Shown here: piece after piece, positions 1 through 64,000 of the stretch
Position numbering within the stretch: the stretch's first letter is position 1
Layout: every line of letters begins with the position of its first letter
DNA from: an uncultured Bacilli bacterium
GTDB taxonomy: Bacteria; Bacillota_I; Bacilli_A; RF39; UBA660
Length of the DNA stretch: 64,000 bases
Direction of reading: 5' to 3'
NCBI GenBank assembly: GCA_944358795.1
Contig: CALVRW010000011.1
Location: 5,737-69,736, forward strand
Made by a program: the position numbers and the translations under genes
The notes under the pieces: generated by a model
What the model saw: only the letters and a program-made list of their open reading frames with translations
Database searches by the model: none
Told to the model about the DNA's origin: nothing

Positions 1-786
1 CTAGATGAAGATGGAAGTTTAACAAATTATTTATATCATCATCAAGATCAACTAGAACAGTTAACTTCTAAAGAAGAGTATGAATTTTATAAAACAGTTG
101 TCAATCAAAAACCATTTATCTTCTTATTTGGAAATGAAGAATTAAAAGAAAGTGAAGCGTTTTTTCAAAAATATTTTGCTAAATACTCTGATATTGAAGT
201 TGATGTTGAAAGGGAAAATCATTATTTAACATTACACAATCAGGTACAAGAGATAGAGGAGACAAAGCCATATCATGAATCACTGTTATTTTTAATTTAT
301 AAAGTGGAGAATATGAAAGAGGAAGATGAAAAGTATTTAATGTTGATAAAAGATTTGTTAACTTATAAATCAACTAATTTATTACATAAAAAATTACGTA
401 CGGAAAAGAAACTTGTATATCATACTAGTTGTATTCTAGAAGTAAAACATGGAAGTCTTGCTATTGTAGGTGGAATTCATCGGGATAATAAAGAAGAAAT
501 GATGGATGCAGTAAATGAATTATTTGAATCTTTTTGTGACGAAGATAAAATCAAGGAATTATTACCAAATTTACATGAAGAGTATGAATGTGATTTGATA
601 CGAAATTTAGATAGTAAATCTTATATGAGAAATGAATTTTTAGATAAGTATTTTAATATTGCGAAAACGGATAAAGAAATTATCGAAGAATTAAAAACAA
701 TTACGGCTTTAGAATTAAAAGAATTTATGAAAAGACTAAAATTAGACTATATTTATTTTCTAAGAGGTGAAGAAGATGCAAGATAA
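1..786 (+). CDS. C-terminal part of an M16 (insulinase/pitrilysin) family peptidase-like protein; 5' end lies outside the window
   Basis: Frame 1 is open from base 1 to the TAA at 784-786. It is coupled to the next M16 gene by an 11-nt overlap. The domain assignment is inferred from that pairing and from sequence composition. Confidence 0.55.
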   Translation, partial: LDEDGSLTNYLYHHQDQLEQLTSKEEYEFYKTVVNQKPFIFLFGNEELKESEAFFQKYFAKYSDIEVDVERENHYLTLHNQVQEIEETKPYHESLLFLIYKVENMKEEDEKYLMLIKDLLTYKSTNLLHKKLRTEKKLVYHTSCILEVKHGSLAIVGGIHRDNKEEMMDAVNELFESFCDEDKIKELLPNLHEEYECDLIRNLDSKSYMRNEFLDKYFNIAKTDKEIIEELKTITALELKEFMKRLKLDYIYFLRGEEDAR

Positions 787-2023
787 TATAAAAAATTACA
801 CATTAGAAAATGGATTACAAGTTTATTTTTTGAAAGATTCTAAAAAACATAATGTAGAAGTCAATTTGGTTGTTAAATTTGGTGGTTTAGATAAAGATTT
901 TTTAATCGATGGAAAAGAAGTTCGTTTTTGTGATGGAATGGCACATTTATTAGAACATTATACCCTTGAAGCAAGCGAGTATGGCTTATTAATGCAACAG
1001 TTTAATAAGCGTTATATGTATTCTAATGGATATACCAATAAATTTAGAACACTATATTTTTTTAATGCTGTTAAATATGTGGATGAAGGACTAGAACTAT
1101 TGATTAAAGGAATTCATAAGCCTGATTTTACGAATGAACGTTTAGATTTTATTAAAAATGCGATTCGCGAAGAAATTAGAATGACTCGTGATTCTCGAAG
1201 TCGTCGATTATTAGAATTAATAGTATCACAATTATTTAGAAAACTTTCATATCGTAGTGTAATTGGAACAATTTCTGAAATTGATGCGATTACCCTTGAT
1301 GAAGTAAAGAAAGCATTTAAGGCACTTTATATTCCGAAAAATGAAATGATATTTGTATCTGGTAATTTTAATGAAGAGGAAATGTTAGATAAAATAAAAA
1401 AATTATATTGTGAGCTAGAATTTGAAACTCATGATGTAAAACGCATTTCTATCGATGAGCCGAAAGAAGTAAGTAAACAAAAAGAAAAACTTGTTTTTCC
1501 AGTAGCAGAGCCTATTTATCAATTAACATTTAAACTTGATGTTGGAAAGTTAAGTAATGAAGATCAAGCAAGATTGTTTTTCTATCTAGATATATTTTTG
1601 GATGCTAATTTTAGTAAATTGTCTAAAATATATTCTCAATTAAAAGAAGAAAATGTTATAAAAAGAGGAATTGATACTGATAACATTATGTTTCATCGTT
1701 ATTGGTTGATTTCAATAGGCGCATTTACGGAGAAAAAAGATAGATTGAAAGAAGTTGTTTTAGATCGAATAAAACATCCTATTTTTAATAAAGATGATTA
1801 TGATTTATTATTAAATGAAATCAAAATGAAGGCTGTATTAAGAGAAGAACACCTAAGTAGTGTCATGGATAATTTGATCAATAATATAACACTCTTGGAT
1901 TATTATCATTTAGATGATATTGAATTTTTAGATAAATTAACGTTTGAAGAGTATCAATCATTTATAAATGCTCTTGATTTTAGTCAATATATTGAAACAG
2001 AAGTAGTAGACTATGAAAAGTAG
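776..2023 (+). CDS. M16 family zinc metallopeptidase (active subunit type)
   Basis: Inverted zinc-binding motif HxxEH is present as GMAHLLEHYTLEAS. The RBS aagaggtga sits before the ATG at 776; the ORF track starts at GTG 767, which lies inside that RBS. The start overlaps the upstream M16-like ORF. Confidence 0.8.
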   Translation: MQDNIKNYTLENGLQVYFLKDSKKHNVEVNLVVKFGGLDKDFLIDGKEVRFCDGMAHLLEHYTLEASEYGLLMQQFNKRYMYSNGYTNKFRTLYFFNAVKYVDEGLELLIKGIHKPDFTNERLDFIKNAIREEIRMTRDSRSRRLLELIVSQLFRKLSYRSVIGTISEIDAITLDEVKKAFKALYIPKNEMIFVSGNFNEEEMLDKIKKLYCELEFETHDVKRISIDEPKEVSKQKEKLVFPVAEPIYQLTFKLDVGKLSNEDQARLFFYLDIFLDANFSKLSKIYSQLKEENVIKRGIDTDNIMFHRYWLISIGAFTEKKDRLKEVVLDRIKHPIFNKDDYDLLLNEIKMKAVLREEHLSSVMDNLINNITLLDYYHLDDIEFLDKLTFEEYQSFINALDFSQYIETEVVDYEK

Positions 2024-2109
2024 TTTACTTCTTTTTTCTTTTATTAAGGCAAATACCATATGCATAAATGTACCTGGGTCATAAGATACATTAGATAAGG
2101 AAGGGAGAG

Positions 2110-2265
2110 ATGATGATGTTTGCAAGACGTAGAGGTTGCTGTAATCCTGGAATGGGGTATGCAATGAATCAAGGTCAATGTGGATGTATGCCACAACCAA
2201 TTGTTGAACCTGCTATTAATAAATGTGTTGAGAGAGAATTCTGTCATGAAGTACAACAAGTGTGA
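2110..2265 (+). CDS. Small (51 aa) Cys-rich peptide, MMMFARRRGCCNPGMGYAMNQGQCGCMPQPIVEPAINKCVEREFCHEVQQV
   Basis: A strong RBS GGAAGGGAG lies immediately upstream of three consecutive ATGs (2110, 2113, 2116), and the frame is clean to the TGA at 2263-2265. The ORF is absent from the ORF track because it is under 60 aa. The minus-strand ORFs that overlap it are probably spurious. Confidence 0.45.
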   Translation: MMMFARRRGCCNPGMGYAMNQGQCGCMPQPIVEPAINKCVEREFCHEVQQV

Positions 2266-2365
2266 TATTTTATGATAGACCAAAATATTTAAGGGATAAA
2301 TCAAGTTAAAGGCATTTTGATAAGAAATATCTTTTTGTGTGGTATACTATATATAGGTGATATTA

Positions 2366-3211
2366 ATGAAGATGAATGATTATATCAATATAGTTAAAAA
2401 AAATATTAAGAATGATAATTCGCAAATAATAATGATAAATCAGATTAAGCGATATTTTGATTATAAAGATAGACATATAGATTTAAAAAAATATGAAATA
2501 GGAGATGAGGTTTTTCTAAATAAAGGAACATTACTCCATGGAACATATAAAAATTTAGATGGGTTAAAAGAAATTGTAAATAATGGTTTAATTTCAAGTT
2601 GGTTCATAGATGGAAGATTATCTAAATATCCTAGTTCAGTTGGGGTATGGAATCTAAAACATGATTATAAATTATCTGAATATATTAATTTTTATTCTGG
2701 AGGAACGATATTTTATGCTGGTATATTTGAAAATGGAGTAGATACTCAGAAAAATAAGACTGCCATTATTCCGTATGATGAAATGAATAATATTATAGAT
2801 ATAACAACAAGTGTTAACTGTCATATGTGGACTTTAGAACAAACAAAAGAAGCAAGATTTATGCCTAGTTTAGTTCAAAATAATGTACAAATTGGCATTA
2901 TATTTAATGGACAAAATGATGAAGTAAGAGAATTGTTAAAAGGTGACATTTTATCTAATTCTATTAATGATGAAGATGTAAAAGAATTTGTTAATTCAAA
3001 TTATTATGAGAAATTTATAAGAGACAGAAAAAATAAAGATGATTTTTTTACGGATAGAGAAAGCGCAATTTTGTTTGGATTACCATCCAACTTGATAGAA
3101 GGTATATTAGTCGGTAGAAAATATGAAAAAGATAATCAGATTTTAAAAGAGATAAAATCGTTATTACCAGATTGTTATATATGTAACTTAGATGGTATTG
3201 TGATAGCTTAA
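2366..3211 (+). CDS. Hypothetical protein (about 281 aa); ends 13 nt upstream of the Fic gene
   Basis: Long ORF with RBS aggtga before the ATG at 2366 (the ORF track starts at GTG 2357). I recognised no motif. Confidence 0.5.
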   Translation: MKMNDYINIVKKNIKNDNSQIIMINQIKRYFDYKDRHIDLKKYEIGDEVFLNKGTLLHGTYKNLDGLKEIVNNGLISSWFIDGRLSKYPSSVGVWNLKHDYKLSEYINFYSGGTIFYAGIFENGVDTQKNKTAIIPYDEMNNIIDITTSVNCHMWTLEQTKEARFMPSLVQNNVQIGIIFNGQNDEVRELLKGDILSNSINDEDVKEFVNSNYYEKFIRDRKNKDDFFTDRESAILFGLPSNLIEGILVGRKYEKDNQILKEIKSLLPDCYICNLDGIVIA

Positions 3212-3224
3212 AGGAGTTTTAACT

Positions 3225-3974
3225 ATGGATATAAAAAAAATTAAAAACGAATTAATTAAACAAAAGGAATCAAAATTTAAAGGTAATATCTATCATTATT
3301 CACAGGTTAACTTTTCTTTTAATTCAAATAAGATTGAAGGGAGTAGATTAACTAGTGAACAAACAGAAGCGATATTTGATACATCTTCTTTTATTCCTAA
3401 AAGTGATGATTTAATTAAATTAGATGATTTAACTGAATCCAAAAATCATTTTAAATTATTTGATTATATGTTAGATCATGTAGAAGAATTATTGTCTAAA
3501 AATATGATAATTGAAATGAATAAGATATTAAAAAGAAATACTAGTGATGAAGAAAATCCTAGATATAATGTAGGTGGTTTTAAAGTTGTTCCTAATATAA
3601 TAGGATTAGTTAATGTTATCAATACAACTGCACCTGAAGATGTAGAACGAGAAATAGAAGAATTATTAAATGAATATAATTCTAAAACTAATATTACTTT
3701 AGAAGATATCGTTGACTTTCATTTTAGATTTGAAAGAATTCATCCTTTTGGAGATGGAAATGGTCGTGTTGGTAGAATGATTATGTTTAAAGAATGTTTA
3801 AGAAATAACATTATGCCATTTATTGTATTAGATGATGATAAACCTTATTATATGAGAGGTTTAAAGGAATATGAGAATGATAAAATGTTCTTAATTGATA
3901 CGATAAAGCACGAACAAGATTTGTATGAAGAAATGTGTAAAGAATTATTAAATTTTGATATAAAAGAAAAATAA
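3225..3974 (+). CDS. Fic/Doc family protein (probable AMPylator or phosphotransferase)
   Basis: Canonical Fic active-site motif HPFGDGNGRVGR (HPFx[DE]GNGRxxR). Confidence 0.85.
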   Translation: MDIKKIKNELIKQKESKFKGNIYHYSQVNFSFNSNKIEGSRLTSEQTEAIFDTSSFIPKSDDLIKLDDLTESKNHFKLFDYMLDHVEELLSKNMIIEMNKILKRNTSDEENPRYNVGGFKVVPNIIGLVNVINTTAPEDVEREIEELLNEYNSKTNITLEDIVDFHFRFERIHPFGDGNGRVGRMIMFKECLRNNIMPFIVLDDDKPYYMRGLKEYENDKMFLIDTIKHEQDLYEEMCKELLNFDIKEK

Positions 3975-4273
3975 TAAAGAACTAAACATCCTATAGAACT
4001 GTATTATTACAATTGGGATGTTTTTGTATACTTTGAATTGATAAAAGAAGTAATACTAAAATGAATCTTTTATCCATAAATTTAAGTGAGGTGTTTCAAG
4101 TTTATGGATAAATATAAGATTCATTATATATTTCATGAGAAGAACGATATGAATGATATTTTTATTAATGTGTTAAATAAGGAGTTAAAAAAGTTTATTT
4201 TATCAAATTGTAAAGACAAAAAAAGGAAAGATTCATCATCCAATCATTGTCTTACTTTAGAAAGAGGAAACAA

Positions 4274-5842
4274 TTGATTTATAACGTTAATCAAATATAT
4301 AGTGCGGGACTTTATATTAGACTATCAAGAGAAGATGATGATAAGATTTTAGAAAGTGAGAGTATAACGAATCAAAAGAGGTTATTACTTCAGTATGTGA
4401 AAGAAAATCATTTAACTGTTTATGATATATATGTTGATGATGGATATTCTGGGACAAATTTTGACCGACCAGATTTTAATCGATTACTCAGTGATATTGA
4501 ATTAGGTAAAGTGAATATGGTTATTACCAAAGATATGTCAAGATTAGGAAGAGATTATATTGGTACAGGAAATTTAATAGAAAAGTATTTTCCAGAACAC
4601 AATGTTAGATATATAGCAGTTACTGATAATATCGATACATTTTTAGATAGTTCTAATAATGATATCGCCCCATTTAAAGCAATAATGAATGATATGTACG
4701 CGAAAGATATTTCAAAAAAGATTAAATCTAGTTTACGTGCAAAGCAAAAAGAAGGAAAGTGGGTAAGTGGAAGATGCCCTTTTGGATATATGCAAGATCC
4801 TAGTGATAAGAATCACTTAGTAATCAATGAAGAGCAAGCATTCGTAGTGAAAAGAATTTATCATATGTGTTTGGATGGATTATCCTGTTTTAAAATAGCA
4901 AAACAATTAACGAATGAAGGAGTAAAAACTCCAGCACAATATTATAATTTTGAGTGGAAAAGTCATTATAATTTAAATTATGGAATATGGAATTCTAAAA
5001 CAATCAGAGATATATTAACGAATCAAATGTACATCGGAAATTTGGTTCAAAATAAAAGAAATAAAGTGAATTATAAAGTGAAGAAAATTGTTACCAATAA
5101 TCCTGAAAATTATATTGTTGTAGAAAATACCCATGAACCAATTATTGACAAAGATACTTTTTATGAAGTACAAAAAAGAATTCCTAAAAATGTAGGAAGA
5201 AACGAGAAAAAAGAAAATCATTTGTTAGATGGAATTTTATATTGTGGGGATTGTGGACATAGGATTGGAGTAACTTCTAGGAGAAAAAAGGATAACAGAT
5301 GTTATACGATTTGTAATTATTATAGAACTTATATGAAACAAAAGGTATGTACAACTCATTCGAATAATTATGACGAATTAGAAAAAGTAATTCTTAGTTC
5401 TTTAACTAATGTGTGTTTAAATTATATTAATGAAGATAAAATTAAAAATAATGTATTAAATAATTTAATTGAAGATAACAAAATTAATAACAAAAAAGAG
5501 TTAGAAATACTTACCAATGATATTAAACAAATAAATGATAATTTAGATATTATTTATATTGATAAATTAAATAAAAAAATAACTGAAGAACAATTTGGAA
5601 GAGTAAAAGTAAAATTAGAGCGGGAATTACATATAAAACAAAAAAGATATGATGATTTAAATAATGATATTAATAATACTGTCAATGAAGAATCTAAAAA
5701 TAAAATGATTCATGAGTACACTAAAAAATTTCTATCTATGAAAAAGCCTAGTAGGGAATTAATAATTAATTTAATTGATAAGATAGAAATATTTGAAGAT
5801 AAGACTATCAATATTAAGGTTTGTTTTAATAATTTTCATTAG
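4274..5842 (+). CDS. Large serine recombinase (resolvase/invertase N-domain plus recombinase and zinc-ribbon C-domain)
   Basis: N-terminal catalytic region GLYIRLSREDDD resembles the large serine recombinase YxRxSxxxQ/D motif. A Cys-rich stretch CGDCGHRIG...CYTICNYY and a coiled-coil tail are present. RBS aaagagga sits before the TTG at 4274; the ORF track uses TTG 4247, so the start is uncertain. Confidence 0.85.
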   Translation: MIYNVNQIYSAGLYIRLSREDDDKILESESITNQKRLLLQYVKENHLTVYDIYVDDGYSGTNFDRPDFNRLLSDIELGKVNMVITKDMSRLGRDYIGTGNLIEKYFPEHNVRYIAVTDNIDTFLDSSNNDIAPFKAIMNDMYAKDISKKIKSSLRAKQKEGKWVSGRCPFGYMQDPSDKNHLVINEEQAFVVKRIYHMCLDGLSCFKIAKQLTNEGVKTPAQYYNFEWKSHYNLNYGIWNSKTIRDILTNQMYIGNLVQNKRNKVNYKVKKIVTNNPENYIVVENTHEPIIDKDTFYEVQKRIPKNVGRNEKKENHLLDGILYCGDCGHRIGVTSRRKKDNRCYTICNYYRTYMKQKVCTTHSNNYDELEKVILSSLTNVCLNYINEDKIKNNVLNNLIEDNKINNKKELEILTNDIKQINDNLDIIYIDKLNKKITEEQFGRVKVKLERELHIKQKRYDDLNNDINNTVNEESKNKMIHEYTKKFLSMKKPSRELIINLIDKIEIFEDKTINIKVCFNNFH

Positions 5843-5877
5843 GATTATGATATAATAGTGTATTAAGAGGTGGTAGT

Positions 5878-7455
5878 ATGAGTATTTTAACAAGTGCAAG
5901 TAGTTCCTCTGTTAGCAGAGGTTATGATTATTATAAAAAAAATAAAGTTCGTAATGTAAAGCAATTAAATGATCATGAATTTGAAGGATATGTTGATGGA
6001 AGTTTAAAAAATCCTTATTATGTAAAAATAGATATAGCACATCCGAGAAAATCCTATTGTGATTGTCCTCATGCAAACGGAAATATTACTTGTAAACATA
6101 TGACTGCATTATATTTTGAACTATTTCCTGAAGAAGTGGAAGATTATGAATCATGGTTAAATAGTGATTATGATGAAGACGAAGAAGATGATTACTACGA
6201 ATATGATCGATATTATGACGATTATGATTATAGAGAATCTTCTAATTTTGAAAAACCATTATTTTTTGATGTAGTATTAGAAAAATACGTTAATGATTTG
6301 AGTATAGAAGAGTTAAAACAAACATTGTTAACAGAACTTAAAAGTAATGAAAAAATAACGTTTGAATTATATTTAGAAAAGAATTATAAAAAATATTTAC
6401 AAAATAATAGTGACGAGTTTGCGTTTTTAGATAAATTGAATAAAAAGGTACAAGATTTAACAGAATACTATAATTATGACTATAATGATTTTAATAAAGA
6501 AATATTAAATGTCAGACAAAAAAGAAAAATAGAAGAGTTATACAAAAACAAATCATTACAATTACAAATAGATAAAATATTATTAAACGAGAAATTAGCT
6601 GTATATACAGATTATAAGTGGATTGCCAAGTTTTATAAGAAAAATAAAAATAATGAAGAAATATATGAATTTTGTAATGTATTAAAAAACTATTTAGATA
6701 GTTTAAAACATTATAGTATAAAAAACACAGTTCCAAAATCAAATGTCTTAATCACAATACATTTATTAAATGATTTTAGTATAACAGAGTGTGCAAATCT
6801 GATGTTGAAAAACGCGAAATATTTACAATATATTGATTATATTGTTGAAAATAGTAATGATGTTTTAAATTTGTATAAATCATTTATGAAATTAATTGAA
6901 AAGAATTATTTTAAGAATAAAATGTATATTCCAAATGTACTATATAGATTTGTTATGGTTACTGATTTTGAAAATAATGATATAAATAAAAATTATTATT
7001 TGTATAGTTATTTATGTTTAGGTCATGTTGAATATTTAGATATTTTGGGATATTATTTAACAGCAGACGAAATTATTAAGATAGTAGAAAATAAAACTAA
7101 AGACATTTTCTTGCTTGTTAAACTTTATAAATTTTATGACAAAAAAGAAAAGTTATGGAATTTATTAATTGATAGTAATTATAAATATCTATTGTTAGAT
7201 AATATAGAAATATTAAAAGGAAAATACAATGATGCGTTATATAATCATTTTATAGATGAATTTTATAATATTTTAAAAGATGGTAAGAACAGGGAGACTT
7301 ATCATAAAGCATCGAAATATATAAGTGCAATTTCAAAATTAAATAATGGTAATGATCTAATAGAAAAAATAGTAATAGATTTAAAAAACTCAGATTATCA
7401 GAAATGTTCAGCATTATTTGATGAAATCAATAAGTCTATTAGCAATAATAGTTAA
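5878..7455 (+). CDS. SWIM zinc-finger domain protein with an acidic D/E/Y-rich stretch
   Basis: CxCxnCxH pattern CDCPHANGNITCKHMTALYFE is typical of SWIM fingers. It is followed by the acidic run DYDEDEEDDYYEYDRYYDDYDYRE. RBS aagaggtgg. Confidence 0.55.
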   Translation: MSILTSASSSSVSRGYDYYKKNKVRNVKQLNDHEFEGYVDGSLKNPYYVKIDIAHPRKSYCDCPHANGNITCKHMTALYFELFPEEVEDYESWLNSDYDEDEEDDYYEYDRYYDDYDYRESSNFEKPLFFDVVLEKYVNDLSIEELKQTLLTELKSNEKITFELYLEKNYKKYLQNNSDEFAFLDKLNKKVQDLTEYYNYDYNDFNKEILNVRQKRKIEELYKNKSLQLQIDKILLNEKLAVYTDYKWIAKFYKKNKNNEEIYEFCNVLKNYLDSLKHYSIKNTVPKSNVLITIHLLNDFSITECANLMLKNAKYLQYIDYIVENSNDVLNLYKSFMKLIEKNYFKNKMYIPNVLYRFVMVTDFENNDINKNYYLYSYLCLGHVEYLDILGYYLTADEIIKIVENKTKDIFLLVKLYKFYDKKEKLWNLLIDSNYKYLLLDNIEILKGKYNDALYNHFIDEFYNILKDGKNRETYHKASKYISAISKLNNGNDLIEKIVIDLKNSDYQKCSALFDEINKSISNNS

Positions 7456-7544
7456 TTAAATTTTAACAATTGGATACAATAATAATTAAAAAATAATTGA
7501 CAAATGTATAAACATTGTATATACTTAAAGTGGGTGGAGATGAT

Positions 7545-7808
7545 ATGATGGAAGCAAGACTTCAAAAATGGGGAAATTCAGACGGAATAAGAATTCCTAG
7601 TAGTTTTTTAAAATCACTTAATTTAAAAACAAATGATGTCGTCGAATTAATACAAAAAGAAGATTCTATTATTATTTCAAAACCTAAAAAAAAGCATTTA
7701 TCATTAGAAGAAAGAATTGAAATGTATGAACAATTACCAGATAATGAAAAAGGAACAGTAGAATCATATGATTGGGGAGAAGATATAGGAAAGGAAAAAT
7801 TTTATTAA
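7545..7808 (+). CDS. mazE: MazE/AbrB-fold antitoxin
   Basis: MMEARLQKWGNSDGIRIPSSFLKSLNL matches the SpoVT/AbrB swapped-hairpin antitoxin signature. Its stop overlaps the toxin start in a TAATG junction. Confidence 0.7.
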   Translation: MMEARLQKWGNSDGIRIPSSFLKSLNLKTNDVVELIQKEDSIIISKPKKKHLSLEERIEMYEQLPDNEKGTVESYDWGEDIGKEKFY

Positions 7809-8140
7809 TGTATATACCAAAACAAGGAGATATATGTTATATGGATTTTGCACCAACAAAAGGTCATGAACAAGCTGGAGTAAGACCTGCTATCGTAATT
7901 AGTAAAGATTACTATAATAAATATACGAATATGGCAATTATTTGCCCAATTACAACAAATACAAAAAAGTTCCCTACTCATTATGAAATTAAAAACACAA
8001 AAAGAGTGAAAGGTTCTGTTTTATGTGAACATATTAGAAGTATAGATTTTAATGTTCAAAAATTATCATTTATTGAAAAAATAAAAGAAGAAGAGTTAGA
8101 AGAAATAATAGATATAGTAAATGGGATAATAGAAATTTAG
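7808..8140 (+). CDS. mazF: MazF/PemK family endoribonuclease toxin
   Basis: MYIPKQGDICYMDFAPTKGHEQAGVRPAIVIS is characteristic of PemK/MazF. The ATG overlaps the mazE stop. Confidence 0.8.
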   Translation: MYIPKQGDICYMDFAPTKGHEQAGVRPAIVISKDYYNKYTNMAIICPITTNTKKFPTHYEIKNTKRVKGSVLCEHIRSIDFNVQKLSFIEKIKEEELEEIIDIVNGIIEI

Positions 8141-8305
8141 TATATCAAAAAAGGCCACACACATATTTGCCCAATCCATACACATGTAATAAATCGTCAT
8201 ATCTATAATCATACGTATACACCACAATTTAGTTGTTCAGAAGAAAATCAAGTTGTGAATAATGACCCAGGTTGTAGTGGTGGATTTATGAATCAAAATT
8301 TCTAA
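8141..8305 (+). pseudogene. Start-less His/Cys-rich reading frame (…GHTHICPIHTHVINRHIYNHTYTPQFSCSEENQVVNNDPGCSGGFMNQNF*), candidate remnant of a small spore-coat-like peptide gene
   Basis: The frame is open from the base after the mazF TAG to the TAA at 8303-8305. It contains no in-frame ATG and only a late GTG. It shares the NPG…MNQ segment with the 2110..2265 peptide. Confidence 0.3.
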
Positions 8306-8336
8306 AAAATAAAAAGGTTCTCCTTTTTATTTTTTT
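8306..8336. terminator. Rho-independent terminator-like hairpin (aaaaagg ttct cctttttatttttt)
   Basis: GC-containing stem followed by a T-run. Confidence 0.5.
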
Positions 8337-8374
8337 GAGTATATGATAATATAGAATTGAAAGTAGGCGTTTTA

Positions 8375-8773
8375 ATGAAAGTATTGACAATCAAAGAACC
8401 ATGGGCATCTTTAATTATTGATGGGTATAAAGAATATGAATTTCGTAGTTGGAAAACATCTTATCGGGGAAAAATATTAATTCATGCTGGTATGAGTTTA
8501 GAACAAGATATGCTAAAACGATTTCAAGATTATCATTTAAATTGTCAAAAGGGAGCGATTATTGGAGAAGCAGAGTTGACAGATTGTATTTTAGTTGATG
8601 ATGAATTTAATGAAGCATTACAAAAGATTGATCCGATTGTATATGGGAGAAGTAATCATACAGAAACATATGCATGGAAATTAGAACATGTAAAAAAATA
8701 TAAAAATCCAATTTCAATAAAAGGAAAATTAGGATTATGGAATTATGAAGGAGAGAAAGAAGATGACCTATAA
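8375..8773 (+). CDS. ASCH domain protein
   Basis: LTIKEPWASLIIDGYKEYEFRSW resembles the ASC-1 homology (PUA-like) fold signature. The ORF track starts at TTG 8357. Confidence 0.5.
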   Translation: MKVLTIKEPWASLIIDGYKEYEFRSWKTSYRGKILIHAGMSLEQDMLKRFQDYHLNCQKGAIIGEAELTDCILVDDEFNEALQKIDPIVYGRSNHTETYAWKLEHVKKYKNPISIKGKLGLWNYEGEKEDDL

Positions 8774-9050
8774 GATGCGATTACAAAAAGAACCATTTGA
8801 ACAAATTAAATTGGGTAAGAAAACAATTGAATTACGATTATATGATGAAAAAAGAAAGCAAATTAAAGTTGGAGATATAATTGAATTTACGAATAGAGAT
8901 ACAAATGAAATAATTTATACAACTGTGATCGCATTACATCGATATGATAGTTTCAAAGAATTGTATCAACATTTTGATAAAATTTTATTAGGATACAATG
9001 AATCAGAAACACCTCATTATCAAGATATGGAATTATATTATTCGCCATAG
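8763..9050 (+). CDS. Small ASCH/PUA-like domain protein
   Basis: MRLQKEPFEQIKLGKKTIELRLYDEKRK…VGDIIEF has an ASCH-like arrangement. RBS aaggagag sits before the ATG at 8763. Confidence 0.45.
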   Translation: MTYKMRLQKEPFEQIKLGKKTIELRLYDEKRKQIKVGDIIEFTNRDTNEIIYTTVIALHRYDSFKELYQHFDKILLGYNESETPHYQDMELYYSP

Positions 9051-9110
9051 AACAAGAGAAATATGGTGTTGTTGGGATTGAAATTAGATTATTACATAAA
9101 TAGGAGTTTG

Positions 9111-9150
9111 AAAATAAAAAAGACATCCTTTCTTGGATGTTTTATTTTTT
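9111..9150. terminator. Bidirectional rho-independent terminator between convergent genes
   Basis: Stem agacatcc / ggatgttt, with an A-run upstream and a T-run downstream. Confidence 0.6.
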
Positions 9151-9795
9151 ATGTAAATATTCTTCTAGAGTTAGTTGTTTTTCATAAATCGTAGTTGCGG
9201 CTTCTTTACCAACATAGCGGTAGTGCCAAGGTTCATATTTAAAACCAGTAATATGTTCTTTTCCACTTGGATAGCGTAAAATAAATCCATATTCATGGGC
9301 ATGTCTTTTCATCCATGTAAATGCGTTTGAATCTTCAAATCGATCATAATCCATATTTTCTCCCATTACATCAATGGATAGTCCGGTTTGATGTTCTGAA
9401 TGACCTGGTCTAGCACTACAATTATCCGCATATTTTTTCCCTTTTTCTTTCACATAATATTGATATAAATTTTTTTGATATCGATAACTGCGAAAGGTAG
9501 ATACTGCAATAATTTGATATCCATCTTGTTTTGCTTCATGACTTAACTGTTCAAAAGCATTTTTTACTTCTTTTCTTACATATTTATGATCATTTGCATA
9601 CTTTACATCTATTTTTTCTAAATCATAGGGAATATAGTTACTAGGTAAATAGTGAAATTTATTTACGAGAACAAGATTGGAATTCGGATTTTTAATGGGT
9701 GTTATATTTTGATAGAACTCTCTTTTTTGATTATCGTGGTTTATTGTTAAAATAAGAAGAATAAAGAGAATGATTCGAATCTTTTTTTTGTACAT
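9142..9795 (-). CDS. VanY-type D-alanyl-D-alanine carboxypeptidase (M15B), secreted
   Basis: Signature SARPGHSEHQTGLSIDV. An N-terminal signal or anchor is present. Confidence 0.85.
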   Translation of the reverse strand: MYKKKIRIILFILLILTINHDNQKREFYQNITPIKNPNSNLVLVNKFHYLPSNYIPYDLEKIDVKYANDHKYVRKEVKNAFEQLSHEAKQDGYQIIAVSTFRSYRYQKNLYQYYVKEKGKKYADNCSARPGHSEHQTGLSIDVMGENMDYDRFEDSNAFTWMKRHAHEYGFILRYPSGKEHITGFKYEPWHYRYVGKEAATTIYEKQLTLEEYLHKK

Positions 9796-9846
9796 ACTAT
9801 CACCACTATAATATATGCGAAAAGAAAAAAGAATCCTTTCGGTTTC

Positions 9847-12192
9847 TTAATTTTCTGTTCGTTTATCTATTCTTTTATAGAAGAAAGTTGAAAAGATTCC
9901 AAATAAGATAACGGTTATTACAGATAAAATAGATAATATGATAAACATTTCAAAACTAATAATTGTTAAACTATAGAAGTTTTGCATAAAGATGACTTGT
10001 AATAAAAATAGGACAATCATACTAATGAAGAGTGTTATTTTTAAAGGATTGAATGGTAAACATAAATAATAAAGTAGGATAAATCCTGTAATTGCATTCA
10101 TCATAACACATAGTGTAGACGTGACTGTGTCATTGAATTGAAATAAGTGAGAGCAAGCCATGATGGCTAAAATATTTAGTACAACTAAGATTGCAGTTGG
10201 TAAAGATTTACTTAATACATTTTTAAAGAAATTACCTTGGATACGATTTTTATTTGGTTGAATTGCAAGAATAAAAGAAGGAATTCCAATGGTAACTACA
10301 CTGGTTAATGTTAATTGTATTGGCATAAATGGATAATTCATTTGTAAAAATATAAATAGAATTGCCAAAATAGTAGAGTAGGATGTTTTAGTTAAAAATA
10401 GGGTAGCTGACTGTTCAATATTATTTACAGTTCTTCTTCCTTCATCGACAATTTTAGGCATGGCAGAAAAGTTAGAATTTAGTAATACTAATTCTGCGAT
10501 ATTTTTCGCAGCATCACTTCCATTTGGCATAGCAATACTACAATGTGCTTCTTTTAAAGCAAGTACATCATTGACTCCATCTCCTGTCATGGCGACATAA
10601 TGTTTATGTTCTTTCATGGCACGAATTAAATCTCTTTTTTGAGTAGGTGTTACACGTCCAAATATTGTATATTTTTCACTTGCTTCTTTGATTTCTTCTT
10701 CTGTGTGTAAAGTACTCATATCAATATAATTTTCATAGTCTTCAATTCCAGCTCTTTTGGCAATACCAGCAACTGTTTTTACATTATCTCCAGAAATAAC
10801 TTTAATTTGAACTCCTTGTTTTTTGAAATATTGTAACGTTTCTTTCGCATCATTTCTAATTTTATCTTGGATATATAATAATCCATATAATTCTAAGTCT
10901 TCAGGAATTTCTTTTTCTTTGATTTCTTTTTTTGTATGAGCAAGTACTAAAATACGGTATTCTAATAAATCATTTTGTATCATGTTTTCTAATTTTTGAT
11001 ATTGATGTTTTAGTAGTATTTCAGGTGCTCCTAAATAAAAGGTTCCTTTTTTTTCAAAGGTACATGCTGAAAATTTAATGTCTGAAGAAAAGGGGATTTT
11101 TTTTGTACAATTCCAATTGGATGGAGTATGATACTGTTCTTTGATTGCTAAAATAGTTGCATTACTATCGTCAATGTGTTGGCAAAAGGCATTCATAACT
11201 TCGTCAATTTCTTCTTTTTGATGTTTTTCTAAAGGAATTGTTTTTTTAAATTCCATTTTTCCTTCGGTAATTGTTCCAGTTTTATCAAGACATAAGGTAT
11301 CAATACGAGCAAGTGTTTCGATGCAATATAAGTCTTTTACTAATACTTTATATTTTGATAAACGAATGACACTAACAGCTAAAACAGTACTAGTAAGAAG
11401 GACAAGTCCTTCAGGAATCATGCCTAAAACACCAGCTACTGTATTTACTACGGCAGTCTGTATGTTATTATCAGGAATTTGTAATTGATTAAAAAATAAG
11501 ATGGTACCGATTGGGATAATTGCAATCGAAATCCATTTGATAATTTTATTTAGTGATTGCATTAAAATAGAACTAGTAGGTTTATGATATTTTGCTTCAC
11601 ATGATATTTTAGCAGTATAATTATCCATTCCAATATGTTCTACTTTTGCTCTTACTTTACCACTTACTAAGAAACTACCAGATCGTAGCATCTTACCAGC
11701 ATCTTTATATTCTGTATCAGATTCTCCAGTAATAAACGATTCATCTACTTCACAACTACCTTCCATGATAATCGCATCCGTTACAATTTGTTCTCCTGGT
11801 TTTATTTCTAATACATCATCTAAAACAATTTCATCAATGGCAATCTCTTTTTCTTTTCCATCACGAATTGCGTGGACTTTACTAGCCGAAATAATGGATA
11901 GGGCATCAATTTCTTTTTTTGCTCGAATTTCTTGGATAATACTAATAATGGTATTACAAAATACAACTCCTAAAAATAATAAATTTTTATAAGATTGGAC
12001 GAGAATAATTAAGATTGCAAGTCCAAAGTTAAGTAAATTAAACAATGTGAAAATATTTGAAAAAATAATTTGCTTAATTGTTTTTGTTGGAACAGAAGTA
12101 TCATAGTTTACTAAATTATCATGAATTCTTTGTTCTACTTGTTCACTTGATAATCCAAAAGTAGAACTAGGTTGATATCGTACTTCTTTCAT
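9847..12192 (-). CDS. Cation-transporting P-type ATPase (type II, PEGL-containing)
   Basis: Phosphorylation motif DKTGTIT, hinge motif GDGVNDVLALKEAHCSIAMP and a PEGL motif are present, along with multiple TM segments. The start is taken at MKEVRYQ because the RBS aaggtg precedes it; the ORF track extends to 12255. Confidence 0.9.
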   Translation of the reverse strand: MKEVRYQPSSTFGLSSEQVEQRIHDNLVNYDTSVPTKTIKQIIFSNIFTLFNLLNFGLAILIILVQSYKNLLFLGVVFCNTIISIIQEIRAKKEIDALSIISASKVHAIRDGKEKEIAIDEIVLDDVLEIKPGEQIVTDAIIMEGSCEVDESFITGESDTEYKDAGKMLRSGSFLVSGKVRAKVEHIGMDNYTAKISCEAKYHKPTSSILMQSLNKIIKWISIAIIPIGTILFFNQLQIPDNNIQTAVVNTVAGVLGMIPEGLVLLTSTVLAVSVIRLSKYKVLVKDLYCIETLARIDTLCLDKTGTITEGKMEFKKTIPLEKHQKEEIDEVMNAFCQHIDDSNATILAIKEQYHTPSNWNCTKKIPFSSDIKFSACTFEKKGTFYLGAPEILLKHQYQKLENMIQNDLLEYRILVLAHTKKEIKEKEIPEDLELYGLLYIQDKIRNDAKETLQYFKKQGVQIKVISGDNVKTVAGIAKRAGIEDYENYIDMSTLHTEEEIKEASEKYTIFGRVTPTQKRDLIRAMKEHKHYVAMTGDGVNDVLALKEAHCSIAMPNGSDAAKNIAELVLLNSNFSAMPKIVDEGRRTVNNIEQSATLFLTKTSYSTILAILFIFLQMNYPFMPIQLTLTSVVTIGIPSFILAIQPNKNRIQGNFFKNVLSKSLPTAILVVLNILAIMACSHLFQFNDTVTSTLCVMMNAITGFILLYYLCLPFNPLKITLFISMIVLFLLQVIFMQNFYSLTIISFEMFIILSILSVITVILFGIFSTFFYKRIDKRTEN

Positions 12193-12285
12193 ATGACACC
12201 TTCTTTCTTTTTTTATTATAACATGTTCTAGCAAGACAGGAAAGAAGTGTGACAAATTTGTTAGAAAGAAAAGAAGTAATCAAAA

Positions 12286-13446
12286 TTACTTCTTATTTAG
12301 ATAATATTCATAATATTCTTCGTACGTAATATTTTCTTTCTGAATCTTTTCTGCCATTTCTTTTCCAACATAGCGGTAATGCCAAGATTCATAATGATAT
12401 CCAGTTATATATTCTTTTTCTTTTGGATAGCGTAAGATAAATCCATAACGATAGGCATTCTCGATTAACCAAGTAAATTCATTTGTACCTTCAAATGTAT
12501 CAAAATTACTACGACTACTTGTAATATCTAAAGCTAGTCCAGTTTGATGTTCTGAATGTCCAGGTCTTGCTGAATAACTATCTGCCCATTCTAATCCATG
12601 CTCGTTTTTATAACGATTATAGATAATGTTTTGTGTTTCATAACTACGATATCCAGAAGTAATACTAAGTAGAAGACCTTCTTTTGCTGCATCTTGTTTC
12701 ATCTGTTGATAAGCATCGGCAACTTCTTTTTTCGCAGATTCATTTCCTTCGATTGTCACTAAATCTTCTGGCACGTAATCTTTATCTAATTGATAATATT
12801 TATTTACTAAAATGAGATTTCCTTTTTCTAAATCTGTTTTTTTAATATTGGTATAAAATTCGTAATCTAAGTTTGCATTGACATCTCTTACTACATCAAC
12901 GGTATCTTTTTTTGTTTTGTTGTAATAATTGATATAACGAATTAAATGATCTTCTATATAATATTTTTCTTTTTGTAGTAGGGGAATAATATCTGAATAT
13001 GGAATATTTGCATTTACGAGTGTTACAGATGTATTAGCATCTAATTTAGAACGACTAGCAAATGCCATATATTCTTTAATTTTCTTTTCGTTATATTCAT
13101 TATTTTCATCTAAGTTATTATTGATGATAAATACAGTTTCTTCACTTGTTGTTTTATGTGATTTTTGATAAACAAAGTATTCTTTAAATTGATTTTTGTT
13201 AAATTCTTCTTCTTTAATTAAAGATTGAATATTTTTGTTGTAGTCAATAGTTTTAATTGTTTCAATATCTTTTTGATTCAATGTTTTAATTAACTCTACT
13301 TCTTCATTATTATAACCAATTTTCTTTAATTGATAATCATCTGTTTTTCGATATTCTAAATAACGATAAAAATTAATACCTCCAATAATAATTAAAAGAA
13401 CGACTACTATGGCAAGTATTATAGTTTTATAATTTTTCTTTTTCAT
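12286..13446 (-). CDS. Membrane-anchored VanY-domain D,D-carboxypeptidase paralog
   Basis: An N-terminal TM is followed by a long K/E/N-rich linker and then a C-terminal SARPGHSEHQTGLALDI domain. The start is taken at MKKKNYK because the RBS aggtga precedes it. Confidence 0.8.
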   Translation of the reverse strand: MKKKNYKTIILAIVVVLLIIIGGINFYRYLEYRKTDDYQLKKIGYNNEEVELIKTLNQKDIETIKTIDYNKNIQSLIKEEEFNKNQFKEYFVYQKSHKTTSEETVFIINNNLDENNEYNEKKIKEYMAFASRSKLDANTSVTLVNANIPYSDIIPLLQKEKYYIEDHLIRYINYYNKTKKDTVDVVRDVNANLDYEFYTNIKKTDLEKGNLILVNKYYQLDKDYVPEDLVTIEGNESAKKEVADAYQQMKQDAAKEGLLLSITSGYRSYETQNIIYNRYKNEHGLEWADSYSARPGHSEHQTGLALDITSSRSNFDTFEGTNEFTWLIENAYRYGFILRYPKEKEYITGYHYESWHYRYVGKEMAEKIQKENITYEEYYEYYLNKK

Positions 13447-13528
13447 CCTATCACCTAATAATATTATATAGAAAAGGCTAGAGGAGTGCAAATCTTTTTT
13501 TAAAAAAACGTATGAGGTGTTTCATACG

Positions 13529-14503
13529 TTATTTGTCAGCTAAATAATATGCATAATATTCGTCATAAGTAATTCCTAAGTCATGAATTTTTGTTGCAAC
13601 TTCTTTTCCAACATAACGGTAATGCCATGATTCATAACTATATCCCGTAATATCTTCTTTTCCTTTTGGAAATCTTAAGATAAAACCATATTTATGAGCA
13701 TTTTTTTGTAACCATTTAAATTCTTCTGTTTGATCAAATTCATTGTTATAACTATTATAAGTTACTATATCAAGTGCAAGTCCCGTTTGATGTTCAGAGT
13801 GTCCAGCACGTGCAGCTCTACTATCTGCATCTTCTTCACCAGTACTATTCGCAATACTATTCCATACTTCATCTTGTGATTCATAATCACGATAAGAAGA
13901 AGTCACAATTAAAGTTAAACCTTCTTTATTAGCCGCATTCCACATACTACGATATGCTTCATATACTTTTTTAGAAATTTGTTGACCTTCATATGCGTAT
14001 TGACTAGATATTTCTACAATTTGATCTGGTTGAAAGTTTTTATTTAATTTATTATATTTGTTAACTAAAATAAGATCACCTTTACTGGTATCCGTGTTTT
14101 TTACATGGGTATAATATTCGTAGTCACGGTTAACATTTACCATTGTAACAATATCTTTCATACTGAGATCACGATGTTTATTCGCATATTTTAAATAACG
14201 ATCTAAGTTGTCAAATATGAAATATCTCTGTGTCAATAATTTTGGAATAATTCGATTATAACGAAGTTCTTTTATTTTATCTAATTGTTTATCGTTATTC
14301 TTTGTCTTTTTTAAAATTGTTTCTACATCACTTTTACTATAGCCTTTATCAAGAAGTTTATATTCATCACTCATACGATAAGTAATTGTATTCACTAAAT
14401 ATACAATGATGATGATTGCTAATATAGTTCCTCCAATAAATAGTTTTCCAAATTTAGATAAGCGAATTCTTTTTTTCTTTCTTGTATTAAGCGTTGTATT
14501 CAT
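13529..14503 (-). CDS. Membrane-anchored VanY-domain D,D-carboxypeptidase paralog
   Basis: An N-terminal TM is followed by a linker and then a C-terminal RAARAGHSEHQTGLALDI domain. The start is taken at MNTTLNT because the RBS aaggtgat precedes it. Confidence 0.8.
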   Translation of the reverse strand: MNTTLNTRKKKRIRLSKFGKLFIGGTILAIIIIVYLVNTITYRMSDEYKLLDKGYSKSDVETILKKTKNNDKQLDKIKELRYNRIIPKLLTQRYFIFDNLDRYLKYANKHRDLSMKDIVTMVNVNRDYEYYTHVKNTDTSKGDLILVNKYNKLNKNFQPDQIVEISSQYAYEGQQISKKVYEAYRSMWNAANKEGLTLIVTSSYRDYESQDEVWNSIANSTGEEDADSRAARAGHSEHQTGLALDIVTYNSYNNEFDQTEEFKWLQKNAHKYGFILRFPKGKEDITGYSYESWHYRYVGKEVATKIHDLGITYDEYYAYYLADK

Positions 14504-14627
14504 TATTATCACCTTAAACTTATTATAACCAAATTTTAGCAATAATACAACTTGATATATGACTAATTTGTATAATATCAAAAGAATGGTAAATGGTAAT
14601 AGTAAATGATCAAATAGGTGAGATGAT

Positions 14628-15140
14628 ATGAATACATTAATTACATGTCTAACAATATTTTTCGCGAGAATTACCGATGTAACACTAGGTAGCTTAAGAA
14701 TTATTTTTTTGGGAAAGGGAAAATCTTTTTTCGCTTTTTGTTTTGGATTTTTCGAAATTTTTATTTGGTTTATGGTTGCGAAAGATGCTTTGGCGCAAGG
14801 AGATAACTGGTGGATTGTTTTATCGTATGCTTCAGGGTATGCTGTAGGAACTTATATTGGGAGTTTAATTAGTGAACATTTTATTAAAGGAACATTAGGT
14901 GTTCAAATTGTAACAAGTTTTCGTGATGATGAAATGGTTCATAGTTTAAGAAAAAATGGATTTGCAGTATCGGCCATTGATATTCGGGGTAGAGATAAAA
15001 ACAGTAGTAAGTATATGCTTTTTTTAGAAATTAATAAGAAGAGATTTGATTCGCTACGTTATTTGGTGAAAGAATTAGATCCAACTGCTTTTGTTGTTGT
15101 AAACGATACAAAGTATGTTCAAAATGGATATTTTAAGTAA
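14628..15140 (+). CDS. UPF0316/DUF2179-like small membrane protein
   Basis: Two or three TM segments are followed by a soluble C-domain. The layout resembles the Bacillus UPF0316 family by eye. Confidence 0.5.
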   Translation: MNTLITCLTIFFARITDVTLGSLRIIFLGKGKSFFAFCFGFFEIFIWFMVAKDALAQGDNWWIVLSYASGYAVGTYIGSLISEHFIKGTLGVQIVTSFRDDEMVHSLRKNGFAVSAIDIRGRDKNSSKYMLFLEINKKRFDSLRYLVKELDPTAFVVVNDTKYVQNGYFK

Positions 15141-15188
15141 GGAGTACTATTTTTTTTATTATCACATATTTTTTATTAGAGGTGAAAC

Positions 15189-16376
15189 ATGAAAAAAATA
15201 GGAATCATCGGAATGATTGTTTGTGTTTTGTTTTCAACTTTTATCATACCAGTAAAAGCAGATGTGACAAGTCCAGTAAATGGAACGGGATTACAATTAG
15301 CAGAATCGGCAAAAAGTGTGATTATGTTAGAGGCAAGTACTGGAAAAATATTATATGAACGCAATGCAGATGAAAAATTAGCGCCTGCTTCTATGACAAA
15401 AATGATGAGTTTATTAATTATTATGGAATCAATTGAACAAGGAATTATTCGTTTAGATGAAATGGTTACCGTTAGTGAAAATGCATCTAGTATGGGTGGA
15501 AGTCAAATTTTATTAGAAACGGGAGAACAAATGAGTGTTGATGATTTAATTAAAGGGATTGCGATTGCAAGTGCGAATGATGCCGTTGTCGCATTAGCAG
15601 AAAAGATTGCTGGTAGTGAGGAAGAGTTTGTAAATAAAATGAATGAACGTGCTAAAGAATTAGGGTTAAAAAATACACATTTTAAAAATCCACATGGACT
15701 TGATACGGCAGATCATTATTCTTCAGCACGTGATATGGGACTAATTGCGAAAGAATTAGTAAGACATAAAAAGATTTTAGATTATAGTTCTATTTATGAA
15801 GATTATTTAAGAGAGAATACTGATCGTAAGATTTGGTTAGTAAATACTAATAAACTAGTTCGTTTTTATGATGGGGTAGATGGATTAAAAACGGGATTTA
15901 CTGAAGAAGCTGGATATTGTTTAACTGCAACAGCAGAAAAAAATGGAATGCGAATTATCACAGTTGTAATGGGAGAACCAGATAGTAAAACAAGAAATAA
16001 AGAAACGACAGAATTATTAGATTATGCGTTTGCTAATTATAAAATACAAACACTTGTAAAAGAGCAAGAACCAATTGGCAAAGTAAAAGTATTAAAAGGA
16101 AAAGAAAAATATACTGATTTAGTTCCGATGGAACAAGCTACTTTATTAAGTAAGAAGGTAGAAAAAGAAAAAAAAGCTACTTATGAAGTAGAACTTGATT
16201 ATATTGAAGCTCCAGTTAAGAAAGGTGATGTTGTTGGTAAAATGACATTACTAGCAGATGGGAAAAAGGTAAGAGATATTAATCTTACGGTAATAGAAAA
16301 TATAGAAAAAGCTTCGTTTTTAGAATTATTCTGGAATCATTTTAAAGATATTGTAAGTGGTCATATCACAATTTAA
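15189..16376 (+). CDS. Serine-type D-alanyl-D-alanine carboxypeptidase (PBP5 family, DacA/DacF-like)
   Basis: A signal peptide is present, with the SxxK motif as SMTKMMS and the SxN motif as SANDAV. Confidence 0.85.
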   Translation: MKKIGIIGMIVCVLFSTFIIPVKADVTSPVNGTGLQLAESAKSVIMLEASTGKILYERNADEKLAPASMTKMMSLLIIMESIEQGIIRLDEMVTVSENASSMGGSQILLETGEQMSVDDLIKGIAIASANDAVVALAEKIAGSEEEFVNKMNERAKELGLKNTHFKNPHGLDTADHYSSARDMGLIAKELVRHKKILDYSSIYEDYLRENTDRKIWLVNTNKLVRFYDGVDGLKTGFTEEAGYCLTATAEKNGMRIITVVMGEPDSKTRNKETTELLDYAFANYKIQTLVKEQEPIGKVKVLKGKEKYTDLVPMEQATLLSKKVEKEKKATYEVELDYIEAPVKKGDVVGKMTLLADGKKVRDINLTVIENIEKASFLELFWNHFKDIVSGHITI

Positions 16377-16377
16377 G

Positions 16378-16402
16378 CTATCCTACAAGGGATAGTTTTT
16401 TT
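16378..16402 (+). terminator. Rho-independent terminator
   Basis: Stem ctatcc / ggatag followed by T7. Confidence 0.65.
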
Positions 16403-16477
16403 GTCGTTTGCAATTTTTTTGAAATTTTGTTATAATGACACTAGATTGTAGCATAATAGTGCAGGGAGGACGTTTCT

Positions 16478-17014
16478 ATGAAAAAAAAGAAAAATATCGG
16501 TGTTAGTTTAATTACTATATTTTGTATGATTGTTTTATTTATGGGAGTAGGGTATGCATCATTTCAAGAAATTTCAACAGTAAGTGGAACTGTTGATAAT
16601 GGAAGTGTATGGAATGTACATTTTGATAAAATTGAAGCGACAGTACCAGATGGAAGTTTAGCAGTAAATCATCAAGCAGAATTAGATGCGACAAAAAAGA
16701 CAGCAATTATTGATGTTAGTTTAAGTCAACCAAGTGATGAAATATCATATGCATTGACAGTTGCAAATGAAGGAAATATTGATGCAATTGTTGAATCAAT
16801 TGAAGTTGCAGAAGCAAGTGATGAAACTGTAGAAACACATGTATCTCCAATTTCTTATACAGTTGATGGATTATCAAAAGGAGCAACAATACCAGCAGGA
16901 TCGAAAGCAACTTTTACAGTGACGGCAAGATATAATCAAACTGATAAAACAGCAATTACTACTGAAAGAAAAAATGTTTCTGTTGTTGTACATTATCAAT
17001 TAAGAACAAAATAG
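16478..17014 (+). CDS. Small secreted protein with SipW-cognate-type signal peptide (TasA/camelysin-like)
   Basis: N-terminus MKKKKNIGVSLITIFCMIVLFMGVGYASFQEI resembles the SipW-cognate class (TasA GTWAAFND-like). The mature part is Thr/Val-rich and predicted to be beta-rich. Confidence 0.5.
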   Translation: MKKKKNIGVSLITIFCMIVLFMGVGYASFQEISTVSGTVDNGSVWNVHFDKIEATVPDGSLAVNHQAELDATKKTAIIDVSLSQPSDEISYALTVANEGNIDAIVESIEVAEASDETVETHVSPISYTVDGLSKGATIPAGSKATFTVTARYNQTDKTAITTERKNVSVVVHYQLRTK

Positions 17015-17040
17015 AGAATTTCATGTTCTCTTTTTTTCTT
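17015..17040 (+). terminator. Terminator-like hairpin after the secreted protein gene (partial read-through plausible)
   Basis: agagaa tttcatgt tctct followed by a T-run. Confidence 0.45.
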
Positions 17041-17085
17041 GATCAAAACATGTTATAATAACATTATGATAGAGAGAGTGAAACT

Positions 17086-18198
17086 ATGGAAAGAAGAAAA
17101 AGAACGAAAATTATCATTTATGTTGTTAGTATTATTTTTTTTCTTTTCTCTCTTTTCTTTTTGAATTCTTTTTTACAACCTCATCAATTATGGATACAAT
17201 TATTATTTTGGTTGGTTCTAGGAATTATATTATATGATACTTTTCCACCGATGAAAGAAAGAAAAAAAGAGGTATCTTCTACGATCCGAATGATGTTACG
17301 AATTCTTTTCTTATATTATAGTATAGTATTTTTATTAGGACTATGGATAGGATATGGTAATAATCAAATTTCAATTTCATTTAAATTTTTATTAACACAG
17401 ATAGTACCATTTATTTTGATTTTATTTTTTCAGGAATATGTTCGAGGAAAGTTATTATTTCAAACTACGTTTAAAGAGCGTATATTCCTTACCATATTGT
17501 TTACTTTAGCAACTAGTATCACAGTGTTTACAATTTATCAAAATCAAGATATTACACTTACTTCTTCTTTGATAATCACAATTATTTTATCAAGTATCAC
17601 TAGTAATATGTTATATACATATCTAACTTATGATAAGAGTTATAAACTGTCACTTTTATTTCGTTATCTTACAGAATTAATGCTGTTTATCATTCCGATT
17701 TTTCCACAGGTTTCTACAATTTGGCGTATCATTTTTACAATGTTATTACCAATTTTAGTTCTTGATCAATTATATCGTTATTCACCTTATCAAAGACGAC
17801 ATTTTGATAAAGGATTTCGACTCTTATTTTATCCGGTTATGGTCGTTTTTATATTTGTATTCGTTTTAGTAACTGGTATTTCTCGATATCAAATGATTGC
17901 AGTAGCATCTAATTCTATGAAACCTGTTTTTAGAAGAGGAGATACGATTGTATTTGATAAGAAAGATAAGAATATTGAAGTCAATGATATTATTGTATTT
18001 AAACGAAATAATCAGATTGTAATTCATCGTGTTTCTAAAATTATCAAACAAGGAAATAAGTTATATTATGAAACAAAGGGGGATAATAATTCTCTTCCTG
18101 ATCATGCTTATGTATCAGAAAAAGATGTGATAGGTACTGTGACAGGACATGTATCTTATTTGGGATATCCTTCAATATGGATAAAAGAATTAATATAA
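17086..18198 (+). CDS. Fusion protein: N-terminal polytopic membrane domain (about 8 TM, about 260 aa) plus C-terminal signal peptidase I (SipW-like)
   Basis: The C-terminal third carries the signal peptidase I boxes AVASNSMKPVFRRGDTIV, NDIIVF, VIHRV and GDNN. The N-terminal two-thirds is repeatedly hydrophobic. Confidence 0.7.
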   Translation: MERRKRTKIIIYVVSIIFFLFSLFFLNSFLQPHQLWIQLLFWLVLGIILYDTFPPMKERKKEVSSTIRMMLRILFLYYSIVFLLGLWIGYGNNQISISFKFLLTQIVPFILILFFQEYVRGKLLFQTTFKERIFLTILFTLATSITVFTIYQNQDITLTSSLIITIILSSITSNMLYTYLTYDKSYKLSLLFRYLTELMLFIIPIFPQVSTIWRIIFTMLLPILVLDQLYRYSPYQRRHFDKGFRLLFYPVMVVFIFVFVLVTGISRYQMIAVASNSMKPVFRRGDTIVFDKKDKNIEVNDIIVFKRNNQIVIHRVSKIIKQGNKLYYETKGDNNSLPDHAYVSEKDVIGTVTGHVSYLGYPSIWIKELI

Positions 18199-18208
18199 AG
18201 GAGTTTAT

Positions 18209-19267
18209 ATGAAAAAGAAATGGAAAGTAAAAAAAAGTTTGATTTCTTCTATGAAATGGATATTAGCAATTGTTCTGATTCTTATGTCTTTATTCATTTT
18301 AGTTGTTAGTATTGGAACAAAAGAACCAGAAGAACTTACGACAATAGAAGAAAAAGGTACTTTAGATTATCAAGTATATTTAAAACCAAATCAATATTAT
18401 CAAGTACCATATTTAAAAAAAGGAGAACGTTATATTTCGGCACTAATAGATGCGGTTAACGTACAATTTGAATATGAGTTGGATTCTACAGAAGCTTTAA
18501 ATTATGATGGAAAATATCGAATTGATGCATCATTAGATGTAAAACAAAAAAATGATACGGAAGATAGTAAAACTTTATGGGCAAAACAATTTGTAATTCA
18601 ACCAACTAAACAAACAAAAATACAAAATAAAAATAAAATAACAGTAAAAGATGAGTTTGTATTAGACTATGATATTTATACGAATTTAGTTCGTACGTTT
18701 CAAGAACAATATAAAGTTGATGTTCTAGCCAACTTAGATGTTAAAATCTATATTGATACTGTTGGTATATTAGAAAATAAAAATAAAGATATTACAAAAA
18801 ATATTGTTATGAGTTTACAAATTCCATTAAATCAGACAACGATTGATATTACGGAAGAGAATAATATTGTTCGAGGTGAAGAAACGATTGTTGAAACTTC
18901 AGATGAGATGATTCAACATAAACCACTCTTTATTTTAGGATGTTTCTTATTATCTGCTTCTACGATTGTCTTTGTGTATTATGGATTAGAATTATTAAAA
19001 GATGGAAAAGAACAATACTCTTATAGTAAAGAAAAGAATCGAATTTTAAAGAAATATGATTCTGTGATTGTCAATGCGAAGAGAATACCGAATATCGATG
19101 GTTTATCAATTATTGAAGTATCTAGTTTTGATGAATTATTAGATGCTGAAGAAGAATTACGTACACCAATTATCTTTGTTGAAATGATACCAGGAGCAGT
19201 TGGTTGGTTCTTTATCATTACACAAAATCAGGTATGGCGTTATGTTTTAAAAGTCAAAGTGAAGTAA
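18209..19267 (+). CDS. Bitopic membrane protein (N-terminal TM anchor, about 230-aa extracytoplasmic domain, second TM, short cytoplasmic tail)
   Basis: The gene is 10 nt downstream of the SipW-fusion gene. I recognised no motif. Confidence 0.45.
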   Translation: MKKKWKVKKSLISSMKWILAIVLILMSLFILVVSIGTKEPEELTTIEEKGTLDYQVYLKPNQYYQVPYLKKGERYISALIDAVNVQFEYELDSTEALNYDGKYRIDASLDVKQKNDTEDSKTLWAKQFVIQPTKQTKIQNKNKITVKDEFVLDYDIYTNLVRTFQEQYKVDVLANLDVKIYIDTVGILENKNKDITKNIVMSLQIPLNQTTIDITEENNIVRGEETIVETSDEMIQHKPLFILGCFLLSASTIVFVYYGLELLKDGKEQYSYSKEKNRILKKYDSVIVNAKRIPNIDGLSIIEVSSFDELLDAEEELRTPIIFVEMIPGAVGWFFIITQNQVWRYVLKVKVK

Positions 19268-19292
19268 AGATTCTATTTTAGAATCTTTTTTC
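19267..19292 (+). terminator. Rho-independent terminator
   Basis: Stem aagattcta / tagaatctt followed by T6. Confidence 0.65.
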
Positions 19293-19345
19293 GATGAAAT
19301 TTTGTGTTATTAGTGTTATACTAAAGATAGATAGGATGGGATAAT

Positions 19346-20047
19346 ATGGCATATATTGAGTTTTCTAAAATTACAAAAGTATATCAAATGGGAGAAGTAG
19401 AGATTGTTGCGGCAAAAGAAGTTAGTTTTTCAGTAGAAAAAGGAGAACTAGTTGTTGTATTAGGACCAAGTGGTGCAGGAAAAACAACAATTTTAAATAT
19501 TCTTGGTGGTATGGATACTGCAACAAGTGGTACTTTTATGATGGATGGAAAAGATATTACTTCTTATGGAAGAAAACAATTAATTCAATATCGACGATTA
19601 GACATTGGTTTTGTCTTTCAATTTTATAATTTAATTCAAAATTTAACGGCATTAGAAAATGTAGAGCTTGCAGGACAAATATGTCCTAATCCAAGAAATC
19701 CCAAAGAAGTATTAACGGAAGTTGGATTAGAAGATCGAATGGCTAATTTTCCAGCTCAACTATCTGGTGGAGAACAACAACGTGTTAGTATCGCAAGAGC
19801 ACTTGCCAAAAATCCAAAACTATTATTGTGTGATGAACCAACAGGGGCATTAGATTCTAAGACAGGAAGAAAAATACTAGAATTGTTAGAAAAAACATGT
19901 CATGAAAAAAATATGACAACGATTATTGTAACGCATAACTCTAATATTGCAGAAATGGCAGATAAAGTAATTCGAATGAAAAATGGAACGATTGAAGAAG
20001 TGATTGTTCATGAAAATCCGAAAAAAGTAAAGGATATTACTTGGTAA
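19346..20047 (+). CDS. ABC transporter ATP-binding protein (MacB/LolD/FtsE-like)
   Basis: Walker [13 protein letters not shown] signature LSGGEQQR and Walker [13 protein letters not shown]. Confidence 0.9.
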
Positions 20048-22581
20048 TGAAATTATTATTTAAAAATGCTTTTATAAAAGTTCGAAAATCATTTGGAAGA
20101 TTTTTATCACTTCTATTAATTGTTGCTTTAGGTCTTGGCTTCTTTGCTGGACTTAGAGAAACAGCTCCAGATATGCTTTATACTGCCAACCATTATTATC
20201 AAGAATCGAAATTAATGGATGCGAAAATTGTAAGTAATATGGGACTTGATGATTCAGACGTTTCTGCCTTAAAAGAATTATCAGATTTATCTCAGGTAGT
20301 ACCTAGTTATTCTAAAGAAATTCTTGCGAATAAAGAAGTTGTAACGGTTCATTCCATAGAAGAAAATATCAATCAATTGACATTGACAAAAGGAAGAACG
20401 CCAAAGAATAATGATGAATGTTTAGGAGAAGATGGACATTATAAAATCGATCAAACAGTTGAATTTGATCCTAGTGAACAAGAAAATTTTAAAAAGACAT
20501 CATGCAAGATTGTAGGAACAATTACTTCACCAATTTATATCGCAACAGAAAAAGGAATCTCTAATTCTGGAAATGGAAAAATTACTTCTTTTCTGTATTT
20601 ACCAAAAGATAATTTTAATTTACCATATTATACAGAAATCTATCTTCGTATGAAAGATACGGATCAATATGATAGTTATAAACAAGATTATGAAGATTAT
20701 TATAAAGAAGTTGAAAAAAAGATTGAGACAATAAAGGAAAAACAAGAAAATAAACGATATAACTCTTTACAAAAGGAATTAACAGATCAAAAAACGAAAT
20801 TAGAAACAGAATTAGCAAAAATAGACAGCCAATTATCGATGGTACCTAGTACTAGTTCCACTGCTGTCATATTAAATCAAACAAAATCGCAATTAACGCA
20901 AGCGTTACAAACTTTACAAGAACAAAGTTCTAGTTTAACAAAACCTACATGGTATATACTGGATCGAACAAATATCAATGGATATACAAGTTTTGAAGAA
21001 GATGCATTAAAAGTTAGTTCGATTGCAAGTATCTTTCCAATTTTCTTTATCTTAGTTGCTGCTTTTATGTGTTTTAATACAATGACAAGAATGATTGAAG
21101 AAGAAAGAACAGAAATTGGAATTTTATCTGCACTCGGATATACTTCAAGAAAAATTATTAGTAGTTATTTATACTATGTTTTAATCGCAACGGTTACAGG
21201 AATTGCGATTGGATTTTTAATCGGTTATAATTTGATTCCACGTGTTATTTACGATATCTATGCTGCAAATTATGTTTTACCAGAATTAATGATTGTCGTT
21301 AATATGGTTGCTTTCATTAGTATGATTGCTGTAACACTGTTCCTTATTCTTGCTGTTACAATACTTGCTTGTATGAAAGAATTGAAATGTAAACCAGCGA
21401 TTCTATTACGTCCTAAATCACCAAAGAGTGGTAAAAAAGTATTATTAGAATTTATTCCAATGATATGGAATCGTTTTTCCTTTATTTGGAAAGTTACAAT
21501 TCGTAATATGTTTCGATATAAAAAACGTATCTTTATGACTGTACTCGGGATTGCAGGATGTACGGCATTATTATTAACAGGATTAGGATTAAAAGATGGA
21601 ATCGCATCGATTGGAAAAATTCAATATCAAGAATTAATTCGATATGACGCCTTACTTGTGTTACAAAATTCAAATGAAACGATTACAAATGAACATATCA
21701 AAGATTCTATTTTGTTATCACAGACACTTAGTACGTTTAAAGCAAAAGGTAAAACACATGACGCTACAATCATTGTTCCAAAAGAAGAAGATAAAATAAA
21801 TCAATACATTGTTTTACGTGATTATAAAACAAAAGAAAAATTAACGTTACCAAATGATGGGGTATTCATTACAGAGAAAATAGCAGAGTTATTAAAAGTT
21901 GATGTTGGAGATACGATTTCGATTGAATTAAATGATCATGAAAAAGTTTCACTTCCAGTAAAAGGAATTGTTGAAAATTATGCATTACACTATATTTATA
22001 TGTCAGAAGAAGTTTATCAAACTTATATTGATTCTAAGTTAAATTATCAAGTACTAGCAACACAATTAGATCAAGAAGATGAAAATGTTATTGCCAAAGA
22101 ACTTTATCAGAATCCTTCCGTACAAAGTATTTTCTTTACAAGTGATAATATGAAAACATTTGATGTTATAATCGATGGTTTAAATCAAATCATTTATTTA
22201 ATTGTTGGTGCAGCAAGTTTACTTGCATTAGTTGTTTTATATAATTTAACTGCAATTAATATTAATGAACGACTTCGTGAAATCGCAACACTAAAAGTAT
22301 TAGGATTTAAGGATAAAGAAGTATCTAGATATATTGATCGTGAAACAATGATGCTTACATTGATTGGTATTTGTGTAGGATTATTCTTAGGTGTTATTTT
22401 ACATCACTATGTAATACTTACAGCTGAAATGGATAATATGAAATTTATTAGAGAGATTGCTCCTTCTAGTTATGTATTAGCGTTTGTAATGACATTATTG
22501 TTTAGTATTATCATTGAATTCTTCACTTATTTCCGATTAAAGAAAGTAGATATGATTGATTCTTTAAAATCAGTAGAATAA
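20047..22581 (+). CDS. ABC transporter permease with two FtsX-like domains (MacB-type)
   Basis: About 845 aa with a large extracytoplasmic region and two 4-TM FtsX modules. The start forms a TAATG junction with the ATPase gene. Confidence 0.8.
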   Translation: MKLLFKNAFIKVRKSFGRFLSLLLIVALGLGFFAGLRETAPDMLYTANHYYQESKLMDAKIVSNMGLDDSDVSALKELSDLSQVVPSYSKEILANKEVVTVHSIEENINQLTLTKGRTPKNNDECLGEDGHYKIDQTVEFDPSEQENFKKTSCKIVGTITSPIYIATEKGISNSGNGKITSFLYLPKDNFNLPYYTEIYLRMKDTDQYDSYKQDYEDYYKEVEKKIETIKEKQENKRYNSLQKELTDQKTKLETELAKIDSQLSMVPSTSSTAVILNQTKSQLTQALQTLQEQSSSLTKPTWYILDRTNINGYTSFEEDALKVSSIASIFPIFFILVAAFMCFNTMTRMIEEERTEIGILSALGYTSRKIISSYLYYVLIATVTGIAIGFLIGYNLIPRVIYDIYAANYVLPELMIVVNMVAFISMIAVTLFLILAVTILACMKELKCKPAILLRPKSPKSGKKVLLEFIPMIWNRFSFIWKVTIRNMFRYKKRIFMTVLGIAGCTALLLTGLGLKDGIASIGKIQYQELIRYDALLVLQNSNETITNEHIKDSILLSQTLSTFKAKGKTHDATIIVPKEEDKINQYIVLRDYKTKEKLTLPNDGVFITEKIAELLKVDVGDTISIELNDHEKVSLPVKGIVENYALHYIYMSEEVYQTYIDSKLNYQVLATQLDQEDENVIAKELYQNPSVQSIFFTSDNMKTFDVIIDGLNQIIYLIVGAASLLALVVLYNLTAININERLREIATLKVLGFKDKEVSRYIDRETMMLTLIGICVGLFLGVILHHYVILTAEMDNMKFIREIAPSSYVLAFVMTLLFSIIIEFFTYFRLKKVDMIDSLKSVE

Positions 22582-22583
22582 AA

Positions 22584-22610
22584 AGAAAAGTCGCAAGACT
22601 TTTCTTTATT
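22584..22610. terminator. Bidirectional terminator between convergent genes
   Basis: Stem agaaaagtc / gacttttct. Confidence 0.6.
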
Positions 22611-22911
22611 CATTTACTCTAGATAAATCGATGATGAGATCCATATTATCATCTTTTGCCATAATATTTTTATGTTTTTGTTTACAAGTTTCACATACAT
22701 ATAAAATTTTATACGTATTTTTAAATTTTTCAATCCCAACTGGTTTTAATAATCCGTGACATGTATTTTGTCTATCACCAGGAAAAATATCAACGTGTTT
22801 TGAATATAGACAATGTGGACAATGATCTCGTGCTGTGTAGTTTAATTTTGTTACTTCCATTCCACAGTGTTCACAAATAAAATTTTCGTCTTTCATTGTA
22901 AATCGTTTCAT
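22606..22911 (-). CDS. RNHCP-like zinc-ribbon domain protein
   Basis: Cys pairs CEHCG…CPHC…CETC, with ARDHCPHC resembling the RNHCP motif. Confidence 0.45.
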   Translation of the reverse strand: MKRFTMKDENFICEHCGMEVTKLNYTARDHCPHCLYSKHVDIFPGDRQNTCHGLLKPVGIEKFKNTYKILYVCETCKQKHKNIMAKDDNMDLIIDLSRVNE

Positions 22912-22982
22912 AAGTTCACCAAAAAAATTATATCAAAAATCAAAAAAGTTTGCTATAATATATGGAAAAAAAGGAGTATTTA

Positions 22983-23541
22983 TATGGAAGAAGTAATTAA
23001 TAAGATAAAACCTGGGAAGGCAAAGGAAGTTAGAGCTGCCTATAATAGATTGCTTGAACTAGATAAAAAAAAGAACTTTTTTACAGAAGAACAGATAACG
23101 ATGTTAGAAGATATCAATAAACAACATTTAATTCGTATTTTAGTAGAATATCGTAGAGTCAAATATGAAATGGAACATCATAGAAAGTATACCGGTCATA
23201 AGTTAATTTTAAGGCTAGATCAAGAACAATCAGGAACGTATCGTTTTTCTTTTCATGAAACTGATTATCATTTACGTAATACGAATTTATTACTTGTTAG
23301 TCTTGCACATTTAACGAAAAATGAAGTGGAAGCTTTTCTTTATGTTCATTCTAAATGTTATCCTAATATGATGATTGATAATGAAGGAGATTATTTTACA
23401 ACCAATTCAATTTTCTATTCTTCTAATCCATCAGACATTGAATTTTTATGTACGATATCTATTAATTCAGTATTACTAGGACAGTTACAATCAAAGTTAC
23501 AAGTATGCGAAGAAAAGAGAAGTTATCAATTAAAAAAATAA
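22983..23541 (+). CDS. Hypothetical protein
   Basis: RBS aaaaaggag plus a TGcTATAAT promoter element upstream. The ORF track start at 22867 would overlap the convergent gene. Confidence 0.45.
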
Positions 23542-23610
23542 GAACTTGCATTTTTTAATTTCCGTGGTAAAATACATAGTACTTTTAGTACTTTGGAAAT
23601 GGGGGATATT

Positions 23611-24045
23611 ATGAATAAAAGAGGATTTATTATTCAAAAAGAAAAAACAATTCCATTTGATGAAACGGTAGGACATATTTTAAACTTAGAAAATATTATA
23701 CGTGATAATTATCCTGAATTAGAAGAGTATATCGCACTTACGACAAATGTAGGATTATGTATTGCGATTACCAATGCTGATGATATAGTTATTAAAACAG
23801 CATATTATGATGGAAAGTATCAGTCTTTTGCTATTTATTTACCAGAAGATTTAAATGAGTTAACAACCTATCAAAATGAAACGTTATTAGAATTTTTACC
23901 TAGTATGGAAGGAATTGTAGAAGCAGTTAGTTATAAAAAGATGACTTCACTAGACGGGGAAGATATTCCATATACACAGGAAGAATTAACACAAGTTCTT
24001 ACTGAAAACTTAAAAAATAAGGATCATCAGAAATGTAGGAAGTAA
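23611..24045 (+). CDS. Hypothetical protein
   Basis: ORF with RBS gggggat before the ATG at 23611. Confidence 0.4.
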   Translation: MNKRGFIIQKEKTIPFDETVGHILNLENIIRDNYPELEEYIALTTNVGLCIAITNADDIVIKTAYYDGKYQSFAIYLPEDLNELTTYQNETLLEFLPSMEGIVEAVSYKKMTSLDGEDIPYTQEELTQVLTENLKNKDHQKCRK

Positions 24046-24104
24046 AAAGTTACTTTCTATTTTTTTTGTTTTATTGTATAATAAGAATGCTTGGATGTGA
24101 TACG

Positions 24105-24839
24105 ATGGATTATAAAGTAACAATTGATAATTTTGAAGGACCACTCGATTTATTATTACATTTGATTAAACAGAGTGATATTGATATTGCTGATATTAGT
24201 ATTCTAGAAATTACGAAACAGTATTTAGCGTATATTGAAGAACAAGAAAAAATGAATTTAAACATTGCCAGTGAATATTTAGTAATGGCTGCTACATTAA
24301 TTGAAATGAAATCTCATATCCTTCTTCCGAAGAGAAAACAAGAAGAAGAGGAAGATGAAGAAGAAGATCCAAGAGAAGCATTGATAGAACGATTAATTGA
24401 ATATAAAAAATATAAAGAGATGACAAAGTCATTTAGAGAATTAGAAGAAGAAAGAAATACAATTTATACAAAACTACCAGAGGATTTAAAAGGATTTCAA
24501 GATTCTAATACGACTTATGAAGGAGATGTTGATTTAAACGATTTATTAAACGCATTTCAAAACTTTTTAAATCGTAAAAATCTTGAAAAACCACTTGCTA
24601 CAAAGATTACTAAAAAAGAACTATCAGTTAGTAAACGAAACAATGAAATTAGAAATTTATTGAAGCAAAAGAAAAAAGTAGAATTTGAAGAATTGTTTGA
24701 AATTTATAATAAAGAATATGTCGTTGTCACATTTTTATCAATTTTAGATTTAGCAAAAAAACAAGAATTAAAAATTACACAAGATACAAATTTTAGTAAG
24801 ATTTATATCATGGCTAAGGATGGTGTACAAGATGAATAA
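24105..24839 (+). CDS. scpA: Segregation and condensation protein A
   Basis: N-terminus YKVTIDNFEGPLDLLLHLIKQSDIDIADISILEITKQYL is the ScpA signature. Confidence 0.85.
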   Translation: MDYKVTIDNFEGPLDLLLHLIKQSDIDIADISILEITKQYLAYIEEQEKMNLNIASEYLVMAATLIEMKSHILLPKRKQEEEEDEEEDPREALIERLIEYKKYKEMTKSFRELEEERNTIYTKLPEDLKGFQDSNTTYEGDVDLNDLLNAFQNFLNRKNLEKPLATKITKKELSVSKRNNEIRNLLKQKKKVEFEELFEIYNKEYVVVTFLSILDLAKKQELKITQDTNFSKIYIMAKDGVQDE

Positions 24840-25392
24840 AAAAGCAGTATTAGAAGGACTATTATTTTTAAGTGGTAGTGAAGGATTATCTCTTGATACC
24901 ATTTGTACGATTTTAGAAATATCAGATAAAGAAGCAAGTGAACTAATTACAACATTTATGGAAGATTTAAAAAAAGATGATCGAGGATTACAATTAGAAT
25001 ATTTAGGAAATCATTTAAAATTAGCAACAAAAAAAGAACATAAATCTTATTATGAAAAATTAGTTGAAGTAGAAAAAAATACTGAGTTATCACAAGCAGC
25101 ATTAGAAACGTTAGCCATTATTGCATATAATCAACCACTTACGAGAGTAGCAGTTGATGAAATTAGAGGAGTGAATTGTGGTCATTTAATTCGTAAATTA
25201 GTGAGTATGGATTTAATTTGTGAATGTGGTAGGGCAGATACACCGGGACGTCCTGTTTTATATAAAACAACGAAAGAATTCTTAGATCATTTTGGGTTAG
25301 CTAAAATCGAAGATTTACCAAAAATAGATGAGATAGAAGTAGAAGAACAAGATGAAACGGATTTATTTGAAACAAAATATAAAGAACAATAG
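24832..25392 (+). CDS. scpB: Segregation and condensation protein B
   Basis: LEGLLFLSGSEGLSLDTI…AYNQPLTR; overlaps the scpA stop. Confidence 0.85.
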   Translation: MNKKAVLEGLLFLSGSEGLSLDTICTILEISDKEASELITTFMEDLKKDDRGLQLEYLGNHLKLATKKEHKSYYEKLVEVEKNTELSQAALETLAIIAYNQPLTRVAVDEIRGVNCGHLIRKLVSMDLICECGRADTPGRPVLYKTTKEFLDHFGLAKIEDLPKIDEIEVEEQDETDLFETKYKEQ

Positions 25393-25437
25393 TTGCTTAT
25401 GTAAATAAAATTTGTTATAATGAACTTGTTCTTATTT

Positions 25438-25523
<86 letters not shown>

Positions 25524-25534
25524 AATGAGATGGA

Positions 25535-25563
25535 AACTCAAATTTTAATATTTGAGTTTTTTT
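25535..25563 (+). terminator. Rho-independent terminator after the tRNA
   Basis: Stem aaactcaaat / atttgagttt followed by T7. Confidence 0.7.
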
Positions 25564-25600
25564 GTGGTATTTTGTATAATGAAAATAGGAAGATGGGATA

Positions 25601-27340
25601 ATGATGAATTTTGATTATGAAGAAATTGAAAGACAATTACAGAATTATGGTCGTTATATTTTAACGATAATAAAAAATAATTATAGTGTTAGTATGAGTG
25701 AGGAACAAAAAGATAAACTTAATCAACTACTGGAACAAGAATTTATTGTGGTTAATAAACCATGTCCAGAAGATCTTGCATTTTTTAGTAAACTTCATCA
25801 TGTAAATGATGCTTCCCAATTTTCAGAACGGTATATCCCATCAGCTCATGGTGGGAGAACAAAAGATGATGGAAAAATTCATTTTTATCCGTATACCAAG
25901 GCATATAAAGATTGTAAAGATACAAAAGACGTAATTAAAAATTGTCTTGATAATATATTAACACATGAAATTTTTCACTATTTTATTCAACCAAATTTAG
26001 GAAATATTCAAGATCCGTATAAAGACGATGTACAATCTTTTTTAACCGAAGGGTTAGTACAAAAGTATACAGAAGATTTTCATGAAAAATATCTACAATC
26101 ACAAAAACCAAAATCCGAATATCATGAAAATGTCAAAATAGCGACACAATTACTTAATTCATTGCAACATGGACTTCAAATGTCCGGAAATGAAATGAGT
26201 GATAGGAGATTACAAAAAGAATTAAATTCTTTGGTGTTTCAGTCTAATCGTTCAAATATATTAGAAAAATCATCCATTGGGAATCGAATTTACCAAGAAT
26301 GTACAGAACAGGTTATCTTAGAAAAAATGTGGAAACAAGGACAAAAGGGTCAATGCAGTATTTTTGAGTATGGTAATTATGAAATACATGGAGTGATTCC
26401 TAGTGCAGATGATCGCTTTCAACAACCATATCTTTTAATTATTCCAAAAGATATGGATCCTGATGCTCCGATGATCGTAGAGACGAATAATTTGGAAGAT
26501 CGAGATATGAAAAAATTATTAAATCAGGCATCATTAGAAACGGCTAAAAATCTAATACAGATTTCAAATAGAATGAAAAGTCCAATTATGGTACCTATTT
26601 TACCAGGAAATCCTAAAGGTCCTTATTATCAACAATTATCTGAAGAATGTTTTACTAACGAGATAAATCCAATGAATCAACGTATGGATTTGCAGGTAAC
26701 GGAGATGATCGCATCAGCAAAAGAAAGAATTTTAAATAGTACAGGAGTGAAAGTACCAGATAAAATTTTTATGAATGGTTATTCCGCTTCTGGTGTTTTT
26801 GCCCAACGTTTTGCTTTATTACATCCAGAACTGATTGATACGTTATGTGTTGGTGGTGCCAGTGGAAGTATTCCAATGCCAAATCCTGATTTAGATTATC
26901 CATTAGGTATTAGAAATTATAAAGAAATCACAGGACATGAATTTGATTATGAAGCTTATCTTAATATTCGATTTCGTTACTATGTCAGTGAATTTGAAAA
27001 AGAAAAAGTAAATAAAACAAGGTTTACAGAAGATGGAGCATATGCGCCAATGCATGATATGAGTTATTTTTCTAGAAGTGTATCAAATGAAACGGGACAA
27101 GTATTTAGAAATCTATATGGAAAAGATTTATTGGAACGTTCCTACTATCAAATTATGTTACTGCAACAATTAGGATTTGATATTCAGCAACAAATGATTT
27201 TAGGAAAGTATCATAATAATATCAATCAACCTCTTTCAGAAATGGATATGAGTATGAACGAAGAAGGTGTTTATGTAACTGGAAATGACTTTGTACGAAA
27301 CGTTTATCAAGAAAGTATGAGAAAAGGAAAACAACTTTGA
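25601..27340 (+). CDS. Hypothetical 579-aa protein with an HEXXH motif
   Basis: THEIFHYF is a possible zinc-metallopeptidase motif, but on its own it is not diagnostic. Confidence 0.45.
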   Translation: MMNFDYEEIERQLQNYGRYILTIIKNNYSVSMSEEQKDKLNQLLEQEFIVVNKPCPEDLAFFSKLHHVNDASQFSERYIPSAHGGRTKDDGKIHFYPYTKAYKDCKDTKDVIKNCLDNILTHEIFHYFIQPNLGNIQDPYKDDVQSFLTEGLVQKYTEDFHEKYLQSQKPKSEYHENVKIATQLLNSLQHGLQMSGNEMSDRRLQKELNSLVFQSNRSNILEKSSIGNRIYQECTEQVILEKMWKQGQKGQCSIFEYGNYEIHGVIPSADDRFQQPYLLIIPKDMDPDAPMIVETNNLEDRDMKKLLNQASLETAKNLIQISNRMKSPIMVPILPGNPKGPYYQQLSEECFTNEINPMNQRMDLQVTEMIASAKERILNSTGVKVPDKIFMNGYSASGVFAQRFALLHPELIDTLCVGGASGSIPMPNPDLDYPLGIRNYKEITGHEFDYEAYLNIRFRYYVSEFEKEKVNKTRFTEDGAYAPMHDMSYFSRSVSNETGQVFRNLYGKDLLERSYYQIMLLQQLGFDIQQQMILGKYHNNINQPLSEMDMSMNEEGVYVTGNDFVRNVYQESMRKGKQL

Positions 27341-27390
27341 TATAAAATAAGAATGATATAGATAGAATCAAAAAGTATAAAGTAGATAAA

Positions 27391-27419
27391 TTGACAAGAA
27401 AGATACTTTTATATATATT
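27391..27419 (+). promoter_or_regulatory. Sigma-A type promoter (TTGACA-17-TATATT)
   Basis: Consensus -35, a 17-nt spacer and a near-consensus -10 upstream of 27441. Confidence 0.55.
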
Positions 27420-27440
27420 GAAAATAAGGAGGATAGGAGT

Positions 27441-28124
27441 ATGGAATATAAAGTGATTGGTCAAACAGTACCAATGGTAGAAATTACAATGAATGCTGGG
27501 GAAAGCGTGTATACACAAAGTGGTGGTATGACTTATCAAACGGATGGTATTCAAATGAGTACGAATGCTAGAGGAGGATTATTAAAAGGGTTAGGTCGTG
27601 CTTTTGCAGGAGAGTCAATTTTTATGGCAACGTATCAAGCTAATATGGATGGTGCAAAAATAGCGTTTTCAACAACGGTACCAGGAAATATCATTCCATT
27701 GAATTTAGCACAAATGCCAAATGGATTTATTATTCAAAAAGGATCATTTTTATGTGCTACGAATGGTGTAGAAACAAAAATTACTTTTTCTAAAAGATTT
27801 AGTAGTGGATTATTTGGTGGAGAAGGATTTATTTTACAAAAAGCACAAGGAAATGGAGTATTATTTTTAGAAATAGATGGTGATTCAATTGTAAAAGATT
27901 TACAGCCAGGTGAAATATTAAAAGTAGATACTGGTAATGTTGTTGGATTTGAACCTAGTGTATCTTATGAAGTAGAAATGATTAAGGGACTCGGAAATAT
28001 TTTCTTAGGTGGAGAAGGATTATTTGTTACAAAACTAGTAGGACCTGGAAAAGTTGTATTACAAAGTCAAAATTTTGCTGATTTTGCAGGTCGTATTAAA
28101 CCATTTATGAGTAATAACGATTAA
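27441..28124 (+). CDS. AIM24/TIGR00266 family protein
   Basis: Gly-rich, beta-rich sequence with the family-typical N-terminus MEYKVIGQTVPMVEITMNAGESVYTQSGGM; this is a match by recollection. Confidence 0.6.
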   Translation: MEYKVIGQTVPMVEITMNAGESVYTQSGGMTYQTDGIQMSTNARGGLLKGLGRAFAGESIFMATYQANMDGAKIAFSTTVPGNIIPLNLAQMPNGFIIQKGSFLCATNGVETKITFSKRFSSGLFGGEGFILQKAQGNGVLFLEIDGDSIVKDLQPGEILKVDTGNVVGFEPSVSYEVEMIKGLGNIFLGGEGLFVTKLVGPGKVVLQSQNFADFAGRIKPFMSNND

Positions 28125-28192
28125 GATGTAATAATACATCTTTTTTTGTATGAAATATTGCTTTTATGAAATACTAATTGTGAGGTGATAGA

Positions 28193-28624
28193 GTGAATTT
28201 AGAATTAGTTCATAAAGTTTATAAAGATTCTGATATGGCAGTTTCAACAATTGATACGCTTTTAAAAGAAATGAAACATTATGATATTGATATCGTAGAT
28301 ACCATTCGTAATATTAAGAAAGGGTATGAACGTTATAAAAAGAAAAGTAGTGAACTTTTGAAAAGTGAAAAAATCGGGTTAGATAAAGTTGGAATTGTAT
28401 CGAAGATGATGGCGGATACTGGTGTAAAACAAAAATTAAAATATCGTCATAGTGAATCCGGTGTTGTATCTATGTTGATCAAAGGAATGCATATGGGTGT
28501 AAAAGATATTGATAAAATATTAGAGCAATTAGAAGAGAAAGCTGACCAAGAAAGTATAACACTTGCAAGGGATTTTTTAGTTTTTCAAAAAGACAATATT
28601 CAAGCATTAAAAAAATATCTTTAA
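28193..28624 (+). CDS. Hypothetical protein
   Basis: ORF with RBS gaggtga before the GTG at 28193. Confidence 0.4.
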   Translation: MNLELVHKVYKDSDMAVSTIDTLLKEMKHYDIDIVDTIRNIKKGYERYKKKSSELLKSEKIGLDKVGIVSKMMADTGVKQKLKYRHSESGVVSMLIKGMHMGVKDIDKILEQLEEKADQESITLARDFLVFQKDNIQALKKYL

Positions 28625-28681
28625 ATAAGTCTATCATTGTAGACTTTTTTTGATAAAATGGTAGTAGTAGGAGATGGGAGT

Positions 28682-29149
28682 ATGACAATTTTTGAACGTT
28701 TAGATCAGTTAAATATTTCATATCAAGTAATTGAACATGAACCAATTGCGACGATTGAAGAAGCTAAGAAAGTAAGTAATCAAATAGATGGAGTTGGTTG
28801 TAAATGTTTATTTTTAAAAGATAAACATAAACATTATTATTTAGTGTTAATGAATGAAAACAATCGAATGGATTTAAAATCATTTTCTAAAATCGTTGGA
28901 TGTTCTAGACTTAGTTTTGCTCACGAAGAGGAATTAAAACAAATTTTGCACTTAAAACCAGGAAGTGTAACACCACTTGGAATAATACATGACCAAGATA
29001 ATGTAGTATCAATCTGGATTGAACAAGCGTTAGAACGAGAAAAAGTATTAGTACATCCAAATTGTAATACGATGACATTATCTATCGAGATGAAAGACTT
29101 ACTTCTATTTATTACTCATGAAAACCATCAGTATCATTTTTTTCACTAG
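28682..29149 (+). CDS. YbaK/ProX-type aminoacyl-tRNA deacylase domain protein
   Basis: HLKPGSVTPLGI and the overall layout resemble the YbaK editing domain. RBS aggagatggg before the ATG at 28682. Confidence 0.6.
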   Translation: MTIFERLDQLNISYQVIEHEPIATIEEAKKVSNQIDGVGCKCLFLKDKHKHYYLVLMNENNRMDLKSFSKIVGCSRLSFAHEEELKQILHLKPGSVTPLGIIHDQDNVVSIWIEQALEREKVLVHPNCNTMTLSIEMKDLLLFITHENHQYHFFH

Positions 29150-29168
29150 AATCGTAGTATAAAATAGA

Positions 29169-29197
29169 TTGACACAAAAACAAACGTTCGTTATAAT
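29169..29197 (+). promoter_or_regulatory. Consensus sigma-A promoter (TTGACA-17-TATAAT) upstream of uvrA
   Basis: Exact hexamers with a 17-nt spacer. Confidence 0.65.
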
Positions 29198-29256
29198 AGG
29201 TACGTGATTGAAATTTTGCTGTTTGTGGTATAATAGCAAGTAGTTGAGGTGATTAA

Positions 29257-32073
29257 ATGGATAAAATTATTGTAAAAGGTGCTAGAGTAAACAATTTAAA
29301 AAATATTGATATTGAACTACCAAAAGATAAATTAATTGTTATGACTGGAGTATCAGGTAGTGGGAAAAGTAGTTTAGCGTTTGATACTATTTATGCAGAA
29401 GGACAAAGACGTTATGTAGAAAGTTTAAGTGCTTATGCTAGACAATTTTTAGGTGGTAGTGAAAAGCCAGATGTTGATAGTATTGAAGGGTTATCACCTG
29501 CAATTAGTATTGATCAAAAAACGACAAATAAAAATCCACGAAGTACGGTTGGAACTGTAACGGAAATTTATGATTATTTGCGATTATTATATGCGAGAGT
29601 AGGAGTTCCTTATTGTCCAGTTCATCACATTCCAATTAGTAGTCAAAGTATTGAAGAGATGACAAATCAAATTTTAAAGTTAGAGGAAAGAACAAAAATA
29701 CGCGTTTTAGCGCCCGTTGTTCATGGAGAAAAAGGAACACAAAAAGACTTGTTAGAAAAATTAAAAAAAGAAGGATATGTTCGGGTTATTGTCGATGAAG
29801 AAGAACATGATTTAGAAGAAGAGATTACGTTAGAAAAAAACAAGAAACATAATATCGAAGTTGTAATTGACAGGTTAATTATCAAAGAGGGTATCCGAAG
29901 TCGTTTGTATGATTCGATTGAAACGGCAGCAAAACTTGCACATGGGAAAGTAGTCATTGATGTTGTTGGCGATAAAGAAATTGTAATGAGTGAAAAGTAT
30001 GCATGTCCACACTGTGATTTTTCACTTCCTGAGTTAGAACCAAGAATGTTTTCTTTTAATGCTCCTTATGGTGCTTGTGAAGATTGTAAAGGACTTGGAA
30101 TTAAATTAAAAGTAGATGAAGATTTAATTGTACCAGATAAAAATTTAAGTATTAATGATGGTGCCATTGTTTCTCTAAATATCAAAGATGAAAATAATAT
30201 TAATTATACAGAGTTATTTACGACATGTCAGTTTTATCAAATTGATATGAATGTTCCTTTTAAAGAGTTAAAGAGAAAAGATGTAGAAACATTGTTCTAT
30301 GGATCACCAGATGATATTGAATTTCATTATGTGTCAAAATCAGGTAATACAAGAAGTGTAAAACGTCCTTATGAAGGAATTATTACTAATTTAGAACGTC
30401 GTTATATGGAAACAAAGAGTGGATGGATTCGTGACTGGATTGAGAATTTCATGACCGAGCTTCCATGTCCAACTTGTCATGGTGCTAGATTAAATGATTC
30501 TGTGTTATCAGTTTTAGTTGGTGATAAAAATATTTATGAAGTAACAAAGTTAAGTATTGGTGATTTACACACATTTTTCAATTCCTTGACATTATCACAA
30601 GAGCAACAAGAAATTTCTCGTTTGATTTTAAAAGAAATTGATTCTCGTTTAAGATTCTTAATTAATGTAGGTCTTGAATATTTAACGTTAAATCGTAGTG
30701 CTGGAACGCTATCAGGAGGAGAAGCACAACGAATTCGTTTGGCAACACAAATTGGTTCTCGTTTAACTGGAGTACTATATGTACTAGATGAACCTAGTAT
30801 TGGACTTCATCAACGTGATAACAATCGATTAATTAATTCGATGTTAGAAATGCGTGATTTAGGAAATACATTGATTGTTGTAGAACACGATACGGATACG
30901 ATGCTTGCAAGTGACTATTTAGTAGATATTGGTCCACGAGCTGGTAGTCATGGTGGAGAAGTGATTGCAGCTGGAACACCAGAAGAAGTAATGAAAAATA
31001 AAAATAGTTTAACCGGAAAATATTTAACTGGTGAATTAAAGATTGATGTTCCAAAAACAAGAAGAAAAGGAAATAAAAAGTATTTAGAAGTAAAAGGTGC
31101 GAAAGAAAATAATTTGAAAAATATCAATGTTAAGATTCCACTTGGAACATTTACTTGTGTAACAGGGGTATCAGGTAGTGGAAAATCAACTTTGGTAAAT
31201 GAAATTATTTATAAAGCAGTATCAAATCATTTATATAAAAATAAAGAAAAACCAGGATTACACAAAGAAATAAAAGGATTAGAACATATTGATAAAGTAA
31301 TTGATATTTCACAAACACCAATTGGTAGAACACCACGAAGTAATCCGGCAACTTATACAGGAGTATTTGATGATATTCGAGATGTATTTACGAATACAAA
31401 AGAAGCAAAAATGCGTGGTTATGATAAAGGAAGATTTTCTTTCAACGTGAAAGGTGGACGTTGTGAAGCTTGTTGGGGAGATGGAGTAAAGAAAATTGAA
31501 ATGCATTTCTTACCAGATGTTTACGTTCCATGTGAAGTATGTGGTGGAACAAGATATAATCGTGAAACATTAGAGATTAAATATAAAGGAAAAAGTATTT
31601 ATGATGTGTTAGAAATGACAGTAGAAGAAGCATTAGAATTTTTTGAAAACATTCCAAAAGTAAAAACAAAATTACAAATGTTAATGGATGTAGGTCTTAG
31701 TTATATCAAATTAGGACAAAGTGCTCCAACTTTATCAGGTGGAGAAGCAGCACGTGTAAAACTTGCGAAAGAATTACAGAAAAAACCAACAGGAAAAAGT
31801 TTATTTATTTTAGATGAACCAACAACTGGATTACATACGGACGATATTAAAAAATTACTTGTTATTTTACAAAGAATTGTCGATAATGGGGATACTGTAT
31901 TAGTAATTGAACATAATTTAGATGTGATTAAAGTTGCTGATTATATTATCGACTTAGGTCCAGAAGGTGGTAATAAAGGTGGTACAATTATTGCCAAAGG
32001 AACACCAGAAGAAATTGTAAAAGTAAAAGAAAGCTATACTGGTGAGTATTTAAAACCATTATTAAACAAATAA
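29257..32073 (+). CDS. uvrA: Excinuclease ABC subunit A
   Basis: Two ABC modules with Walker [10 protein letters not shown] and GVSGSGKST and signatures LSGGEAQR and LSGGEAAR. Zinc fingers CPHC…C and CEAC…C. 938 aa. Confidence 0.95.
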
Positions 32074-32183
32074 ACTAATTGATAGATGGGAAAAGTACAA
32101 GTTTTAATGAATAAAATTTGTGCTTTTTTGTTTTTCTTTTATATTATTGTGTTATAATACATAGCAAGAAAAGAGGATATTGT

Positions 32184-32876
32184 ATGGACATGAGAGAAAA
32201 TAAAACATTAAAAAAATATATTAGAAGTTTAAAATATAATATTGGAAGTACTGAGTGGATAAAAAATTGTCCAGATCAAAAAGCTGACTGGTTAAATTAT
32301 ATTTGTAGTAATCGTTATAATGAAAAGCAAGTTTTAGAGTTTATTCAATTATTATTAGAAAAAACAGATATTGATATTAATCAAGTGGATAATGATGGCT
32401 ATAATTTTATTCAAAATGCTTTATATTCTAATTATAGTGAAGATTTTATGATGCAATTATTTGATATTGCTTATCATCATGGTAATTTTGATATTAATTA
32501 TCATGGAGATGCTTATGGTGATACAGTAATACATACAGCAATTGAAAGTGATTGCTATACAGGTAAAATAGCACCGTTAATGAGAATTGCTAATAAAATG
32601 GGATTTGATCCTAGCATTAAAAATGACGACAATAAAACTGTTTTAGATGTTTCTTTAAATCCCGATTGTAACTATGAATTAGATGAAGAGGATCTTTTAG
32701 AAGTGAAAAATTTAATTAAACTGCAACAAGAAAAAATAAGATTAGAAAAATCAAAAGAAAAGTTATTATTGATTCAAAAACAATTAGAAAACATTTTAGA
32801 ACCATTAGATGAAGAAGAAAGACAACAAGTTTTAGAAGCAACTTATAAAGTGTATTCATATAAAAAGACGAGATAA
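32184..32876 (+). CDS. Ankyrin-repeat-like protein
   Basis: GDTVIHTAIESD…IAPLMRIANKMGFDPSIKNDDNKTVLDVSL fits the ANK repeat pattern. RBS aagagga precedes it. Confidence 0.45.
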   Translation: MDMRENKTLKKYIRSLKYNIGSTEWIKNCPDQKADWLNYICSNRYNEKQVLEFIQLLLEKTDIDINQVDNDGYNFIQNALYSNYSEDFMMQLFDIAYHHGNFDINYHGDAYGDTVIHTAIESDCYTGKIAPLMRIANKMGFDPSIKNDDNKTVLDVSLNPDCNYELDEEDLLEVKNLIKLQQEKIRLEKSKEKLLLIQKQLENILEPLDEEERQQVLEATYKVYSYKKTR

Positions 32877-32889
32877 CGGGGGATTACCA

Positions 32890-35721
32890 TTGCTAATAGT
32901 AAGAAAGAGTATAGATAACTATTTTATGATAAATCAGTTATTGAATATTATATTTAAAAATACCAAAAATTTATTATGGATTAAAAATTATAATGATCAG
33001 GAAAAAGTAGCGATTAAAGATAAAATGATAGCAATCGCGAATGATGAATTACCTGTTTGTGCAATTGATTTTGATGAGATGAAATATTTATTTATAGAAT
33101 TTTTTAGAAAAGACTCTATCAATGAAGATTTTTATAAATTTTTAAAAAAAGATATTGATATCATTCATGAACAGATTGATAGTATTATGAATTATTTATT
33201 GGAAATAGAAAAAAAGCAGAATATCATTACTTGTGATATGTTAGATATCGTACTAAAAATATATCCGGAGGCAAAAAAAGTATTTAATAGTAGAGAAAGT
33301 TTTCATCAATTAGTTGAAGATAATTGGAATGATATTACTAAATTGTTAGAACTAATGGATAAATATAACATTGTTCATTCGATAGAAACGGGTATTTATT
33401 TTTTTGATTATGTTCAAAGTGAAAATAAAATATTTGCAAGTAAGGACACTTTAAATGTTTGTTATCAATATTTTATAAAAAATATTGAACAGGGTAATTT
33501 AAATCAACTTTATTTATTTGGTTCTGTATTACCTGATGAATTAACGAATCAATATCTTGAGTTATTGATTGAAAAAGATGTATTCCATCATTTGCAGTTT
33601 ATTGATGATAATGGACAATTGTTAAAGGATAAGTCAGCAAAAAAAATTAGAAATGAAAAATTTCAAGAAAAGTTTTTACAATATTATTCTAAAAAAATTA
33701 ATCTTAATTTTACAGAATTTTTTACACAAACAAAAGTTACTTTGCTAATTAAATACCTATTTGATTATCAGAATTTTTATTCAGAAGAAGAAATCGATAA
33801 TATCTTTAATATGATACAGGATGGTATTTCAATTCCAATCTCTAGTGATTATGATGTAGATAAAAGGAACAAATCTAGTTTACCTTTTTTCAATATTAAA
33901 CAATTATTGTTAACCAATGATATTGATTATTTATGGAAGATTGATGCTTATTTTGAAGATTTGACTCCTATATTAGAAAAAATAATAATTGATAGATTAC
34001 AAAATGATACCAATCTTTCTATTATGGATAATATTAAATCACCATTTACCAATGAATATTTAGCCTTAATAAAAAATAAAAAACCAGAAGTAAGAGAACA
34101 ATTGTATTCCATATTTTATCAATACTTTAGAAAAAAATTTAACATTGAAAATAATGATTATGATAAGTATCTTTATCAATTATTTATTAAATACGTTGAT
34201 GGAAAACATATTTATGCTATTTCAAAATTAGAATCAGTAAAAGAGATGATTGCCTTTTTAAAAATGCGTTATTGGCAATTTGATTTTAATCAAATAACAG
34301 AAGAGCAAATAAAAAATATGAATGTGAAACATATTTTTAGGTTAAATAAGATGATTGATGATTTCTATCAAAAAATAAGTGATGATGAAAAAGAGAGGTA
34401 TCATTTATTACTAATGAAGTGTTATTTTATTTTCGGCTTTGATAAGGCAAAAGTAGTACTTGAAAGTATTGATAAACTCAACGAGTTAGAGCACTTATTT
34501 GATACGATTGATATTCATAACGTACATTATGATGAAATAGGAAATCTCATTTTAAATCAAAAATTTATTCATATGTATATAGATATATTTAAAAGAAAAG
34601 AGAAAAGTTCAGATGCATATAAATTATTTTCAGATATCTATAATCATTATGATAGTCTCATAAATCATCTTCAAAAAGATAGTAGAACATTACCAAAACT
34701 TTTAAAATTATATAAATATAAAAGATTTCTTAATGCAGGATTTTCTCCTAATTATTATCAATTAATGAATCAAATTATTTATTTACCAAATAATAAGGTA
34801 GTGAATGAAAATATAAAATGGTATGAAGTAATGAAACAGCGTTATAAGAGTAATATTCCTAAAGTGAGTGGTAAGTTAAATCACTATCATTATGAAATAC
34901 TTGATTTAGATGATCCTCTTACATTAACAGTTGGGAAAAGAACGAATTGTTGTTTTTTACTAGATGGTGCATCACGAACTTCTTTAAAACATGCGATGAC
35001 TGCTGATAATGGTAGAGTCTTTGTTGTGTTTGATGGAAGTGAAGTAATCGCACAAAGTTGGGTATGGCGTGATGGAAATATTCTATGTTTTGATAATGTT
35101 GAGTCTATTAAAAATGATCATGAATTATCAGATTGTTATGTCGAAGCAATTCATAAAATTGTTGCACAGTCAAAATTAAGAGAACATCCTGATGAACGTA
35201 TTAAGATGGCAACCATTGGAATAAATCATTCTGATTTAAAATATGAGTTTACCAAACAATATCCTCATATATTTTCAAAAAATCATTTAAAACAGTTTAG
35301 TCCTATTTTAAATGATGATAGTGAGAATAATGAAATCTATAGTGATGCAAAATTAGAACAATGTGTACTATATAAAGAAACTGATTTTCATATTGAAGAT
35401 AATAACCATATTCAAAATCCAATTTATTTAGATGAAAGACCATTTATTAGTAAAATTGATGTAAAAAGTAGTTCTGATTTATCTAATGCTGAATTATTGA
35501 TTCATTCAATTCAATGCGATTTAGCGTTACCACTAATAAAAAAGGAAGAATTAAATCAAGTGAAACAAATTTATCATAGTAAAGATTGGTATATAATGAT
35601 TTATCAAGATGGAAGCTATGATTCAAATATCTATAGTATTGATCCTAGAGCGCATGAAGAGTATGAAACAATATTAGATGTTATAACATTAGAAAAAGAA
35701 GCAGTTTTAGTTAAAAAATAA
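32890..35721 (+). CDS. Large (943 aa) hypothetical protein
   Basis: Long clean ORF starting at a TTG 14 nt after the ankyrin gene. I recognised no motif. Confidence 0.45.
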   Translation: MLIVRKSIDNYFMINQLLNIIFKNTKNLLWIKNYNDQEKVAIKDKMIAIANDELPVCAIDFDEMKYLFIEFFRKDSINEDFYKFLKKDIDIIHEQIDSIMNYLLEIEKKQNIITCDMLDIVLKIYPEAKKVFNSRESFHQLVEDNWNDITKLLELMDKYNIVHSIETGIYFFDYVQSENKIFASKDTLNVCYQYFIKNIEQGNLNQLYLFGSVLPDELTNQYLELLIEKDVFHHLQFIDDNGQLLKDKSAKKIRNEKFQEKFLQYYSKKINLNFTEFFTQTKVTLLIKYLFDYQNFYSEEEIDNIFNMIQDGISIPISSDYDVDKRNKSSLPFFNIKQLLLTNDIDYLWKIDAYFEDLTPILEKIIIDRLQNDTNLSIMDNIKSPFTNEYLALIKNKKPEVREQLYSIFYQYFRKKFNIENNDYDKYLYQLFIKYVDGKHIYAISKLESVKEMIAFLKMRYWQFDFNQITEEQIKNMNVKHIFRLNKMIDDFYQKISDDEKERYHLLLMKCYFIFGFDKAKVVLESIDKLNELEHLFDTIDIHNVHYDEIGNLILNQKFIHMYIDIFKRKEKSSDAYKLFSDIYNHYDSLINHLQKDSRTLPKLLKLYKYKRFLNAGFSPNYYQLMNQIIYLPNNKVVNENIKWYEVMKQRYKSNIPKVSGKLNHYHYEILDLDDPLTLTVGKRTNCCFLLDGASRTSLKHAMTADNGRVFVVFDGSEVIAQSWVWRDGNILCFDNVESIKNDHELSDCYVEAIHKIVAQSKLREHPDERIKMATIGINHSDLKYEFTKQYPHIFSKNHLKQFSPILNDDSENNEIYSDAKLEQCVLYKETDFHIEDNNHIQNPIYLDERPFISKIDVKSSSDLSNAELLIHSIQCDLALPLIKKEELNQVKQIYHSKDWYIMIYQDGSYDSNIYSIDPRAHEEYETILDVITLEKEAVLVKK

Positions 35722-35785
35722 TTGCTTCTTTTTTTATTTTATAATTTGTTATATAATAGGAATAATGATAGAAAGAAGGTAGAGT

Positions 35786-36343
35786 ATGCAGTTTGAAATT
35801 GTAACAACAGAAGAAAAATTAAAAAAGCATTTTGAACGAGATTATCGAACGTTAAGTATGGTATGTTTACTCATGTATACGATTATCGTTTTTGCTCTTT
35901 GTTCTAGTTTTATTCAAACCGATTTTTGGAATGTAATCAAATACTATTTCATTGGACTAATCATTTTAGCTATTTTCTTATATATTCTTACAAAATTGAC
36001 GACAATGATTAGTTTGTATATGCTGAAGCATGTTGTCCATTATAAATATGGAACATTTACTGAAGTAATTAATGAAAAAGGAATTACCGAAGTATTAGAT
36101 GATGATGCGATATCGTTAAAATGGAGTGAAGTAGGGAAAGTTGTAACAGCTTATAAATTTATTATTGTAAAACCAAAAGATAAGAAGAATCCAAGTTTCT
36201 TATATCGTAAAAAACATTTTAAAACAGAAGAAGAGTATCAAGAAGTAGTTGATACCATTCATAAATACTATGAATTATATTTAGAGAAAGAAGGGAAAAA
36301 ATATGACACCACACAACGAAGCAAGAAAAGAAGAAATCGCTAA
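35786..36343 (+). CDS. Small membrane protein (two TM segments)
   Basis: Hydrophobic segments IVFALCSSFIQ and YFIGLIILAIFLYIL. Confidence 0.4.
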   Translation: MQFEIVTTEEKLKKHFERDYRTLSMVCLLMYTIIVFALCSSFIQTDFWNVIKYYFIGLIILAIFLYILTKLTTMISLYMLKHVVHYKYGTFTEVINEKGITEVLDDDAISLKWSEVGKVVTAYKFIIVKPKDKKNPSFLYRKKHFKTEEEYQEVVDTIHKYYELYLEKEGKKYDTTQRSKKRRNR

Positions 36344-37007
36344 AACAGTAATTATGCCAGGAGATCCACTACGTGCAAAAAAAGTAGCGGAAATCTATTT
36401 AAAAGATTGTAAATTAGTTAGTAAAGTACGTAATATTTATGCTTATACTGGTACCTATAAAGGAAAAGAAGTTACGATTATGGCATCAGGTATGGGAATG
36501 CCTAGTATGGGAATTTATTCTTATGAATTATACAAATTTTATGATGTTGAAAACATTATACGTGTTGGAACAGCAGGAAGTTATGTAAAAGAATTAAATG
36601 TATATGATGTATTATTAGTAGAAGAATCTTATAGTGATTCTAGCTTTGCTAAAGTACAAAATCATAGTTTAGAAGATACGATTTCTTCTTCAAAAGAGTT
36701 AAATGATTGTATTTTAGAAACAGCAAAATCATTAAATATGCCACTTTCAGTAGGAAAAGTATATAGTACTGATGTATTTTATAAAGAGGACAGTAATTAT
36801 CAAACTTGGGTAAATAAAGGTTGTATGGTATGTGAAATGGAATCTTTTGCACTTTTCCATAATGCAAAAGTATTAAATAAACGTGCTACATGCTTACTTA
36901 CAATTTCTGACCATTTTATTACAGGAGAAGAAACAACAAGTGAAGAACGTGAAACGAAGTTTATGGCAATGATGGAGTTAGCACTAGAAACAAGCTTAAA
37001 ATTATAA
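36303..37007 (+). CDS. deoD: Purine nucleoside phosphorylase, DeoD type
   Basis: MTPHNEARKEEIAKTVIMPGDPLRAKKVAE…GMGMPSMGIYSYEL matches hexameric PNP-I. Confidence 0.85.
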   Translation: MTPHNEARKEEIAKTVIMPGDPLRAKKVAEIYLKDCKLVSKVRNIYAYTGTYKGKEVTIMASGMGMPSMGIYSYELYKFYDVENIIRVGTAGSYVKELNVYDVLLVEESYSDSSFAKVQNHSLEDTISSSKELNDCILETAKSLNMPLSVGKVYSTDVFYKEDSNYQTWVNKGCMVCEMESFALFHNAKVLNKRATCLLTISDHFITGEETTSEERETKFMAMMELALETSLKL

Positions 37008-37074
37008 CTTAAGTTTTATTAAAAAAGATGTAAGAAAAAATAAAAAATACGTATACTAAAAAAGAGGTGATAAC

Positions 37075-38358
37075 GTGGTTTATATCAAAAAAGATAATGT
37101 TGCTTATAATTTACATATTATTAAGACAAAAAAATTCAAAACGGTTTCTATTCACGTCAATTTTAAAAGAAAATTTACGAAAGAAGGAATTACATTACGT
37201 AATTTATTAGGAGAAGTATTATTAGAATCTACTAAGAATTATCCTACTAGAAGAGATATTATCTTAGAAAAAGAAAATTTATATCGAGCAAATTTCTTGT
37301 ACCAATCTGTTCGTTCTGGAAATTATGCCGTATTAGAATTCCGTGCTAGTTTTTTAAATGACGAATATACCGAGGAAGGAAATGCGAAACAAGCAATTGA
37401 ATTTTTAAATGAAATTATTTTTCATCCTAATATCTTAAATGATGAATTTGAGGCAACTTCTTTTTTGCGTAGTAAAAATGTTTTAAAAGAACAAATTGAG
37501 TCAGCAGTGGAAACACCTAGAAGATATGCGACAAAACGTTTTTTAGAAGAATTTTACCCAAAAAGTGTCTTTCAGTATATGGGACCAGGTTATTTGGAAG
37601 ATTTAGAAGAGATTAGTGCAAAATCATTATATGAATATTATCAAAGCGTTTTAAATAGTGATTTTGTCGATGTGTTTGTTTGCGGTGATGTGGATGAAAA
37701 AGAAATAGAAGAACTATTTAAAGATTGTTTTGCAATTAAAACGGTAAAAAAGAAAACAGAATCACATTTGATTGTCAATGAAAAATTACGTAAACGAGCA
37801 AAGATTGTAACAGATCAAAAACAGACACAACAAAGTATCTTAATGATTGGTTGTAAATTACCAAAATTAACTGATTATGAAAGAAAATATGTAGGTAGAC
37901 TTTATAGTTATATCTTAGGTGGTGGAGCAGAGTCTTTGTTATTTCAAAATGTACGAGAAAAACATTCCCTTTGCTATACCATTCATTCTACATTTTCTAG
38001 TGTTGATCATAACTTAATCATTCAAGCAGGAATTGATGCGAAAAATGTGAAAAAAACGATTTCATTAATAAAAAAATCAATGAAAGAAATCGGAGCAGGA
38101 AAATTCCCTGAACAAATGATTGAATCTTTTAAACTTGTTAATCAAACAGTAAGAAAAGAAATTTTAGATTCACCTGTTGGAATTATTAATTTGTACCGCA
38201 ATCATGAATATGTGAAAACAGATCTATTAGAAAAGATGGAAGAAGAACAGAAAAAATTAACCAAAGAAGATGTTATGAAGTTTGCGAGTCTTGTAAAAAT
38301 TGACACCATCTACTTATTAGAAGGAGGGATGAAAGATGAAGAAGTTAACCCTCAATAA
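37075..38358 (+). CDS. M16 family peptidase-like protein lacking the HxxEH motif (non-catalytic subunit type, YmfF-like)
   Basis: M16 fold layout with no zinc motif seen. It overlaps the downstream active M16 gene. RBS aaagaggtga before the GTG at 37075. Confidence 0.65.
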   Translation: MVYIKKDNVAYNLHIIKTKKFKTVSIHVNFKRKFTKEGITLRNLLGEVLLESTKNYPTRRDIILEKENLYRANFLYQSVRSGNYAVLEFRASFLNDEYTEEGNAKQAIEFLNEIIFHPNILNDEFEATSFLRSKNVLKEQIESAVETPRRYATKRFLEEFYPKSVFQYMGPGYLEDLEEISAKSLYEYYQSVLNSDFVDVFVCGDVDEKEIEELFKDCFAIKTVKKKTESHLIVNEKLRKRAKIVTDQKQTQQSILMIGCKLPKLTDYERKYVGRLYSYILGGGAESLLFQNVREKHSLCYTIHSTFSSVDHNLIIQAGIDAKNVKKTISLIKKSMKEIGAGKFPEQMIESFKLVNQTVRKEILDSPVGIINLYRNHEYVKTDLLEKMEEEQKKLTKEDVMKFASLVKIDTIYLLEGGMKDEEVNPQ

Positions 38359-39619
38359 ATTAGATATTGATTTATTTCAAGAAACATTAGAAAGTGGACT
38401 AACTGTTTATGTTGCGGTAAAAGAAAATAGTAATCGTAATTATGTTGCTCTTACGACACGTTATGGAAGTGATACTGTTTCTTTTGTACCACGAGGAAAG
38501 AAAAAGATGATTGATGTTCCACTTGGTATTGCCCATTTTTTAGAGCATCAAATGTTTGAAATGGAAGATGGAACAAATCCTTTAGAAGAATTTAGTAAAA
38601 GTGGTAGTGATGCTAATGCTTATACCAATAATAGTCAAACCTGTTATCTATTTTCAGGTGTTCACAATATATTAGAAAATTTAGAATACTTATTAAAATA
38701 TGTATCAGAACCATATTTTACAGATGCATCAGTAGAAAAAGAAAAAGGAATTATTATTGAAGAATTAAAGATGTATGCAGATATGCCAGACACCGTTTTA
38801 TTTAATACAATCTTTCAAAATACGATGAAACTACATCCATCTAAACATCCAGTGATTGGAACAATTCAAGATATTAAGAAAACAACGAAAGAAGATTTAT
38901 ATACTTGTTATGAAACTTTTTATCATCCAAGTAATATGTATTTATTAGTCGTAGGAAATGTTGATCCTAAAGAAGTGATAGAAGTAGCTCGAAATAGTAA
39001 TCTTAATCAAAAACATATAAAAGATAAACATGAAATGATTCAAGTAAAACACTATGATGAACCTAAAGCTGTAGTAAAAAAATATGAAAAGAAAACATTA
39101 GATATTGTACTTCCTAAAATCGCAATTACATGGAAATTTAATTTAGAACATAAAAGTGTTGAAGAAAAGAAAAAATTAAATCAATATTTATCTATTTTAT
39201 TTTCTTCTAAGTTTGGATCTTCTTCCCTTTGTTTAGAAAACTTACGAAACGAAAGAATTATCTCAGATATTTTATATTTAGATCGAGTACCAATTGACGA
39301 TTATCTTCTTTATATGATGGTTGGAGAAACAAAAGAATACGATACTTTATTAGAAAGAATAAAGACAGAAATGAAAGATATCACGATTTCAAAAGAAGAC
39401 TTTGAACGTAAGAAAAAAGTATTAATTAGTTCTTATATTTATATGAGTGATAATGTCGATAGTATTGCTGGATATTTAGATGAAACAATTTATTATTATC
39501 ATCAAGTAGAAGATAATTGGTACCAATTTTTAAAAGAGTTAACATGGGAAGAAATGAATGAAATGATTAAAACAATTGATTTTAGTCATTATAGCGTCGT
39601 TGTATTAGAGAGCAAATAG
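38336..39619 (+). CDS. M16 family zinc metallopeptidase (YmfH-like)
   Basis: HxxEH motif present as GIAHFLEHQMFE. Confidence 0.8.
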   Translation: MKKLTLNKLDIDLFQETLESGLTVYVAVKENSNRNYVALTTRYGSDTVSFVPRGKKKMIDVPLGIAHFLEHQMFEMEDGTNPLEEFSKSGSDANAYTNNSQTCYLFSGVHNILENLEYLLKYVSEPYFTDASVEKEKGIIIEELKMYADMPDTVLFNTIFQNTMKLHPSKHPVIGTIQDIKKTTKEDLYTCYETFYHPSNMYLLVVGNVDPKEVIEVARNSNLNQKHIKDKHEMIQVKHYDEPKAVVKKYEKKTLDIVLPKIAITWKFNLEHKSVEEKKKLNQYLSILFSSKFGSSSLCLENLRNERIISDILYLDRVPIDDYLLYMMVGETKEYDTLLERIKTEMKDITISKEDFERKKKVLISSYIYMSDNVDSIAGYLDETIYYYHQVEDNWYQFLKELTWEEMNEMIKTIDFSHYSVVVLESK

Positions 39620-39658
39620 TGCTCTTTTTAATATGAAAAAATTGTCGAAAAAAATATA

Positions 39659-39687
39659 TTGTCAGCATACCAAAATAATGATATACT
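39659..39687 (+). promoter_or_regulatory. Sigma-A type promoter (TTGTCA-17-TATACT)
   Basis: Good hexamers and spacing upstream of the prepilin gene. Confidence 0.55.
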
Positions 39688-39714
39688 AGTAACAGAATAG
39701 GAGTGAATAAAAGA

Positions 39715-40839
39715 ATGAAAGAAAAAAGATATCAAGGATTTACGTTAATTGAATTACTAGCGGTTATTGTCATATTAGCAGTCATCGCATTAATCGCAAC
39801 ACCACTTATTATGAATGTAATAAATGATGCGAAAAAGAGTGCAGCAAGAGATGCCGGATACTCAGTAATTAAGGCAGGAGAACTAGCAGCTGCCACATCA
39901 GGAATTGAAAGTGTCAATCCCCCATATCATTATGACCAAAACAGTAACCTACCAATGAAAGGAACAAAACCAACGAAGTTTACTTTAGATATCAATGAAG
40001 AGATGCATACCCAATTACGTGCATGGATTAATGGATACTGTGTGGTAAAAGAGTATGATAAAGAAGAAGTAACTGTTGATGAAAGTAAGAAAACAGAAGC
40101 GGACTGTGTAACAGGAGGAGGATCAGGAGCAACACCAGGAGACTTTGAAACAGACTCATGGGATACAATTGCCAAAGTAGTAAAAGATGATCCAAGTGCT
40201 TATCCAGTAGGATCAGAAAAAGAAGTAACCTTAACAGGACCATACGCTGGAACTTATACAGTAAGAGTAGCCAATAATACAACACCATCAGAATGTAGAG
40301 AGTCAGATTTTTCTCAAACATCCTGTGGATTTGTATTAGAATTTGTAGATATTATTACAAAACAACAAATAAATACAACTAGTACAAACAAAGGTGGTTG
40401 GCCAGCAAGTGCTATGTATGATATTGTAAATACAGATATTTATAATGGATTACCAAGTGACTTAAAGAAGGTAATCAAAGATACAAAAGTAGTATCAAGC
40501 CATGGAAGTGGTGATACAACAAACATTACCTCAACAGATCATTTGTATTTACTAGCAACGAAAGAAATATGGGGAAAAGAAGGAACAACAAATGAAATAA
40601 ATAATGATAGTTCAGATAATCAAACAAGGCAATTAGATTATTATAAATCAAAAGGTGTGACAACAAGTAATTATAGTGGAGCCATCAAGAGGTACAACGG
40701 ATTAGCAGATGAGTGGTGGATGCGCTCGGCCGATTCTATTAATAGTTATGATTTCTACGATGTGGATGCGTATGGCGATTGGGGTAGCAATTATGCTGAT
40801 ATTACCTATGGGGTGGCGCCAGCTTTCCGAATAGGATAA
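39715..40839 (+). CDS. Prepilin-type (class III signal peptide) protein with a large C-terminal domain
   Basis: Leader MKEKRYQG followed by FTLIELLAVIVILAVIALIA, which is the G/FTLIE N-methylation motif with E at +5. RBS aggagtga. The ORF track starts at GTG 39703. Confidence 0.7.
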   Translation: MKEKRYQGFTLIELLAVIVILAVIALIATPLIMNVINDAKKSAARDAGYSVIKAGELAAATSGIESVNPPYHYDQNSNLPMKGTKPTKFTLDINEEMHTQLRAWINGYCVVKEYDKEEVTVDESKKTEADCVTGGGSGATPGDFETDSWDTIAKVVKDDPSAYPVGSEKEVTLTGPYAGTYTVRVANNTTPSECRESDFSQTSCGFVLEFVDIITKQQINTTSTNKGGWPASAMYDIVNTDIYNGLPSDLKKVIKDTKVVSSHGSGDTTNITSTDHLYLLATKEIWGKEGTTNEINNDSSDNQTRQLDYYKSKGVTTSNYSGAIKRYNGLADEWWMRSADSINSYDFYDVDAYGDWGSNYADITYGVAPAFRIG

Positions 40840-40967
40840 CCGGAAGTTAACATCCGAAAGGGAACTCCGAACGGGAGTGAAAAGGAAGTTGCTAACAAAT
40901 AGAAGAAAGAATAAGGGAACGCAGAAATAAAAGAAAAATGAAAAGAATTAAGAAAACGGAAAGGGAA

Positions 40968-40997
40968 ACCACAACTTGCATGCAAGTTGTGGTTTAA
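40968..40997. repeat. Perfect 30-bp palindrome aaaccacaacttgca|tgcaagttgtggttt
   Basis: Read directly from the sequence. It lies in a 420-bp purine-rich intergenic tract. Confidence 0.8.
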
Positions 40998-41202
40998 AAA
41001 TAAAAAATGATAGTAGTATATAGTTATAGATAGTTTTTGATTTTTGGATTTAAGTTCCGGTAAAATTTTATAAATTTGTTGAAATATTAAGCTAAAATTA
41101 GTGTATATACTAAACAATGTAATTTTTCTAATTCTTTTTGATATATATTGCTTAAATTATAACCTTGGTTAAAAAAATACCGAAACTCAAGTTTTTGGAT
41201 GC

Positions 41203-41231
41203 TTGCGACAATATCCGTAAAGTAGTATAAT
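41203..41231 (+). promoter_or_regulatory. Sigma-A type promoter (TTGCGA-17-TATAAT)
   Basis: Upstream of the second prepilin gene. Confidence 0.55.
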
Positions 41232-41257
41232 GAAGTTATGATAGGAGCGAATAAAGA

Positions 41258-41638
41258 ATGAAAAAAAATCAAGGGTTTACGTTAATTGAGCTTTTAGCAA
41301 CCATTGCAGTACTTGCTATTGTTGCGTTAATCGCAACACCAACTGTTTATAGGGCAATCAATGGTTCACGTGAAAAAGCATATAATGATCAAGTATCTGC
41401 TATTATTACTGGAGCAAAATCTTGGAGTTCAGATCAAAATAATTTTTATAAGTTGCCTGCAAAAGGTGGAATGACAACGGTAACATTAAAAGAATTAAAA
41501 AAAGGTGGATATGTAGACAGTGACATTGTAAATATAAAGAATGGGAAAAAATTTGATGATAATTGTACGAAAGTAGATATTACTTATGATGGAAAAAAGT
41601 TAAGTTATAAATTAAATACGTCTAGTTGTACAAATTAA
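41258..41638 (+). CDS. Prepilin-type pilin/pseudopilin (ComGC/PilA-like, 126 aa)
   Basis: Leader MKKNQG followed by FTLIELLATIAVLAIVALIATP. RBS aggagcga. Confidence 0.75.
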   Translation: MKKNQGFTLIELLATIAVLAIVALIATPTVYRAINGSREKAYNDQVSAIITGAKSWSSDQNNFYKLPAKGGMTTVTLKELKKGGYVDSDIVNIKNGKKFDDNCTKVDITYDGKKLSYKLNTSSCTN

Positions 41639-41750
41639 ATGTCTAAAAATGAAAAACTAAAGAAAAGATATTTTCTTTTCTTGTAAATTATGTTAAAATG
41701 AAACAGTAGAATGTATCAACATAGCTAGGTAATATAAAGGAGGAGTTAGT

Positions 41751-42158
41751 GTGGCACTAAATTTTAAAAAAATCTTTGATGGTGAAGATGATATGTACGA
41801 AAAAAGTTCGGGAGACGAATATTATAAATTATCTGCTGATGAAGCAATTGATAATAACGGTGGAACTAAAATGATATTATTAGAACCACGTGCGTATTCT
41901 GAATCACAACAAATTGTTGATTATTTAAAAAATAGAAATGCAGTTGTTGTGAATTTGAAAAGAGTTACAAGTGACCAAGCAAAACGAATTGTTGACTTTT
42001 TAAGTGGAACAATTTATGCGATTGGTGGAGATTTACAAAAGATCGGTGGAGGTATTTTCTTATGTACACCAAATAACGTAAATGTACAAGGAAAAATTAC
42101 TGATGATAACGATGGTAAAGATATCCATGATAATGATGATATTAATATTGAATGGTAA
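41751..42158 (+). CDS. sepF: Cell division protein SepF
   Basis: [59 protein letters not shown] matches SepF. The start is a GTG with RBS aaaggagg. Confidence 0.85.
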
Positions 42159-42225
42159 ATGCAAAAATTGATTGAATTAGAAATAAAAGTGTGCTACAAT
42201 AGGGCGTAGTGCCAGAGGTGATGAT

Positions 42226-42684
42226 ATGGATAAGTTTAATCGAACACTTCGTGGTTATGATCCAATTGAAGTCAATAACTTTTTAGATAAAGTTATTAAG
42301 CAAGTGGAAATAATGGTTGGGGAATTAAACGAAAAAGATGAAAAGATTGCTCGTTTAGAGGCTTATGAAAAAGAAAATGAAATGTTAAAACAAAAATTAG
42401 AACAATATCGTAGAACAGAAGAAACGATGAATCGGGCAATTATGATGGCACAAAAAACATCAGATCAGATGAAAGTAGCTGCTCATCATGAATGCGAAGT
42501 TATTATTAATGATGCGAAACGTAATGCGAATCGTATTATCAATGAAGCCCTTTTAAAAGCTGAAAAAACAGAGCAAGAAGCAAATATGTTAAGACGTAAT
42601 ATTAGTATTTTTAAACGTCGATTAAGAAGTATCATCGAAGCACAACTAGAAATGGTTGATGAAATTGACCATGTAGAATTATAA
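42226..42684 (+). CDS. divIVA: DivIVA domain protein
   Basis: N-terminus FNRTLRGYDPIEVNNFLDKV plus a coiled coil. Confidence 0.85.
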   Translation: MDKFNRTLRGYDPIEVNNFLDKVIKQVEIMVGELNEKDEKIARLEAYEKENEMLKQKLEQYRRTEETMNRAIMMAQKTSDQMKVAAHHECEVIINDAKRNANRIINEALLKAEKTEQEANMLRRNISIFKRRLRSIIEAQLEMVDEIDHVEL

Positions 42685-42699
42685 AACAATCGAGAAAGA

Positions 42700-42895
42700 C
42701 GGTATATAACTAGAGTGATAGAAAGTTCGTGGTTGATGGAAACGAATACGAAGGTTATATATAGATCACTTTTGATGTGACTAATGAAGGTTAGTCCGGG
42801 TAACGCCGTTATCGTATTAAGTGTATAAACTCATTATAAAATAAGGTGGTACCGCGGGGAAACTCGTCCTTATAATAAATGAGTTTTTTTGTTAT
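42700..42895 (+). promoter_or_regulatory. T-box riboswitch leader (tRNA-sensing antiterminator) of ileS
   Basis: Conserved T-box sequence aaggtggtaccgcgg at about 42844-42858. It is followed by the terminator hairpin aaactcatt…aatgagttt and a T-run immediately upstream of the ileS RBS. Confidence 0.75.
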
Positions 42896-42916
42896 ATCAT
42901 ATAGTAGGAGGTTTTT

Positions 42917-45900
42917 ATGGGACAATTTAAAGAATTAAGTAAAGAAAAAGTAAGTGTAGTAGAAAGTAAGATTTTAAAAGAATGGAAAGAGAAAGATATT
43001 TTAAATTTAACGATTGAAAATAGAAAAGGAAAAGAAGATTTTGTTTTCTATGATGGTCCAATTTATGCGAATGCGAAACCTGGAATTCATCATGTTTTTG
43101 CGAAAACAATTAAAGATGCTTTCTGTAAGTATAAAACGATGCGTGGGTACCGTGTTTTAAGAAAGATTGGATTAGATACACATGGACTTCCAATCGAAGT
43201 AAATGTTGAAAAAAAATTGGGATTTAAATCAAAAACTGATATTGAAGAATTTGGAATTGAAAAATTTTGTGAAGAATGTAAAAGCGAGACAGATAGTAAT
43301 ATTGATGAAGTAAAAAAAGTAACGGATATGATGGGACAATTTATTGATTGTGATCATCCATATGTTACTTGTAGTAATGAATATATTGAATCTGAATGGT
43401 GGATTGTAAATGAATTAAATAAAAAAGGACTACTTTACCATGGAAATAAAGTATTACCATATTGTCCTAGATGTGGTACGGAACTTGCAAGCCATGAAGT
43501 ATCACAAGGATACAAAGAAGTTAGTGTTAATACGGTTATTGTACCATTTAAATTAGTAGATAAAGATGAATATTTCTTAGTATGGACTACAACACCATGG
43601 ACTTTAATGGCCAATGTTGCAGTATGTGTAAACCCTGATTTAGAATATGTAAAAGTAGAGTCTCGTGGATATAAATTTATTTTATGTTCTAGTTTATTAC
43701 AACAAGTATTAGGGGATGACTATGAAATATTAGAAACATATAAGGGAACTGACTTAGTTGGAATGAAATATGAACAATTTATGCCATTTGTTAAAGTAGA
43801 AGGAAAAGCTTTTGAAGTAATTGCTGATACATATGTTACAGATAGTGATGGTACAGGTATTGTTCATATCGCACCTGCTTATGGGGCAGATGACAACCGT
43901 ATTTGTGTTGCGAATGGAATTGCTTTTGTGAATCCAGTAGGAACAGATGGATGTTATAAAGAAGGACCATGGAAAGGAACGTTAGTAACGGATCCAGAAT
44001 TAGAACTTGATATTATTAAATGGTTAAAAGAGAATGATAAATTATTTAAAAAACAAAAGATGACGCATGATTATCCACATTGTTGGAGATGTAAACAACC
44101 ACTTATTTATTTTGCAAAACCAGCATGGTATGTAAGAAATACTGCATATAAAGAAGAAATTATTAAAGCAAATGAAACAGTAAACTGGTATCCAGATTAT
44201 ATTGGAAAGAAGAGATTTGCTAACTGGTTAGAAAATATGATTGATTGGGGTATTTCAAGAAATCGTTATTGGGGTTGTCCACTTCCAATTTGGACTTGTG
44301 ATTGTGGTCATTTTGAAACAATTGGTTCTGTTGCTGAATTAAAAGAAAAAGCAGTTGAAAAAGTAGAGGATAATTTAGAACTTCATCGTCCATATGTTGA
44401 TCAAATTCATCTTACTTGTCCACATTGTGGAAAAAAGATGAGTCGTGTAAGTGATGTAATGGATGTATGGTTTGATTCAGGAGCGATGCCATATGCACAA
44501 TTCCATTATCCATTTGAAAATAAAGAATTATTTGAATCACAATTTCCAGCTGATTTTATTGCAGAAGGGGTAGACCAAACAAGAGGTTGGTTCTATGTAT
44601 TAATAGTTCTTTCTACTTTAATTAGTGGAAAATCTAGTTTCAAAAATGTTGTAGTAAACGATATGATGTTAGATGCTAATGGAAAGAAAATGAGTAAATC
44701 AACAGGAAATATTATTAATCCAATTGAGATTATGGAACAATATGGAGCTGATACAGTTCGATTCTATATGTTATATGCATCTCCAATTTGGACTCCATTA
44801 AAATTTGATGTAGAAGGATTAAAAGAAGTATATTCTAAATTCTTTAATACTTTAAAAAATACTTATAATTTCTTTGCTCTTTATGCGAATACTGATCAAG
44901 TAGATCCAAGAGAATTTGAAGTTGATTATCAAGATAGAACATTAATTGATAAATGGTTGCTTTCTAAATATCATCAATTATTAAAAGATGTGACAAGTTA
45001 TTATGAAGAATATGATTTAACAAAAGTAGTACGTAGTATTACAAACTTTGTAAATGAAGATTTATCAAATTGGTATATTAGAAGAAATCGTAGAAGATTC
45101 TGGGCAAGTGAATTAGATCTTGATAAAAAAGCGGTTTATAAAACAACTTATGAAGTATTGGTAGGACTTTGTGAAATGATTGCTCCAATTGTACCTTATC
45201 TTTCAGAAGAAATGTATCAAGCATTAACAGGAAAAGAATCTGTTCATTTAGCAGACTTCCCAACTTATGATGAAAAGTTGATTGATAAAGCAATTGAAGA
45301 AAAAATGGATTTAGTTCGTGACTTAATTAGTTTAGGAAGAAATGCCAGAGAAGAAGCAAAAATTAAAGTTCGTCAACCAATTAGTAAAGTAATTATTGAT
45401 GGTAAGAATAAGGAAATTATTGGAGACCTTACAGATTTAATTTTAGAAGAATTAAATGTAAAAGAAGTTGTTTATGAGGAAAACTTAAGTAACTTCATGA
45501 ACTTTATTGTTCTTCCTAATTACAAAGTAGCGGGTCCAATCTTTGGTTCTAATATTAAAGCATATGCAAAAGCATTAACAGAACTTTCTTTAGAACAAAT
45601 TATGAGTCTACAAAGCGAGGAAAATATTGATATTTTAGTAGATGATGTAGAATACAATATTTCTAGTGATATGGTAGTAATTCGTATTTCTTCAAAAGAA
45701 GGATTTAATGCACAAATGGAACACAATCACTTCATTATTTTAGATACAGAATTAACAGATGATTTAATTTATGAAGGAATTGCTCGTGAACTTGTTTCTA
45801 AAGTACAAAATTTAAGAAAGAATAAAGATTTTGAAGTAGCAGATCGTATCTTGTTATATTATAATGGAGACGAAGAGTTTGAAAAAGCGCTTACTAAATT

Positions 45901-46015
45901 TAAAGAATTTGTACAAAATGAAACATTAGCTTTAAATATTACAAAGAAAGAGAATCTAGAAGTAGCTTATGATTTAAATGGACATGAAGTATATCTTGAT
46001 GTTGAAAGAGTATAG
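42917..46015 (+). CDS. ileS: Isoleucyl-tRNA synthetase (type 2-like)
   Basis: HIGH-region variant PGIHHVFAKTIKD…YKTMRG and KMSKS as KKMSKSTGN. 1032 aa with no C-terminal zinc finger of type 1. Confidence 0.9.
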   Translation: MGQFKELSKEKVSVVESKILKEWKEKDILNLTIENRKGKEDFVFYDGPIYANAKPGIHHVFAKTIKDAFCKYKTMRGYRVLRKIGLDTHGLPIEVNVEKKLGFKSKTDIEEFGIEKFCEECKSETDSNIDEVKKVTDMMGQFIDCDHPYVTCSNEYIESEWWIVNELNKKGLLYHGNKVLPYCPRCGTELASHEVSQGYKEVSVNTVIVPFKLVDKDEYFLVWTTTPWTLMANVAVCVNPDLEYVKVESRGYKFILCSSLLQQVLGDDYEILETYKGTDLVGMKYEQFMPFVKVEGKAFEVIADTYVTDSDGTGIVHIAPAYGADDNRICVANGIAFVNPVGTDGCYKEGPWKGTLVTDPELELDIIKWLKENDKLFKKQKMTHDYPHCWRCKQPLIYFAKPAWYVRNTAYKEEIIKANETVNWYPDYIGKKRFANWLENMIDWGISRNRYWGCPLPIWTCDCGHFETIGSVAELKEKAVEKVEDNLELHRPYVDQIHLTCPHCGKKMSRVSDVMDVWFDSGAMPYAQFHYPFENKELFESQFPADFIAEGVDQTRGWFYVLIVLSTLISGKSSFKNVVVNDMMLDANGKKMSKSTGNIINPIEIMEQYGADTVRFYMLYASPIWTPLKFDVEGLKEVYSKFFNTLKNTYNFFALYANTDQVDPREFEVDYQDRTLIDKWLLSKYHQLLKDVTSYYEEYDLTKVVRSITNFVNEDLSNWYIRRNRRRFWASELDLDKKAVYKTTYEVLVGLCEMIAPIVPYLSEEMYQALTGKESVHLADFPTYDEKLIDKAIEEKMDLVRDLISLGRNAREEAKIKVRQPISKVIIDGKNKEIIGDLTDLILEELNVKEVVYEENLSNFMNFIVLPNYKVAGPIFGSNIKAYAKALTELSLEQIMSLQSEENIDILVDDVEYNISSDMVVIRISSKEGFNAQMEHNHFIILDTELTDDLIYEGIARELVSKVQNLRKNKDFEVADRILLYYNGDEEFEKALTKFKEFVQNETLALNITKKENLEVAYDLNGHEVYLDVERV

Positions 46016-46031
46016 CAGAATCTATCAAAAA

Positions 46032-46066
46032 AAGTAAACAGGAGAAAACGCTTGTTTACTTTTTAT
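46032..46066 (+). terminator. Rho-independent terminator after ileS
   Basis: Stem aagtaaaca / tgtttactt followed by T-rich sequence. Confidence 0.65.
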
Positions 46067-46071
46067 TATGA

Positions 46072-46100
46072 TTGAAAAAAGAATGAAACATTGGTACAAT
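46072..46100 (+). promoter_or_regulatory. Sigma-A type promoter (TTGAAA-17-TACAAT)
   Basis: Upstream of 46130. Confidence 0.5.
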
Positions 46101-46129
46101 TTTAAGTGTAGAGATTATGAGGTGTTATT

Positions 46130-46630
46130 ATGAAAAATCAAAATAAAATGGTATTATTTTATGGGATGGATCCAGTTGATGGTCAAGTAAAAAATGGATC
46201 TTATGATCGTATTGGAAATATTTATGAAGATGATTTTCACATTTCTTGTTTTCAAGAATTTTGTAAATCTCACTTTTTAGATATCAAAGCATTTCAGAAT
46301 TTATCTTATCGTAGTTCTATTGATATTGTTAGTTATTTTTTATCTAAAGTGATGGGACATGTTGTATTTGTTAATACAACAAAAGATATTGAAAACTATG
46401 GTTATTCAGGAATGGTTTTTATGCCTTCACAATTAACCGAAGAGCAAACAACTTTGTTAAAATCATTTGTCGAAGAATTAACTTCATTTCAAATTTTAAT
46501 TAATTACGATATGGAATTAAATGATGGAATTATTGAAACAAAATCAAAACAAACTACAAGTACAATTGATACTAAACAATTTGTCAATGATTTTATTGAT
46601 ACTCATTATAAAGAAGGAAAGAAGAAGTAA
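46130..46630 (+). CDS. Hypothetical protein
   Basis: ORF with RBS gaggtg; no motif recognised. Confidence 0.4.
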   Translation: MKNQNKMVLFYGMDPVDGQVKNGSYDRIGNIYEDDFHISCFQEFCKSHFLDIKAFQNLSYRSSIDIVSYFLSKVMGHVVFVNTTKDIENYGYSGMVFMPSQLTEEQTTLLKSFVEELTSFQILINYDMELNDGIIETKSKQTTSTIDTKQFVNDFIDTHYKEGKKK

Positions 46631-46631
46631 T

Positions 46632-47150
46632 ATGTCTTGCTATGAATATGATGACTTATATGAAAAGTGTCAAAATACCGGATTATATCATCTGTTTTGT
46701 TTTGATATAAAAAATAGTAAAAGTTGTCATGATAATAAAATAGAGATTTTATATACGTTATTACATCGATTATATTTAGTTTTAGAATCATTAGAAAAAG
46801 AACTAAAACGTCCGATTTTAGTTCGAGAATCGCCTTTATTATTGGGGATTTATCAAAATGGTCATTATAGTTATCCACGTGTCAATGATATGCGAGATTG
46901 TAATGCGAATTATTATGAACCATTATTATTTGGTGATTCTATTTTTCTTACTGTATATCGAGATGCGATTAGTACAGATGAAATGTTTCACATCTTTGAT
47001 GAAGTAAAAGAATCACTTGGTATACCTTATCAGTTTCATTATCATCATGGATATTATGAAACAAATGATATTGCAAAATCTCGCGAACAATATTTTCGTG
47101 GCGATTTATTAGGAAAATTAGAACAAGCGCATAAGAAAAAAGTGAAGTAA
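46632..47150 (+). CDS. Hypothetical protein
   Basis: RBS aaggaaag before the ATG at 46632. The ORF-track 5' extension overlaps the previous gene. Confidence 0.4.
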   Translation: MSCYEYDDLYEKCQNTGLYHLFCFDIKNSKSCHDNKIEILYTLLHRLYLVLESLEKELKRPILVRESPLLLGIYQNGHYSYPRVNDMRDCNANYYEPLLFGDSIFLTVYRDAISTDEMFHIFDEVKESLGIPYQFHYHHGYYETNDIAKSREQYFRGDLLGKLEQAHKKKVK

Positions 47151-47246
47151 GTAATTGTTAAATAATTTTAAACTATCTCATTTTATTTGATGGTAGGGAA
47201 ATTGTACTAGAAACTGAAGAATTTGAATAAAGTAAAAGATGGACTT

Positions 47247-47336
47247 TCATCCATCTTTGTTTTTTTTTATAAATTCTCTAAGCATTTTAGTAAGTGCTCT
47301 TTTTTCGATTCTCGACACATAACTTCGAGATATCAT
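47247..47336 (-). pseudogene. Displaced duplicate of the last 25 codons of sigK (MISRSYVSRIEKRALTKMLREFIKKNKDG*), in frame immediately after the XRE gene
   Basis: The reverse-complement translation reproduces the SigK C-terminus ISRSYVSRIEKRALTKMLREFMKKNKD with one substitution. Confidence 0.6.
47255..47333. repeat. Direct repeat copy A (79 bp, 3 mismatches) of the sigK 3' end; att-like
   Basis: Aligned by eye with 49111..49189. Copy A is ctttgtttttttttataaattctctaagcattttagtaagtgctcttttttcgattctcgacacataacttcgagatat and copy B is ctttgttttttttcataaattctctaagcattttagtaagtgctcttttttcaattctcgacacataacttcgcgatat. Confidence 0.85.
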
Positions 47337-47582
47337 TTATTCTTCCTCTAAAGGTTTAAATAATTCTCTAATATCTATATTTAATACTTCGGCAAATCTC
47401 CATATTGTTCCTAATCCAAATGTTTGATGGTATTTAGGACTTTCTATGTTCATTATAAAGCCTTCACTATAATTACATTTTTCTGCAAATTGGCTTTGAG
47501 TTAATCCTTTTAGTTTTCTTTGTTTTTTCAGGTTTTGTGCTACTAAATAATATACATAGTTTTCATCTTCTTTACTAATCAT
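47337..47582 (-). CDS. XRE-family helix-turn-helix transcriptional regulator (phage cI/Cro-like)
   Basis: LKKQRKLKGLTQSQFAEKCNYSEGFIMNIE is a classic HTH_3 motif. Confidence 0.8.
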   Translation of the reverse strand: MISKEDENYVYYLVAQNLKKQRKLKGLTQSQFAEKCNYSEGFIMNIESPKYHQTFGLGTIWRFAEVLNIDIRELFKPLEEE

Positions 47583-47737
47583 ATTATAGCACCTACCTTT
47601 CTAGTAATATTTTCTCACTTATTTATCAAAATATACTTCACCTATTCGTTGAGGTGTGCTATAATGTAAATGTAGTAATTATTGGTTAAAAATATGCTAG
47701 TATAGGTATTTTTAATAAATGTAGTATGGGAGGAGGT

Positions 47738-48094
47738 ATGGAAGTGGAAACAAAATTTTGTGAGTTTTGTGGAGCCAAGGTAGTAATTGATGCAGTTATT
47801 TGTCCAAACTGTGGGAAGCAACTTGAAGAATTAAAAACAGAAGAAAATAGGTCTAATCCTCAAGTAATTATAAATAACTCAAATACAATTAATGGAATTG
47901 CTGGTAAAAAACAATGCGACAAATGGGTTGCACTAATTCTATGTGTTTTTTTAGGAGTTTTAGGTGGACATAAATTTTACGAGGGTAAAGCTGGAATGGG
48001 AATTTTATATATTTTCACTGTAGGATTATTTGGAATAGGTATCATAGTAGATTTTATTTCGATACTATGTAAACCTAATCCATATTATGTATAG
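47738..48094 (+). CDS. Zinc-ribbon plus TM2-domain membrane protein
   Basis: N-terminal CEFCG…CPNCG zinc ribbon. C-terminal TM2-like pair ALILCVFLGVLGGHKFYEGKAGMGILYIFTVGLFGIGIIVDFI. RBS gggaggagg. Confidence 0.6.
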   Translation: MEVETKFCEFCGAKVVIDAVICPNCGKQLEELKTEENRSNPQVIINNSNTINGIAGKKQCDKWVALILCVFLGVLGGHKFYEGKAGMGILYIFTVGLFGIGIIVDFISILCKPNPYYV

Positions 48095-48104
48095 GAGGAG
48101 TAAA

Positions 48105-48977
48105 ATGGAAAATAAAAAATTTTGTAAATTTTGTGGTGAAAAAATTGATAGTGATTCAGTAGTTTGTCCAAAATGTGGAAGACAATTGGAAACTACCAAA
48201 AAGGTTGAAGATGTAAACAGAATAACAAATCAAGGCGAGGAAAAGCCTAAATTTTATACACAAGACTGGTTTATGTGGGTTATGTTGATTTTTGTTGCAC
48301 CAGTTGGTATATTTTTAATGTGGAAGTATAATGATAAGATGAAAAAAAATACAAAGATAATATTATCAATAGTATTTGCAATATTTTTCTTGATTTTTGC
48401 ATTTGGTGGAAGCAGTGATACAACGACAACTGATAAGCCATCATCAAATAACAACAATGATAAAAATGCTGAAGTAAATGTGAAAAAAGTTGAAGTTATT
48501 GATTTTAGTTCAATGAAAGAAAATGAAATATTAACTTGGTGTAATGAGAATAATCTGATTTGTAATTTTGAAAGAGAATATTCTGATACAGTTGCAAAAG
48601 ATGCCTACATTAATCAAAGTGTTAATGCTGGTGAACAAGTTGTTGAAAACACAAAAGTAACTGTTACTTATTCTCTAGGTAAAGCTCCTACTAAAGGACA
48701 AGAGAATGCTGTAAGAAAAGCAGAATCATATTTGGACACAATGCCATTTTCTAGAAATGGATTAATAGAGCAGCTTGAATTTGAAGGTTTTACGAATGAA
48801 GAAGCTGTATATGGTGTAGATAATGTTATTGTTGATTGGAATGAACAAGCTGTAAAAAAAGCAAAATCATATTTGGATACAATGCCATTTTCTAGAAATG
48901 GATTAATAGAGCAACTTGAATTTGAAGGGTTTACTCATGAACAAGCGGTTTATGGAGTAGATCAAAACGGATTATAA
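48105..48977 (+). CDS. Ltp-family (phage superinfection-exclusion lipoprotein-like) protein with N-terminal zinc ribbon and TM, a PASTA-like segment, and two tandem Ltp repeats
   Basis: CKFCG…CPKCG motif followed by a TM. The unit AVRKAESYLDTMPFSRNGLIEQLEFEGFT occurs twice, encoded by near-identical 120-bp DNA repeats at about 48712-48830 and 48847-48965. Confidence 0.65.
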   Translation: MENKKFCKFCGEKIDSDSVVCPKCGRQLETTKKVEDVNRITNQGEEKPKFYTQDWFMWVMLIFVAPVGIFLMWKYNDKMKKNTKIILSIVFAIFFLIFAFGGSSDTTTTDKPSSNNNNDKNAEVNVKKVEVIDFSSMKENEILTWCNENNLICNFEREYSDTVAKDAYINQSVNAGEQVVENTKVTVTYSLGKAPTKGQENAVRKAESYLDTMPFSRNGLIEQLEFEGFTNEEAVYGVDNVIVDWNEQAVKKAKSYLDTMPFSRNGLIEQLEFEGFTHEQAVYGVDQNGL

Positions 48978-49105
48978 TTTGTTACTAATAACTTATATTA
49001 TAAGATGATTATGATCTTCTTCTTTAATGATAAATAATATGCTTTATTACGAAACTGATTAAATTTTTAGAAATAATGTTACAAAAACAAAAGAACAAAG
49101 ATAAC

Positions 49106-49798
49106 TTAATCTTTGTTTTTTTTCATAAATTCTCTAAGCATTTTAGTAAGTGCTCTTTTTTCAATTCTCGACACATAACTTCGCGATATTTTTAATTTTT
49201 TCGCAATTTCTTTTTGGGTAATCGCATCTTGATCATCCAGTCCATATCTTGCCGTAATAATTTCTTTTTCTCTTGGTGTTAAAATTTGATAATATTGTTT
49301 TAAAAGATCAATATTGTCTTGTTTATGTAAATCCATTGCAAAATCTTGTTCTGGTGTTGTTAAGATATCTAAAAATGTAATTTCATTTCCATCTTTATCA
49401 AATCCAATTCCTTCATTAATACTAACATTTTTACTATTTTTTTTATCACTACGAAAATACATTAAGATTTCATTTTCAATACATCTTGCACAATAAGTTG
49501 TAATCCTAGTACCATGTTTATAAGAATAGGAGTCAACTCCTTTAATAAGTCCAATCGTTCCAATACTAATTAAGTCATCCATATCTTCTTTTCTATGATC
49601 ATATTTTTTTACAATATGCGCAACTAATCTTAAATTATGTTCAATTAATTTGTTTCGTGCTTCTTGGTCTCCTAATTTTGCTTTTTTCACACATTCTTCT
49701 TCTTCCTCTTTTGATAAGGGATCTGGAAATAAATTATTGGAGTAAGCAGCTGAAAACAAATAAAAATTTTGAAATAACTTTTTAATCCAATCAATCAA
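49106..49798 (-). CDS. sigK: Sporulation sigma factor K (pro-sigma-K, with N-terminal pro-sequence)
   Basis: LIEHNLRLVAHIVKKY, ISIGTIGLIKG, YCARCIENEILMYFR and ISRSYVSRIEKRAL are near-identical to B. subtilis SigK as I recall it. About 20 residues precede the NLFPDPLS region. Confidence 0.85.
   Translation of the reverse strand: MIDWIKKLFQNFYLFSAAYSNNLFPDPLSKEEEEECVKKAKLGDQEARNKLIEHNLRLVAHIVKKYDHRKEDMDDLISIGTIGLIKGVDSYSYKHGTRITTYCARCIENEILMYFRSDKKNSKNVSINEGIGFDKDGNEITFLDILTTPEQDFAMDLHKQDNIDLLKQYYQILTPREKEIITARYGLDDQDAITQKEIAKKLKISRSYVSRIEKRALTKMLREFMKKNKD
49111..49189. repeat. Direct repeat copy B (the functional 3' end of sigK)
   Basis: See copy A. This copy contains the sigK stop codon at 49106-49108 plus a terminator hairpin caaagat aacttaa tctttg. 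Confidence 0.85.
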
Positions 49799-49926
49799 TT
49801 ATTATCACTTCCTAATAATACTATATGAATTTTGAAATTTATTTAGAATGGTGGACAATGTATCAATTTGTTTGATTGTATCTAAATTAGTTTTTCGGTA
49901 TAATAGAAAGAAGTAGAGGTGATAAG

Positions 49927-52092
49927 ATGGTAGTAGATGTATTAACGCAGATTAAGAGTCAACAAGTGGATAAAACATTTTCTTACTTTGTACCAAAAGA
50001 ATTAGAACAGATTGTGAAACCTGGTGCGAGAGTGACGATTCCATTTGGAAAGCAGGTACTGGAAGGATTTGTCGTATCTTATCATTTAGATAAAAATTTT
50101 GACTATGAATTAAAACCAATTTTAAATGTTGTAGATGAAGAACCGGTATTAAATGAAGAACTATTAAAATTAGGGGATTATATTAGTAAAAAAACAATTT
50201 GTACGAAAACACAGGCTTATCAAGCAATGCTACCATCGGCATTAAAAGCGAAAAAAGGATTTACAGTATCTAAAAAATATGAAACGTATCTCTTATTAAA
50301 AGATTCTTCTTATGTTGGAACAACAGAACCACAAAAAAAGATTTTAAATCTATTTTCTTCTTATGATAGAGTACCAAAAAAAGTAGCCAGTCAAATTTCT
50401 TCTGCTTCCTTGAAAACGTTAGTAACCAAAAATATCATTGAAGAAGTAAAAGAAGAAGTATATCGTACGATTGAAGAGGGAAAGAAAGAATTTGTATGTC
50501 ATGCCTTGAATACAGAACAACAATCTGCTTATTTGAAAATTAAAGAATCTTTTTCTACTTATCAACCTTTTTTACTTCATGGTGTTACAGGTAGTGGGAA
50601 AACAGAAGTGTATATGCATTTAATGGAAGATGTATTGAAAGAAAAAAAAGAAGCAATTGTATTAGTACCAGAAATCAGTTTAACGCCACAATTTGTTTCC
50701 CTATTTAAAAATCGTTTTGGTAGTACCGTTGCGATTTTACATAGTGGATTATCTGATGGAGAAAAATATGATGAATGGCGTAAAATTGTTAGAAAAGAAG
50801 TATCCATTGTTATTGGTGCGAGAAGTGCGATTTTTGCTCCTTTTACAAATTTAGGACTTATCATTATTGATGAAGAACATTCTAGTACTTATAAACAAGA
50901 AAATATTCCTCATTATCACGCAATTGATATTGCCAAAAGAAGAGGAAAATATCACAACTGTCCAATTGTACTTGGTAGTGCTACACCATCAATTGAAAGT
51001 TTTACGAATGCGAAAAAAGGTATTTATCAACTTTTAACAATGAAAGAGAGAGTAAACAAAAATTTACCAACAATTCAATTAGTTGATATGAAAGAAGAAA
51101 TAAAAAAAGGAAATAAAATAATCTCTACTGTTTTAGATGAAAAAATAAAAGATCGATTAGAGAAAAAAGAACAAGTGATTATTTTATTAAATCGTCGTGG
51201 TTTTTCAACGGTATTAACTTGTCATGATTGTGGTTATACAGATAAATGTCCAAATTGTGATATTCCTCTTACTTATCACAAAGTAAGTGGTAGTGAAAGA
51301 TGTCACTATTGTGGTTATAGTAAACCTTTATTGCAAGTCTGTCCAGAGTGTCATAGTAAAGAAATTTCTCAATTTGGGATGGGAACACAAAAATTAGAAG
51401 AGTATTTAAAAGAACGTTATCAAGTACGTATTTTACGAATGGATGTCGATACGACTTCAAGAAAAGGAAGTCATAAAAAAATGATTGATGCTTTTGCAAA
51501 TCATGAATATGATATTTTAGTAGGAACCCAAATGATTGCCAAAGGATTAGATTTTCCGGAAGTAACATTAGTAGGGGTATTACAAGGAGATAGTAGTTTG
51601 AATATTCCTGATTTTCGTAGTGCGGAAAGAGCATTTCAATTATTAAGCCAGGTAGCAGGAAGAAGTGGTCGAGGGGATAAATTAGGAGAAGTAGTAATGC
51701 AAGGATTTAATATGGACCACTATAGCATTATGACGGCTAGCAAACATGATTATTTATCATTTTACCGAGAGGAATTAAAAATAAGAAAAGCATTAAACTA
51801 TCCGCCATATTATCAACTATCTTTAATTCGTGTAGGTGGAAAAGATATTAATGAAGTAGTAAAAGAAATTACGAAAATAACTAACTTTTTACGAAGAGAG
51901 TATCATGATGGTGTTATATTAGGACCAAGTCAAGCGACGATGCCAAAGATTAATCAAACTTATTATATGCAGACAATTATAAAGTATCAGACATTAAAAG
52001 AAGTTTATCCGATGCTACATTTTATTTATGAAAAATATAAAAATAAAAGAAATGTTTATGTAGAAGTGGATATTGATCCAAGTCACTTCTAA
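49927..52092 (+). CDS. priA: Primosomal protein N' (PriA helicase)
   Basis: Walker A GVTGSGKTE, DEAH-like box IIIDEEH, and zinc-binding region CHDCGYTDKCPNCDIPLTYHK…CHYCGY…CPEC. Confidence 0.9.
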   Translation: MVVDVLTQIKSQQVDKTFSYFVPKELEQIVKPGARVTIPFGKQVLEGFVVSYHLDKNFDYELKPILNVVDEEPVLNEELLKLGDYISKKTICTKTQAYQAMLPSALKAKKGFTVSKKYETYLLLKDSSYVGTTEPQKKILNLFSSYDRVPKKVASQISSASLKTLVTKNIIEEVKEEVYRTIEEGKKEFVCHALNTEQQSAYLKIKESFSTYQPFLLHGVTGSGKTEVYMHLMEDVLKEKKEAIVLVPEISLTPQFVSLFKNRFGSTVAILHSGLSDGEKYDEWRKIVRKEVSIVIGARSAIFAPFTNLGLIIIDEEHSSTYKQENIPHYHAIDIAKRRGKYHNCPIVLGSATPSIESFTNAKKGIYQLLTMKERVNKNLPTIQLVDMKEEIKKGNKIISTVLDEKIKDRLEKKEQVIILLNRRGFSTVLTCHDCGYTDKCPNCDIPLTYHKVSGSERCHYCGYSKPLLQVCPECHSKEISQFGMGTQKLEEYLKERYQVRILRMDVDTTSRKGSHKKMIDAFANHEYDILVGTQMIAKGLDFPEVTLVGVLQGDSSLNIPDFRSAERAFQLLSQVAGRSGRGDKLGEVVMQGFNMDHYSIMTASKHDYLSFYREELKIRKALNYPPYYQLSLIRVGGKDINEVVKEITKITNFLRREYHDGVILGPSQATMPKINQTYYMQTIIKYQTLKEVYPMLHFIYEKYKNKRNVYVEVDIDPSHF

Positions 52093-52142
52093 TTTGACAT
52101 TTCTTTTTTTTCTTGTATGATAGAGTGAAAAGGAGGGATAAG

Positions 52143-52778
52143 ATGCAACAACTTATATTACACAATCAAAAAATATTAGCGCAATATTATACATTGGAAC
52201 ATCAAAGTAGTTATTCTTATCCTCTTTTAGTGAGTCCTAAGTTAATTAAACATCATCCAAAAATTATGTATATTGGACAAGAAACAAATACATGGTTTAA
52301 AGAATTAACTAATCATATGTCATCAACAACATTAGAAGAAAACTATTATTATTTTTTAAAAAATCAAATTCCATCTACTTTATTTTGGAAATTTATCATG
52401 AATAGTTTTGAATTAAAACGTGATACTTTATATCAAAATGTATTATGGTGTAATACGTTATTATGTGGACAAAGAAGTACAAAAGGGACACCAATCATAT
52501 CTGATGAATTACTTGATCTCAGTATTCAATATTTATTATTTTTATATCAACAATTCCAACCTGAATCAATTGTTATTGTAGCAGGACCAAATAATCCGTA
52601 TTATTCTATCATCAAAGCTTTTTTAGAAACAATTCAAAAAGAGGTCCCTTATCCAACGAAAGAGCAGATATGTCAAAATACAGGTAATGTTATTTGGACT
52701 TATCATCCAAACTATTTAAATCGTACTGGAAAAATAAAAGAAGTTACGAATCAAATCATGACGCTAAGAAAAAAATAA
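52143..52778 (+). CDS. Hypothetical protein occupying the position where def is found in Bacillus
   Basis: RBS aaaggaggg precedes it. No peptide deformylase motifs (GΦGΦAAxQ or HEΦxH) are present. Confidence 0.4.
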   Translation: MQQLILHNQKILAQYYTLEHQSSYSYPLLVSPKLIKHHPKIMYIGQETNTWFKELTNHMSSTTLEENYYYFLKNQIPSTLFWKFIMNSFELKRDTLYQNVLWCNTLLCGQRSTKGTPIISDELLDLSIQYLLFLYQQFQPESIVIVAGPNNPYYSIIKAFLETIQKEVPYPTKEQICQNTGNVIWTYHPNYLNRTGKIKEVTNQIMTLRKK

Positions 52779-52824
52779 GGTATATATTTTTTTTCTTTTG
52801 TGTTAAAATAAAGTAGGTGATAAT

Positions 52825-53790
52825 ATGGATATAAATGAATTAAATGTAAAAAAAGAAGTTAAAATTGTGTTTATGGGAACGCCAGAATTTAGTGTTCCTG
52901 TATTAGAGGGGTTAATTGAAAATTATAAGGTAAAAGCAATTGTAACACAACCAGATCGTTTGGTTGGAAGAAAACAAATTTTAACACCACCACCTGTAAA
53001 AAAAGTTGGGTTAAAACATACGATTCTAGTATTACAACCAGAAAAGATTAAAGAACATGTAGATGAAATTGTTTCCCTAAGACCAGATTTAATTATTACT
53101 TGTGCTTATGGTCAAATTTTACCAAAAGAAATTTTAGATGCGCCAAGATTAGGATGTATTAACGTTCATGCATCATTACTTCCAAGATTACGTGGTGGAG
53201 CACCAATTCATCATGCGATTATCGATGGTTATAAAAAAACTGGTGTAACGATTATGCATATGAGTCCAAGAATGGATGAAGGAGATATTATTTCTCAAGT
53301 AGAAGTTGAAATTACGGATACTGATACAGCTAGTACCCTTCATGACAAATTATGTATTGCTGGGCGTGACTTATTATTACAAACATTACCTAGTATTATT
53401 GATGGTACGGCTAGTAGAACTCCACAAGATAGTTTTAATGCAACCTATGGATTTAATATTACAAGAGAGGAAGAACAAATTCATTTTGATAAAACAGCAA
53501 GGGAAATTTATAACCAAGTTCGTGGGCTAAATAGTTGGCCAGGTGCTTTTACTAAATTAGATGGTAAAATTATGAAAGTATGGGAATGTTATCGAACAGA
53601 TAATACCTTTCCAACATTGTTAAATGGAACAATTACGAATATTTATTCAGATGGATTTGGAGTAAAAGTAAGTAATGGAGAAGTTGTATTTACTGTGATT
53701 CAACCAGAAGGAAAAAGTAAAATGAAAGCAACTGATTTTATTAACGGATTACAAAATAAAGAATCTTTAATTGGTATGATATTTGAATAG
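52825..53790 (+). CDS. fmt: Methionyl-tRNA formyltransferase
   Basis: KIVFMGTPEFSVPVLEGL…HASLLPRLRGGAPIHHAI… matches Fmt. Confidence 0.9.
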   Translation: MDINELNVKKEVKIVFMGTPEFSVPVLEGLIENYKVKAIVTQPDRLVGRKQILTPPPVKKVGLKHTILVLQPEKIKEHVDEIVSLRPDLIITCAYGQILPKEILDAPRLGCINVHASLLPRLRGGAPIHHAIIDGYKKTGVTIMHMSPRMDEGDIISQVEVEITDTDTASTLHDKLCIAGRDLLLQTLPSIIDGTASRTPQDSFNATYGFNITREEEQIHFDKTAREIYNQVRGLNSWPGAFTKLDGKIMKVWECYRTDNTFPTLLNGTITNIYSDGFGVKVSNGEVVFTVIQPEGKSKMKATDFINGLQNKESLIGMIFE

Positions 53791-53798
53791 GAACTATT

Positions 53799-54503
53799 AT
53801 GGAGAAAATCAAAAAGAAAAAAAGAGAAAAACCAGAGTGGCTTAAGTTAGCAATTGATATTTGGCATACAAAGCAGTATCGTTCTGCAATTAAATTAGCA
53901 CTTTACCTAATCTTTGTAGCAGCAGTATTAATTTTTATTCAATTTAATTTTAAAACAACTACTTATGAGTTACCAAAAGATCCTTTTGAACAATATCAAA
54001 AAGCGAATAATTATGAATATACTTATACGGTAATAGAAAATAGTATTTCTACTATTATACAAGGACAACGATATCAAGAAAAAGAATTATTTCAAATCGG
54101 TGGTAATCAAGTACAATATTTATTAAATGAAGGGCTGACGATTGCCTTATTACCAACAGGAAATCAAACTGTTCCTTCCGTTACTTCTTTTAGAATGGAT
54201 CAAGTACGACCTGATGATATTATGAATTTATTGGATGGTGCGAAAGAAGTTTCTACAACAGATTATACTACGGGAGAAGAAGAAGTGACTTATACATTAC
54301 CAGTTCGTAATTTTGCGGAAATGTATGATGGTTTACCATTAGATAGTAAAGAATCAATTACGATTAAAACAATGGTAAAAGATAATCAAGTAACTACAGT
54401 TGTATTAGATCTTACTAATTACCGAAAATTATATGTACCAACAAGTAATCAATATATTTTAAAATTAGAATATCGTAATTATAATCAAGTAGAAGAATTT
54501 TAA
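53799..54503 (+). CDS. Membrane-anchored hypothetical protein
   Basis: Single N-terminal TM ALYLIFVAAVLIFIQF. No motif recognised. Confidence 0.4.
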   Translation: MEKIKKKKREKPEWLKLAIDIWHTKQYRSAIKLALYLIFVAAVLIFIQFNFKTTTYELPKDPFEQYQKANNYEYTYTVIENSISTIIQGQRYQEKELFQIGGNQVQYLLNEGLTIALLPTGNQTVPSVTSFRMDQVRPDDIMNLLDGAKEVSTTDYTTGEEEVTYTLPVRNFAEMYDGLPLDSKESITIKTMVKDNQVTTVVLDLTNYRKLYVPTSNQYILKLEYRNYNQVEEF

Positions 54504-54544
54504 TAATCTTCTACTTTTTTCATATCATATTATAGGTGATTTTC

Positions 54545-55393
54545 ATGTTTCTTTTACTCGCAATTTCCTATCTTATTTATTCTTATTTCTTTGTTACCTA
54601 TTGTCATAATAAGAATATCCCGCTCCCTTTATTTTTTTTCATCCTTCCGATTTTAGTATCAACTTTTTTGTTATATACATCGTTACCAATTCAATTTTTA
54701 TTTTTATTTCTAATATTAATTAGTATCTTCCCATTTCTAATGCTTTCTATTTTTCAATTATTTTTTCGTAAGTCTTCGTTATTACATAAAATGCATCATC
54801 GTTATTTTTATCTATTCTGTATTATCATCTATTTTTATTTACTGATTTTATTATCTTGTCAGGTTGGAAAAAGTTCTTATGAAAATATGACGTTTTCATC
54901 TTCTCTTTTAATGATTGCTTTTTATTTTTTTTCCTTACTATTAAAAGGAACAATAAAGGATAAAAGATTGAAGTCTCATTCTATATCATTTTCTTCTTTT
55001 TTACTATTCATACCACTTCTTCTTTTTAGTTTTATTCTTACAACTTATATTAATTCGATGTTGGAACTATTTTTTACGGTACTTGTTTTATTATTTCCAA
55101 TTATGTTGTTATGTTATTTCATTATGAAAGAAAGAGAAGAGGGGACTTTCATTTCTCATTTCACCCACCTAATATTATTTCCTTTTTTCTTAATTGGATT
55201 TTTTGACTTATTTATTATACAACAACCAATTTACTATTATCATACTCCCATTATTTTTCCTTTATTAAAAATAGGATTATATAGTACGACAATTTTGTTA
55301 ATTCCAACTATTAAGAAATTTTCTAATAGAGTTATTTATGATTTTTTAGTTGGATGTATATTACTATTATTTTGTATCTTTCTTCTTTATTAG
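54545..55393 (+). CDS. Polytopic membrane protein, F/L/I-rich
   Basis: About 8 hydrophobic segments. RBS aggtga before the ATG at 54545. Confidence 0.4.
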   Translation: MFLLLAISYLIYSYFFVTYCHNKNIPLPLFFFILPILVSTFLLYTSLPIQFLFLFLILISIFPFLMLSIFQLFFRKSSLLHKMHHRYFYLFCIIIYFYLLILLSCQVGKSSYENMTFSSSLLMIAFYFFSLLLKGTIKDKRLKSHSISFSSFLLFIPLLLFSFILTTYINSMLELFFTVLVLLFPIMLLCYFIMKEREEGTFISHFTHLILFPFFLIGFFDLFIIQQPIYYYHTPIIFPLLKIGLYSTTILLIPTIKKFSNRVIYDFLVGCILLLFCIFLLY

Positions 55394-55462
55394 AAATATA
55401 AAATTACTTGCTTTTTTCTGTGGGATATGTTAAATTATTAGGTAGTTAAAGGAGGCTACCTG

Positions 55463-55672
55463 ATGAAAATACTGTTATTAATTATATCAATTTTATTAAT
55501 TGCCATCGTATTATTACAAAGTTCAAAAGCAGAAACAGCTTCATTAAATGGAGCTAATGATGCATTATTTAAAAATCGTAAAGAACGTGGTGGAGAATTA
55601 TTTATAACAAGATTAACTGCTGTACTAGGAGTTGCATTCTTTGTAGTTTGTATTGTAATTACTTATTTTTAA
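55463..55672 (+). CDS. secG: Preprotein translocase subunit SecG
   Basis: Two TM segments and the central LLQSSK motif, similar to Bacillus SecG. Confidence 0.65.
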   Translation: MKILLLIISILLIAIVLLQSSKAETASLNGANDALFKNRKERGGELFITRLTAVLGVAFFVVCIVITYF

Positions 55673-55708
55673 AGGAACACAAATGTTCTTTTTTATTTTG
55701 TAGGAATG

Positions 55709-55717
55709 TGCTATAAT
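55709..55717 (+). promoter_or_regulatory. Extended -10 element TGcTATAAT
   Basis: Upstream of the third prepilin-like gene. The same extended -10 recurs before rlmN (56607-56615), the 22983 gene and the TM2 gene. Confidence 0.45.
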
Positions 55718-55745
55718 GTTGATAGTAACATGGAGGCGTAAAGAT

Positions 55746-56543
55746 ATGAGGAATAATAAAGGGTTTGCAATTTCAGGTATGATTTATCCAATTCTAATTT
55801 TAGCTATTTTCTTAATTGTTGAATTACTTGTAACGTTACAATCAAGAAAGATGATACTTGATAAAAATAAGAATGATTTAGTAACTGAGATTAATAATAG
55901 TGAACGTGTTTATAGCAATGGTGCAGAAATTTATTTTAACCCTGAAACGAATAAACTATGTAAAGCCAGTGAAGCGAAGAGTACAACAGGAACGAAAACA
56001 GGGTGTATGAAATGGCATATCTTTAATGATGAAGCTGCTAATAATTCAGTTACTGCTATATTAGATCATAATACAACTGCTTCAGTTGCATGGAATTCTA
56101 CTGGTGAAAATGCAACGGGAATGAAAGAAGTAAAAACAGCACTTGAAAATGATACCAAAACATGGAATAAAAATTTGAAACCAAGATTAATAGAAGCGAA
56201 TGAAATTGCCAGAATAACAGGAAATATAGGATTTGATGCATCTAATCCTGATAAAGATAATTGGTTTTATTTTGATACCAATGCACAAACAAATCCTAAT
56301 TTAGGTCAAGGTGCTTCAAGATATAAATGGTTATTTAATAATACGAAAGGTTGTACAAGTTGGGGATGTGATGTAGCTGATGCGAATGTAAATGGTTATT
56401 GGACTGGAACTGCAAGCAGATCTAATACAATTTACGCATGGCGTGTTCGTTTTAGTGGGGATATGGGATACCCAAAAGTTAATGATGCAACCGAAGGTGG
56501 AGTACGCCCAGTTATCACAATTTCAAAATCTATCTTTTCATAA
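55746..56543 (+). CDS. Prepilin-like protein (non-canonical, Gly at +5) with a C-terminal domain related to that of the 39715 prepilin
   Basis: Leader MRNNKG followed by FAISGMIYPILILAIFLIVELL. RBS ggagg. The C-terminus YWTGTASRSNTIYAWRVRFSGDMG…GGVRPVITI parallels WWMRSADSINSYDFYDVDAYGDWG…YGVAPAFRI. Confidence 0.5.
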   Translation: MRNNKGFAISGMIYPILILAIFLIVELLVTLQSRKMILDKNKNDLVTEINNSERVYSNGAEIYFNPETNKLCKASEAKSTTGTKTGCMKWHIFNDEAANNSVTAILDHNTTASVAWNSTGENATGMKEVKTALENDTKTWNKNLKPRLIEANEIARITGNIGFDASNPDKDNWFYFDTNAQTNPNLGQGASRYKWLFNNTKGCTSWGCDVADANVNGYWTGTASRSNTIYAWRVRFSGDMGYPKVNDATEGGVRPVITISKSIFS

Positions 56544-56569
56544 TAAAAATGAGAATGTGTCTATAACAG

Positions 56570-56600
56570 GAATAGATAAAAACATCTATTCTTTTTTTTT
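56570..56600 (+). terminator. Rho-independent terminator
   Basis: Stem ggaatagat / atctattc followed by T9. Confidence 0.7.
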
Positions 56601-56632
56601 AAAGTTTGCTATAATATGATATAGGTGGTAAC

Positions 56633-57658
56633 ATGAAAGAAATATATGGCCAAACATTTGAAATGTTAGAACAATATTTTATTGAAATCGGTGACAAAAA
56701 ATTTAAAGCAAAGCAAGTATATGATTGGCTTTATAAAAAACGTGTTACCAGTTTTGATGAAATGACAAATATCAAAAAAGAATTACGTGATCAGTTGAAA
56801 AAAGAGTTTACGATAAACTCTTTAAAAATACTTACAAAACAGGTTGGGGAAGATGTTGTTAAGTATTTATTAGAATTAAATGATGGAAATAAAATAGAAG
56901 CAGTATTAATGTTACATGACTATGGGAATAGTTTATGTGTTTCTAGTCAAGTAGGATGTAATATGGGATGTTCTTTTTGTGAAAGTGGAAGACTAAAAAA
57001 AGTACGTAATTTAACAAGTGCTGAAATGGTTTCACAAATTTTATTAATTGAACAAGATTTAAAGTTACGAATTACCCATATTGTATTAATGGGAATTGGA
57101 GAACCATTTGATAATTATGAAAATGTTATGAATTTTGTTGATATTATTAATCATCCAAATGGAATTGCTCTTGGTTCAAGACATATCACGATTTCTACTT
57201 GTGGAATTGTACCAAAGATTAAAGAATTTATGAATCATGGAAAACAAGTGAATTTAGCAATTAGTCTTCATGCTCCAAATGATACATTACGTAGTCAAAT
57301 TATGAATATTAATAAAGCATATCCATTAAAAGAATTAATACCAGTTATTAAAGAGTATATTCGTAAAACGAATAGAAGAGTTACATTTGAATATATTTTG
57401 TTAAAGAATGTGAATGATTCTTTAGAGTGTGCAAAAGAGCTAGCAACATTACTTCGAGGAATGAATTGTTATGTGAATTTAATTCCATATAATGAAACAA
57501 GTCATATTGAATACAAAAAAAGTAGTCAAGAACAAATTATGAAGTTTTATGATTGTTTAAAAAAAGAAAAAATCGCAGTTACCATTCGTAGAGAATTTGG
57601 AAGTAAAGTAAGCGCAGCTTGTGGACAACTTAGATCAAACTATGAGGAGGGAAAATAA
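56633..57658 (+). CDS. rlmN: 23S rRNA (A2503-C2)/tRNA methyltransferase, radical SAM
   Basis: CxxxCxxC cluster present as GCNMGCSFCESG; conserved position in the rlmN-prpC-prkC-rsgA-rpe block. Confidence 0.9.
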   Translation: MKEIYGQTFEMLEQYFIEIGDKKFKAKQVYDWLYKKRVTSFDEMTNIKKELRDQLKKEFTINSLKILTKQVGEDVVKYLLELNDGNKIEAVLMLHDYGNSLCVSSQVGCNMGCSFCESGRLKKVRNLTSAEMVSQILLIEQDLKLRITHIVLMGIGEPFDNYENVMNFVDIINHPNGIALGSRHITISTCGIVPKIKEFMNHGKQVNLAISLHAPNDTLRSQIMNINKAYPLKELIPVIKEYIRKTNRRVTFEYILLKNVNDSLECAKELATLLRGMNCYVNLIPYNETSHIEYKKSSQEQIMKFYDCLKKEKIAVTIRREFGSKVSAACGQLRSNYEEGK

Positions 57659-58392
57659 TGGATTACTATTATTTAACAGACCCGGGAAAAGTGCGGGAGC
57701 ATAATGAAGATAGTGTTATTATTACTGAGAATTATGGAAAAGAAATTTTAATGGCTGTTGCAGATGGAATGGGTGGTCACAGAGCTGGTGAAGTAGCAAG
57801 TTCGATTGCGATTACCCATATTGCAAGTCGTTTTAAAGAAATTAGTAGTATTGGTAATAAAGAAGATGCGATTAACTGGATTAAAGATGCAGTTAGTGAA
57901 GCAAATATGAAAATTTATAAATATACAGAAGAGCATCCCGAGAGTGAAGGAATGGGTACAACGCTTGTTGTCGCAATCCTTACACCAGAGTTTTTGTTAT
58001 TTGGAAATATCGGAGATAGTTCCGGATTTGTTGTGAAAAAAGGTAAAATGTATAAGATTACCAATGATCATACATTAGTTAATTTATTAGTAAAATCAGG
58101 GGAAATTACAGAAGATGAAGCAGAACATCATCCAAGAAAAAATGTATTAATGAAAGCGTTAGGTGCAACTAATACAGTAGAAATGGATATTTTTGATGTA
58201 GAACATGACGTAGAGGGAATTTTATTATGTAGTGATGGTCTTACCAATATGCTTGATAAAGAACAAATTGAAAAAGTACTTGATGAAGATTTAACACCAG
58301 AAGAGAAAGTAGTAAAATTAATTCATAAGAGTAACAATCGTGGGGGAAATGATAATATTTCAATCGCTTATTTGAAGAAAGTTGGTGTGTAG
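57658..58392 (+). CDS. prpC: PP2C-family Ser/Thr protein phosphatase (PrpC/Stp)
   Basis: DGMGGH motif; ATG overlaps the rlmN stop. Confidence 0.9.
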   Translation: MDYYYLTDPGKVREHNEDSVIITENYGKEILMAVADGMGGHRAGEVASSIAITHIASRFKEISSIGNKEDAINWIKDAVSEANMKIYKYTEEHPESEGMGTTLVVAILTPEFLLFGNIGDSSGFVVKKGKMYKITNDHTLVNLLVKSGEITEDEAEHHPRKNVLMKALGATNTVEMDIFDVEHDVEGILLCSDGLTNMLDKEQIEKVLDEDLTPEEKVVKLIHKSNNRGGNDNISIAYLKKVGV

Positions 58393-60145
58393 TGTGATAA
58401 TAAAAGGACAAAAAATAAATGATCGATATGAAATTATAAGAAGCATTGGTGAAGGGGGAATGGCTAACGTTTATTTAGCACATGATATTATTTTAAACCG
58501 TGATGTCGCAGTTAAAATATTACGTGGTGATTTAGCAAACGATGAAAAATTTGTACGACGTTTTCAAAGAGAAGCGATTAGTGCAAGTAGTTTAAATCAT
58601 CCAAATATTGTAGAAATGTATGATGTAGGAGAAGACGATGGAAAATATTTTATCGTTATGGAATATATAGAAGGAAAAACATTAAAAAGTCTTATCAAAC
58701 GTCGTGGAGCGTTAACATTACCTGAAGTAATTGATATCATGTTACAACTAACGAGTGGAATTGCGCATGCACACGAAAGTTATATTATCCACCGTGATAT
58801 TAAACCACAAAATGTTATGATATTAGAAGATGGGACTGTTAAGATTACCGATTTTGGAATTGCAATGGCATTAAATAGTAATGAACTTACGCAAACGAAT
58901 TCCGTAATGGGAAGTGTTCATTATTTACCACCAGAACAAGCGAATGGAACAGGGGCTACGATTAAGAGTGACATTTATTCACTAGGAATTCTAATGTTTG
59001 AATTATTAACTGGTAAATTACCATTTAAGGGGGAAAATGCAGTTGAAATTGCAATCAAACAAATGCGTGATTCTATTCCAAGTGTTGTAGAAATGAACGA
59101 AGATATTCCACAGTCAATTGAGAATGTTATTTTAAGAGCTTGTGCGAAAAATCCAAAGAATCGTTATAATAGCGCTTTAGAAATGCATGAAGATATTAAA
59201 ACTGCTTTAAATCCAGAACGTGCTGATGAACCAAAACTAGTTTATCAATATCCAGAACAGGATTTTGATGATACAAAAAAAGTTGGTAGCAGAAGTGAAC
59301 GTCATAAAGATAAAAGTGAAAAGGATAAAGATAAGAAAACAAATAAAGCATTAATTGTTACCGGTGTAATTGCTGGAATTCTAGTTCTAGCACTCGTAAC
59401 CATTTTCTTTATCGTACCAATGATTCAAAATAGTAGATCATTTACAATGCCATCATTAGAGAAAAAGTCAGAGAAAGTAGCGAAGCAAAAATTAGAAGAA
59501 TTAGGTGTGAAAGTAAAAGTTTCTAAGAAAGCATCAGATAAAATAAAAAAAGGATATGTTATTGAAACAGATCCTAAGAAAGGTGCTTCTGTAAAAAAAG
59601 GAGTGACTGTAAAACTAATTGTATCTAGTGGACCAGAAACTTTCGAAGCTGAAAATTATGTTGGTAAAAATTTTGAAGCAGTGAAGATGTTATTAGAAGA
59701 AAAAGGAATTAAGGTTACATCTGAAACAAAATTCTTATCTTCTGCAGAAAAAGACAAAGATGGAAAAATTCTAGAACAATATTTTGGTATTGGTACTTAT
59801 ACGGAGTTAGAAGAAGGTCATAAGTTGAAAAAAGGTGATACAGTTACTTTTGTAATTCCAGAATTTTATACGGAATATCCAGATTTTGTTAATGATAATT
59901 GGACATTAGATAAAGTAAAGAATTTCTGTGAAAAATACGGAGTAACGGTAGATGTTGTATACGAAGAAACAGATCAAGTAATGGAAGGTTATGTTTTAAG
60001 TCAAAGTAGAAATGCTGGAACTCCAGTACAATCTGGTACTTCAATTCGTGTTACAGTGGCAAAAAAACCTGCTGCAACACCAAGTCCAACTCCTACAGCA
60101 ACCCCAACGCCAACTCCAGAAGAGAGTCCTGAGCAAGGAGCATAA
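58382..60145 (+). CDS. prkC: Ser/Thr protein kinase with three C-terminal PASTA domains (PrkC)
   Basis: GEGGMANVY glycine loop, HRDIKPQN catalytic loop and DFG; a TM segment is followed by three PASTA-like repeats. Exact start uncertain (TTG/GTG at 58382 to 58394). Confidence 0.9.
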   Translation: MVCSVIIKGQKINDRYEIIRSIGEGGMANVYLAHDIILNRDVAVKILRGDLANDEKFVRRFQREAISASSLNHPNIVEMYDVGEDDGKYFIVMEYIEGKTLKSLIKRRGALTLPEVIDIMLQLTSGIAHAHESYIIHRDIKPQNVMILEDGTVKITDFGIAMALNSNELTQTNSVMGSVHYLPPEQANGTGATIKSDIYSLGILMFELLTGKLPFKGENAVEIAIKQMRDSIPSVVEMNEDIPQSIENVILRACAKNPKNRYNSALEMHEDIKTALNPERADEPKLVYQYPEQDFDDTKKVGSRSERHKDKSEKDKDKKTNKALIVTGVIAGILVLALVTIFFIVPMIQNSRSFTMPSLEKKSEKVAKQKLEELGVKVKVSKKASDKIKKGYVIETDPKKGASVKKGVTVKLIVSSGPETFEAENYVGKNFEAVKMLLEEKGIKVTSETKFLSSAEKDKDGKILEQYFGIGTYTELEEGHKLKKGDTVTFVIPEFYTEYPDFVNDNWTLDKVKNFCEKYGVTVDVVYEETDQVMEGYVLSQSRNAGTPVQSGTSIRVTVAKKPAATPSPTPTATPTPTPEESPEQGA

Positions 60146-60147
60146 GT

Positions 60148-60993
60148 GTGATTGGAAGAATTATAAAATTAATTAGTAATGATTATACGGTATTAATTGA
60201 AAATCAAGAGTACGTTTGTAAAAGTAGGGGGAAATTTCGTAATGAAAAAATATCGCCTAAAGTAGGAGATATGGTAAAAGTTGATACCGTAAATCATTAT
60301 ATTTTAGAGGTATTACCAAGAAAAAATGAATTAGTAAGACCACCAGTTAGTAATATTGATCAAGTGCTTATTATTACAAGTGTAAAACATCCTAATTTTT
60401 CTACGAACTTATTGGATAAATTATTAACGATTATTTCTTATCATAATATAGAACCAATTATCTGTTTTACAAAGTTAGATTTATTAAACGAAGAAGAATT
60501 AGAAATTATAAAAACATATCAAACTTATTATACAAAATATTATCAGGTTTATTCTAATACGGAAATAGAAAAAATTAAGGCATTGTTTGCTGATAAAATA
60601 ACCGTATTTACTGGTCAAAGTGGAGCTGGTAAAAGTACATTATTAAATCATTTAGATGAAAATTTAAATATTAAAACTGGTGAAATTTCCATGGCTTTAG
60701 GACGAGGAAAACATACGACTAGGCATGTGGAATTAATTCCTCTTTATGGAGGATACGTAGCTGATACACCAGGATTTTCTGATGTATCCTTTCTAGATAT
60801 GGAACCACAAGATATTCGCGATAATTTCGAAGATTTTCAAGAGTATCGTGATTCTTGTAAGTATAAAGATTGTCTTCATTATAAAGAAGATCATTGTAAA
60901 ATAAAAGAGTTAGTAAATACAGGTGAAATTTTACAAGATCGTTATGATAACTATATTAAATTTATTGAAAGTATTCCAAAAAAGAAGTATTAA
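60148..60993 (+). CDS. rsgA: Ribosome small-subunit-dependent GTPase A (RsgA/CpgA)
   Basis: Circularly permuted GTPase motifs FTGQSGAGKSTLLN and DTPGF, plus the C-terminal zinc-binding motif CKYKDCLHYKEDHC. Confidence 0.9.
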   Translation: MIGRIIKLISNDYTVLIENQEYVCKSRGKFRNEKISPKVGDMVKVDTVNHYILEVLPRKNELVRPPVSNIDQVLIITSVKHPNFSTNLLDKLLTIISYHNIEPIICFTKLDLLNEEELEIIKTYQTYYTKYYQVYSNTEIEKIKALFADKITVFTGQSGAGKSTLLNHLDENLNIKTGEISMALGRGKHTTRHVELIPLYGGYVADTPGFSDVSFLDMEPQDIRDNFEDFQEYRDSCKYKDCLHYKEDHCKIKELVNTGEILQDRYDNYIKFIESIPKKKY

Positions 60994-61003
60994 GGAGGAA
61001 CTT

Positions 61004-61636
61004 ATGAAAATTGCAACATCAGTATTATCTTGTTCTACTAAAATAGAAGATTGTATGACAGAGTTAAATCAAACAAGTTCTAACTATTTACATCTTGATG
61101 TGATGGATGGTAACTTTGTTTCTAATGATACCGTTGATATGATGGATGAAGTATTGAAATACAACCAGTTACCTCTTGATATTCATTTGATGGTAGAGGA
61201 TGTTGATGCGTATATTACAAAATATCAATCTTTTCATCCAACTTATATGACATTTCATATTGAAGCAAGTAAGGAAACTGAAAAGGTGATAAAACGAGTA
61301 AAAAGTTTCGGAATAAAAGTAGGGATTGCCTTAAATCCTGAAACTGAGATTTCTTTATTGGAACCTTTTCTAAAAGATATTGATTTAGTATTGGTAATGA
61401 GTGTAACTCCTGGAAAAGGTGGACAATCATTTAGACCAGAAGCATTAGAACATATTCGTTATTTGATTCAAAAAAGAGAAGAGAATGGATATCAATATGA
61501 AATTGAAGTAGATGGTGGAATTAAAGAAGATACAATTTCACTTGTATCTAATGTTGATATGGTTGTTAGTGGTTCTTATATTATAAATGGAATTTATGAA
61601 GAACAAATTCAGAAACTAAGAGAAAAGTGTAAATAA
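61004..61636 (+). CDS. rpe: Ribulose-phosphate 3-epimerase
   Basis: IATSVLSC…LHLDVMDGNFV…MSVTPGKGGQSF. RBS aaggagga. Confidence 0.9.
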   Translation: MKIATSVLSCSTKIEDCMTELNQTSSNYLHLDVMDGNFVSNDTVDMMDEVLKYNQLPLDIHLMVEDVDAYITKYQSFHPTYMTFHIEASKETEKVIKRVKSFGIKVGIALNPETEISLLEPFLKDIDLVLVMSVTPGKGGQSFRPEALEHIRYLIQKREENGYQYEIEVDGGIKEDTISLVSNVDMVVSGSYIINGIYEEQIQKLREKCK

Positions 61637-61714
61637 TCTTTACACTTTTTCTTTTCGTCATTTGACAGTTTGAATTTATATATAGTATACTACAAGTAAT
61701 AAGGGGATGTTAAT

Positions 61715-62200
61715 ATGAACGATGGATTAAATGTACATCAATTTAAAACTACAGATAGTCATTCATCTGTAAATGTGAATTATATCAATAAACCAGCAAC
61801 AAAAAAACTAGCAAAAAGAAAGCTTAGATTAGGTCGTATTATGGCCGTTATTGCAGTTGTTGGTGGAATTACTTGGCTTGGGGCGTCAGCTATAGACAGT
61901 CATAATTATGAACAAGTTGAACACCCAAGAGATACTTATGATACTGCTGAAGGAAAGTTAAAACATGGTCATGAATTAAATGAGAGAACATTTGTGCAAG
62001 ATTATAAGATTGTCAATGAAAATGCAACTGATCAAGATGTATTAGATGCGATTTATGCTGGAGAATATGATTATTATTTAGATCATGAAGGAAAAGTTCG
62101 AATTAATCGTGAATTACAAGGTGAAGCACCTAAAAATACTGATGTGATTGCTTTTTCTGAACAATTTTTAGAAGAACATGGTGGTAAAGGCAAAAGATAA
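61715..62200 (+). CDS. Membrane-anchored hypothetical protein
   Basis: A single TM (IMAVIAVVGGITWLGA) is followed by an acidic domain. Confidence 0.4.
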   Translation: MNDGLNVHQFKTTDSHSSVNVNYINKPATKKLAKRKLRLGRIMAVIAVVGGITWLGASAIDSHNYEQVEHPRDTYDTAEGKLKHGHELNERTFVQDYKIVNENATDQDVLDAIYAGEYDYYLDHEGKVRINRELQGEAPKNTDVIAFSEQFLEEHGGKGKR

Positions 62201-62361
62201 TAGATTATTTCTATTATTTTTTTTGTCGTATTTTGAAACGGAATTGTTTCATATAAGAAAAAGAAAACAAGAGTTTATAGTATTCTATTTTGGTGACAAA
62301 AATGTAATTGAAAATCATAGAGAAACATGGTATACTTATTTAAGTTACTAGAGGTGATTGA

Positions 62362-64000
62362 ATGGAAAGCATTAAAAAGAATTTTAATGATTTAATAGAA
62401 AAAACAAAGAAAAATTCCAAATCATACTTAAAAACGAATATTCTATTTATGACATTTGTTATTACATCTGTTTTAAATGGTTGTTTATTACGTTTTTTAA
62501 CAGTTAAGAATTATTTTGATTTTTATCCGATTCTTGCTGATTTAGCAGTTGCAGTGATTATCGGAGCATTTGGATATTTTATTAAACCAAAACATCAATT
62601 TAAATATTTTATGTTTTGGTCTATATTCTTTTCTGTTTTATGTATTATTAATTCGATGTATTATACGAATTATTTATCATTTGCATCGTTATCGCTATTA
62701 GAAACATCAACACAAATTGTAGATGTTGGGGATGCGGTTGTTGAAAATGTAATGGAATTAAAAGATTTTAGTTATTTATGGCAGATTTTTGCTTTAATAA
62801 TTGTAAATCAATCATTAAAAAAGAAAGATTATTTTACAAAGGTAAGTAAAATTGAAGTAGGAAAACTTAGAGCTTTAAATACACTAGTGGTTGGTCTAAT
62901 TTTTGTAGGATTTTTTATTTCAACATTAAGTAGCACCGATATTAGTCGATTAGGAAAACAGTGGAACCGTGAATATATTGTAATGCGTTTTGGTATTTAT
63001 ACTTATCAAATTAATGACGTTATTGCTAGTTTGAAGCCACAAATTAGTCCATTATTTGGATATGACGAGGCAGCAAAACATTTTAGAGAGTATTATGATA
63101 AAAGAGATAATGAACATGAAGAAAATGAGTATACGAATATGTTCAAGGGAAAGAATATATTAATGATTCATGCTGAAAGTATGCAGAATTTCTTATTAGA
63201 TACAGAATTCAATGGAAAACCAGTTACACCTAATTTAAAACGTTTGGCAAGTGAAGGATTGTATTTTTCTAACTTTTATGCTCAGGAAAGTGTTGGTACT
63301 TCAAGTGATAGTGAATTTACTTTAAATTCTTCCTTGATGCCAGCCAATAGCGGTACTGTTTTCGTATCTTATTGGGATAGAGAATATGTTACAATTCCTA
63401 AGTTATTAAAAGAAAAAGGGTACTATACATTTAGTATGCATGGTAACAATGGTAGTATGTGGAACCGTAATGTTGTACATCCAAGATTAGGATATGATAA
63501 ATTTTATAATTATAAAAATGATTTTAAAATCGATGAAGTAATTGGATTAGGTTTATCTGATAAATCGTTCTTTAGACAAGCAGTTCCTAAAATTAAGAAA
63601 ATTAACGAAACAAAACAAAATTTCTATGGAACTGTTATTATGTTAAGTAATCATACTCCTTGGAGTAAAAATTTAGATTTATTACCAGAATATGAAGTGG
63701 ATTATAAATATGAGAAGGTAAACGAAGAAACTGGAGAAAAAGAAATCGTTAGTGCTCCATATATGGAAGGAACGAAAATGGGAAATTACTTTAAATTTTC
63801 TCATTATGCCGATGAAGCGATTGGAGAATTTATCGATGGATTAGATGAAGCTGGAGTATTAGATGATACAGTAATCGTAATTTATGGGGATCATGATGCG
63901 AAGTTAAAGAAGAGTGAATTTGATCGTTTCTATAATTATGATCCATATACAGATTCTATCAAAGATGAATCTGATCCAACTTATGCCGATGTTGATTTCT
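62362..64000 (+). CDS. LtaS-family sulfatase (lipoteichoic acid synthase-like), 3' end beyond the window
   Basis: Five N-terminal TM segments are followed by the sulfatase domain ILMIHAESMQNFLL…SVGTSSDSEFTLNSSL. RBS agaggtga. Frame open to the window end. Confidence 0.8.
   Translation, partial: MESIKKNFNDLIEKTKKNSKSYLKTNILFMTFVITSVLNGCLLRFLTVKNYFDFYPILADLAVAVIIGAFGYFIKPKHQFKYFMFWSIFFSVLCIINSMYYTNYLSFASLSLLETSTQIVDVGDAVVENVMELKDFSYLWQIFALIIVNQSLKKKDYFTKVSKIEVGKLRALNTLVVGLIFVGFFISTLSSTDISRLGKQWNREYIVMRFGIYTYQINDVIASLKPQISPLFGYDEAAKHFREYYDKRDNEHEENEYTNMFKGKNILMIHAESMQNFLLDTEFNGKPVTPNLKRLASEGLYFSNFYAQESVGTSSDSEFTLNSSLMPANSGTVFVSYWDREYVTIPKLLKEKGYYTFSMHGNNGSMWNRNVVHPRLGYDKFYNYKNDFKIDEVIGLGLSDKSFFRQAVPKIKKINETKQNFYGTVIMLSNHTPWSKNLDLLPEYEVDYKYEKVNEETGEKEIVSAPYMEGTKMGNYFKFSHYADEAIGEFIDGLDEAGVLDDTVIVIYGDHDAKLKKSEFDRFYNYDPYTDSIKDESDPTYADVDF

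Follow-up and report, generated by a model that had tools for sequence, protein, structure and literature searches.

A large serine recombinase element splits a cotD-family gene of uncultured gut Bacilli and may be excised in the mother cell

Here, we report that a single cotD-family gene (PF11122) in the window, i.e., the whole 64,000-nucleotide stretch of DNA that was analysed, is split by a small element carrying its own large serine recombinase. The insertion into one cotD gene is essentially proven. The element is probably a cotD counterpart of skin, SPbeta, gin and yin, an intervening element that the recombinase, acting with a small protein, F1, removes in the mother cell. The family to which it belongs is apparently undescribed so far, and we found no report of cotD as a recombinase-element target in the searchable literature. 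The split gene and the ends of the element are located as follows.

2080 to 2088, plus strand: sigma-K-type -10 box of the cotD promoter, CATAAGATA, 30 nt upstream of the ATG
2110 to 2258, plus strand: cotD 5' half, 49 codons plus the CA of the His-50 codon
2231 to 2284, plus strand: attL, host arm ...CATGAAGTACAA, crossover CA at 2257-2258, element arm AGTGTGATATTTTATGATAGAC
2259 to 8163, plus strand: intervening element, 5,905 bp, all genes on the cotD strand
8136 to 8189, plus strand: attR, element arm TTTAGTATATCAAAAAAGGCCACACA, crossover CA at 8162-8163, host arm TATTTGCCCAATCCATAC
8162 to 8305, plus strand: cotD 3' half, from the His-50 codon CAT onward, 47 codons plus stop
8300 to 8339, plus strand: intrinsic terminator of cotD, -13.8 kcal/mol, z -5.65

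Two small frames flank the element. The left ORF has 51 codons (2110-2265, plus strand) with a strong RBS upstream and, as it stands, reads through to a TGA at 2263-2265 that already lies within the element. The right frame opens at 8141, immediately behind the mazF stop codon, and stays open for 54 codons to a stop at 8303-8305; its first start codon occurs only within the final five codons. Both frames had been described in a sequence-only reading of this DNA, along with Fic, a large serine recombinase, a SWIM protein and mazEF in between, and these descriptions hold, the SWIM likeness being weak; the island also has a 284-aa ORF. Joined in silico, the two peptides form a 96-aa ORF (...CHEVQ-H-ICPIH...) that aligns end to end with 261 intact homologues of 82-102 aa, which cover 94-98% of it with a top identity of 86%. 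The joined ORF matches Pfam CotD (PF11122) marginally (22.8 bits against a gathering score of 22) and the match spans the junction, in keeping with the CotD likeness suspected earlier; many of its homologues carry PF11122, some are named 'CotD family spore coat protein' by NCBI, and an HMM of the CotD C-half aligns to the window 3' half from HMM position 1. Judged by this homology, the two ORFs are one cotD-family gene, its N-terminal half on the left and its C-terminal half on the right. With the left ORF as the 5' half of the gene and the right frame as its 3' half, the latter can do without a start codon.

The sequence-only reading had instead taken the peptides for two paralogous genes bracketing the island, the right one truncated or with a non-AUG start, to which we now give practically no chance. 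Only a shared atgaatcaa/MNQ block and a similar composition speak for it; the block is a 9-nt coincidence in N/Q/G-rich tails, seen at both ends of intact homologues too, and the supposedly common 'NPG' is NPG on the left and DPG on the right. BLASTP gives no alignment between the two peptides even at E <= 100, the pieces abut perfectly across the 261 intact homologues, and relatives have one gene at this locus; the intact homologues, the empty-site alignment (below) and the BLASTP null together refute paralogy. Since the right ORF continues the left one, a non-AUG start is superfluous, and a truncated copy finds no support either. What stands of the earlier proposal is the insertion of a mobile element of the sporulation type, with a large serine recombinase, into a single coat-like gene, which can now be placed to the base; the tandem pair offered as a target does not.

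The comparison with island-free relatives, proposed earlier as a check, was informative. Three empty sites (L001-L003) hold an intact 94-aa cotD flanked by the same M16-peptidase and ASCH/VanY/P-type-ATPase genes, and DNA alignment with them places the junctions at ...GTACAACA|AGTGTGAT and ...CACACACA|TATTTGCC. As these close relatives have the intact gene between the same neighbours, the junctions are fixed to the base, and the insertion, by site-specific recombination of the serine-recombinase type, lies at a CA dinucleotide within the His-50 codon of cotD. The GC content is 23.9% in the element and 27-29% in the flanks. Thirty-nine loci were mapped on both sides, 38 of them aligned and scorable and one placed by hand, and the junction is identical in all 39; the crossover CA is invariant and the att sites are nearly so across the family. 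The attP arms are symmetric (GTCTATCAnAAA) and attB is asymmetric, a combination that is typical for large serine recombinases, and attL and attR have a short common core inside inverted repeats. The junction sequences built in silico are ...CATGAAGTACAACATATTTGCCCAATCC... for attB and ...AAAAAGGCCACACACAAGTGTGATATTTT... for attP. In-silico excision rebuilds a full-length CotD ORF at every scorable locus (38/38), and the ORF rebuilt from the occupied site of L054 is 97.9% identical to the intact gene at the empty site P0001.

The recombinase is preceded by a small ORF, F1, and the two form a compact module.

4047 to 4093, plus strand: control region of the module, with a palindromic block GAAGTAATACTAAAAT, a CATAAATTT box at 4075-4083 and the RBS GAGGTG at 4088-4093
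4104 to 4277, plus strand: small ORF F1, 57 aa, whose TGA overlaps the TTG start of the recombinase (ATTGA)
4274 to 5842, plus strand: large serine recombinase, 522 aa, TTG start at 4274, catalytic motif YIRLSRED

The Resolvase (PF00239), Recombinase (PF07508) and Zn_ribbon_recom (PF13408) domains all score above cutoffs, the protein matches the phrog_95 integrase at 2e-111, and its homologues are 519-522 aa long. The nearest named relatives are TnpX, SprA, CcrB and XisF, each distant. F1 and the recombinase are translationally coupled through the stop/start overlap, and an F1-like ORF lies upstream of the recombinase in all 39 elements: 35 are full length, three are short and one (L004) has an internal stop codon. 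F1 has 573 database homologues, has been annotated as a gene in hundreds of assemblies, and is under purifying selection (dN/dS 0.41). Searches of Pfam, PHROG, NCBIfam and PDB, SprB and YotN chains included, returned no match for F1, so that identity with a known directionality factor, SprB or others, was set aside in those searches; its AlphaFold model is of low confidence (pLDDT 64). By its position and its coupling to the recombinase, F1 is a candidate recombination directionality factor. The control region is conserved wherever the small ORF is full length (35 elements). Its CATAAATTT box shares the CATA and the distance to the ATG with cotD promoters; however, its median score against the cotD-promoter matrix is 0.9 bits vs 13-16 for cotD sites, too low for a cotD-like sigma-K promoter, and we assign it to another class. 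The CATA box sits together with the F1 start codon in an inverted repeat, and a putative RNA hairpin at the F1 start (TTATCCATA/TATGGATAA) pairs in 87.6% of cells with covariation not above controls.

Cargo slots flank the core on both sides; in the window the 284-aa ORF and Fic/PDC-S04 lie to the left, the SWIM-like gene and MazEF to the right.

2308 to 2348, plus strand: left-end module, a terminator-like hairpin and then, at 2340-2348, an extended -10 promoter TGGTATACT that serves the first cargo slot
2357 to 3211, plus strand: cargo gene, 284 aa, function unassigned, weak match to phrog_9614 only
3225 to 3974, plus strand: Fic-domain cargo gene (Pfam Fic 6e-15; family F3)
3981 to 4027, plus strand: intrinsic-terminator-like hairpin after Fic, -12.2 kcal/mol, z -2.5
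5878 to 7455, plus strand: cargo gene, 525 aa, weak SWIM-like zinc-finger motif (Pfam SWIM E 0.058, below threshold)
7497 to 8140, plus strand: mazEF cargo with its own promoter; mazE 7545-7808, mazF 7808-8140
7497 to 7525, plus strand: sigma-70-like promoter of mazEF, TTGACA-17-TATACT

About 100 nt of the left-end module are conserved in most elements, and its hairpin is weak in the window copy (only -3.5 kcal/mol). The Fic gene matches the PADLOC model of PDC-S04 (PDLC04836), a candidate anti-phage system, over its full length (E 1.4e-99, residues 3-242 of 249); its family is present in 27/39 elements. The hairpin behind it divides the cargo from the recombination module and has equivalents in other elements. 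Rarer are the family of the SWIM-like gene (F12, 6/39 elements) and mazEF (9/39), the latter a type II toxin-antitoxin pair by its adjacent PF04014 (1.5e-11) and PF02452 (4.7e-26) domains. A sigma-70 promoter scan did no better than shuffles except upstream of mazE, and an Rfam scan of the window returned a T-box and tRNA, nothing else.

Members of the recombinase clade occur in uncultured gut Bacilli, in 71 species-level genomes at least. At 67 of the 71 loci at least one cotD half flanks the recombinase, and the split is always at the same codon. Among the best 80 of 555 recombinase relatives in species-representative genomes, 60 are followed on the same strand by a CotD C-half whose first residue is exactly that of the junction; N-halves terminate in ...HEV(P/Q)(Q/H)x and a stop. 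The elements range from 2.8 to 8.7 kb around a core of symmetric attP arms, F1 and recombinase (the last in 39/39), with variable cargo such as Fic/PDC-S04, MazEF, restriction-modification, GmrSD-like and others, and at least three CotD subfamilies are targeted. Elements with 99.7-99.8% identity interrupt cotD genes of different subfamilies, and their flanks either do not align or share ~75% identity; such near-identical copies in unrelated flanks indicate that the element is horizontally mobile. In a sister clade (L074-L083) no att sites were found using cotD-type arm motifs, and one member (L076) may target an amidase/LysM gene. The element does not appear to be a prophage or a conjugative element: it has no megablast match among 50,697 phage records, phage recombinases are at most 35% identical to the window recombinase, functional annotations in PHROGs are limited to integrase/DNA invertase and MazF-like with the remaining matches in families of unknown function, and the Pfam search gave neither a relaxase nor any conjugation-type domain.

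Of the 39 interrupted cotD genes, 33 have a perfect CATAnnnTA at -25 to -38, against a chance expectation of ~0.009 per locus. This sigma-K-type box, together with what is known of cotD in B. subtilis, suggests that cotD would be expressed in the mother cell. No sporulation gene besides cotD was found among the 30 window ORFs scanned and, because the hosts are uncultured, their ability to sporulate can only be inferred. All tested recombinase elements that split mother-cell sporulation genes excise there (PMC5595907, PMC4191935, PMC5025042, PMC10747680). The features of an intervening element are seen here as well, i.e., an interrupted cotD-family ORF, its restoration on removal, uninterrupted relatives and an own large serine recombinase. 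We therefore infer developmental excision in the mother cell, and its timing, along the following lines. Integration (attP x attB) would be carried out by the recombinase alone; during sporulation, F1 as directionality factor would turn the recombinase of the mother cell to attL x attR, so that the element would leave as a circle and the sigma-K-driven cotD ORF would be rebuilt, and in the forespore chromosome the element would stay. Several results speak against this reading: the search for attP junctions (below) came up empty, F1 resembles no known directionality factor in the searches above and has a low-confidence model, the box upstream of F1 scores poorly on the cotD matrix, F1 of L004 has a stop codon, and the ORFs scanned in the window included no second sporulation gene.

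The main rival is a plain safe-harbour insertion, in which a selfish or defence element, its recombinase recognising a conserved cotD sequence by chance, inactivates a dispensable or redundant coat gene and excises only for transfer; we consider it possible but rather unlikely. The recent horizontal spread (99.8% identical copies in unrelated flanks) and a cargo such as selfish or defence islands typically have (MazEF, Fic/PDC-S04, restriction-modification, GmrSD-like) would fit it well, the three or more CotD subfamilies hit hint at paralogue redundancy, and the F1 promoter box is unlike the cotD sigma-K-type matrix. An assembled attP junction was also found 0 times in viral contigs, metagenome contigs and fetched loci (attL had 16 metagenome matches) by a search pattern covering 26/39 in-silico attP sites. 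Yet at all 38 scorable insertions both halves are intact and could be rejoined with base precision, cotD is a late mother-cell gene, the one class in which developmental excision of such elements has been shown repeatedly (PMC5595907, PMC10747680), the recombinase always comes with a small coupled ORF about as long as those of known directionality factors, and Pfam and PHROGs revealed no transfer functions that would explain an excision for transfer only. Please note that intact halves are no proof of selection for a restorable gene because of horizontal movement and some recent insertions; likewise, dN/dS of the interrupted halves (0.34-0.58) is uninformative because elements move between hosts.

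Very unlikely in our view is a reversible switch in growing cells, where a subpopulation excises and re-integrates the element (active lysogeny or phase variation) and expression of cotD and cargo becomes heterogeneous independently of the mother cell. The recombinase could in principle run both reactions, yin of C. botulinum is excised at all growth phases (PMC10747680), and L054 and P0001 make a close occupied/empty pair (97.9% identity). However, a non-replicating 3-9-kb circle would soon be lost from dividing cells and the loss punished by MazEF and restriction-modification cargo, attP-form contigs did not turn up in the contigs and loci searched, and cotD is required only late in sporulation. 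A wider version of mother-cell excision, which we offer as a speculation with a small chance of being right, sees the elements as miniature cargo shuttles of spore-forming hosts. A portable F1-recombinase module would have radiated onto several late mother-cell genes (cotD here, the amidase/LysM gene in the sister clade); excision in the doomed mother cell would make insertion cost-free, and mother-cell lysis would free the circle for transfer by uptake of free DNA, a route that would account for near-identical copies across species despite no phage or conjugation genes. The presence of the family would then point to spore formation in a large group of uncultured 'Mollicutes-like' gut Bacilli.

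If excision by the recombinase and F1 in the mother cell is true, cotD joins sigK, spoVFB, spoVR, spsM, gerE and yabG as genes rebuilt by programmed sporulation excision, and this would be by far the most widespread case beyond cultured model species, with the recombinase present in gut metagenomes in hundreds of variants. A compact natural pair of recombinase and candidate directionality factor comes with the family, together with ~46-bp att sites defined to the base, and its dozens of natural attB variants may serve recombinase-specificity work and genome-engineering toolkits. Small defence and toxin genes (Fic/PDC-S04, restriction-modification, GmrSD-like, MazEF) cross gut species here without visible transfer machinery. 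For annotation, start-less 'orphan' frames beside recombinases may be gene halves.

Among known systems, the heterocyst elements of Anabaena (nifD, fdxN/XisF, hupL) also restore a gene by developmental excision in a terminally differentiated cell, and XisF, a large serine recombinase, is the second-best NCBIfam match of the window recombinase (below cutoff); phylum, cell type and targets differ, and the likeness is in logic only. The clostridial Tn4451/Tn4453 are alike in size (~6 kb) and in having one large serine recombinase, TnpX, whose catalytic domain is the best solved match of ours (4.8e-27), and these mobilisable transposons excise as circles. Tn4451 has, however, a Mob protein and oriT and inserts at many GA sites, whereas the cotD family has no relaxase and one strictly conserved target, the single CA in cotD (67/71 loci); without a Mob gene, a Tn4451-type mobilisable transposon was rejected.

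SPbeta in spsM (SprA/SprB), yin in yabG, vfbin in spoVFB and vrin in spoVR are large-serine-recombinase elements whose targets, sporulation genes of the mother cell, are restored by excision, with further bioinformatic cases in cotJC and spoIIID; the cotJC case means that a coat gene can serve as target. Of the solved relatives of the window recombinase, SprA is one of the nearest (E 4e-25), and directionality factors of this kind have 53-72 aa, F1 57 aa. All of these are prophages or resemble them and extend over tens of kb, in contrast to the cotD elements with no phage genes found and a swappable defence/toxin cargo. The skin elements in sigK (B. subtilis, C. difficile and 12 more species; bioRxiv 10.1101/2022.02.25.481979, PMC5025042) are spread over many species as the cotD elements are, and in both the recombinase gene lies at the edge, directly upstream of the 3' gene fragment (bioRxiv 10.1101/2022.02.25.481979). 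Sizes of skin go down to 2.6 kb with two proteins and no gene besides the recombinase is common to all; F1 is a new family. The targets differ too: sigK is a regulator, and excision there gates the whole late programme, and cotD is a sigma-K-dependent structural gene.

Similar again is gin in gerE of Bacillus cereus ATCC10987 (PMC5595907), which is likewise no phage and interrupts a mother-cell sporulation gene of very small size. It pairs the large serine recombinase GirC with the small directionality factor GirX (PMC5595907), as the cotD element pairs its recombinase with the candidate F1; both have a short common core in imperfect inverted repeats, and identical copies of both occur in different strains. 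Gin is larger (28.6 kb), has three recombinases and its excision was shown experimentally, whereas the cotD elements, known from sequence, have 2.8-8.7 kb and one recombinase; their target, instead of gerE, is a structural coat gene, and their hosts are uncultured gut Bacilli.

The sequence-only reading had described two small ORFs bracketing an island with Fic, a large serine recombinase, a SWIM protein and mazEF, and these features are present as described. The island comprises six same-strand genes, counting mazE and mazF separately and starting with a 284-aa ORF ahead of Fic; the SWIM motif, in a 525-aa protein, is sub-threshold. The two ORFs are real but their supposed paralogy is wrong: BLASTP returned no alignment between the peptides even at E <= 100, and a multiple alignment puts one directly after the other with no shared column. 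The correct reading is the one, also raised there, of a sporulation-type intervening element cutting a single gene, as the joined pieces match CotD and relatives carry cotD intact. The relevant features are as follows.

2080-2088, + strand: sigma-K-type -10 box of cotD, perfect CATAnnnTA
2110-2265, + strand: 51-codon ORF with a strong RBS
2257-2258 and 8162-8163: crossover CA
2259-8163: element, 5,905 bp, 23.9% GC
4104-4277, + strand: F1, a small ORF whose TGA overlaps the recombinase TTG (ATTGA)
8141-8305, + strand: start-less open frame beginning at the base after the mazF stop

Joined, the two pieces form a 96-aa protein whose match to Pfam CotD (PF11122) spans the junction at 22.8 bits, which narrowly exceeds the gathering score of 22. 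Among ~5.8 billion proteins searched, 261 intact homologues (82-102 aa; best identity 86%) cover up to 98% of the joined protein, and some carry the NCBI name "CotD family spore coat protein". On L001-L003, the contigs from which the closest intact homologues come, the gene order is that of the window (M16 peptidase, cotD, ASCH, VanY, P-type ATPase), without the island. DNA alignment with the intact gene (...GAAGTACAACATATTTGTCC...) fixed the left junction at ...GAAGTACAACA/AGTGTGAT and the right one at ...CACACACA/TATTTGCC; the in-frame TGA two codons past the junction comes from the left end of the element. In-silico removal of the element rebuilds ...CHEVQ-H-ICPIHTHV....

The CA crossover is invariant in the mapped loci. 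The attB consensus (empty site) is asymmetric, CATGAAGTaCca-CA-TgTttgtCCAaTtcATAC, and the in-silico attP (circle junction), GTCTATCAAAAAAGGGCAAGGA-CA-AGTGTGATAATTTATGATAGAC, has symmetric outer arms, GTCTATCAnAAA/TTTnTGATAGAC, ~22 bp each side of the centre. Such a layout is usual for the sites of large serine recombinases. A 12-nt exact repeat, TATTTGCCCAAT, occurs both in mazF (7939-7950, ..IICPI..) and in the host-side arm of attR/attB (8164-8175, ..HICPI..); the mazF copy is probably chance in AT-rich DNA, and could also be a pseudo-half-site.

The recombinase, most likely starting at TTG 4274 to give a 522-aa product, is a genuine large serine recombinase, with TnpX and SprA as nearest solved relatives (E ~1e-25 to 1e-27). 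Its relatives in databases number in the thousands, with well over a hundred 90%-identity clusters at ~78-85% identity to the window protein. When one genome was scanned for each GTDB species, 555 relatives emerged; every one of the top 80 loci belongs to a MAG of uncultured gut "Bacilli", "Tenericutes", "Mollicutes" or Erysipelotrichaceae. In these 80 loci, CotD halves were sought with HMMs made from each half of intact CotD proteins. In 60 loci the recombinase is followed, on its own strand, by a C-half starting from exactly profile position 1, and seven further loci carry N-halves upstream, ending in ...HEV(P/Q)(Q/H)x and a stop; cotD is therefore split in 67 of the 71 loci of the recombinase clade (>=59% identity), the other four being short or truncated contigs. 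Among the complete contigs of the 71 loci, none has a recombinase of this clade outside cotD. The remaining nine loci, at 54-57% identity, lack cotD halves. For 39 loci both ends of the element could be mapped, giving sizes of 2,814-8,709 bp. All 38 scorable in-silico excisions (one further mapped locus needed manual placement) restored full-length CotD ORFs of 82-150 aa whose alignment with intact proteins runs through the junction; the cotD restored in locus L054 shares 97.9% identity with the intact homologue P0001.

Elements of L005, L006 and L041 share 99.7-99.8% identity over 5.6 kb, and those of L010 and L028 98.8%. Their flanks are unalignable or ~75% identical and they interrupt cotD genes of different subfamilies; the element is therefore an active integrator that passes from species to species. 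Pfam, PHROGs and phage DNA comparison found no phage, conjugation or mobilisation genes in it.

Clustering the ORFs of all 39 mapped elements, in which every gene lies on the cotD strand, separated a core, i.e., the recombinase (39/39) with F1 directly upstream, from variable cargo. In 35 elements F1 (consensus MDKYKINYIF..DINDIFIKVLNKELKKYI...) is full length, in three it is short and in one prematurely stopped; in this last (L004 element, 1426-1599, ..ICKN-stop-KCEIP..) the recombinase is intact, as are both cotD halves, and the copy is either locked in or an assembly error. In the window, the TGA/TTG overlap suggests that F1 and the recombinase are translationally coupled. F1 has 573 database homologues of 57-58 aa, a dN/dS of ~0.4, no match in Pfam, PHROGs, NCBIfam or PDB (SprA-SprB structures included), and a low-confidence model of a single long helix. 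Upstream are a conserved palindromic block and, 26-29 nt before the ATG, a CATAA(A/G)TTT box, which sits at the same distance as in cotD promoters and scores low on a cotD-derived matrix. The box may be of a sigma-E-like type or belong to an inverted repeat that includes the start codon. That repeat, TTATCCATA...TATGGATAA (4073-4109), flanks the F1 RBS and start codon and is kept in most elements, with covariation that does not exceed controls; possible roles are a translational hairpin on read-through transcripts and an operator.

Cargo slots lie on both sides of the core. Fic occurs in 27 of the 39 elements (that of the window matches PADLOC candidate defence gene PDC-S04, 1.4e-99), MazEF in nine, a NERD-like protein and ASCH-fusion proteins in eight each, and a SWIM-like protein in six. 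Singletons, as read from their sequences, resemble a type II restriction-modification set, an MgtA-type ATPase, GNAT and ATP-grasp-like proteins and an HNH nuclease, and one more matches PADLOC models HEC-06 and GmrSD-like (DUF262-type). The conserved first ~100 nt of the element contain a terminator-like hairpin (weak in the window) and an extended -10 promoter (TGnTATAAT) before the first cargo gene; a terminator follows Fic, and mazEF has its own sigma-70-like promoter. This post-attL stretch (2259-2365, and the corresponding region of L004-L068), with hairpin, TGnTATAAT, RBS and first codons "MILM", is kept though the next gene differs, and looks like a fixed expression platform with swapped cargo genes. 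The host ASCH gene just 3' of cotD (8357-8773) resembles the N-terminal ASCH domain of cargo family F10 (eight elements, e.g., L009 element positions 105-1022), MKVLTIKEPWASLI..EFRSWKTSYRGKILIHAG vs MKVLSLTEPCATLI..ETRSWKTTYRGELYIHAG, and past capture of flanking host DNA is a possibility.

The sister recombinase clade (L074-L083, 54-57% identity) likewise keeps an F1-like small ORF immediately 5' of the recombinase gene, and is inserted outside cotD. One such element (L076:7499-12312, MAG Bacilli bacterium VEG01_HIC_0010) appears to split an amidase/LysM-repeat gene, whose upstream fragment ends ...YYVVQKGDTIFMEE and stop, and whose downstream ORF starts KGDSLYKIAQKF; elements there may be tandem, because a second recombinase lies just upstream (5035-6705). 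Elsewhere in the window, a T-box leader (42681-42874) upstream of a 1,032-aa ORF (42917-46015) and a single tRNA gene (25438-25520) are ordinary housekeeping features.

Is excision developmental? A perfect sigma-K-type -10 box stands 25-38 nt upstream of the cotD ATG in 33 of 39 loci, against ~0.009 per locus expected by chance. This consensus was established in B. subtilis, whose cotD, an inner-coat gene, depends on sigma-K and whose cot promoters are known to have GerE-type (TRGGY) regulator sites. A block RGGCAAAT...CATATGCA (2040-2075), ~20-35 nt upstream of the -10 box and conserved in many species, is reminiscent of such sites. All experimentally studied recombinase elements in mother-cell sporulation genes (sigK, spoVFB, spoVR, spsM, gerE, yabG) excise at sporulation with a small directionality factor (PMC5595907, PMC4191935, PMC5025042, PMC10747680). 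On the other side, no assembled attP junction was found in viral contigs, metagenome contigs or fetched loci (attL gave 16 matches in metagenomes), and no sporulation gene besides cotD among 30 window ORFs scanned. The low matrix score of the CATA box upstream of F1 likewise lends developmental excision no support. Intact cotD halves are no proof of selection because insertions can be recent. Weighing the sigma-K box, the studied analogues and the skin-like layout against this counter-evidence, we therefore consider insertion of the element inside one cotD gene essentially certain, lean slightly toward its mother-cell excision during sporulation, and give F1, the candidate, an even chance of being the directionality factor.

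The most fitting class for the element is that of sporulation-gene intervening elements, of which it is a new member; a full-text literature search found no report of cotD interruption. As in skin, the recombinase is at the element edge adjoining the 3' fragment, and there are reports of skin elements down to 2.6 kb and of a skin-like element inside the coat gene cotJC (bioRxiv 10.1101/2022.02.25.481979). Nearest in concept are gin, likewise non-phage with a tiny target gene, and the minimal skin elements. The present element differs from both in that its target is cotD, it is small with swappable defence or toxin cargo, it is prevalent in uncultured gut lineages, and its recent horizontal spread is clear.

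Follow-up and report, generated by a model that had tools for sequence, protein, structure and literature searches.

A CotD-family spore coat gene split by a small element with a large serine recombinase in an uncultured member of the Bacilli

In an uncultured Bacilli bacterium, a short open reading frame (ORF) that resembles an orphan peptide gene can be traced to a spore coat gene interrupted by a mobile element. As judged from junctions and from alignment with intact homologues, the 51-aa ORF at 2110..2265 (+) of the window (the whole stretch of 64,000 nucleotides that was analysed) is the 5' fragment of a CotD-family spore coat gene, split between codons 49 and 50 by a 5.9-kb integrative element. 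On this reading of the DNA, a split cotD together with an element that encodes a large serine recombinase (LSR) is almost certain. The best overall explanation, which adds to the split gene and the LSR element an excision during sporulation, is likely to be right as a whole.

A preliminary description of the window had presented the 51-aa ORF as an unannotated Cys-rich peptide next to a pair of M16 peptidases. Its position and strand are confirmed, as are the purine-rich ribosome-binding site (RBS) aaggaagggagag that abuts ATGATGATG and the basic N-terminus FARRR. The ORF holds six Cys residues rather than the seven reported, and 86 nt rather than 90 bp separate it from the M16 stop codon (2023). 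The three ATG codons given as its start are present, although the third (2116) is probably the true start because homologues begin at MF... Nor is the ORF strictly unannotated, as public gene callers give a product of 50-51 aa on several assemblies. The M16 pair upstream is as described: the downstream member contains HxxEH (HLLEH) and both M16 Pfam domains, and the upstream member has as its sole Pfam match Peptidase_M16_C, the inactive C-domain. Searched by itself, the 51-aa ORF has no match among Pfam or NCBIfam profiles. It is far from a chance ORF, since over its first 49 residues it shares 83% identity with intact 94-aa proteins, in their N-terminal half. A small spore coat component had been offered as a fallback for the peptide; this named the right family but overlooked the truncation: the ORF represents the 5' half of the gene alone, with a mobile element beginning at base 2259.

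The C-terminal stretch PIVEPAINKCVEREFCHEV of the 51-aa ORF resembled the start of the CotD motif, and the downstream region was therefore inspected for the missing half. The cotD 5' segment (2110..2258, +; likely start ATG 2116) comprises codons 1-49 and the CA of codon 50, and in the element-bearing state its frame continues to a stop codon at 2263-2265, which yields the 51-aa ORF. The cotD 3' segment (8162..8305, +; HICPIHTHVINRHIYNHTYTPQFSCSEENQVVNNDPGCSGGFMNQNF) comprises codons 50-96 (47 codons) and ends in a stop codon at 8303-8305. It follows directly after the stop codon of mazF with neither a start codon nor an RBS of its own, and it is not called in the public gene calls on the same contig. 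Deletion of the element in silico at the shared CA dinucleotide gives an in-frame cotD, and against Spore-coat_CotD (Pfam PF11122; curated threshold 22 bits) the joined protein of 94 aa obtains 25.5 bits; all of the 34 homologues aligned match this family too. The 3' half alone reaches 19.5 bits against the same threshold. An alternative join with two extra residues (..EVQHTHICP..) was also scored and gave 22.0 bits, exactly the threshold; the alignment of homologues points to the junction that gives 25.5 bits. With the joined sequence as query, 192 intact homologues of about 78-102 aa were found, the best with 86% identity over 98% of the query; PF11122 is present in many of them, and several bear the name CotD family spore coat protein. 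In their alignment the break falls at ..EFCHEVQ^HICPIHTH.. (^ marks the break here and below). The most conserved part of the family, HxCPIHTHxxNxHxYxHTYxP, is in the 3' half and absent from the 51-aa ORF.

The protein shares the His-rich core motif with CotD of Bacillus subtilis (inner spore coat protein D, PF11122) and passes the family threshold; it differs in being Cys-rich at both ends and in coming from an uncultured lineage with 28% GC. A CATAAGATA box (2080..2088, +) upstream of cotD, read from the sequence, fits CATA-N3-TA, which we take from the B. subtilis literature to be the sigma-K -10 pattern, and a CATAnnnT(A) box lies 21-33 nt before the cotD start codon in 35 of 42 loci. This short match would fit a cotD promoter of the sigma-K type, and a protein that may be made in the mother cell under sigma-K and placed in the spore coat.

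An uninterrupted form of the locus can be found in a close relative. The contig that encodes the best homologue (L001) has the gene order M16-cotD-ASCH-VanY-P-type ATPase-VanY-VanY-DUF2179-PBP5, and the window has the same order once 2259-8163 are removed. At the junction the DNA of L001 reads gaagtacaACAtatttgtcc; in the window the left junction is gaagtacaaCA^agtgtgatatt and the right junction is ggccacacaCA^tatttgccc. With the 5,905 bp deleted, the window is colinear with L001 over the junction at 86.8% identity and further downstream at 88.8%. Since the deletion restores colinearity, the last two codons (Q, V) and the stop codon of the 51-aa ORF belong to the insert. A split gene stands or falls with the colinearity of both cotD fragments in relatives, and this colinearity was found.

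The alignment of about 50 junctions, together with the attP/attB consensus, places attL at 2231..2286 (+), with a host arm, a central CA (2257-2258) and the element arm AGTGTGATATTTTATGATAGACC, and attR at 8136..8191 (+), with the element arm GTATATCAAAAAAGGCCACACA, a central CA (8162-8163) and a host arm. The predicted attB is GAAGTACAACATATTTGCCC and the predicted attP is AAAGGCCACACACAAGTGTGATATTT. On the element side, the conserved junctions are CA-AGTGTGATAATTTATGATAGAC at the left and GTCTATCAAAAAAGGGCAAGGA-CA at the right, and in 41 of 45 elements attL and attR have CA as their common core. Mirror symmetry is seen between the arms of the reconstructed attP (positions -21..-11 and -6/-5) but not in attB, a pattern typical of serine-integrase sites. 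By these junction alignments, integration is by the LSR at a CA central dinucleotide.

The cotD-intervening element (2259..8163, +) measures 5,905 bp when one copy of the CA core is counted, and has a GC content of 23.9% versus 28.8% in its flanks. No phage structural or replication genes and no conjugation genes were recognised in it, and apart from the integrase no PHROG match with a phage function was obtained. At the left, a cargo gene of no assigned family (2357..3211, +; 284 aa from GTG, or 281 aa from ATG 2366 in the public call) is placed just within the conserved left end, in a slot whose cargo varies. It is followed by the gene for a Fic-domain protein (3225..3974, +), which has an intact active-site motif HPFGDGNGRVGR and matches the PADLOC defence candidate PDC-S04 (E = 1.4e-99). 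A promoter-like block (4045..4093, +), recognised from an alignment of 56 loci and from the window sequence, contains a palindrome AGTAATACT (4049-4057), a box CATAAATTT (4075-4083) and an RBS AGTGAGGTG (4085-4093). It precedes a small ORF of 57 aa (4104..4277, +), the candidate directionality factor, whose stop codon overlaps the start of the recombinase gene (TTGA). The LSR (4274..5842, +) has 522 aa from TTG 4274, in agreement with the public call; the mechanical ORF opens at 4247. It has the domains Resolvase, Recombinase and Zn_ribbon_recom, the catalytic-serine motif YIRLS and a PHROG integrase match (E = 3e-111). Among solved structures, the lowest E value belongs to TnpX of Tn4451 (5e-27), which aligns over the catalytic domain only, and the closest match that extends over nearly the whole protein (residues 12-500) is to SprA of SPbeta (E = 2e-25). 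Downstream are a 525-aa cargo protein (5878..7455, +) with a weak SWIM zinc-finger match, present in 7 of 44 elements, and the toxin-antitoxin cargo pair mazE (7545-7808, +) and mazF (7808-8140, +), present in 11 of 44. A near-consensus sigma-70-like site, TTGACA-17-TATACT (7497-7525, +), lies before mazEF. The public gene calls on the same contig agree with this gene content, including the TTG start of the LSR that overlaps the TGA of the small ORF by 4 nt.

The element is not confined to this genome. A scan with the recombinase over one genome per species gave 557 relatives, and the best 80 of the 557 loci were taken for comparison; nearly all of these 80 are in gut MAGs of uncultured bacteria that bear the label Bacilli, Tenericutes or Erysipelotrichaceae. 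About 60 of these 80 species genomes have a C-terminal half of cotD that starts exactly at His50, just 3' of the LSR, and where the flank reaches far enough at those loci the N-terminal half ends upstream at codon 48/49. The element always has the same orientation as cotD. Judged by these alignments, it is a member of a widespread, horizontally mobile family specific for the cotD motif ..HEV(P/Q)^H(V/I)CPIHT... Family members with cleanly defined ends span about 2.8-8.1 kb, and of 44 elements compared for gene content, all 44 have the LSR, 39 have the small ORF and 33 have Fic. Other cargo is variable and includes MazEF, a SWIM-like protein, ASCH-like proteins and others, along with a presumably NERD-like protein, a label that we take from a reading of the sequence by eye. 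For clade B, both a guessed inverted-repeat motif and pairwise BLAST failed to give the left ends, and the conserved block lies still inside the element.

In all 41 cleanly delimited elements, the two halves of cotD join into an open CotD frame of 82-150 aa, and dN/dS is about 0.33 for the C-terminal half and about 0.7 for the N-terminal half, with synonymous sites near saturation; the weaker constraint on the N-terminal half counts against programmed excision. The left end of the element always gives a stop codon within 2-3 codons, as CA(A/T) G(T/A)G TGA. Other observations concern movement. The elements at three loci from three species (L004, L005 and L038) are 99.7-99.8% identical over 5.6 kb, with flanks that align in patches at about 72%, and the divergence of the recombinase does not correlate with that of CotD (Spearman rho = 0.02). 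The 90% identity cluster of the 51-aa ORF contains truncated alleles of 49-51 aa (ending QV, QE or QD) as well as intact alleles of 94-96 aa with identical N-terminal halves. The intact and interrupted alleles, which in the co-occurrence test were those of a sister species, come from different samples; they thus represent strain polymorphism and carry no information on developmental excision. Because near-identical copies occur across species, the recombinase does not track CotD and alleles are mixed, the element can be considered active, site-specific, mobile and polymorphic within species. The identity of 99.8% and the rho of 0.02 also mean that many insertions may be recent, which weakens the argument from intact halves to selection.

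The small ORF that precedes the recombinase gene is somewhat favoured as the recombination directionality factor of the system. It is a genuine gene: it is under purifying selection (dN/dS of 0.38), each of the other frames is open in 1 of 66 loci compared with 57 of 66 for its own, and 81 homologues, mostly of 57-58 aa, were found. Beyond its occurrence in most members of the family, it is called independently in public assemblies, and it is translationally coupled to the LSR. In a sister clade of the LSR, which uses a different target, the recombinase is likewise preceded by a member of this small-ORF family. No match to the small ORF was found in PHROGs, PADLOC or the PDB, and the PDB search gave no similarity to SprB (YotN). 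In its predicted structure, one long helix (residues 12-40) comes after a short N-terminal stretch. Directionality factors have no common fold (PMC12286644); as the known factors are small, unrelated and without a shared fold, the single-helix model is compatible with such a role but proves nothing. A factor that is always co-translated with the LSR fits poorly with integration into new hosts, and this was counted against programmed excision.

The region 5' of the small ORF, conserved across 56 loci, contains a CATAAGTTT box and palindromic AGTA(A/T)TACT sites, and no sigma-70-like hexamers were found in it. The CATA box before the small ORF resembles the CATAnnnTA box before cotD itself, whereas mazEF instead has the near-consensus sigma-70 site. 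The sigma-factor assignment is that of a short motif, with a possible -35 AC at a spacing of 18 nt, which exceeds the B. subtilis norm. A scan for sigma-70 promoters returned 66 sites versus 63 expected by chance.

By analogy with skin/sigK, SPbeta/spsM and gin/gerE, it is somewhat more probable than otherwise that the excision is developmentally programmed and takes place in the sporulating mother cell. During sporulation, a promoter other than sigma-A with a CATA-type -10 box would drive the coupled small ORF and LSR in the mother cell. With the small ORF serving as the directionality factor, the two proteins would recombine attL with attR, releasing the element as a circle and leaving an in-frame cotD for a protein of 94-96 aa, which would then be expressed from its own sigma-K-type promoter. 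The forespore chromosome would keep the element with its defence and toxin cargo (Fic/PDC-S04, MazEF and others); in this proposal the element would therefore be inherited at little cost. Excision in sporulation has been reported for skin, SPbeta, vfbin and gin, and a growth-phase-dependent excision for yin (PMC5595907, PMC4191935, PMC10747680). In the case of gin, a non-phage element that leaves gerE, the LSR GirC and the 42-aa GirX are both expressed at T3-T5 of sporulation (PMC5595907), which provides a precedent for the co-expression of an LSR with a small factor. No sporulation markers were found near the locus, where a Pfam scan of ten further window proteins gave housekeeping genes only.

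Alternatively, the element could be an ordinary site-specific integrative element for which the conserved motif in cotD happens to serve as attB; insertion would then inactivate a dispensable coat gene, and excision would serve transfer only. Several observations fit this explanation, which we consider unlikely though the most serious of the competing ones: near-identical elements occur across species without co-divergence with the host, presence and absence are polymorphic within species, and the cargo looks like accessory defence and toxin genes. The circular junction was not found in metagenome or viral contigs either. Scanning both sets for the exact pattern of the attP junction returned 0 hits, and in 80 further metagenome loci a relaxed motif search gave no case of a right end joined directly to a left end; the metagenome collection does contain integrated copies, and the contigs with the exact MazF are integrated copies only. 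Against a plain integrative element stand both cotD halves, which are open in 41 of 41 elements although the hosts are very divergent, and the constant co-orientation of element and cotD. The LSR operon moreover has the conserved CATA box, as cotD does, rather than a promoter of the sigma-70 type such as the one before mazEF. Finally, the described LSR elements that split mother-cell sporulation genes proved to be excised in sporulation, apart from the growth-phase-dependent yin.

Far less probable is that the fragment of 49+2 residues is itself functional, for instance as an alternative coat component in the element-bearing state. The cotD promoter box and RBS are kept, and the stop codon supplied by the element end gives a defined product; however, the most conserved part of the family is in the missing half, the fragment alone matches no family, and the 5' fragment of gerE is inactive in the gin case (PMC5595907).

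The RiPP-like precursor cut by the adjacent M16 pair, which the preliminary description had put first, is almost certainly wrong: a high Cys content, a good RBS and a distance of 86 nt from the pair speak for it, but the insert supplies the last two residues and the stop codon of the ORF, so that the precursor would not be a complete conserved gene, and the joined peptide matches a known structural family, CotD (PF11122). A database search, which had been proposed as a check, returns CotD proteins of 78-102 aa when run with the joined sequence, and a match of this kind had itself been named as evidence against a precursor. Among 175 loci, cotD has an M16 gene in its neighbourhood in just three, L001, L002 and L053, the closest relatives. 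The best match of the M16 protein, which stays below the family cut-off, is to YfmH-type proteins, a family linked to EF-P modification. Any modification enzymes had been placed upstream of base 1; the 4.4 kb 5' of the M16 pair on a contig of the same species (L176) contain no radical-SAM, YcaO or lanthipeptide enzymes; they hold a HerA-like fragment, a 130-aa gene of no assigned family and SRP54, and downstream of the ORF come the mobile element and then ASCH and VanY.

As read here, a split cotD with predicted excision would join the intervening elements of sporulation genes: a gene is interrupted, an LSR is encoded within the insert and in-frame restoration is predicted. Most of these elements have a prophage-like gene content, which gin and the present element lack. 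Among the closest known systems is gin, which interrupts gerE of Bacillus cereus ATCC 10987. Like the present element, it is not a phage, sits within a very small sporulation gene of the mother cell and encodes an LSR together with a tiny protein of no known family; frame restoration is precise in gin (PMC5595907) and in silico here. In contrast to gin, which has 28.6 kb, three recombinase genes and a distribution limited to the B. cereus group, the present element has 5.9 kb (about 2.8-8.1 kb in the family), one recombinase and relatives in dozens of uncultured gut species. Its small ORF is translationally coupled to the LSR, its target is a structural coat gene instead of a regulator, and its excision is predicted, whereas that of gin has been demonstrated.

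SPbeta in spsM of B. subtilis, with SprA and SprB, provides the nearest solved relative of the LSR over nearly its full length. It also splits a mother-cell gene for the spore envelope, and its directionality factor is under sporulation sigma factors (PMC4191935, PMC5499854). Unlike the element described here, which has no phage genes and a small ORF without similarity to SprB (YotN), SPbeta is an active phage of 134 kb. The skin elements in sigK, which depend on SpoIVCA in B. subtilis and on CD1231/CD1234 in C. difficile, are likewise cases of LSR-mediated reconstitution of a mother-cell gene, as is predicted for cotD. The skin element measures 14-48 kb, is prophage-like and targets a regulator essential for late sporulation, whereas cotD is structural and probably dispensable. 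CD1234 is a small factor whose expression is limited to the mother cell (PMC5025042).

The sporulation genes known to be rebuilt by excision are sigK, spsM, spoVFB, gerE and yabG (PMC10747680), and a further element has been named vrin (PMC4191935). The known examples come almost all from cultured Bacillus and Clostridium. For vrin the target is spoVR. No report of cotD as the target of an intervening element or of a serine recombinase was found in the searchable literature. By comparison with these systems, what is new here is the structural coat gene as target, the unusually small non-phage element (core of Fic, small ORF and LSR) and the wide spread in uncultured gut Bacilli. If excision is confirmed, a structural coat gene would be added to the list of targets, the phenomenon would be widespread in uncultured gut spore-formers, and the compact pair of LSR and directionality factor, with att sites of 50 bp and many natural variants, would offer a recombinase toolset.

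A broader and more tentative reading, to which we give slightly less than an even chance, is that small non-phage modules of about 3-8 kb, built on the small ORF and LSR, may be specialised on genes whose expression is confined to the terminally differentiated mother cell. A distant clade of the LSR family (43-44% identity) adjoins an apparent sigK 3' end, and the targets under this reading would be cotD here, a LysM-domain gene in the sister clade and apparently sigK in the more distant clade. If this holds, defence and toxin cargo would be parked in the germ line at no cost and excised only in the doomed mother cell, while the modules would still move across species. In addition, cotD would be the first structural spore coat gene known to be assembled by programmed DNA rearrangement, and the mechanism would be common in uncultured gut Bacilli and not confined to a few model strains. 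For genome annotation, short Cys-rich "orphan peptides" beside a recombinase-bearing island can be halves of split genes, the 3' half of which pipelines miss entirely.

The element that interrupts the CotD-family spore-coat gene cotD in the window (2259–8163) belongs to a set of related elements, and some of these can be found almost unchanged in different hosts. In the genomes of three different species (loci L004, L005, and L038), elements of approximately 5.6 kb are 99.7–99.8% identical over their full length, and their flanks align only in patches at approximately 72%. This combination of a shared element and diverged flanks in the compared sequences indicates that interspecies transfer was very recent. 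The three near-identical elements carry no visible transfer genes. Loci L009 and L030 also fall under this observation. Some short public contigs stop at the element: all five that bear the exact 51-aa ORF of the cotD 5′ half (L168–L172) end 165–420 nt past this truncated ORF, just inside the element, as expected if assembly breaks at the element as a repeat common to the genomes of one metagenome.

Relatives of the large serine recombinase of the element (4274–5842) fall into additional clades with other host genes at their right ends. A sister clade with 53–57% identity (loci L073–L082 and L100–L134) has a conserved right end that reads ..AATGTTACATAAAAATTGTA and then TC.GG.GAT.. (for example, near 11565 in both L077 and L108). 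The host DNA past this end encodes a LysM domain from its position 5 onward, and the host proteins contain one to five LysM repeats each; because the host sequence starts inside the domain, sister-clade elements seem to split LysM-domain genes. Upstream of the recombinase, this clade carries a small ORF related to that of the window (MVKYKVNLKF..EVLKIELQKK..). A more distant clade, with 43–44% identity, is located on GC-rich contigs (L135–L162), and its conserved right end is ..TCGTTTACAATAGGCGTGTCGC (for example, near 11560–11620 in L147). The host sequence past this end encodes YVSRIEKKAL.., which we take to resemble the C-terminal end of the sporulation factor sigma-K; if this resemblance holds, the distant-clade elements would be skin-like sigK elements.

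Inside the element, an alignment of 56 loci identified one or two copies of the palindrome AGTA(A/T)TACT(AAA) overlapping a promoter-like block before the operon of the small ORF and recombinase. These palindromes (4049–4057 in the window, upstream of the small ORF at 4104–4277) look like operator sites for some regulator. Behind the conserved left end, in the window (2290–2370) as in related elements, a conserved leader is followed by differing cargo genes that all begin MILMK/MILMN..., encoding a 284-aa protein of no assigned function in the window and ASCH-like, GNAT-like, and other proteins in related elements. One leader running into different genes suggests a cargo slot with a common expression signal.

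Compared with L001, a close relative with uninterrupted cotD, the M16 proteins are only 51% identical (window 767–2023; L001 539–1786), whereas the DNA past the end of the M16 gene is 87–89% identical. Thus, similarity changes abruptly right before cotD, and gene replacement or recombination could account for this boundary. Downstream of cotD, the window has two overlapping ASCH-domain genes (8357–9050), whereas L001 has one. Elsewhere in the window, a T-box leader (42681–42874) precedes a 1032-aa ORF (42917–46015), and a tRNA gene is located at 25438–25520; the leader and the tRNA gene have no connection with the split cotD.

Follow-up and report, generated by a model that had tools for sequence, protein, structure and literature searches.

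The 64,000-nt stretch of bacterial DNA analyzed here (the window) carries an ankyrin-repeat gene and a much larger gene in tandem, directly downstream of uvrA (Table 1). Both open reading frames were confirmed on the plus strand, and their tight spacing bears out the two-gene operon proposed in an earlier note on this DNA, although the measured gap is 13 nt rather than the 14 nt given there. The gap and the ribosome-binding sites (RBSs) together predict an operon. The ankyrin gene has an ATG start 8 nt 3′ of the sequence AAGAGG. The TTG start of the large gene is supported by sequence comparison, as the homologues at two related loci (L001 and L003) likewise begin with TTG and keep the first 12 residues (ML.V+..[IF]D..). 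Both are genuine genes under purifying selection, with dN/dS ratios of 0.22 to 0.30 for the ankyrin gene and 0.19 to 0.32 for the large gene. The note had placed the pair between uvrA and deoD; it does follow uvrA, but a gene for a 185-aa membrane protein (p185) separates it from deoD. Genes for M16 peptidases are further neighbors in the window.

The same note had described the flanks as promoter-like. A generic promoter scan showed no excess of such elements (38, compared with 42 expected by chance), but one candidate, an extended −10 element 5′ of the ankyrin gene, is conserved and may serve as the operon promoter. L001 has an identical TGTGTTATAATAC element 5′ of its ankyrin gene, and the upstream regions of the two ankyrin genes align with a score of 82, versus 33 ± 5 for shuffled sequences. 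A terminator scan found none.

Table 1. Features of the two-gene locus and its surroundings (positions in the window)
Feature	Position	Strand	Description
uvrA	29257-32073		5′ neighbor of the gene pair
Candidate extended −10 promoter (TGTGTTATAAT) of the ankyrin/large-gene operon	32148..32158	+	Sequence reading
Ankyrin-repeat gene	32184-32876	+	ORF, 230 aa
Ankyrin-repeat and coiled-coil protein, 230 aa	32184..32876	+	Ankyrin-like, ~aa 30-165; long C-terminal helix, ~aa 168-229
Large gene	32890-35721	+	ORF, 943 aa, TTG start
943-aa cytoplasmic protein	32890..35721	+	All-alpha, aa 1-650; C-terminal alpha/beta, aa 650-943
Family core, aa 644-739	34819..35106	+	Matched segment universal in exhaustive search
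Predicted GNAT-like fold domain, ~aa 650-830	34837..35379	+	Without motif A (Q/RxxGxG/A)
Right junction of cassette	35722..35785	+	Homologous to uvrA-p185 spacer of empty site; carries p185 promoter and RBS
185-aa membrane-protein gene (p185)	35786-36343		Between large gene and deoD
deoD	36303-37007		Overlapped by p185 gene

The ankyrin assignment of the smaller protein stood up to repeat detection. It matches the Pfam family Ank_4 at 28.6 bits, above the curated cut-off of 22.7 (E = 1.8e-6), with Ank_2 under its cut-off, and a phmmer search of the PDB aligned residues 47 to 160 with the ankyrin domain of RNase L (2.9e-5) and with more than 15 DARPins. Six ankyrin partners from the family described below share the motifs Y.FIQ.ALY.GYSE and GDT..HTAI..D.Y.G, and the TPLH-like motif GDTVIHTAI is kept in all six. 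A single-sequence AF2 model of the window protein has three helix pairs and a long terminal helix, at low confidence (mean pLDDT, 58.5).

The 943-aa protein has no family match in Pfam, NCBIfam, PHROGs, PADLOC, or PDB sequences, in agreement with its first description as belonging to no recognizable family. The accompanying label of orphan, which word-indexed searches also suggested, does not hold. Those searches returned just 3 to 5 matches, a yield that probably reflects a word prefilter in which just the 8,000 candidates that share most words are scored. An exhaustive profile search, by comparison, recovered 839 cluster representatives at an E value of ≤1e-3 (357 at ≤1e-10), so that the family of the protein comprises 839 or more clusters defined at 50% identity. 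The family is one of gut and rumen bacteria, and a cluster look-up of ten representatives turned up, across all sources, no name denoting a function. Homologues were found at 98, 76, and 61% identity. The AF2 model of the window protein has a mean pLDDT of 77.5, with values mostly between 80 and 96 over residues 380 to 790 and 820 to 930.

The Cys-containing C-terminal region that the note had singled out proved to be the most conserved part of the protein. The core that is matched throughout the family has the signature R651, S-[ST]-I-P657, Y.YE.L.LDDP, G682..T.CC688, H701, NGR709.FV, AQSW.WRNG, and CFDN[IV]E738. Over alignments of 148 and 59 sequences, C688, R709, R727, D735, and E738 are invariant and C687 and H701 nearly so. 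A profile of the 59 core sequences retrieved nothing from PDB sequences at an E value of ≤10. The region had been left unassigned, but the AF2 model predicts an unusual GNAT-like fold: the C-terminal domain agrees with the GNAT pattern of a mixed beta-sheet with splayed beta4 and beta5 and helices alpha1 to alpha4, and the core corresponds to beta1-alpha1-alpha2-beta2-beta3-beta4 in the secondary structure of the model.

The domain departs from the GNAT superfamily (RimI/Naa-like) in several ways. Sequence identity is 5 to 14%, and the large protein matches no acetyltransferase model in Pfam or NCBIfam at an E value of ≤1. The domain sits inside proteins of 900 to 1900 aa with near-constant neighbor genes. 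Motif A, which lies in the beta4-alpha3 loop and binds the CoA pyrophosphate, was absent from all 27 full-length relatives in the alignment, and none of 137 representatives had it in the 25 aa that follow CFDNIE. A domain that lacks it may be unable to bind CoA, or may be no enzyme at all. Conservation is also inverted: ordinary GNATs vary in the N-terminal half of the fold, which binds the substrate, whereas here that half is the most conserved and carries the CC/H/R/WxWR signature. By analogy with GNAT topology, the signature residues (CC, H, two Arg, WxWRNG, and CFDNIE) would lie in the half that faces the substrate and at the beta4 end, the place of the catalytic base in GNAT enzymes.

The absence of the cofactor-binding motif and the concentration of conservation in the N-terminal half, together with Cys or His kept at four positions, would also suit a domain that is not catalytic, in which C687, C688, H701, and C733 bind metal or are structural, and the protein is a scaffold or sensor whose output passes through its partners (ankyrin, AAA+, or ALDH-like). 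Partners in many clades are indeed enzyme-like (AAA+ or ALDH-like), but the Pfam search found no enzymatic domain in the window's ankyrin partner. Moreover, the invariant R709, R727, D735, and E738 at the beta4 end resemble an active site. The core domain also occurs in ORF68L of the Microcystis phage MaMV-DC (profile E = 7.7e-18), where CC and CFDN.E are kept and both Arg residues are lost, a pattern that fits substrate variation and not a metal site. We consider a noncatalytic domain quite improbable.

Nearly every family gene is tightly coupled to a partner gene on the same strand, with ALDH-like, unnamed, and ankyrin proteins as alternative classes. Among 63 dereplicated loci, the adjacent same-strand partners belonged to classes C1 (24 loci), C2 (11), ankyrin (7), and C5 (4), and the gap between partner and family gene was −62 to +21 nt in 38 of 45 cases. 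Ankyrin partners adjoin members of the family in three or more lineages that diverged deeply (the large proteins being 25 to 32% identical), once with the gene order swapped (L013; E = 1e-15), which upholds the view of the pair as a two-component unit. The ankyrin protein is not a universal component, however: L003, the 76%-identical and closest homologue outside the species, has no ankyrin neighbor. A resemblance between the C-terminal KDWYI block of the large protein and the C terminus of long C2 partners was not significant (E = 0.055).

Partner classes have been swapped between clades, and the N-terminal architecture of the large protein tracks the partner class. N-terminal homology (profile positions below 260) was restricted to one clade, whose members have an ankyrin partner wherever the upstream gene was visible (five loci, with three more cut at a contig edge and L003 as the sole exception). 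Gene linkage suggests that the ankyrin protein and the large protein interact. In L024 and L015, an ankyrin module homologous to that in the window forms a fusion with one AAA domain of the Clp/Hsp100 type (PF00004; E = 1e-12 to 2e-13). Such fusions recall Skd3/CLPB-type proteins, in which an ankyrin substrate-binding domain feeds an unfoldase, and the way Clp adaptors work. The resemblance is one of architecture, and the window protein differs in having ankyrin repeats and a coiled coil but no ATPase.

The comparison with related strains that the note had recommended revealed an empty site: in a related genome (L106/L107), uvrA is followed directly by p185. The gene pair is therefore an accessory cassette that is missing at the same site in a related genome. 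The right junction aligns locally with the empty-site spacer of L106 with scores of 56 (window) and 78 (L001), compared with 25 ± 4.6 for shuffles, 0 of 1,000 of which scored as high, and the uvrA terminator hairpin is retained 3′ of the large gene in L001. Similarity of the left junction to the empty site was marginal (3/1,000 and 46/1,000 shuffles), so no target site duplication is claimed; a search for repeats flanking the cassette gave just AT-rich chance matches. The GC content of the cassette is 0.24, versus 0.285 in the rest of the window, and the large gene has diverged much faster than its neighbors (61% identity versus 81 to 95%).

Relatives of the pair are mobile. In L015, the pair lies between TnpV and a large serine recombinase on one side and a Mob_Pre relaxase and a second large serine recombinase on the other, which is the typical gene set of Tn4451/Tn4453-type mobilizable transposons, and the pair is thus cargo of a Tn4451-like element. 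The same pair has different flanks in L020 and L024, and insertions of other relatives lie in the nusG-rplK interval (L013) and the prs-typA interval (L006). The likeness to Tn4451/Tn4453-type elements belongs to the L015 pair. No recombinase or relaxase adjoins the cassette in the window, where the only serine recombinase-like ORF (positions 4214 to 5839) is ∼27 kb away, and the window copy resembles an insertion that became fixed or a cassette gained by recombination.

These patterns bear on a cellular, nonconflict role. By analogy with the eukaryotic and archaeal Nat complexes, the pair might form a lineage-specific protein-acetyltransferase complex in which an N-terminally fused helical scaffold and an ankyrin adaptor place the GNAT domain on a machine such as the ribosome, with a regulatory or housekeeping function. 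We think this unlikely: it is hard to square with the family-wide absence of the acetyl-CoA motif, the empty site, carriage of a relative by a mobilizable transposon, the fast evolution of the large gene, and the exchange of partner classes between clades.

Alternatively, the pair could be left-over cargo of a mobile element or phage, or help such an element to establish itself. It would then be akin to PcfJ-like proteins of conjugative plasmids and SPO1-like phages and serve the element (through anti-defense or DNA entry) and not the host. Besides the Microcystis phage homologue and the transposon-borne L015 pair, some structural matches point this way. In a Foldseek search of BFVD, the best match was an uncharacterized 656-aa phage protein (E = 1.6e-9), followed by LP65 Orf137 (E = 9e-3) and, weakly, a “PcfJ like protein” (E = 0.047; probability, 0.6). 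PcfJ-like proteins (PF14284; pCF10-type plasmids and Herelleviridae phages) are, like the family, large, mostly helical, and found on mobile elements. The motif order of the family core (G..T.CC, helix, G...F.V, ...G..N) parallels that of PcfJ (EG..L.HCV, helix, G.t.I.F.R, ..Q.rG..N), and both C-terminal blocks can be written as G..x.[HC]C, helix, G...[IF].[FV].R-like strand, hairpin, ...G..N/D. PcfJ, however, stops just past the equivalent of beta4, and no sequence relationship is statistically supported: homology was not significant with a single sequence or with a 9-sequence alignment (hhalign probability, 0.17%), and there was no Pfam PcfJ match. A tblastn search of PLSDB plasmids with the core gave no match, family loci numbered 1 from 2.9 million viral contigs versus 164 from metagenomes, and most loci are chromosomal with housekeeping neighbors. 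PcfJ itself has no known function, and the comparison therefore yields no mechanism. Overall, a role that serves the element alone seems rather improbable.

The reading that we favor, with a probability of roughly 45%, is of a mobile module with two components that acts in conflict or modification and has a predicted noncanonical GNAT-like enzyme as its basis. A self-contained accessory cassette would have moved horizontally and inserted right after uvrA, and its own promoter would drive one transcript for two cytoplasmic proteins. The small ankyrin-repeat protein with its coiled-coil tail would work by protein-protein binding, and the divergent GNAT-fold C-terminal part of the 943-residue protein would be the constant, presumably catalytic, element of the unannotated family. 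As the signature residues map to the substrate-facing half and the beta4 end and the CoA pyrophosphate motif is missing, we propose that the domain acylates or aminoacylates a macromolecular target, possibly with a donor other than acetyl-CoA, or performs related Cys chemistry on it. The N-terminal helical region covaries with partner class, from which we infer that the partner docks there. The ankyrin protein may recruit the target or restrain the enzyme. In sister systems, the ankyrin module and a Clp-type AAA+ unfoldase are parts of one fusion protein.

Proteins that mobile elements deploy repeatedly use GNAT domains as protein-modifying modules (PMC5512222). The pair resembles GNAT toxin-antitoxin systems (TacT/AtaT/KacT, with DUF1778/RHH antitoxins) in being a tight two-gene operon of a GNAT-fold protein and a small, possibly neutralizing partner and in its mobility and patchy distribution. 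Those toxins, however, are canonical acetyl-CoA GNATs of ∼170 aa, whereas the protein here has 943 aa and lacks motif A, and their antitoxins are encoded upstream and bind DNA, whereas the ankyrin partner has no DNA-binding domain. Neither window protein matches a GNAT toxin-antitoxin family.

Given the mobility, genetic conflict is the most likely biological role, whether as anti-mobile-element defense, as an establishment function of the element itself, or as a toxin/regulator pair. More speculatively, and with appreciable doubt, the CC/H/R/WxWRNG/CFDNIE domain may be the catalytic core of a widespread, unrecognized two-component class that occurs in Firmicutes of the gut and rumen and in some phages: a GNAT-fold enzyme that gave up acetyl-CoA for another donor or a Cys mechanism and whose interchangeable partners (ankyrin, ankyrin-AAA+ unfoldase, ALDH-like, and C2) set its targets in conflicts between hosts and mobile elements.

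Pfam, NCBIfam, PHROGs, PADLOC, and the PDB all lack this family of more than 800 clusters (at 50% identity). What is new for it is the predicted GNAT-like fold, a diagnostic signature, and a genomic grammar of a constant core and swappable partner genes. An active transferase that lacks the CoA-binding loop would widen the chemistry known for a fold that is among the best studied in enzymes. If these are conflict systems, they would represent a new class, one peculiar to low-GC gut bacteria that are poorly cultured and escape defense inventories based on model organisms. The empty-site/filled-site pair and the transposon-borne relative offer concrete constructs for testing.

The note had offered sporulation and defense as possible functions. 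A sporulation accessory pair, suggested solely by the Firmicute setting, is highly improbable: neither protein matches a sporulation family, the neighbors are uvrA, deoD, and M16 peptidases, and members of the family are found in phages and on a transposon. A defense role is possible but unsupported. The window proteins match no defense-system model in PADLOC-DB v2, relatives and their partners gave generic AAA matches only, and no paper was found in a literature search combining ankyrin, GNAT, AAA+, and anti-phage terms. The recommended check for co-occurrence with defense islands gave no support for such a location. The 149 neighbors from 63 loci fell into 142 different Pfam families, mostly housekeeping, with no enrichment of defense or mobile-element genes, and a PADLOC census of the same neighbors gave generic matches only (for example, FtsK-like or PNP-like). 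At a single locus (L014), AbiEii/SMODS/SLATT fragments lie nearby.

Two plus-strand ORFs lie between uvrA and a 185-aa membrane-protein gene that overlaps deoD (see the table), with 13 nt between the stop codon of the ankyrin gene and the TTG of the gene for the 943-aa protein. This start is supported by the homologues at L001 and L003 (loci whose large proteins are 61% and 76% identical to that of the window), which share the TTG and the conserved first 12 residues. The gene pair that the earlier note had described is confirmed. Purifying selection acts on both members (dN/dS, 0.19 to 0.32 for the 943-aa gene and 0.22 to 0.30 for the ankyrin gene; among the neighbors, uvrA, 0.04; the 185-aa gene, 0.04; deoD, 0.15 to 0.24). 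Their G+C content is 0.24 to 0.25, compared with 0.285 in the remaining window. A generic promoter scan of the window did not rise above chance and found zero terminators; a candidate extended −10 element 5′ of the ankyrin gene, TGTGTTATAAT, is also conserved in L001.

Coordinates of features in the window and at loci bearing homologues or partners
Locus	Feature	Position	Strand	Details
Window	Large serine recombinase-like ORF	4214-5839		525-aa ORF next
Window	tRNA gene	25438-25520
Window	579-aa ORF	25601-27340
Window	uvrA	29257-32073
Window	Candidate extended −10 element	32148-32158
Window	Ankyrin-protein gene	32184-32876	+	230 aa; ATG start, AAGAGG upstream
Window	943-aa-protein gene	32890-35721	+	TTG start, GGGGGA upstream
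Window	185-aa membrane-protein gene	35786-36343
Window	deoD	36303-37007
Window	T-box leader	42681-42874		107.5 bits
Window	1032-aa ORF	42917-46015
L003	AAA_5 ATPase and DUF7192 protein	12825-15900		Uncultured Bacilli bacterium MAG
L006	C2 partner	11568-12266
L008	Two family paralogues	8001-21619		1872 and 1305 aa
L008	Downstream gene	19224-21619		1222 aa
L009	C1 partner	12259-13233		~325 aa
L011	MaMV-DC ORF68L	4531-6624		697-aa hypothetical protein
L012	pCF10 PcfJ gene and overlapping gene	15874-17984
L013	Insert	4817-10902		970-aa family member, ankyrin partner, 134-aa lysine/glutamate-rich ORF
L017	C2 partner	7692-9122
L029	C2 partner	7473-8213
L086	C1 partner	7151-8173		~325 aa

The ankyrin assignment is borne out by a Pfam Ank_4 match (28.6 bits against a curated cutoff of 22.7; E = 1.8e-6), by phmmer matches of residues 47 to 160 to PDB sequences (numerous DARPins and, at 2.9e-5, the ankyrin domain of RNase L), and by two blocks that are invariant across six aligned ankyrin partners, Y.FIQ.ALY.GYSE and GDT..HTAI..D.Y.G. 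A low-confidence single-sequence AF2 model (pLDDT, 58.5) has helices arranged in three pairs, and residues 168 to 229 form a long helix at the C terminus.

The 943-aa protein had zero matches in Pfam, NCBIfam, PHROGs, PADLOC, and PDB sequences, and three close homologues (98, 76, and 61% identity) were all that a word-indexed search retrieved. Using the alignment of close homologues as a profile, an exhaustive HMM search of 1.84 billion representatives matched 839 proteins at E ≤ 1e-3, 357 at ≤1e-10, and 59 at ≤1e-30, so the large protein is not the orphan it had been taken for. Coverage analysis places the universal family core at residues 644 to 739; the C-terminal region (∼460 to 930) is common to ∼40% of the top 150 matches and the N-terminal region to only ∼12 matches. 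Across 148 sequences, the core signature consists of R651, S-[ST]-I-P657, Y.YE.L.LDDP, G682..T.CC688, H701-[SA], NGR709.FV, AQSW.WRNG, and CFDN[IV]E738, and is exactly the Cys-containing stretch quoted in the earlier note. Family members are 500 to 1900 aa long, and most originate from metagenome assemblies of the human gut and other host-associated sources (locus G+C, 0.26 to 0.33). None of 17 members scored above the curated cutoffs of Pfam, and none of ten family clusters bears a functional name. Two nearby paralogues occur at L058 (634 and 1649 aa) and at L008, where the downstream 1222-aa gene is BLAST-similar to the 1305-aa paralogue yet was missed by the core profile.

We modeled the 943-aa protein with AF2 on a 27-sequence full-length alignment (mean pLDDT, 77.5; mostly 80 to 96 over residues 380 to 790 and 820 to 930). 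In the model, residues 1 to 650 are all-alpha, and residues 650 to 830 follow the order beta-beta-alpha-alpha-beta-beta-beta-alpha-beta-alpha-beta. Foldseek against the PDB returned GNATs only (best E = 2.9e-3; TM to target of ∼0.5 to 0.6, in single-domain matches) and nothing for the helical part. By model and structural search, the C-terminal region, which had been considered unassignable, can thus be assigned a GNAT-like fold. Given the GNAT-only matches and the order of strands and helices, the family core corresponds to beta1-alpha1-alpha2-beta2-beta3-beta4; in ordinary GNATs, the beta1-to-beta4 half is the least conserved and binds the acceptor. The hallmark GNAT motif A (Q/RxxGxG/A) lies in the beta4-alpha3 loop and binds the CoA pyrophosphate. 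None of 27 aligned relatives and none of 137 representatives has it, and the fold is therefore GNAT-like without a defining sequence feature of acetyl-CoA-dependent enzymes. A 59-sequence core profile matched no PDB sequence even at E ≤ 10. From GNAT topology, D735 and E738 are predicted at the end of beta4, the general-base position in many GNATs, and the CC and H residues on the alpha1-alpha2 arm.

The family core is also carried by ORF68L of a cultured cyanophage, Microcystis phage MaMV-DC (E = 7.7e-18), which keeps T.CC, AQSW.W, and CFDN.E and lacks the otherwise invariant R709 and R727. In a structural comparison with BFVD, an uncharacterized 656-aa phage protein ranked first (E = 1.6e-9), and Foldseek against BFVD also returned a "PcfJ like protein" (E = 0.047). 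PcfJ-like proteins resemble the core in motif order, a forced hhalign aligning G..T.CC to EG..L.HCV. The hhalign probability was ∼0.2% for the core, both against the single PcfJ sequence of pCF10 and against a 9-sequence profile that takes in Herelleviridae homologues, and the PcfJ relationship is an unproven lead. The pCF10 PcfJ gene overlaps one annotated "Cas9 inhibitor AcrIIA9 family protein"; this neighborhood is anti-defense, and the core domain resembles the PcfJ family only superficially.

We gathered loci from metagenomes (80) and a viral collection (one), together with several contigs found by exact protein match; after ORF calling and dereplication, 63 family loci remained. Almost always, the family gene is adjoined by a same-strand neighbor from one of a few classes. 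C1 partners (∼320 to 380 aa) have a weak ALDH-like C terminus (Pfam Aldedh, 8.8e-5, below the Pfam cutoff) and occur at 24 loci, at +1 in 21 of them, with family proteins of 904 to 1872 aa, and at −2, −1, or +2 in three. They are the commonest partner of long family members; no obvious catalytic cysteine was seen by eye in the L009 sequence. C2 partners (196 to 476 aa, no Pfam match) lie at +1 at 11 loci, next to family proteins of 933 to 1188 aa; they share the block YDPTPMT...FDYL.GR..K..L...YNRDN..GLAQR.I, and the one at L006 is apparently split over two ORFs. Four loci have a C5 partner at +1, a DUF5684 membrane protein followed by two more conserved genes (family proteins, 808 to 1382 aa). 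Ankyrin partners occur at seven loci (−1 in six, +1 in one), with family proteins of 871 to 970 aa (1488 aa at L089): the window lineage, L013, L024/L019/L020, L015, an L026 fragment, and L089 (AAA only, opposite strand). The large protein of L013 shares only ∼25% identity with that of the window, and the gene for the ankyrin homologue there (31% identity; E = 1e-15) lies downstream, not upstream, of the large gene. L024 and L015 carry the ankyrin module as a fusion with a Clp-type AAA domain (PF00004, 8e-12 and 2e-13). For 38 of 45 partners, the gap to the family gene is between −62 and +21 nt, which indicates translational coupling.

Partner class covaries with the N-terminal architecture of the family protein. 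Homology to the N-terminal region of the window protein (profile positions <260) is confined to the ankyrin-partnered clade, in which every locus with a visible upstream gene has the partner (five loci; at three others the contig ends too soon), and to L003. C2-partnered proteins align only from position ∼370 to 470 onward and C1-partnered proteins over the core only. This covariation is our chief reason for concluding that the large protein and its partner act in physical association. L003/L016 departs from the pattern: the 76%-identical homologue has no ankyrin neighbor and follows trpS and a PepSY protein; downstream are an AAA_5 ATPase (724 aa, MoxR/dynein-type, at L003) and a DUF7192 protein, which may be an alternative partner set.

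Contigs of relatives, reached via homologues of the 185-aa protein, reveal the empty site. At L106/L107, only a 70-nt spacer separates uvrA from the 185-aa gene, and deoD and two M16 peptidase genes come next (identity to the window: uvrA C terminus, 92%; 185-aa protein, 67%; deoD, 66%; peptidases, 73% and 68%). The spacer 3′ of the large gene aligns to the empty-site spacer with scores of 56 (window) and 78 (L001), against 25 ± 4.6 for shuffles (0/1000), and the terminator hairpin of uvrA persists in the L001 spacer. On this evidence, the cassette lies downstream of the uvrA stop codon and upstream of the original terminator. At the left junction, similarity is marginal, and we do not claim a target duplication. 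At L015, a viral-collection locus, the ANK-AAA and family pair is flanked by TnpV and a large serine recombinase on one side and a Mob_Pre relaxase and a second large serine recombinase on the other, adjoined by a phage-type integrase/ImmA/HTH module; we take this gene set to be that of Tn4451-type mobilizable transposons, with the pair as cargo. One and the same pair (509 and 957 aa) has differing flanks in L020 and L024, and other relatives form single insertions between prs and typA (L006) and between nusG and rplK (L013), the latter a junction that ranks among the best conserved in bacteria. A recombinase-like ORF in the window (27 to 28% identical to the L015 recombinases; E = 1e-29), ∼27 kb away from the cassette, may mark a separate mobile element.

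Mobility and partner swapping point to a role in conflict, or to an accessory role of another kind, more than to a core cellular function. We are confident in the structural and genomic description of the cassette. As a whole, the reading that it is a mobile two-gene accessory module has a probability of roughly 0.45; its constant part would be a noncanonical GNAT-like enzyme domain and the ankyrin protein an adaptor or regulator, one among several interchangeable partners. Proteins deployed by mobile elements are known to contain GNAT domains as a recurrent module (PMC5512222). The function is most probably a conflict-related modification of a macromolecule, any specific chemistry being more doubtful than the module itself. 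The candidate novel two-component unit of the earlier note stands, but we found no evidence of defense islands or of sporulation. PADLOC had zero matches for window proteins and gave generic AAA similarity only for relatives and partner classes. The 149 proteins flanking the 63 loci fall into 142 different Pfam families, dominated by housekeeping functions that include aminoacyl-tRNA synthetases, FtsK, PNP, and ABC transporters, and their PADLOC matches were generic; L014 alone has KilA-N and AbiEii/SMODS/SLATT fragments nearby. Nothing supported a sporulation-accessory role.

Elsewhere in the window, the 579-aa ORF had no Pfam, NCBIfam, PHROGs, or PADLOC match and only a faint BioH-like alpha/beta-hydrolase hint (residues ∼376 to 437); a tRNA gene was also found. 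The 185-aa protein, a predicted membrane protein for which no family match was found, is an unannotated deoD partner under strong constraint: its identity to L001 is 95% (deoD, 81%; large protein, 61%), and the 41-nt overlap lies in an adjacency kept in all relatives seen (L104 to L106). A T-box leader directly precedes the 1032-aa ORF; judged by its synteny with L104, this ORF is probably ileS.

Follow-up and report, generated by a model that had tools for sequence, protein, structure and literature searches.

Closest described systems

The sigK gene is the standard example of a gene targeted by prophage-like elements that are excised during development. The sigK intervening elements, which include skin of Bacillus subtilis, skinCd and the phiS63-type element of Clostridium perfringens, split the gene internally and carry a large serine recombinase gene of their own; sigma-K can be made only after their excision (PMC3442830, PMC5025042). 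Integrative elements usually preserve the target gene (PMC7192596), and CIMEs (cis-mobilizable elements) are remnants of ICEs or IMEs at the 3′ end of a gene that are still bounded by att sites but no longer have integration genes (PMC5704250). In the Streptococcus thermophilus phage TP-J34, Ltp is a superinfection-exclusion lipoprotein (PMC3952083).

In the window (the whole stretch of DNA that was analysed, 64,000 nucleotides from an uncultured member of the Bacilli), sigK is used non-disruptively: a 1.8-kb cassette lies between direct repeats of its 3′ end. The cassette shares with skin-type elements the target gene and material that is derived from or resembles mobile elements, but it is not a skin-type element, as the insertion leaves the sigK open reading frame whole, with its junction at the stop codon and terminator, and the element has no recombinase. 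Because sigK is intact, sporulation-specific excision is not required. With CIMEs the cassette has in common direct repeats that include the target 3′ end, a preserved target, small cargo and no integration or transfer genes, the att function of the repeats being putative. It differs from CIMEs in that no integrase-bearing relative of the same site specificity was found for it, it has no accretion partner, its repeat is longer (82 bp) and abuts the stop codon of a cargo gene, and the host is not a streptococcus but an uncultured spore-former.

Organization of the locus

The features of the locus are listed below in window coordinates; L002 is a contig without the cassette.

46130-47150, plus strand: genes of 166 and 172 aa with no assigned function, which adjoin sigK directly in the empty site L002
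47235-47258, no strand: native bidirectional terminator hairpin, AAAGATGGA/CTTTCA/TCCATCTTT, common to the window and L002
47247-47336, minus strand: 29-codon ORF from the distal repeat copy, MISRSYVSRIEKRALTKMLREFIKKNKDG and stop, called as a gene in L001
47253-47334, minus strand: DR-L, the distal repeat copy, last 27 sigK codons up to ...AAAGAT, 78/82 identical to DR-R
47337-47582, minus strand: XRE/Cro-CI-type HTH regulator (HTH_3), 81 aa, at the left cassette end, with its stop codon 2 nt from DR-L
47583-47737, no strand: control region from which the XRE gene and the TM2-Ltp operon diverge
47738-48094, plus strand: zinc ribbon and TM2 membrane protein, 118 aa (122 aa if the upstream ATG at 47726 is used)
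48105-48977 (alternative start 48087), plus strand: 290-aa protein with zinc ribbon, hydrophobic segments, PASTA domain and two Ltp repeats
48978-49108, no strand: cassette-side spacer P′, its first ~38 nt also conserved in other cassettes, the remainder unique
49106-49798, minus strand: sigK, intact, 230 aa, C-terminus ...REFMKKNKD, with its stop codon (49106-49108) just outside DR-R
49109-49190, minus strand: DR-R, the proximal repeat copy and functional sigK 3′ end, 78/82 identical to DR-L

Domain searches bore out the gene content given in a preliminary description of the locus: only the XRE, zinc-ribbon/TM2 and zinc-ribbon/PASTA/Ltp genes lie between the repeats. The Ltp repeats of the 290-aa protein, encoded at 48669-48809 and 48810-48950, are matched in two stretches by Pfam Lipoprotein_Ltp (PF07553, E=4e-37). 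In the divergent region, the best sigma-70-like match is at 47637-47665 on the plus strand (TTCACC-17-TATAAT with TG, a consensus match only). That sigK is uninterrupted was also correctly described: its single 230-aa reading frame is matched end to end, at positions 4-229, by the NCBIfam SigK model PRK05803 (304 bits versus a cutoff of 252). The base composition of the cassette is that of its surroundings.

No recombinase gene was found between the repeats or within 10 kb on either side, in keeping with the earlier report that there is no integrase, and the cassette contains no transposase domain. A large serine recombinase that the earlier account had missed is encoded at 4247-5842, 41 kb from the cassette. 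It was considered as a trans-acting enzyme and rejected, as no sequence resembling the repeat was found near it; serine integrases, moreover, are not known to need or leave 82-bp repeats.

Direct repeats and terminators

A repeat search of the window aligned 47253-47344 with 49109-49200 (92 nt, 92%, spacing 1856). The 79-bp repeat with three differences that had been described earlier is indeed present: 47255-47333 and 49111-49189 are identical at 76/79 positions, the mismatches falling at 47269, 47308 and 47329 of DR-L, and the longest exact block within the repeat is 38 nt. With up to three mismatches allowed, the 79-mer has exactly two matches in the window and none in 100 dinucleotide shuffles; a third copy is absent from the whole 64 kb. 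The distal copy, as had been noticed, can be translated on the minus strand in frame after the XRE gene: the ATG of the putative 29-codon gene lies directly 3′ of the XRE stop codon (TAAATG) and has GAGGAAG upstream.

The hairpin downstream of sigK had been described as part of the duplication, but the repeat stops inside the hairpin stem (ATCTTT...). On the distal side, the repeat copy is part of the native hairpin at 47235-47258, which now terminates both the 172-aa gene (plus strand) and the XRE gene (minus strand), while the proximal copy pairs with cassette sequence. The resulting junction hairpin of 14 bp (arm 49089-49102, loop 49103-49108, arm 49109-49122) takes its 5′ arm and loop from the last 20 nt of P′ and its 3′ arm from the first 14 nt of DR-R, and is a new terminator for the Ltp gene (plus strand) and sigK (minus strand). 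An interpretation of P′ as a diverged extension of the duplication was rejected, its alignment being no better than those of shuffled sequences.

Empty sites

The conspecific metagenome contig L002, with 99.0% and 98.5% nucleotide identity on the two flanks, lacks the cassette. Its gene order is sigK, 172-aa gene, 166-aa gene, ileS, and it carries the same native terminator that follows the distal copy in the window. Four related, more distant species (L003/4, L007/8, L130-134) are also empty, with sigK followed immediately by the left-flank genes. Because L002 and these four species are empty, the cassette is a real, derived and strain-variable insertion rather than an old local duplication, in line with the insertion proposed in the preliminary description. 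An assembly artefact is unlikely because the longest exact block is as short as 38 nt and the arrangement of cassette and repeats is present on three contigs. The window does come from a metagenome assembly, yet with the three contigs in agreement, cassette homologues in many other genomes and an empty site in existence, a local duplication or assembly chimera without mobility is essentially refuted.

L002, the only conspecific empty site, is not the exact parental attB: within the stretch that the window has in duplicate, it differs by two substitutions and a 15-nt indel (...ATGAAAAGAAAATAAAAAAGCATAATAAAAGAT...). Over 64 nt, the proximal copy has no mismatch to L002 and the distal copy has three (0/64 and 3/64), a difference that is uninformative as to which copy is native because sigK of L002 and of the window diverge by ~2%. 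These mismatches accordingly lend no support to the suggestion that sigK received a replacement 3′ end from the element. Outgroup states at the three mismatches are mixed, TCT favouring the distal copy and ATT and ATG the proximal copy; placement of a crossover point from these mismatches was rejected in view of this mixture and the ~2% local divergence.

The three-gene module at other loci

The XRE-TM2-Ltp set recurs in related uncultured Bacilli, both in integrase- or recombinase-bearing elements and without an integrase. In L014 it belongs to an 8.8-kb island flanked by a 55-nt direct repeat of a tRNA-Arg 3′ end, where a tyrosine integrase gene, an HTH_17 gene and ~7 kb of additional genes accompany it. 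In L044 the element that contains the set also encodes a DnaB-like helicase (DnaB_C) and three large serine recombinases, and in L215-217 the set adjoins DnaB_C and HTH genes. A second integrase-less cassette, found in two samples (L128 and L129), occupies a tRNA-Glu/tRNA-Ser site among housekeeping genes; its repeat in L128 is a perfect 42 nt that reaches the CCA end of tRNA-Ser. The homology of the XRE and Ltp genes to phage repressor and exclusion families, lack of which would have weakened the prophage interpretation, is solid, and at other loci all three genes occur in elements that bear an integrase or recombinase.

L014, L128 and the window have a common layout: partial target copy, (integrase region,) XRE gene (minus strand), TM2 gene (plus strand), Ltp gene (plus strand) and intact target gene (minus strand), with repeats of comparable length (55, 42 and 82 nt, respectively). 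The L014 island thus has the same three genes as the window in the same orientation to the target, and repeats of tens of nucleotides from the target 3′ end that reflect gene-preserving integration (PMC7192596); the integrase, the HTH_17 gene and the ~7 kb of extra genes have no counterpart in the window. Homology between the window cassette and other loci begins precisely at the XRE stop (47336) and ends shortly beyond the Ltp stop (48984-49015). The two integrase-less cassettes are ~74% identical in nucleotide sequence and are not each other's closest relatives; they measure 1774 and 1764 nt between repeats, and in both the left repeat is 2-4 nt from the XRE stop. No terminal inverted repeats beyond those of shuffled controls were found at the ends of either cassette, a test for a conserved right end detected none, and ten other contexts of the three-gene set have no flanking repeat. 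An empty site for the L128 cassette was not recovered via its CmpB neighbour; the sole related contig, L223, is uninformative because it diverges right after CmpB. LytTR genes that flank the three-gene set in L009, L011 and L013 were rejected as instances of the same phenomenon because they are full-length paralogues, 78-87% identical, that are not flush with the cassette.

Phage and integrase searches

In IMG/VR, the 38-nt exact core of the repeat has no match, nor has a degenerate coding motif for the sigK 3′ end (YVSRIEKRALTKM). The only sigK sequences returned by SigK alignments to IMG/VR were fragments, N-terminal or longer, of the kind expected from skin-type interruption, with prophage contigs ending at codons ~65, ~113 and ~142; none mimics the 3′ terminus. 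A limited-depth search of 11 related sigK loci and IMG/VR found no integrase-bearing element at the sigK 3′ end, nor any phage or integrase that uses this site. When the cassette was compared by blastn with 50,697 phage records, only the TM2 domain was matched, and by tblastn none of 155 phage records covered at least 80% of the Ltp-like protein.

These results bear on the proposal that the cassette is the remnant of a siphovirus, that is, that a complete siphovirus-type temperate phage integrated at sigK and later shed all but a part of its lysogeny module. TP-J34-like phages do have Ltp-type exclusion genes in this module (PMC3952083), the superinfection-exclusion and repressor families of PHROG are matched by the cassette proteins, and sigK is a classical prophage target at which IMG/VR prophage contigs end in N-terminal fragments of the gene. 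However, the repeats enclose no structural, lysis or packaging gene or pseudogene, the full-length Ltp architecture is in no phage record and the DNA similarity is limited to the TM2 domain, the relatives that carry the three-gene set resemble small islands rather than phages, and the known sigK prophages split the gene internally. A phage origin is therefore improbable. Of the overall reading in the preliminary description, the insertion, the intact sigK and the lack of a recombinase stand; the replacement 3′ end and the siphovirus origin find no clear support, and the hairpin lies outside the duplication.

Origin of the cassette

The preferred explanation, to which a probability of about one half may be attached, is single-crossover integration of a small island with a mimic of the sigK 3′ end, now present as an att-flanked, integrase-less, CIME-like islet that carries an exclusion module. 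A small integrative island bearing a copy of the last ~27 sigK codons would have undergone one Campbell-type recombination with the chromosomal sigK 3′ end, presumably as a circular intermediate and by a recombinase whose type is likewise a matter of inference. The event would have doubled the 82-bp segment as attL/attR-like repeats, left sigK complete and assembled a new terminator across the junction. The islet may have been left behind by L014-type tyrosine-integrase islands with the same three genes, or may hitch-hike on them, and its further movement would depend on RecA-mediated recombination between the 82-bp repeats or on a recombinase supplied in trans. This explanation is supported because the repeat is far beyond chance, empty sites exist and the module is found inside integrative elements, and because the L128/L129 cassette has repeats of the same geometry without an integrase. 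It is weakened because the fetched loci and IMG/VR yielded no element with an integrase at the sigK 3′ end, because L002 is not the exact parental attB, and because in both integrase-less cassettes the left repeat and the XRE stop are 2-4 nt apart, which two independent random deletions would rarely produce; two integrase specificities are also needed, as the sigK and tRNA-Ser flanks are unrelated targets.

That no integrase lies in cis and no phage with a matching attP was found would also suit a process without any dedicated recombinase, in which circular or concatemeric DNA comprising the cassette and ~80 bp of the sigK 3′ end entered by a RecA-mediated single crossover ('insertion-duplication') at no att site, the DNA having come from repeat-by-repeat excision in another strain or from uptake by transformation or transduction. 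The distal copy has this species' own sigK states (CGAAGT, GTGTCG, ACTAAA, CTTAGA) as opposed to those of other species, and the start of P′ (TAAGTTATCTTT) weakly resembles the sequence downstream of sigK in the sister species L007 (7 of 200 shuffles were as good), which would fit a captured host sigK end. Such a process accounts for spread from strain to strain but not for the first joining of a sigK fragment to the XRE stop; moreover, 42 nt (L128) is short for RecA-driven integration, and the same geometry at two unrelated targets hints at a cause specific to the cassette, so that RecA-mediated entry is the less likely course, though one to be taken seriously. Alternatively, the three genes might form a self-contained insertion unit that enters bidirectional terminators between convergent genes, the 42- and 82-bp repeats being target-site duplications made by a trans-acting mechanism. 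Both insertions are at such a terminator, the two independent cassettes (~74% identical) are nearly equal in size with the left repeat flush with the XRE stop, and the repeats are host-derived and mutually unrelated. Long host-sequence duplications of variable length (8-514 bp) also flank insertions of IS1634/IS1549 (PMC2266710), a resemblance of outcome only, since the window has no transposase or terminal inverted repeats. An insertion unit is nevertheless doubtful: the cassette has neither a transposase nor any other nuclease gene, it lacks inverted repeats and a conserved right end, the ten other contexts are without flanking repeats, the 42-82 nt repeats are comparable to the 55-nt att repeat of the L014 integrase island, and a pre-insertion single-copy allele was looked for and not found. 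It is correspondingly improbable that XRE-TM2-Ltp is a minimal recombinase-less mobile cassette moved by an undescribed mechanism, trans-acting or linked to replication or repair, whose 42-82 bp duplications keep the terminators of all genes. The cassette is best read as a decayed or hitch-hiking genomic islet of a fairly ordinary kind, with a small chance, given the recurrent geometry, of an unusual insertion mechanism.

Particular junctions would distinguish these explanations. A contiguous single-copy attB allele (...GAATTTATGAAAAAAAACAAAGATGGATGAAAGTCC) would fit either a Campbell or a target-duplication origin. An attP-type junction (XRE stop, repeat, TAAGTTATCTTTGTTC) would fit site-specific or Campbell integration and not de novo target duplication, and a circle junction without the repeat, in which ...AACAAAGATAACTTA is joined directly to CATTTATTCTTCC, would fit a cassette with target duplication. 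The practical value of the locus is modest: the insertion polymorphism is now annotated, and it offers a lead to the way in which islets move without a recombinase of their own.

Predicted function of the module

The XRE regulator divergent from TM2 and Ltp membrane proteins is most likely a cell-surface superinfection-exclusion module, as suggested by the sequence matches of its products. The 290-aa protein matches PHROG 4980 and 15667, both 'superinfection exclusion' (E=1e-40 and 1e-34), and the XRE protein matches PHROG repressor families. No defence-system assignment is made because the PADLOC matches are at domain level only (HTH, and the PASTA region of PD-T4-6). Like Ltp of TP-J34, the 290-aa protein has two tandem Ltp repeat domains predicted to lie outside the membrane, and its gene is beside a Cro/CI-type repressor. 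Unlike TP-J34 Ltp, it has no lipobox or lipoprotein signal in its translation: at the N-terminus, a CxxC...CxxC zinc ribbon precedes hydrophobic segments, with no lipobox cysteine before the extracellular part. The zinc ribbon, hydrophobic segments and PASTA domain, the TM2 partner and the location outside a phage are further differences. The combination of a repressor, a TM2 protein and a membrane-anchored Ltp-repeat protein is a candidate stand-alone superinfection-exclusion cassette, compact and widely distributed, that travels among uncultured gut Bacilli in integrase or recombinase islands and as an orphan repeat-flanked islet; a homologue search returned about 4,400 Ltp-like proteins.

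The direct repeat and the intact sigK gene

The window is AT-rich (28% G+C) and has a gene order typical of Firmicutes (sepF-divIVA-ileS ... sigK / priA-fmt ... rlmN-PP2C-PknB). In this region, a repeat search of the window identified one long direct repeat, 47253-47344 versus 49109-49200 (spacing 1856), with 78/82 identities in the best-matching block:

47253-47334, distal copy, on the far side of the cassette
49109-49190, proximal copy, the functional end of sigK

The 79-bp repeat of the sigK 3′ end that was reported in the preliminary description is borne out: its copies are 76/79 identical, a search for the 79-mer allowing up to three mismatches gave exactly two matches in 64 kb and none in 100 shuffles, and no third copy was found within the 64-kb window. 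sigK is uninterrupted, as was also stated there, being a single 230-aa orf that ends in the proximal copy and matches the NCBIfam SigK model along its whole length (PRK05803, 304 bits, cutoff 252). The distal copy translates as MISRSYVSRIEKRALTKMLREFIKKNKDG followed by a stop codon, and its ATG is immediately 3′ of the TAA of the XRE gene. The hairpin had been described as duplicated along with the repeat, but the repeat stops in ATCTTT, within the stem. At the distal copy, that stem is part of the native hairpin (47235-47258); at the proximal copy, the stem pairs with cassette sequence over 14 bp (49089-49102 / 49103-49108 / 49109-49122) and the loop terminates exactly at the cassette/repeat junction.

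The displaced sigK fragment (47247-47336, minus strand) is a potential orf of 29 codons with a TAAATG junction at the XRE stop and GAGGAAG upstream; it corresponds to the recognition helix of sigma-K region 4.2.

Insertion polymorphism

The exact SigK protein is recorded solely on contigs that share the arrangement of the window, and empty sites were reached via near-identical SigK proteins. In the conspecific contig L002, which is 99.0% identical to the window on the sigK side and 98.5% on the ileS side, sigK is followed directly by a 172-aa gene, a 166-aa gene and ileS, and the sigK terminator hairpin is the one located 3′ of the distal copy in the window. Four further relatives with 81-91% nucleotide identity are likewise cassette-free. 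These empty sites favour integration, as previously proposed, over an old local duplication. From them the cassette-free state is judged to be ancestral and the insertion to comprise 1774 bp (47335-49108) plus one repeat copy.

L002 does not represent the parental allele exactly: it has 15 additional nucleotides and two substitutions between ...TTTATGAAAA and AAAGATGGATG, so that its SigK terminates in MKRK. This tail looks derived, because the AAAAAAAACAAA of the window resembles the SigK end of other species (MKKNK). L002 has 0/64 mismatches with the proximal copy and 3/64 with the distal copy, a contrast made uninformative by the approximately 2% divergence between L002 and the window within sigK, and outgroup states at the three variable repeat sites are mixed between the copies. 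The 15-nt indel of L002 is located precisely within the sequence of which the window has two copies. The sigK-ileS intergenic stretch is variable among L002 (10670-10720) and related loci L003, L007, L130 and L133: the 172-aa gene may be present or absent, L007 has an additional 252-aa gene, terminators vary, and SigK may end in KKNKD, KKNK or KRK.

Cassette genes and their other contexts

Pfam and PHROG assignments agree with the genes originally listed between the copies:

minus strand, 81 aa, HTH_3/XRE protein (Pfam)
plus strand, zinc-ribbon/TM2 protein (Pfam)
plus strand, 290 aa, zinc ribbon, PASTA domain and two Ltp repeats (Pfam; PHROG 'superinfection exclusion', E=1e-40)

More than 4,000 homologues of the Ltp-like protein were found. 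DNA similarity to the nearest relatives begins exactly at the XRE stop codon (47336) and ends shortly past the Ltp stop (48984-49015); therefore, the unit is the three genes. The final ~93 nt ahead of the proximal repeat are unique, neither inverted repeats nor a conserved right end were found at the cassette ends, and the base composition of the cassette resembles its surroundings. The TM2 and Ltp genes begin with homologous zinc-ribbon modules (47752-47827 versus 48116-48191, 76 nt, 74% identical), which suggests a duplicated N-terminal domain common to both membrane proteins.

The XRE-TM2-Ltp set was found in at least 12 different contexts in MAGs of uncultured Bacilli and 'Clostridia', three of which are clearly mobile elements:

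L014, 5025-13943, 8.8-kb island: tyrosine integrase, HTH_17 gene, XRE-TM2-Ltp, 371-aa protein, acetyltransferase
L044, 1409-17285: three large serine recombinases (466, 544, 529 aa), XRE-TM2-Ltp, DnaB_C helicase, homologue of the L014 371-aa protein
L215-217: XRE-TM2-Ltp with DnaB_C/AAA_25 and extra HTH genes

The L014 island lies between copies of a 55-nt repeat (89%) that consists of the 3′ portion of tRNA-Arg(cct). In L122-127 and L128, the three genes are located among housekeeping genes without mobility genes. The complete Ltp-like architecture was present in none of the phage records searched. In L009, and also in L011 and L013, the three genes lie between two full-length LytTR regulator genes (8133-8876 and 11092-11832 in L009) that are 78-87% identical; L010 matches L009 in the three genes and on the right, and has a different left flank.

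In L128, the tRNA-Glu and tRNA-Ser genes converge on the cassette, which has an identical 42-nt direct repeat on either side (6159-6200 / 7965-8006, spacing 1806). Four nucleotides separate the left copy from the XRE stop; its counterpart on the right extends to the CCA end of tRNA-Ser and includes its terminator hairpin. No integrase was found within 6 kb. In a second sample (L129), the contig is broken 30 nt into each repeat, as a k-mer assembler would give. The window, L128 and L014 (repeats of 82, 42 and 55 nt) have a common layout of partial target copy, XRE (minus), TM2 (plus), Ltp (plus) and intact target gene (minus strand), and only L014 has an integrase region between the partial target copy and XRE. 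Flanking repeats are absent from the other XRE-TM2-Ltp contexts.

Origin of the islet

A small island resembling L014 that entered by Campbell-type integration is the most economical explanation. Such an island, with a mimic of the sigK 3′ end in its attachment region, would integrate at the 3′ end of sigK and preserve the target gene; a target copy in the attachment region is the usual means by which integrative elements do so (PMC7192596). The integrase-less state of the present islet agrees with the definition of a cis-mobilizable element (PMC5704250). Against Campbell-type integration, no integrase-bearing element was found at the sigK site in relatives or IMG/VR, two integrase specificities would be required for two unrelated targets, and independent random deletions hardly explain why the repeat lies right at the XRE stop in each of the two orphan cassettes. 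Other explanations are that a circle bearing a captured sigK sequence entered by RecA-driven insertion-duplication, or that a complete prophage was worn down to a stub.

A large serine recombinase encoded in the window (4247-5842) is 45% identical to one of L044; it was rejected as the agent, as no repeat-like sequence was found near it and, to our knowledge, serine integrases leave no repeats of this kind. A mechanism peculiar to the cassette, with duplication of 42-82 bp of the target, is less likely: such long target duplication is known only for IS1634/IS1549 (PMC2266710), whose transposase and inverted repeats the cassette lacks.

With its att-like repeats, no integrase and a position at a gene 3′ end, the islet fits a known class, for which the 3′ end of sigK is a new target; its cargo is a compact candidate exclusion module. 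A skin-type element is ruled out by the intact orf, the lack of a recombinase and the junction at the stop codon. In contrast, sigK at the ends of the IMG/VR prophage contigs L224-L236 is cut down to N-terminal fragments (codons 1-65, 1-113, 1-142), and several of these contigs encode a large serine recombinase close by; these are classical skin-type interruptions.

Predicted function

The XRE gene is divergent from the TM2-Ltp operon, and a good sigma-70-like match is present upstream of TM2. The two repeat domains of the Ltp protein of TP-J34 bind the tape-measure protein and block injection (PMC3952083); by analogy, the membrane-anchored protein with two Ltp repeats probably excludes phages. 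TP-J34 Ltp is a lipoprotein, whereas the translated cassette protein has a zinc ribbon and hydrophobic segments in place of a lipobox, and it is invariably paired with a TM2 protein. Changes to sigK are limited to the extreme C-terminal residues (KKNKD; relatives have KRK or KKNK) and the terminator, and sigma-K synthesis requires no excision.

Other features of the window

A small cluster (2357-8773) resembles another mobile-element remnant, in which neither flanking repeats nor a split gene were found:

284-aa protein, homologous to orfs beside the L044 recombinases
3225-3974, Fic
4247-5842, large serine recombinase (Resolvase+Recombinase+Zn_ribbon_recom)
525-aa protein of unknown function
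7772-8140, MazF/PemK toxin
8357-8773, ASCH protein

On the minus strand at 9142-14581, three consecutive paralogous VanY-domain D-Ala-D-Ala carboxypeptidases (217, 401 and 350 aa) flank a P-type ATPase.
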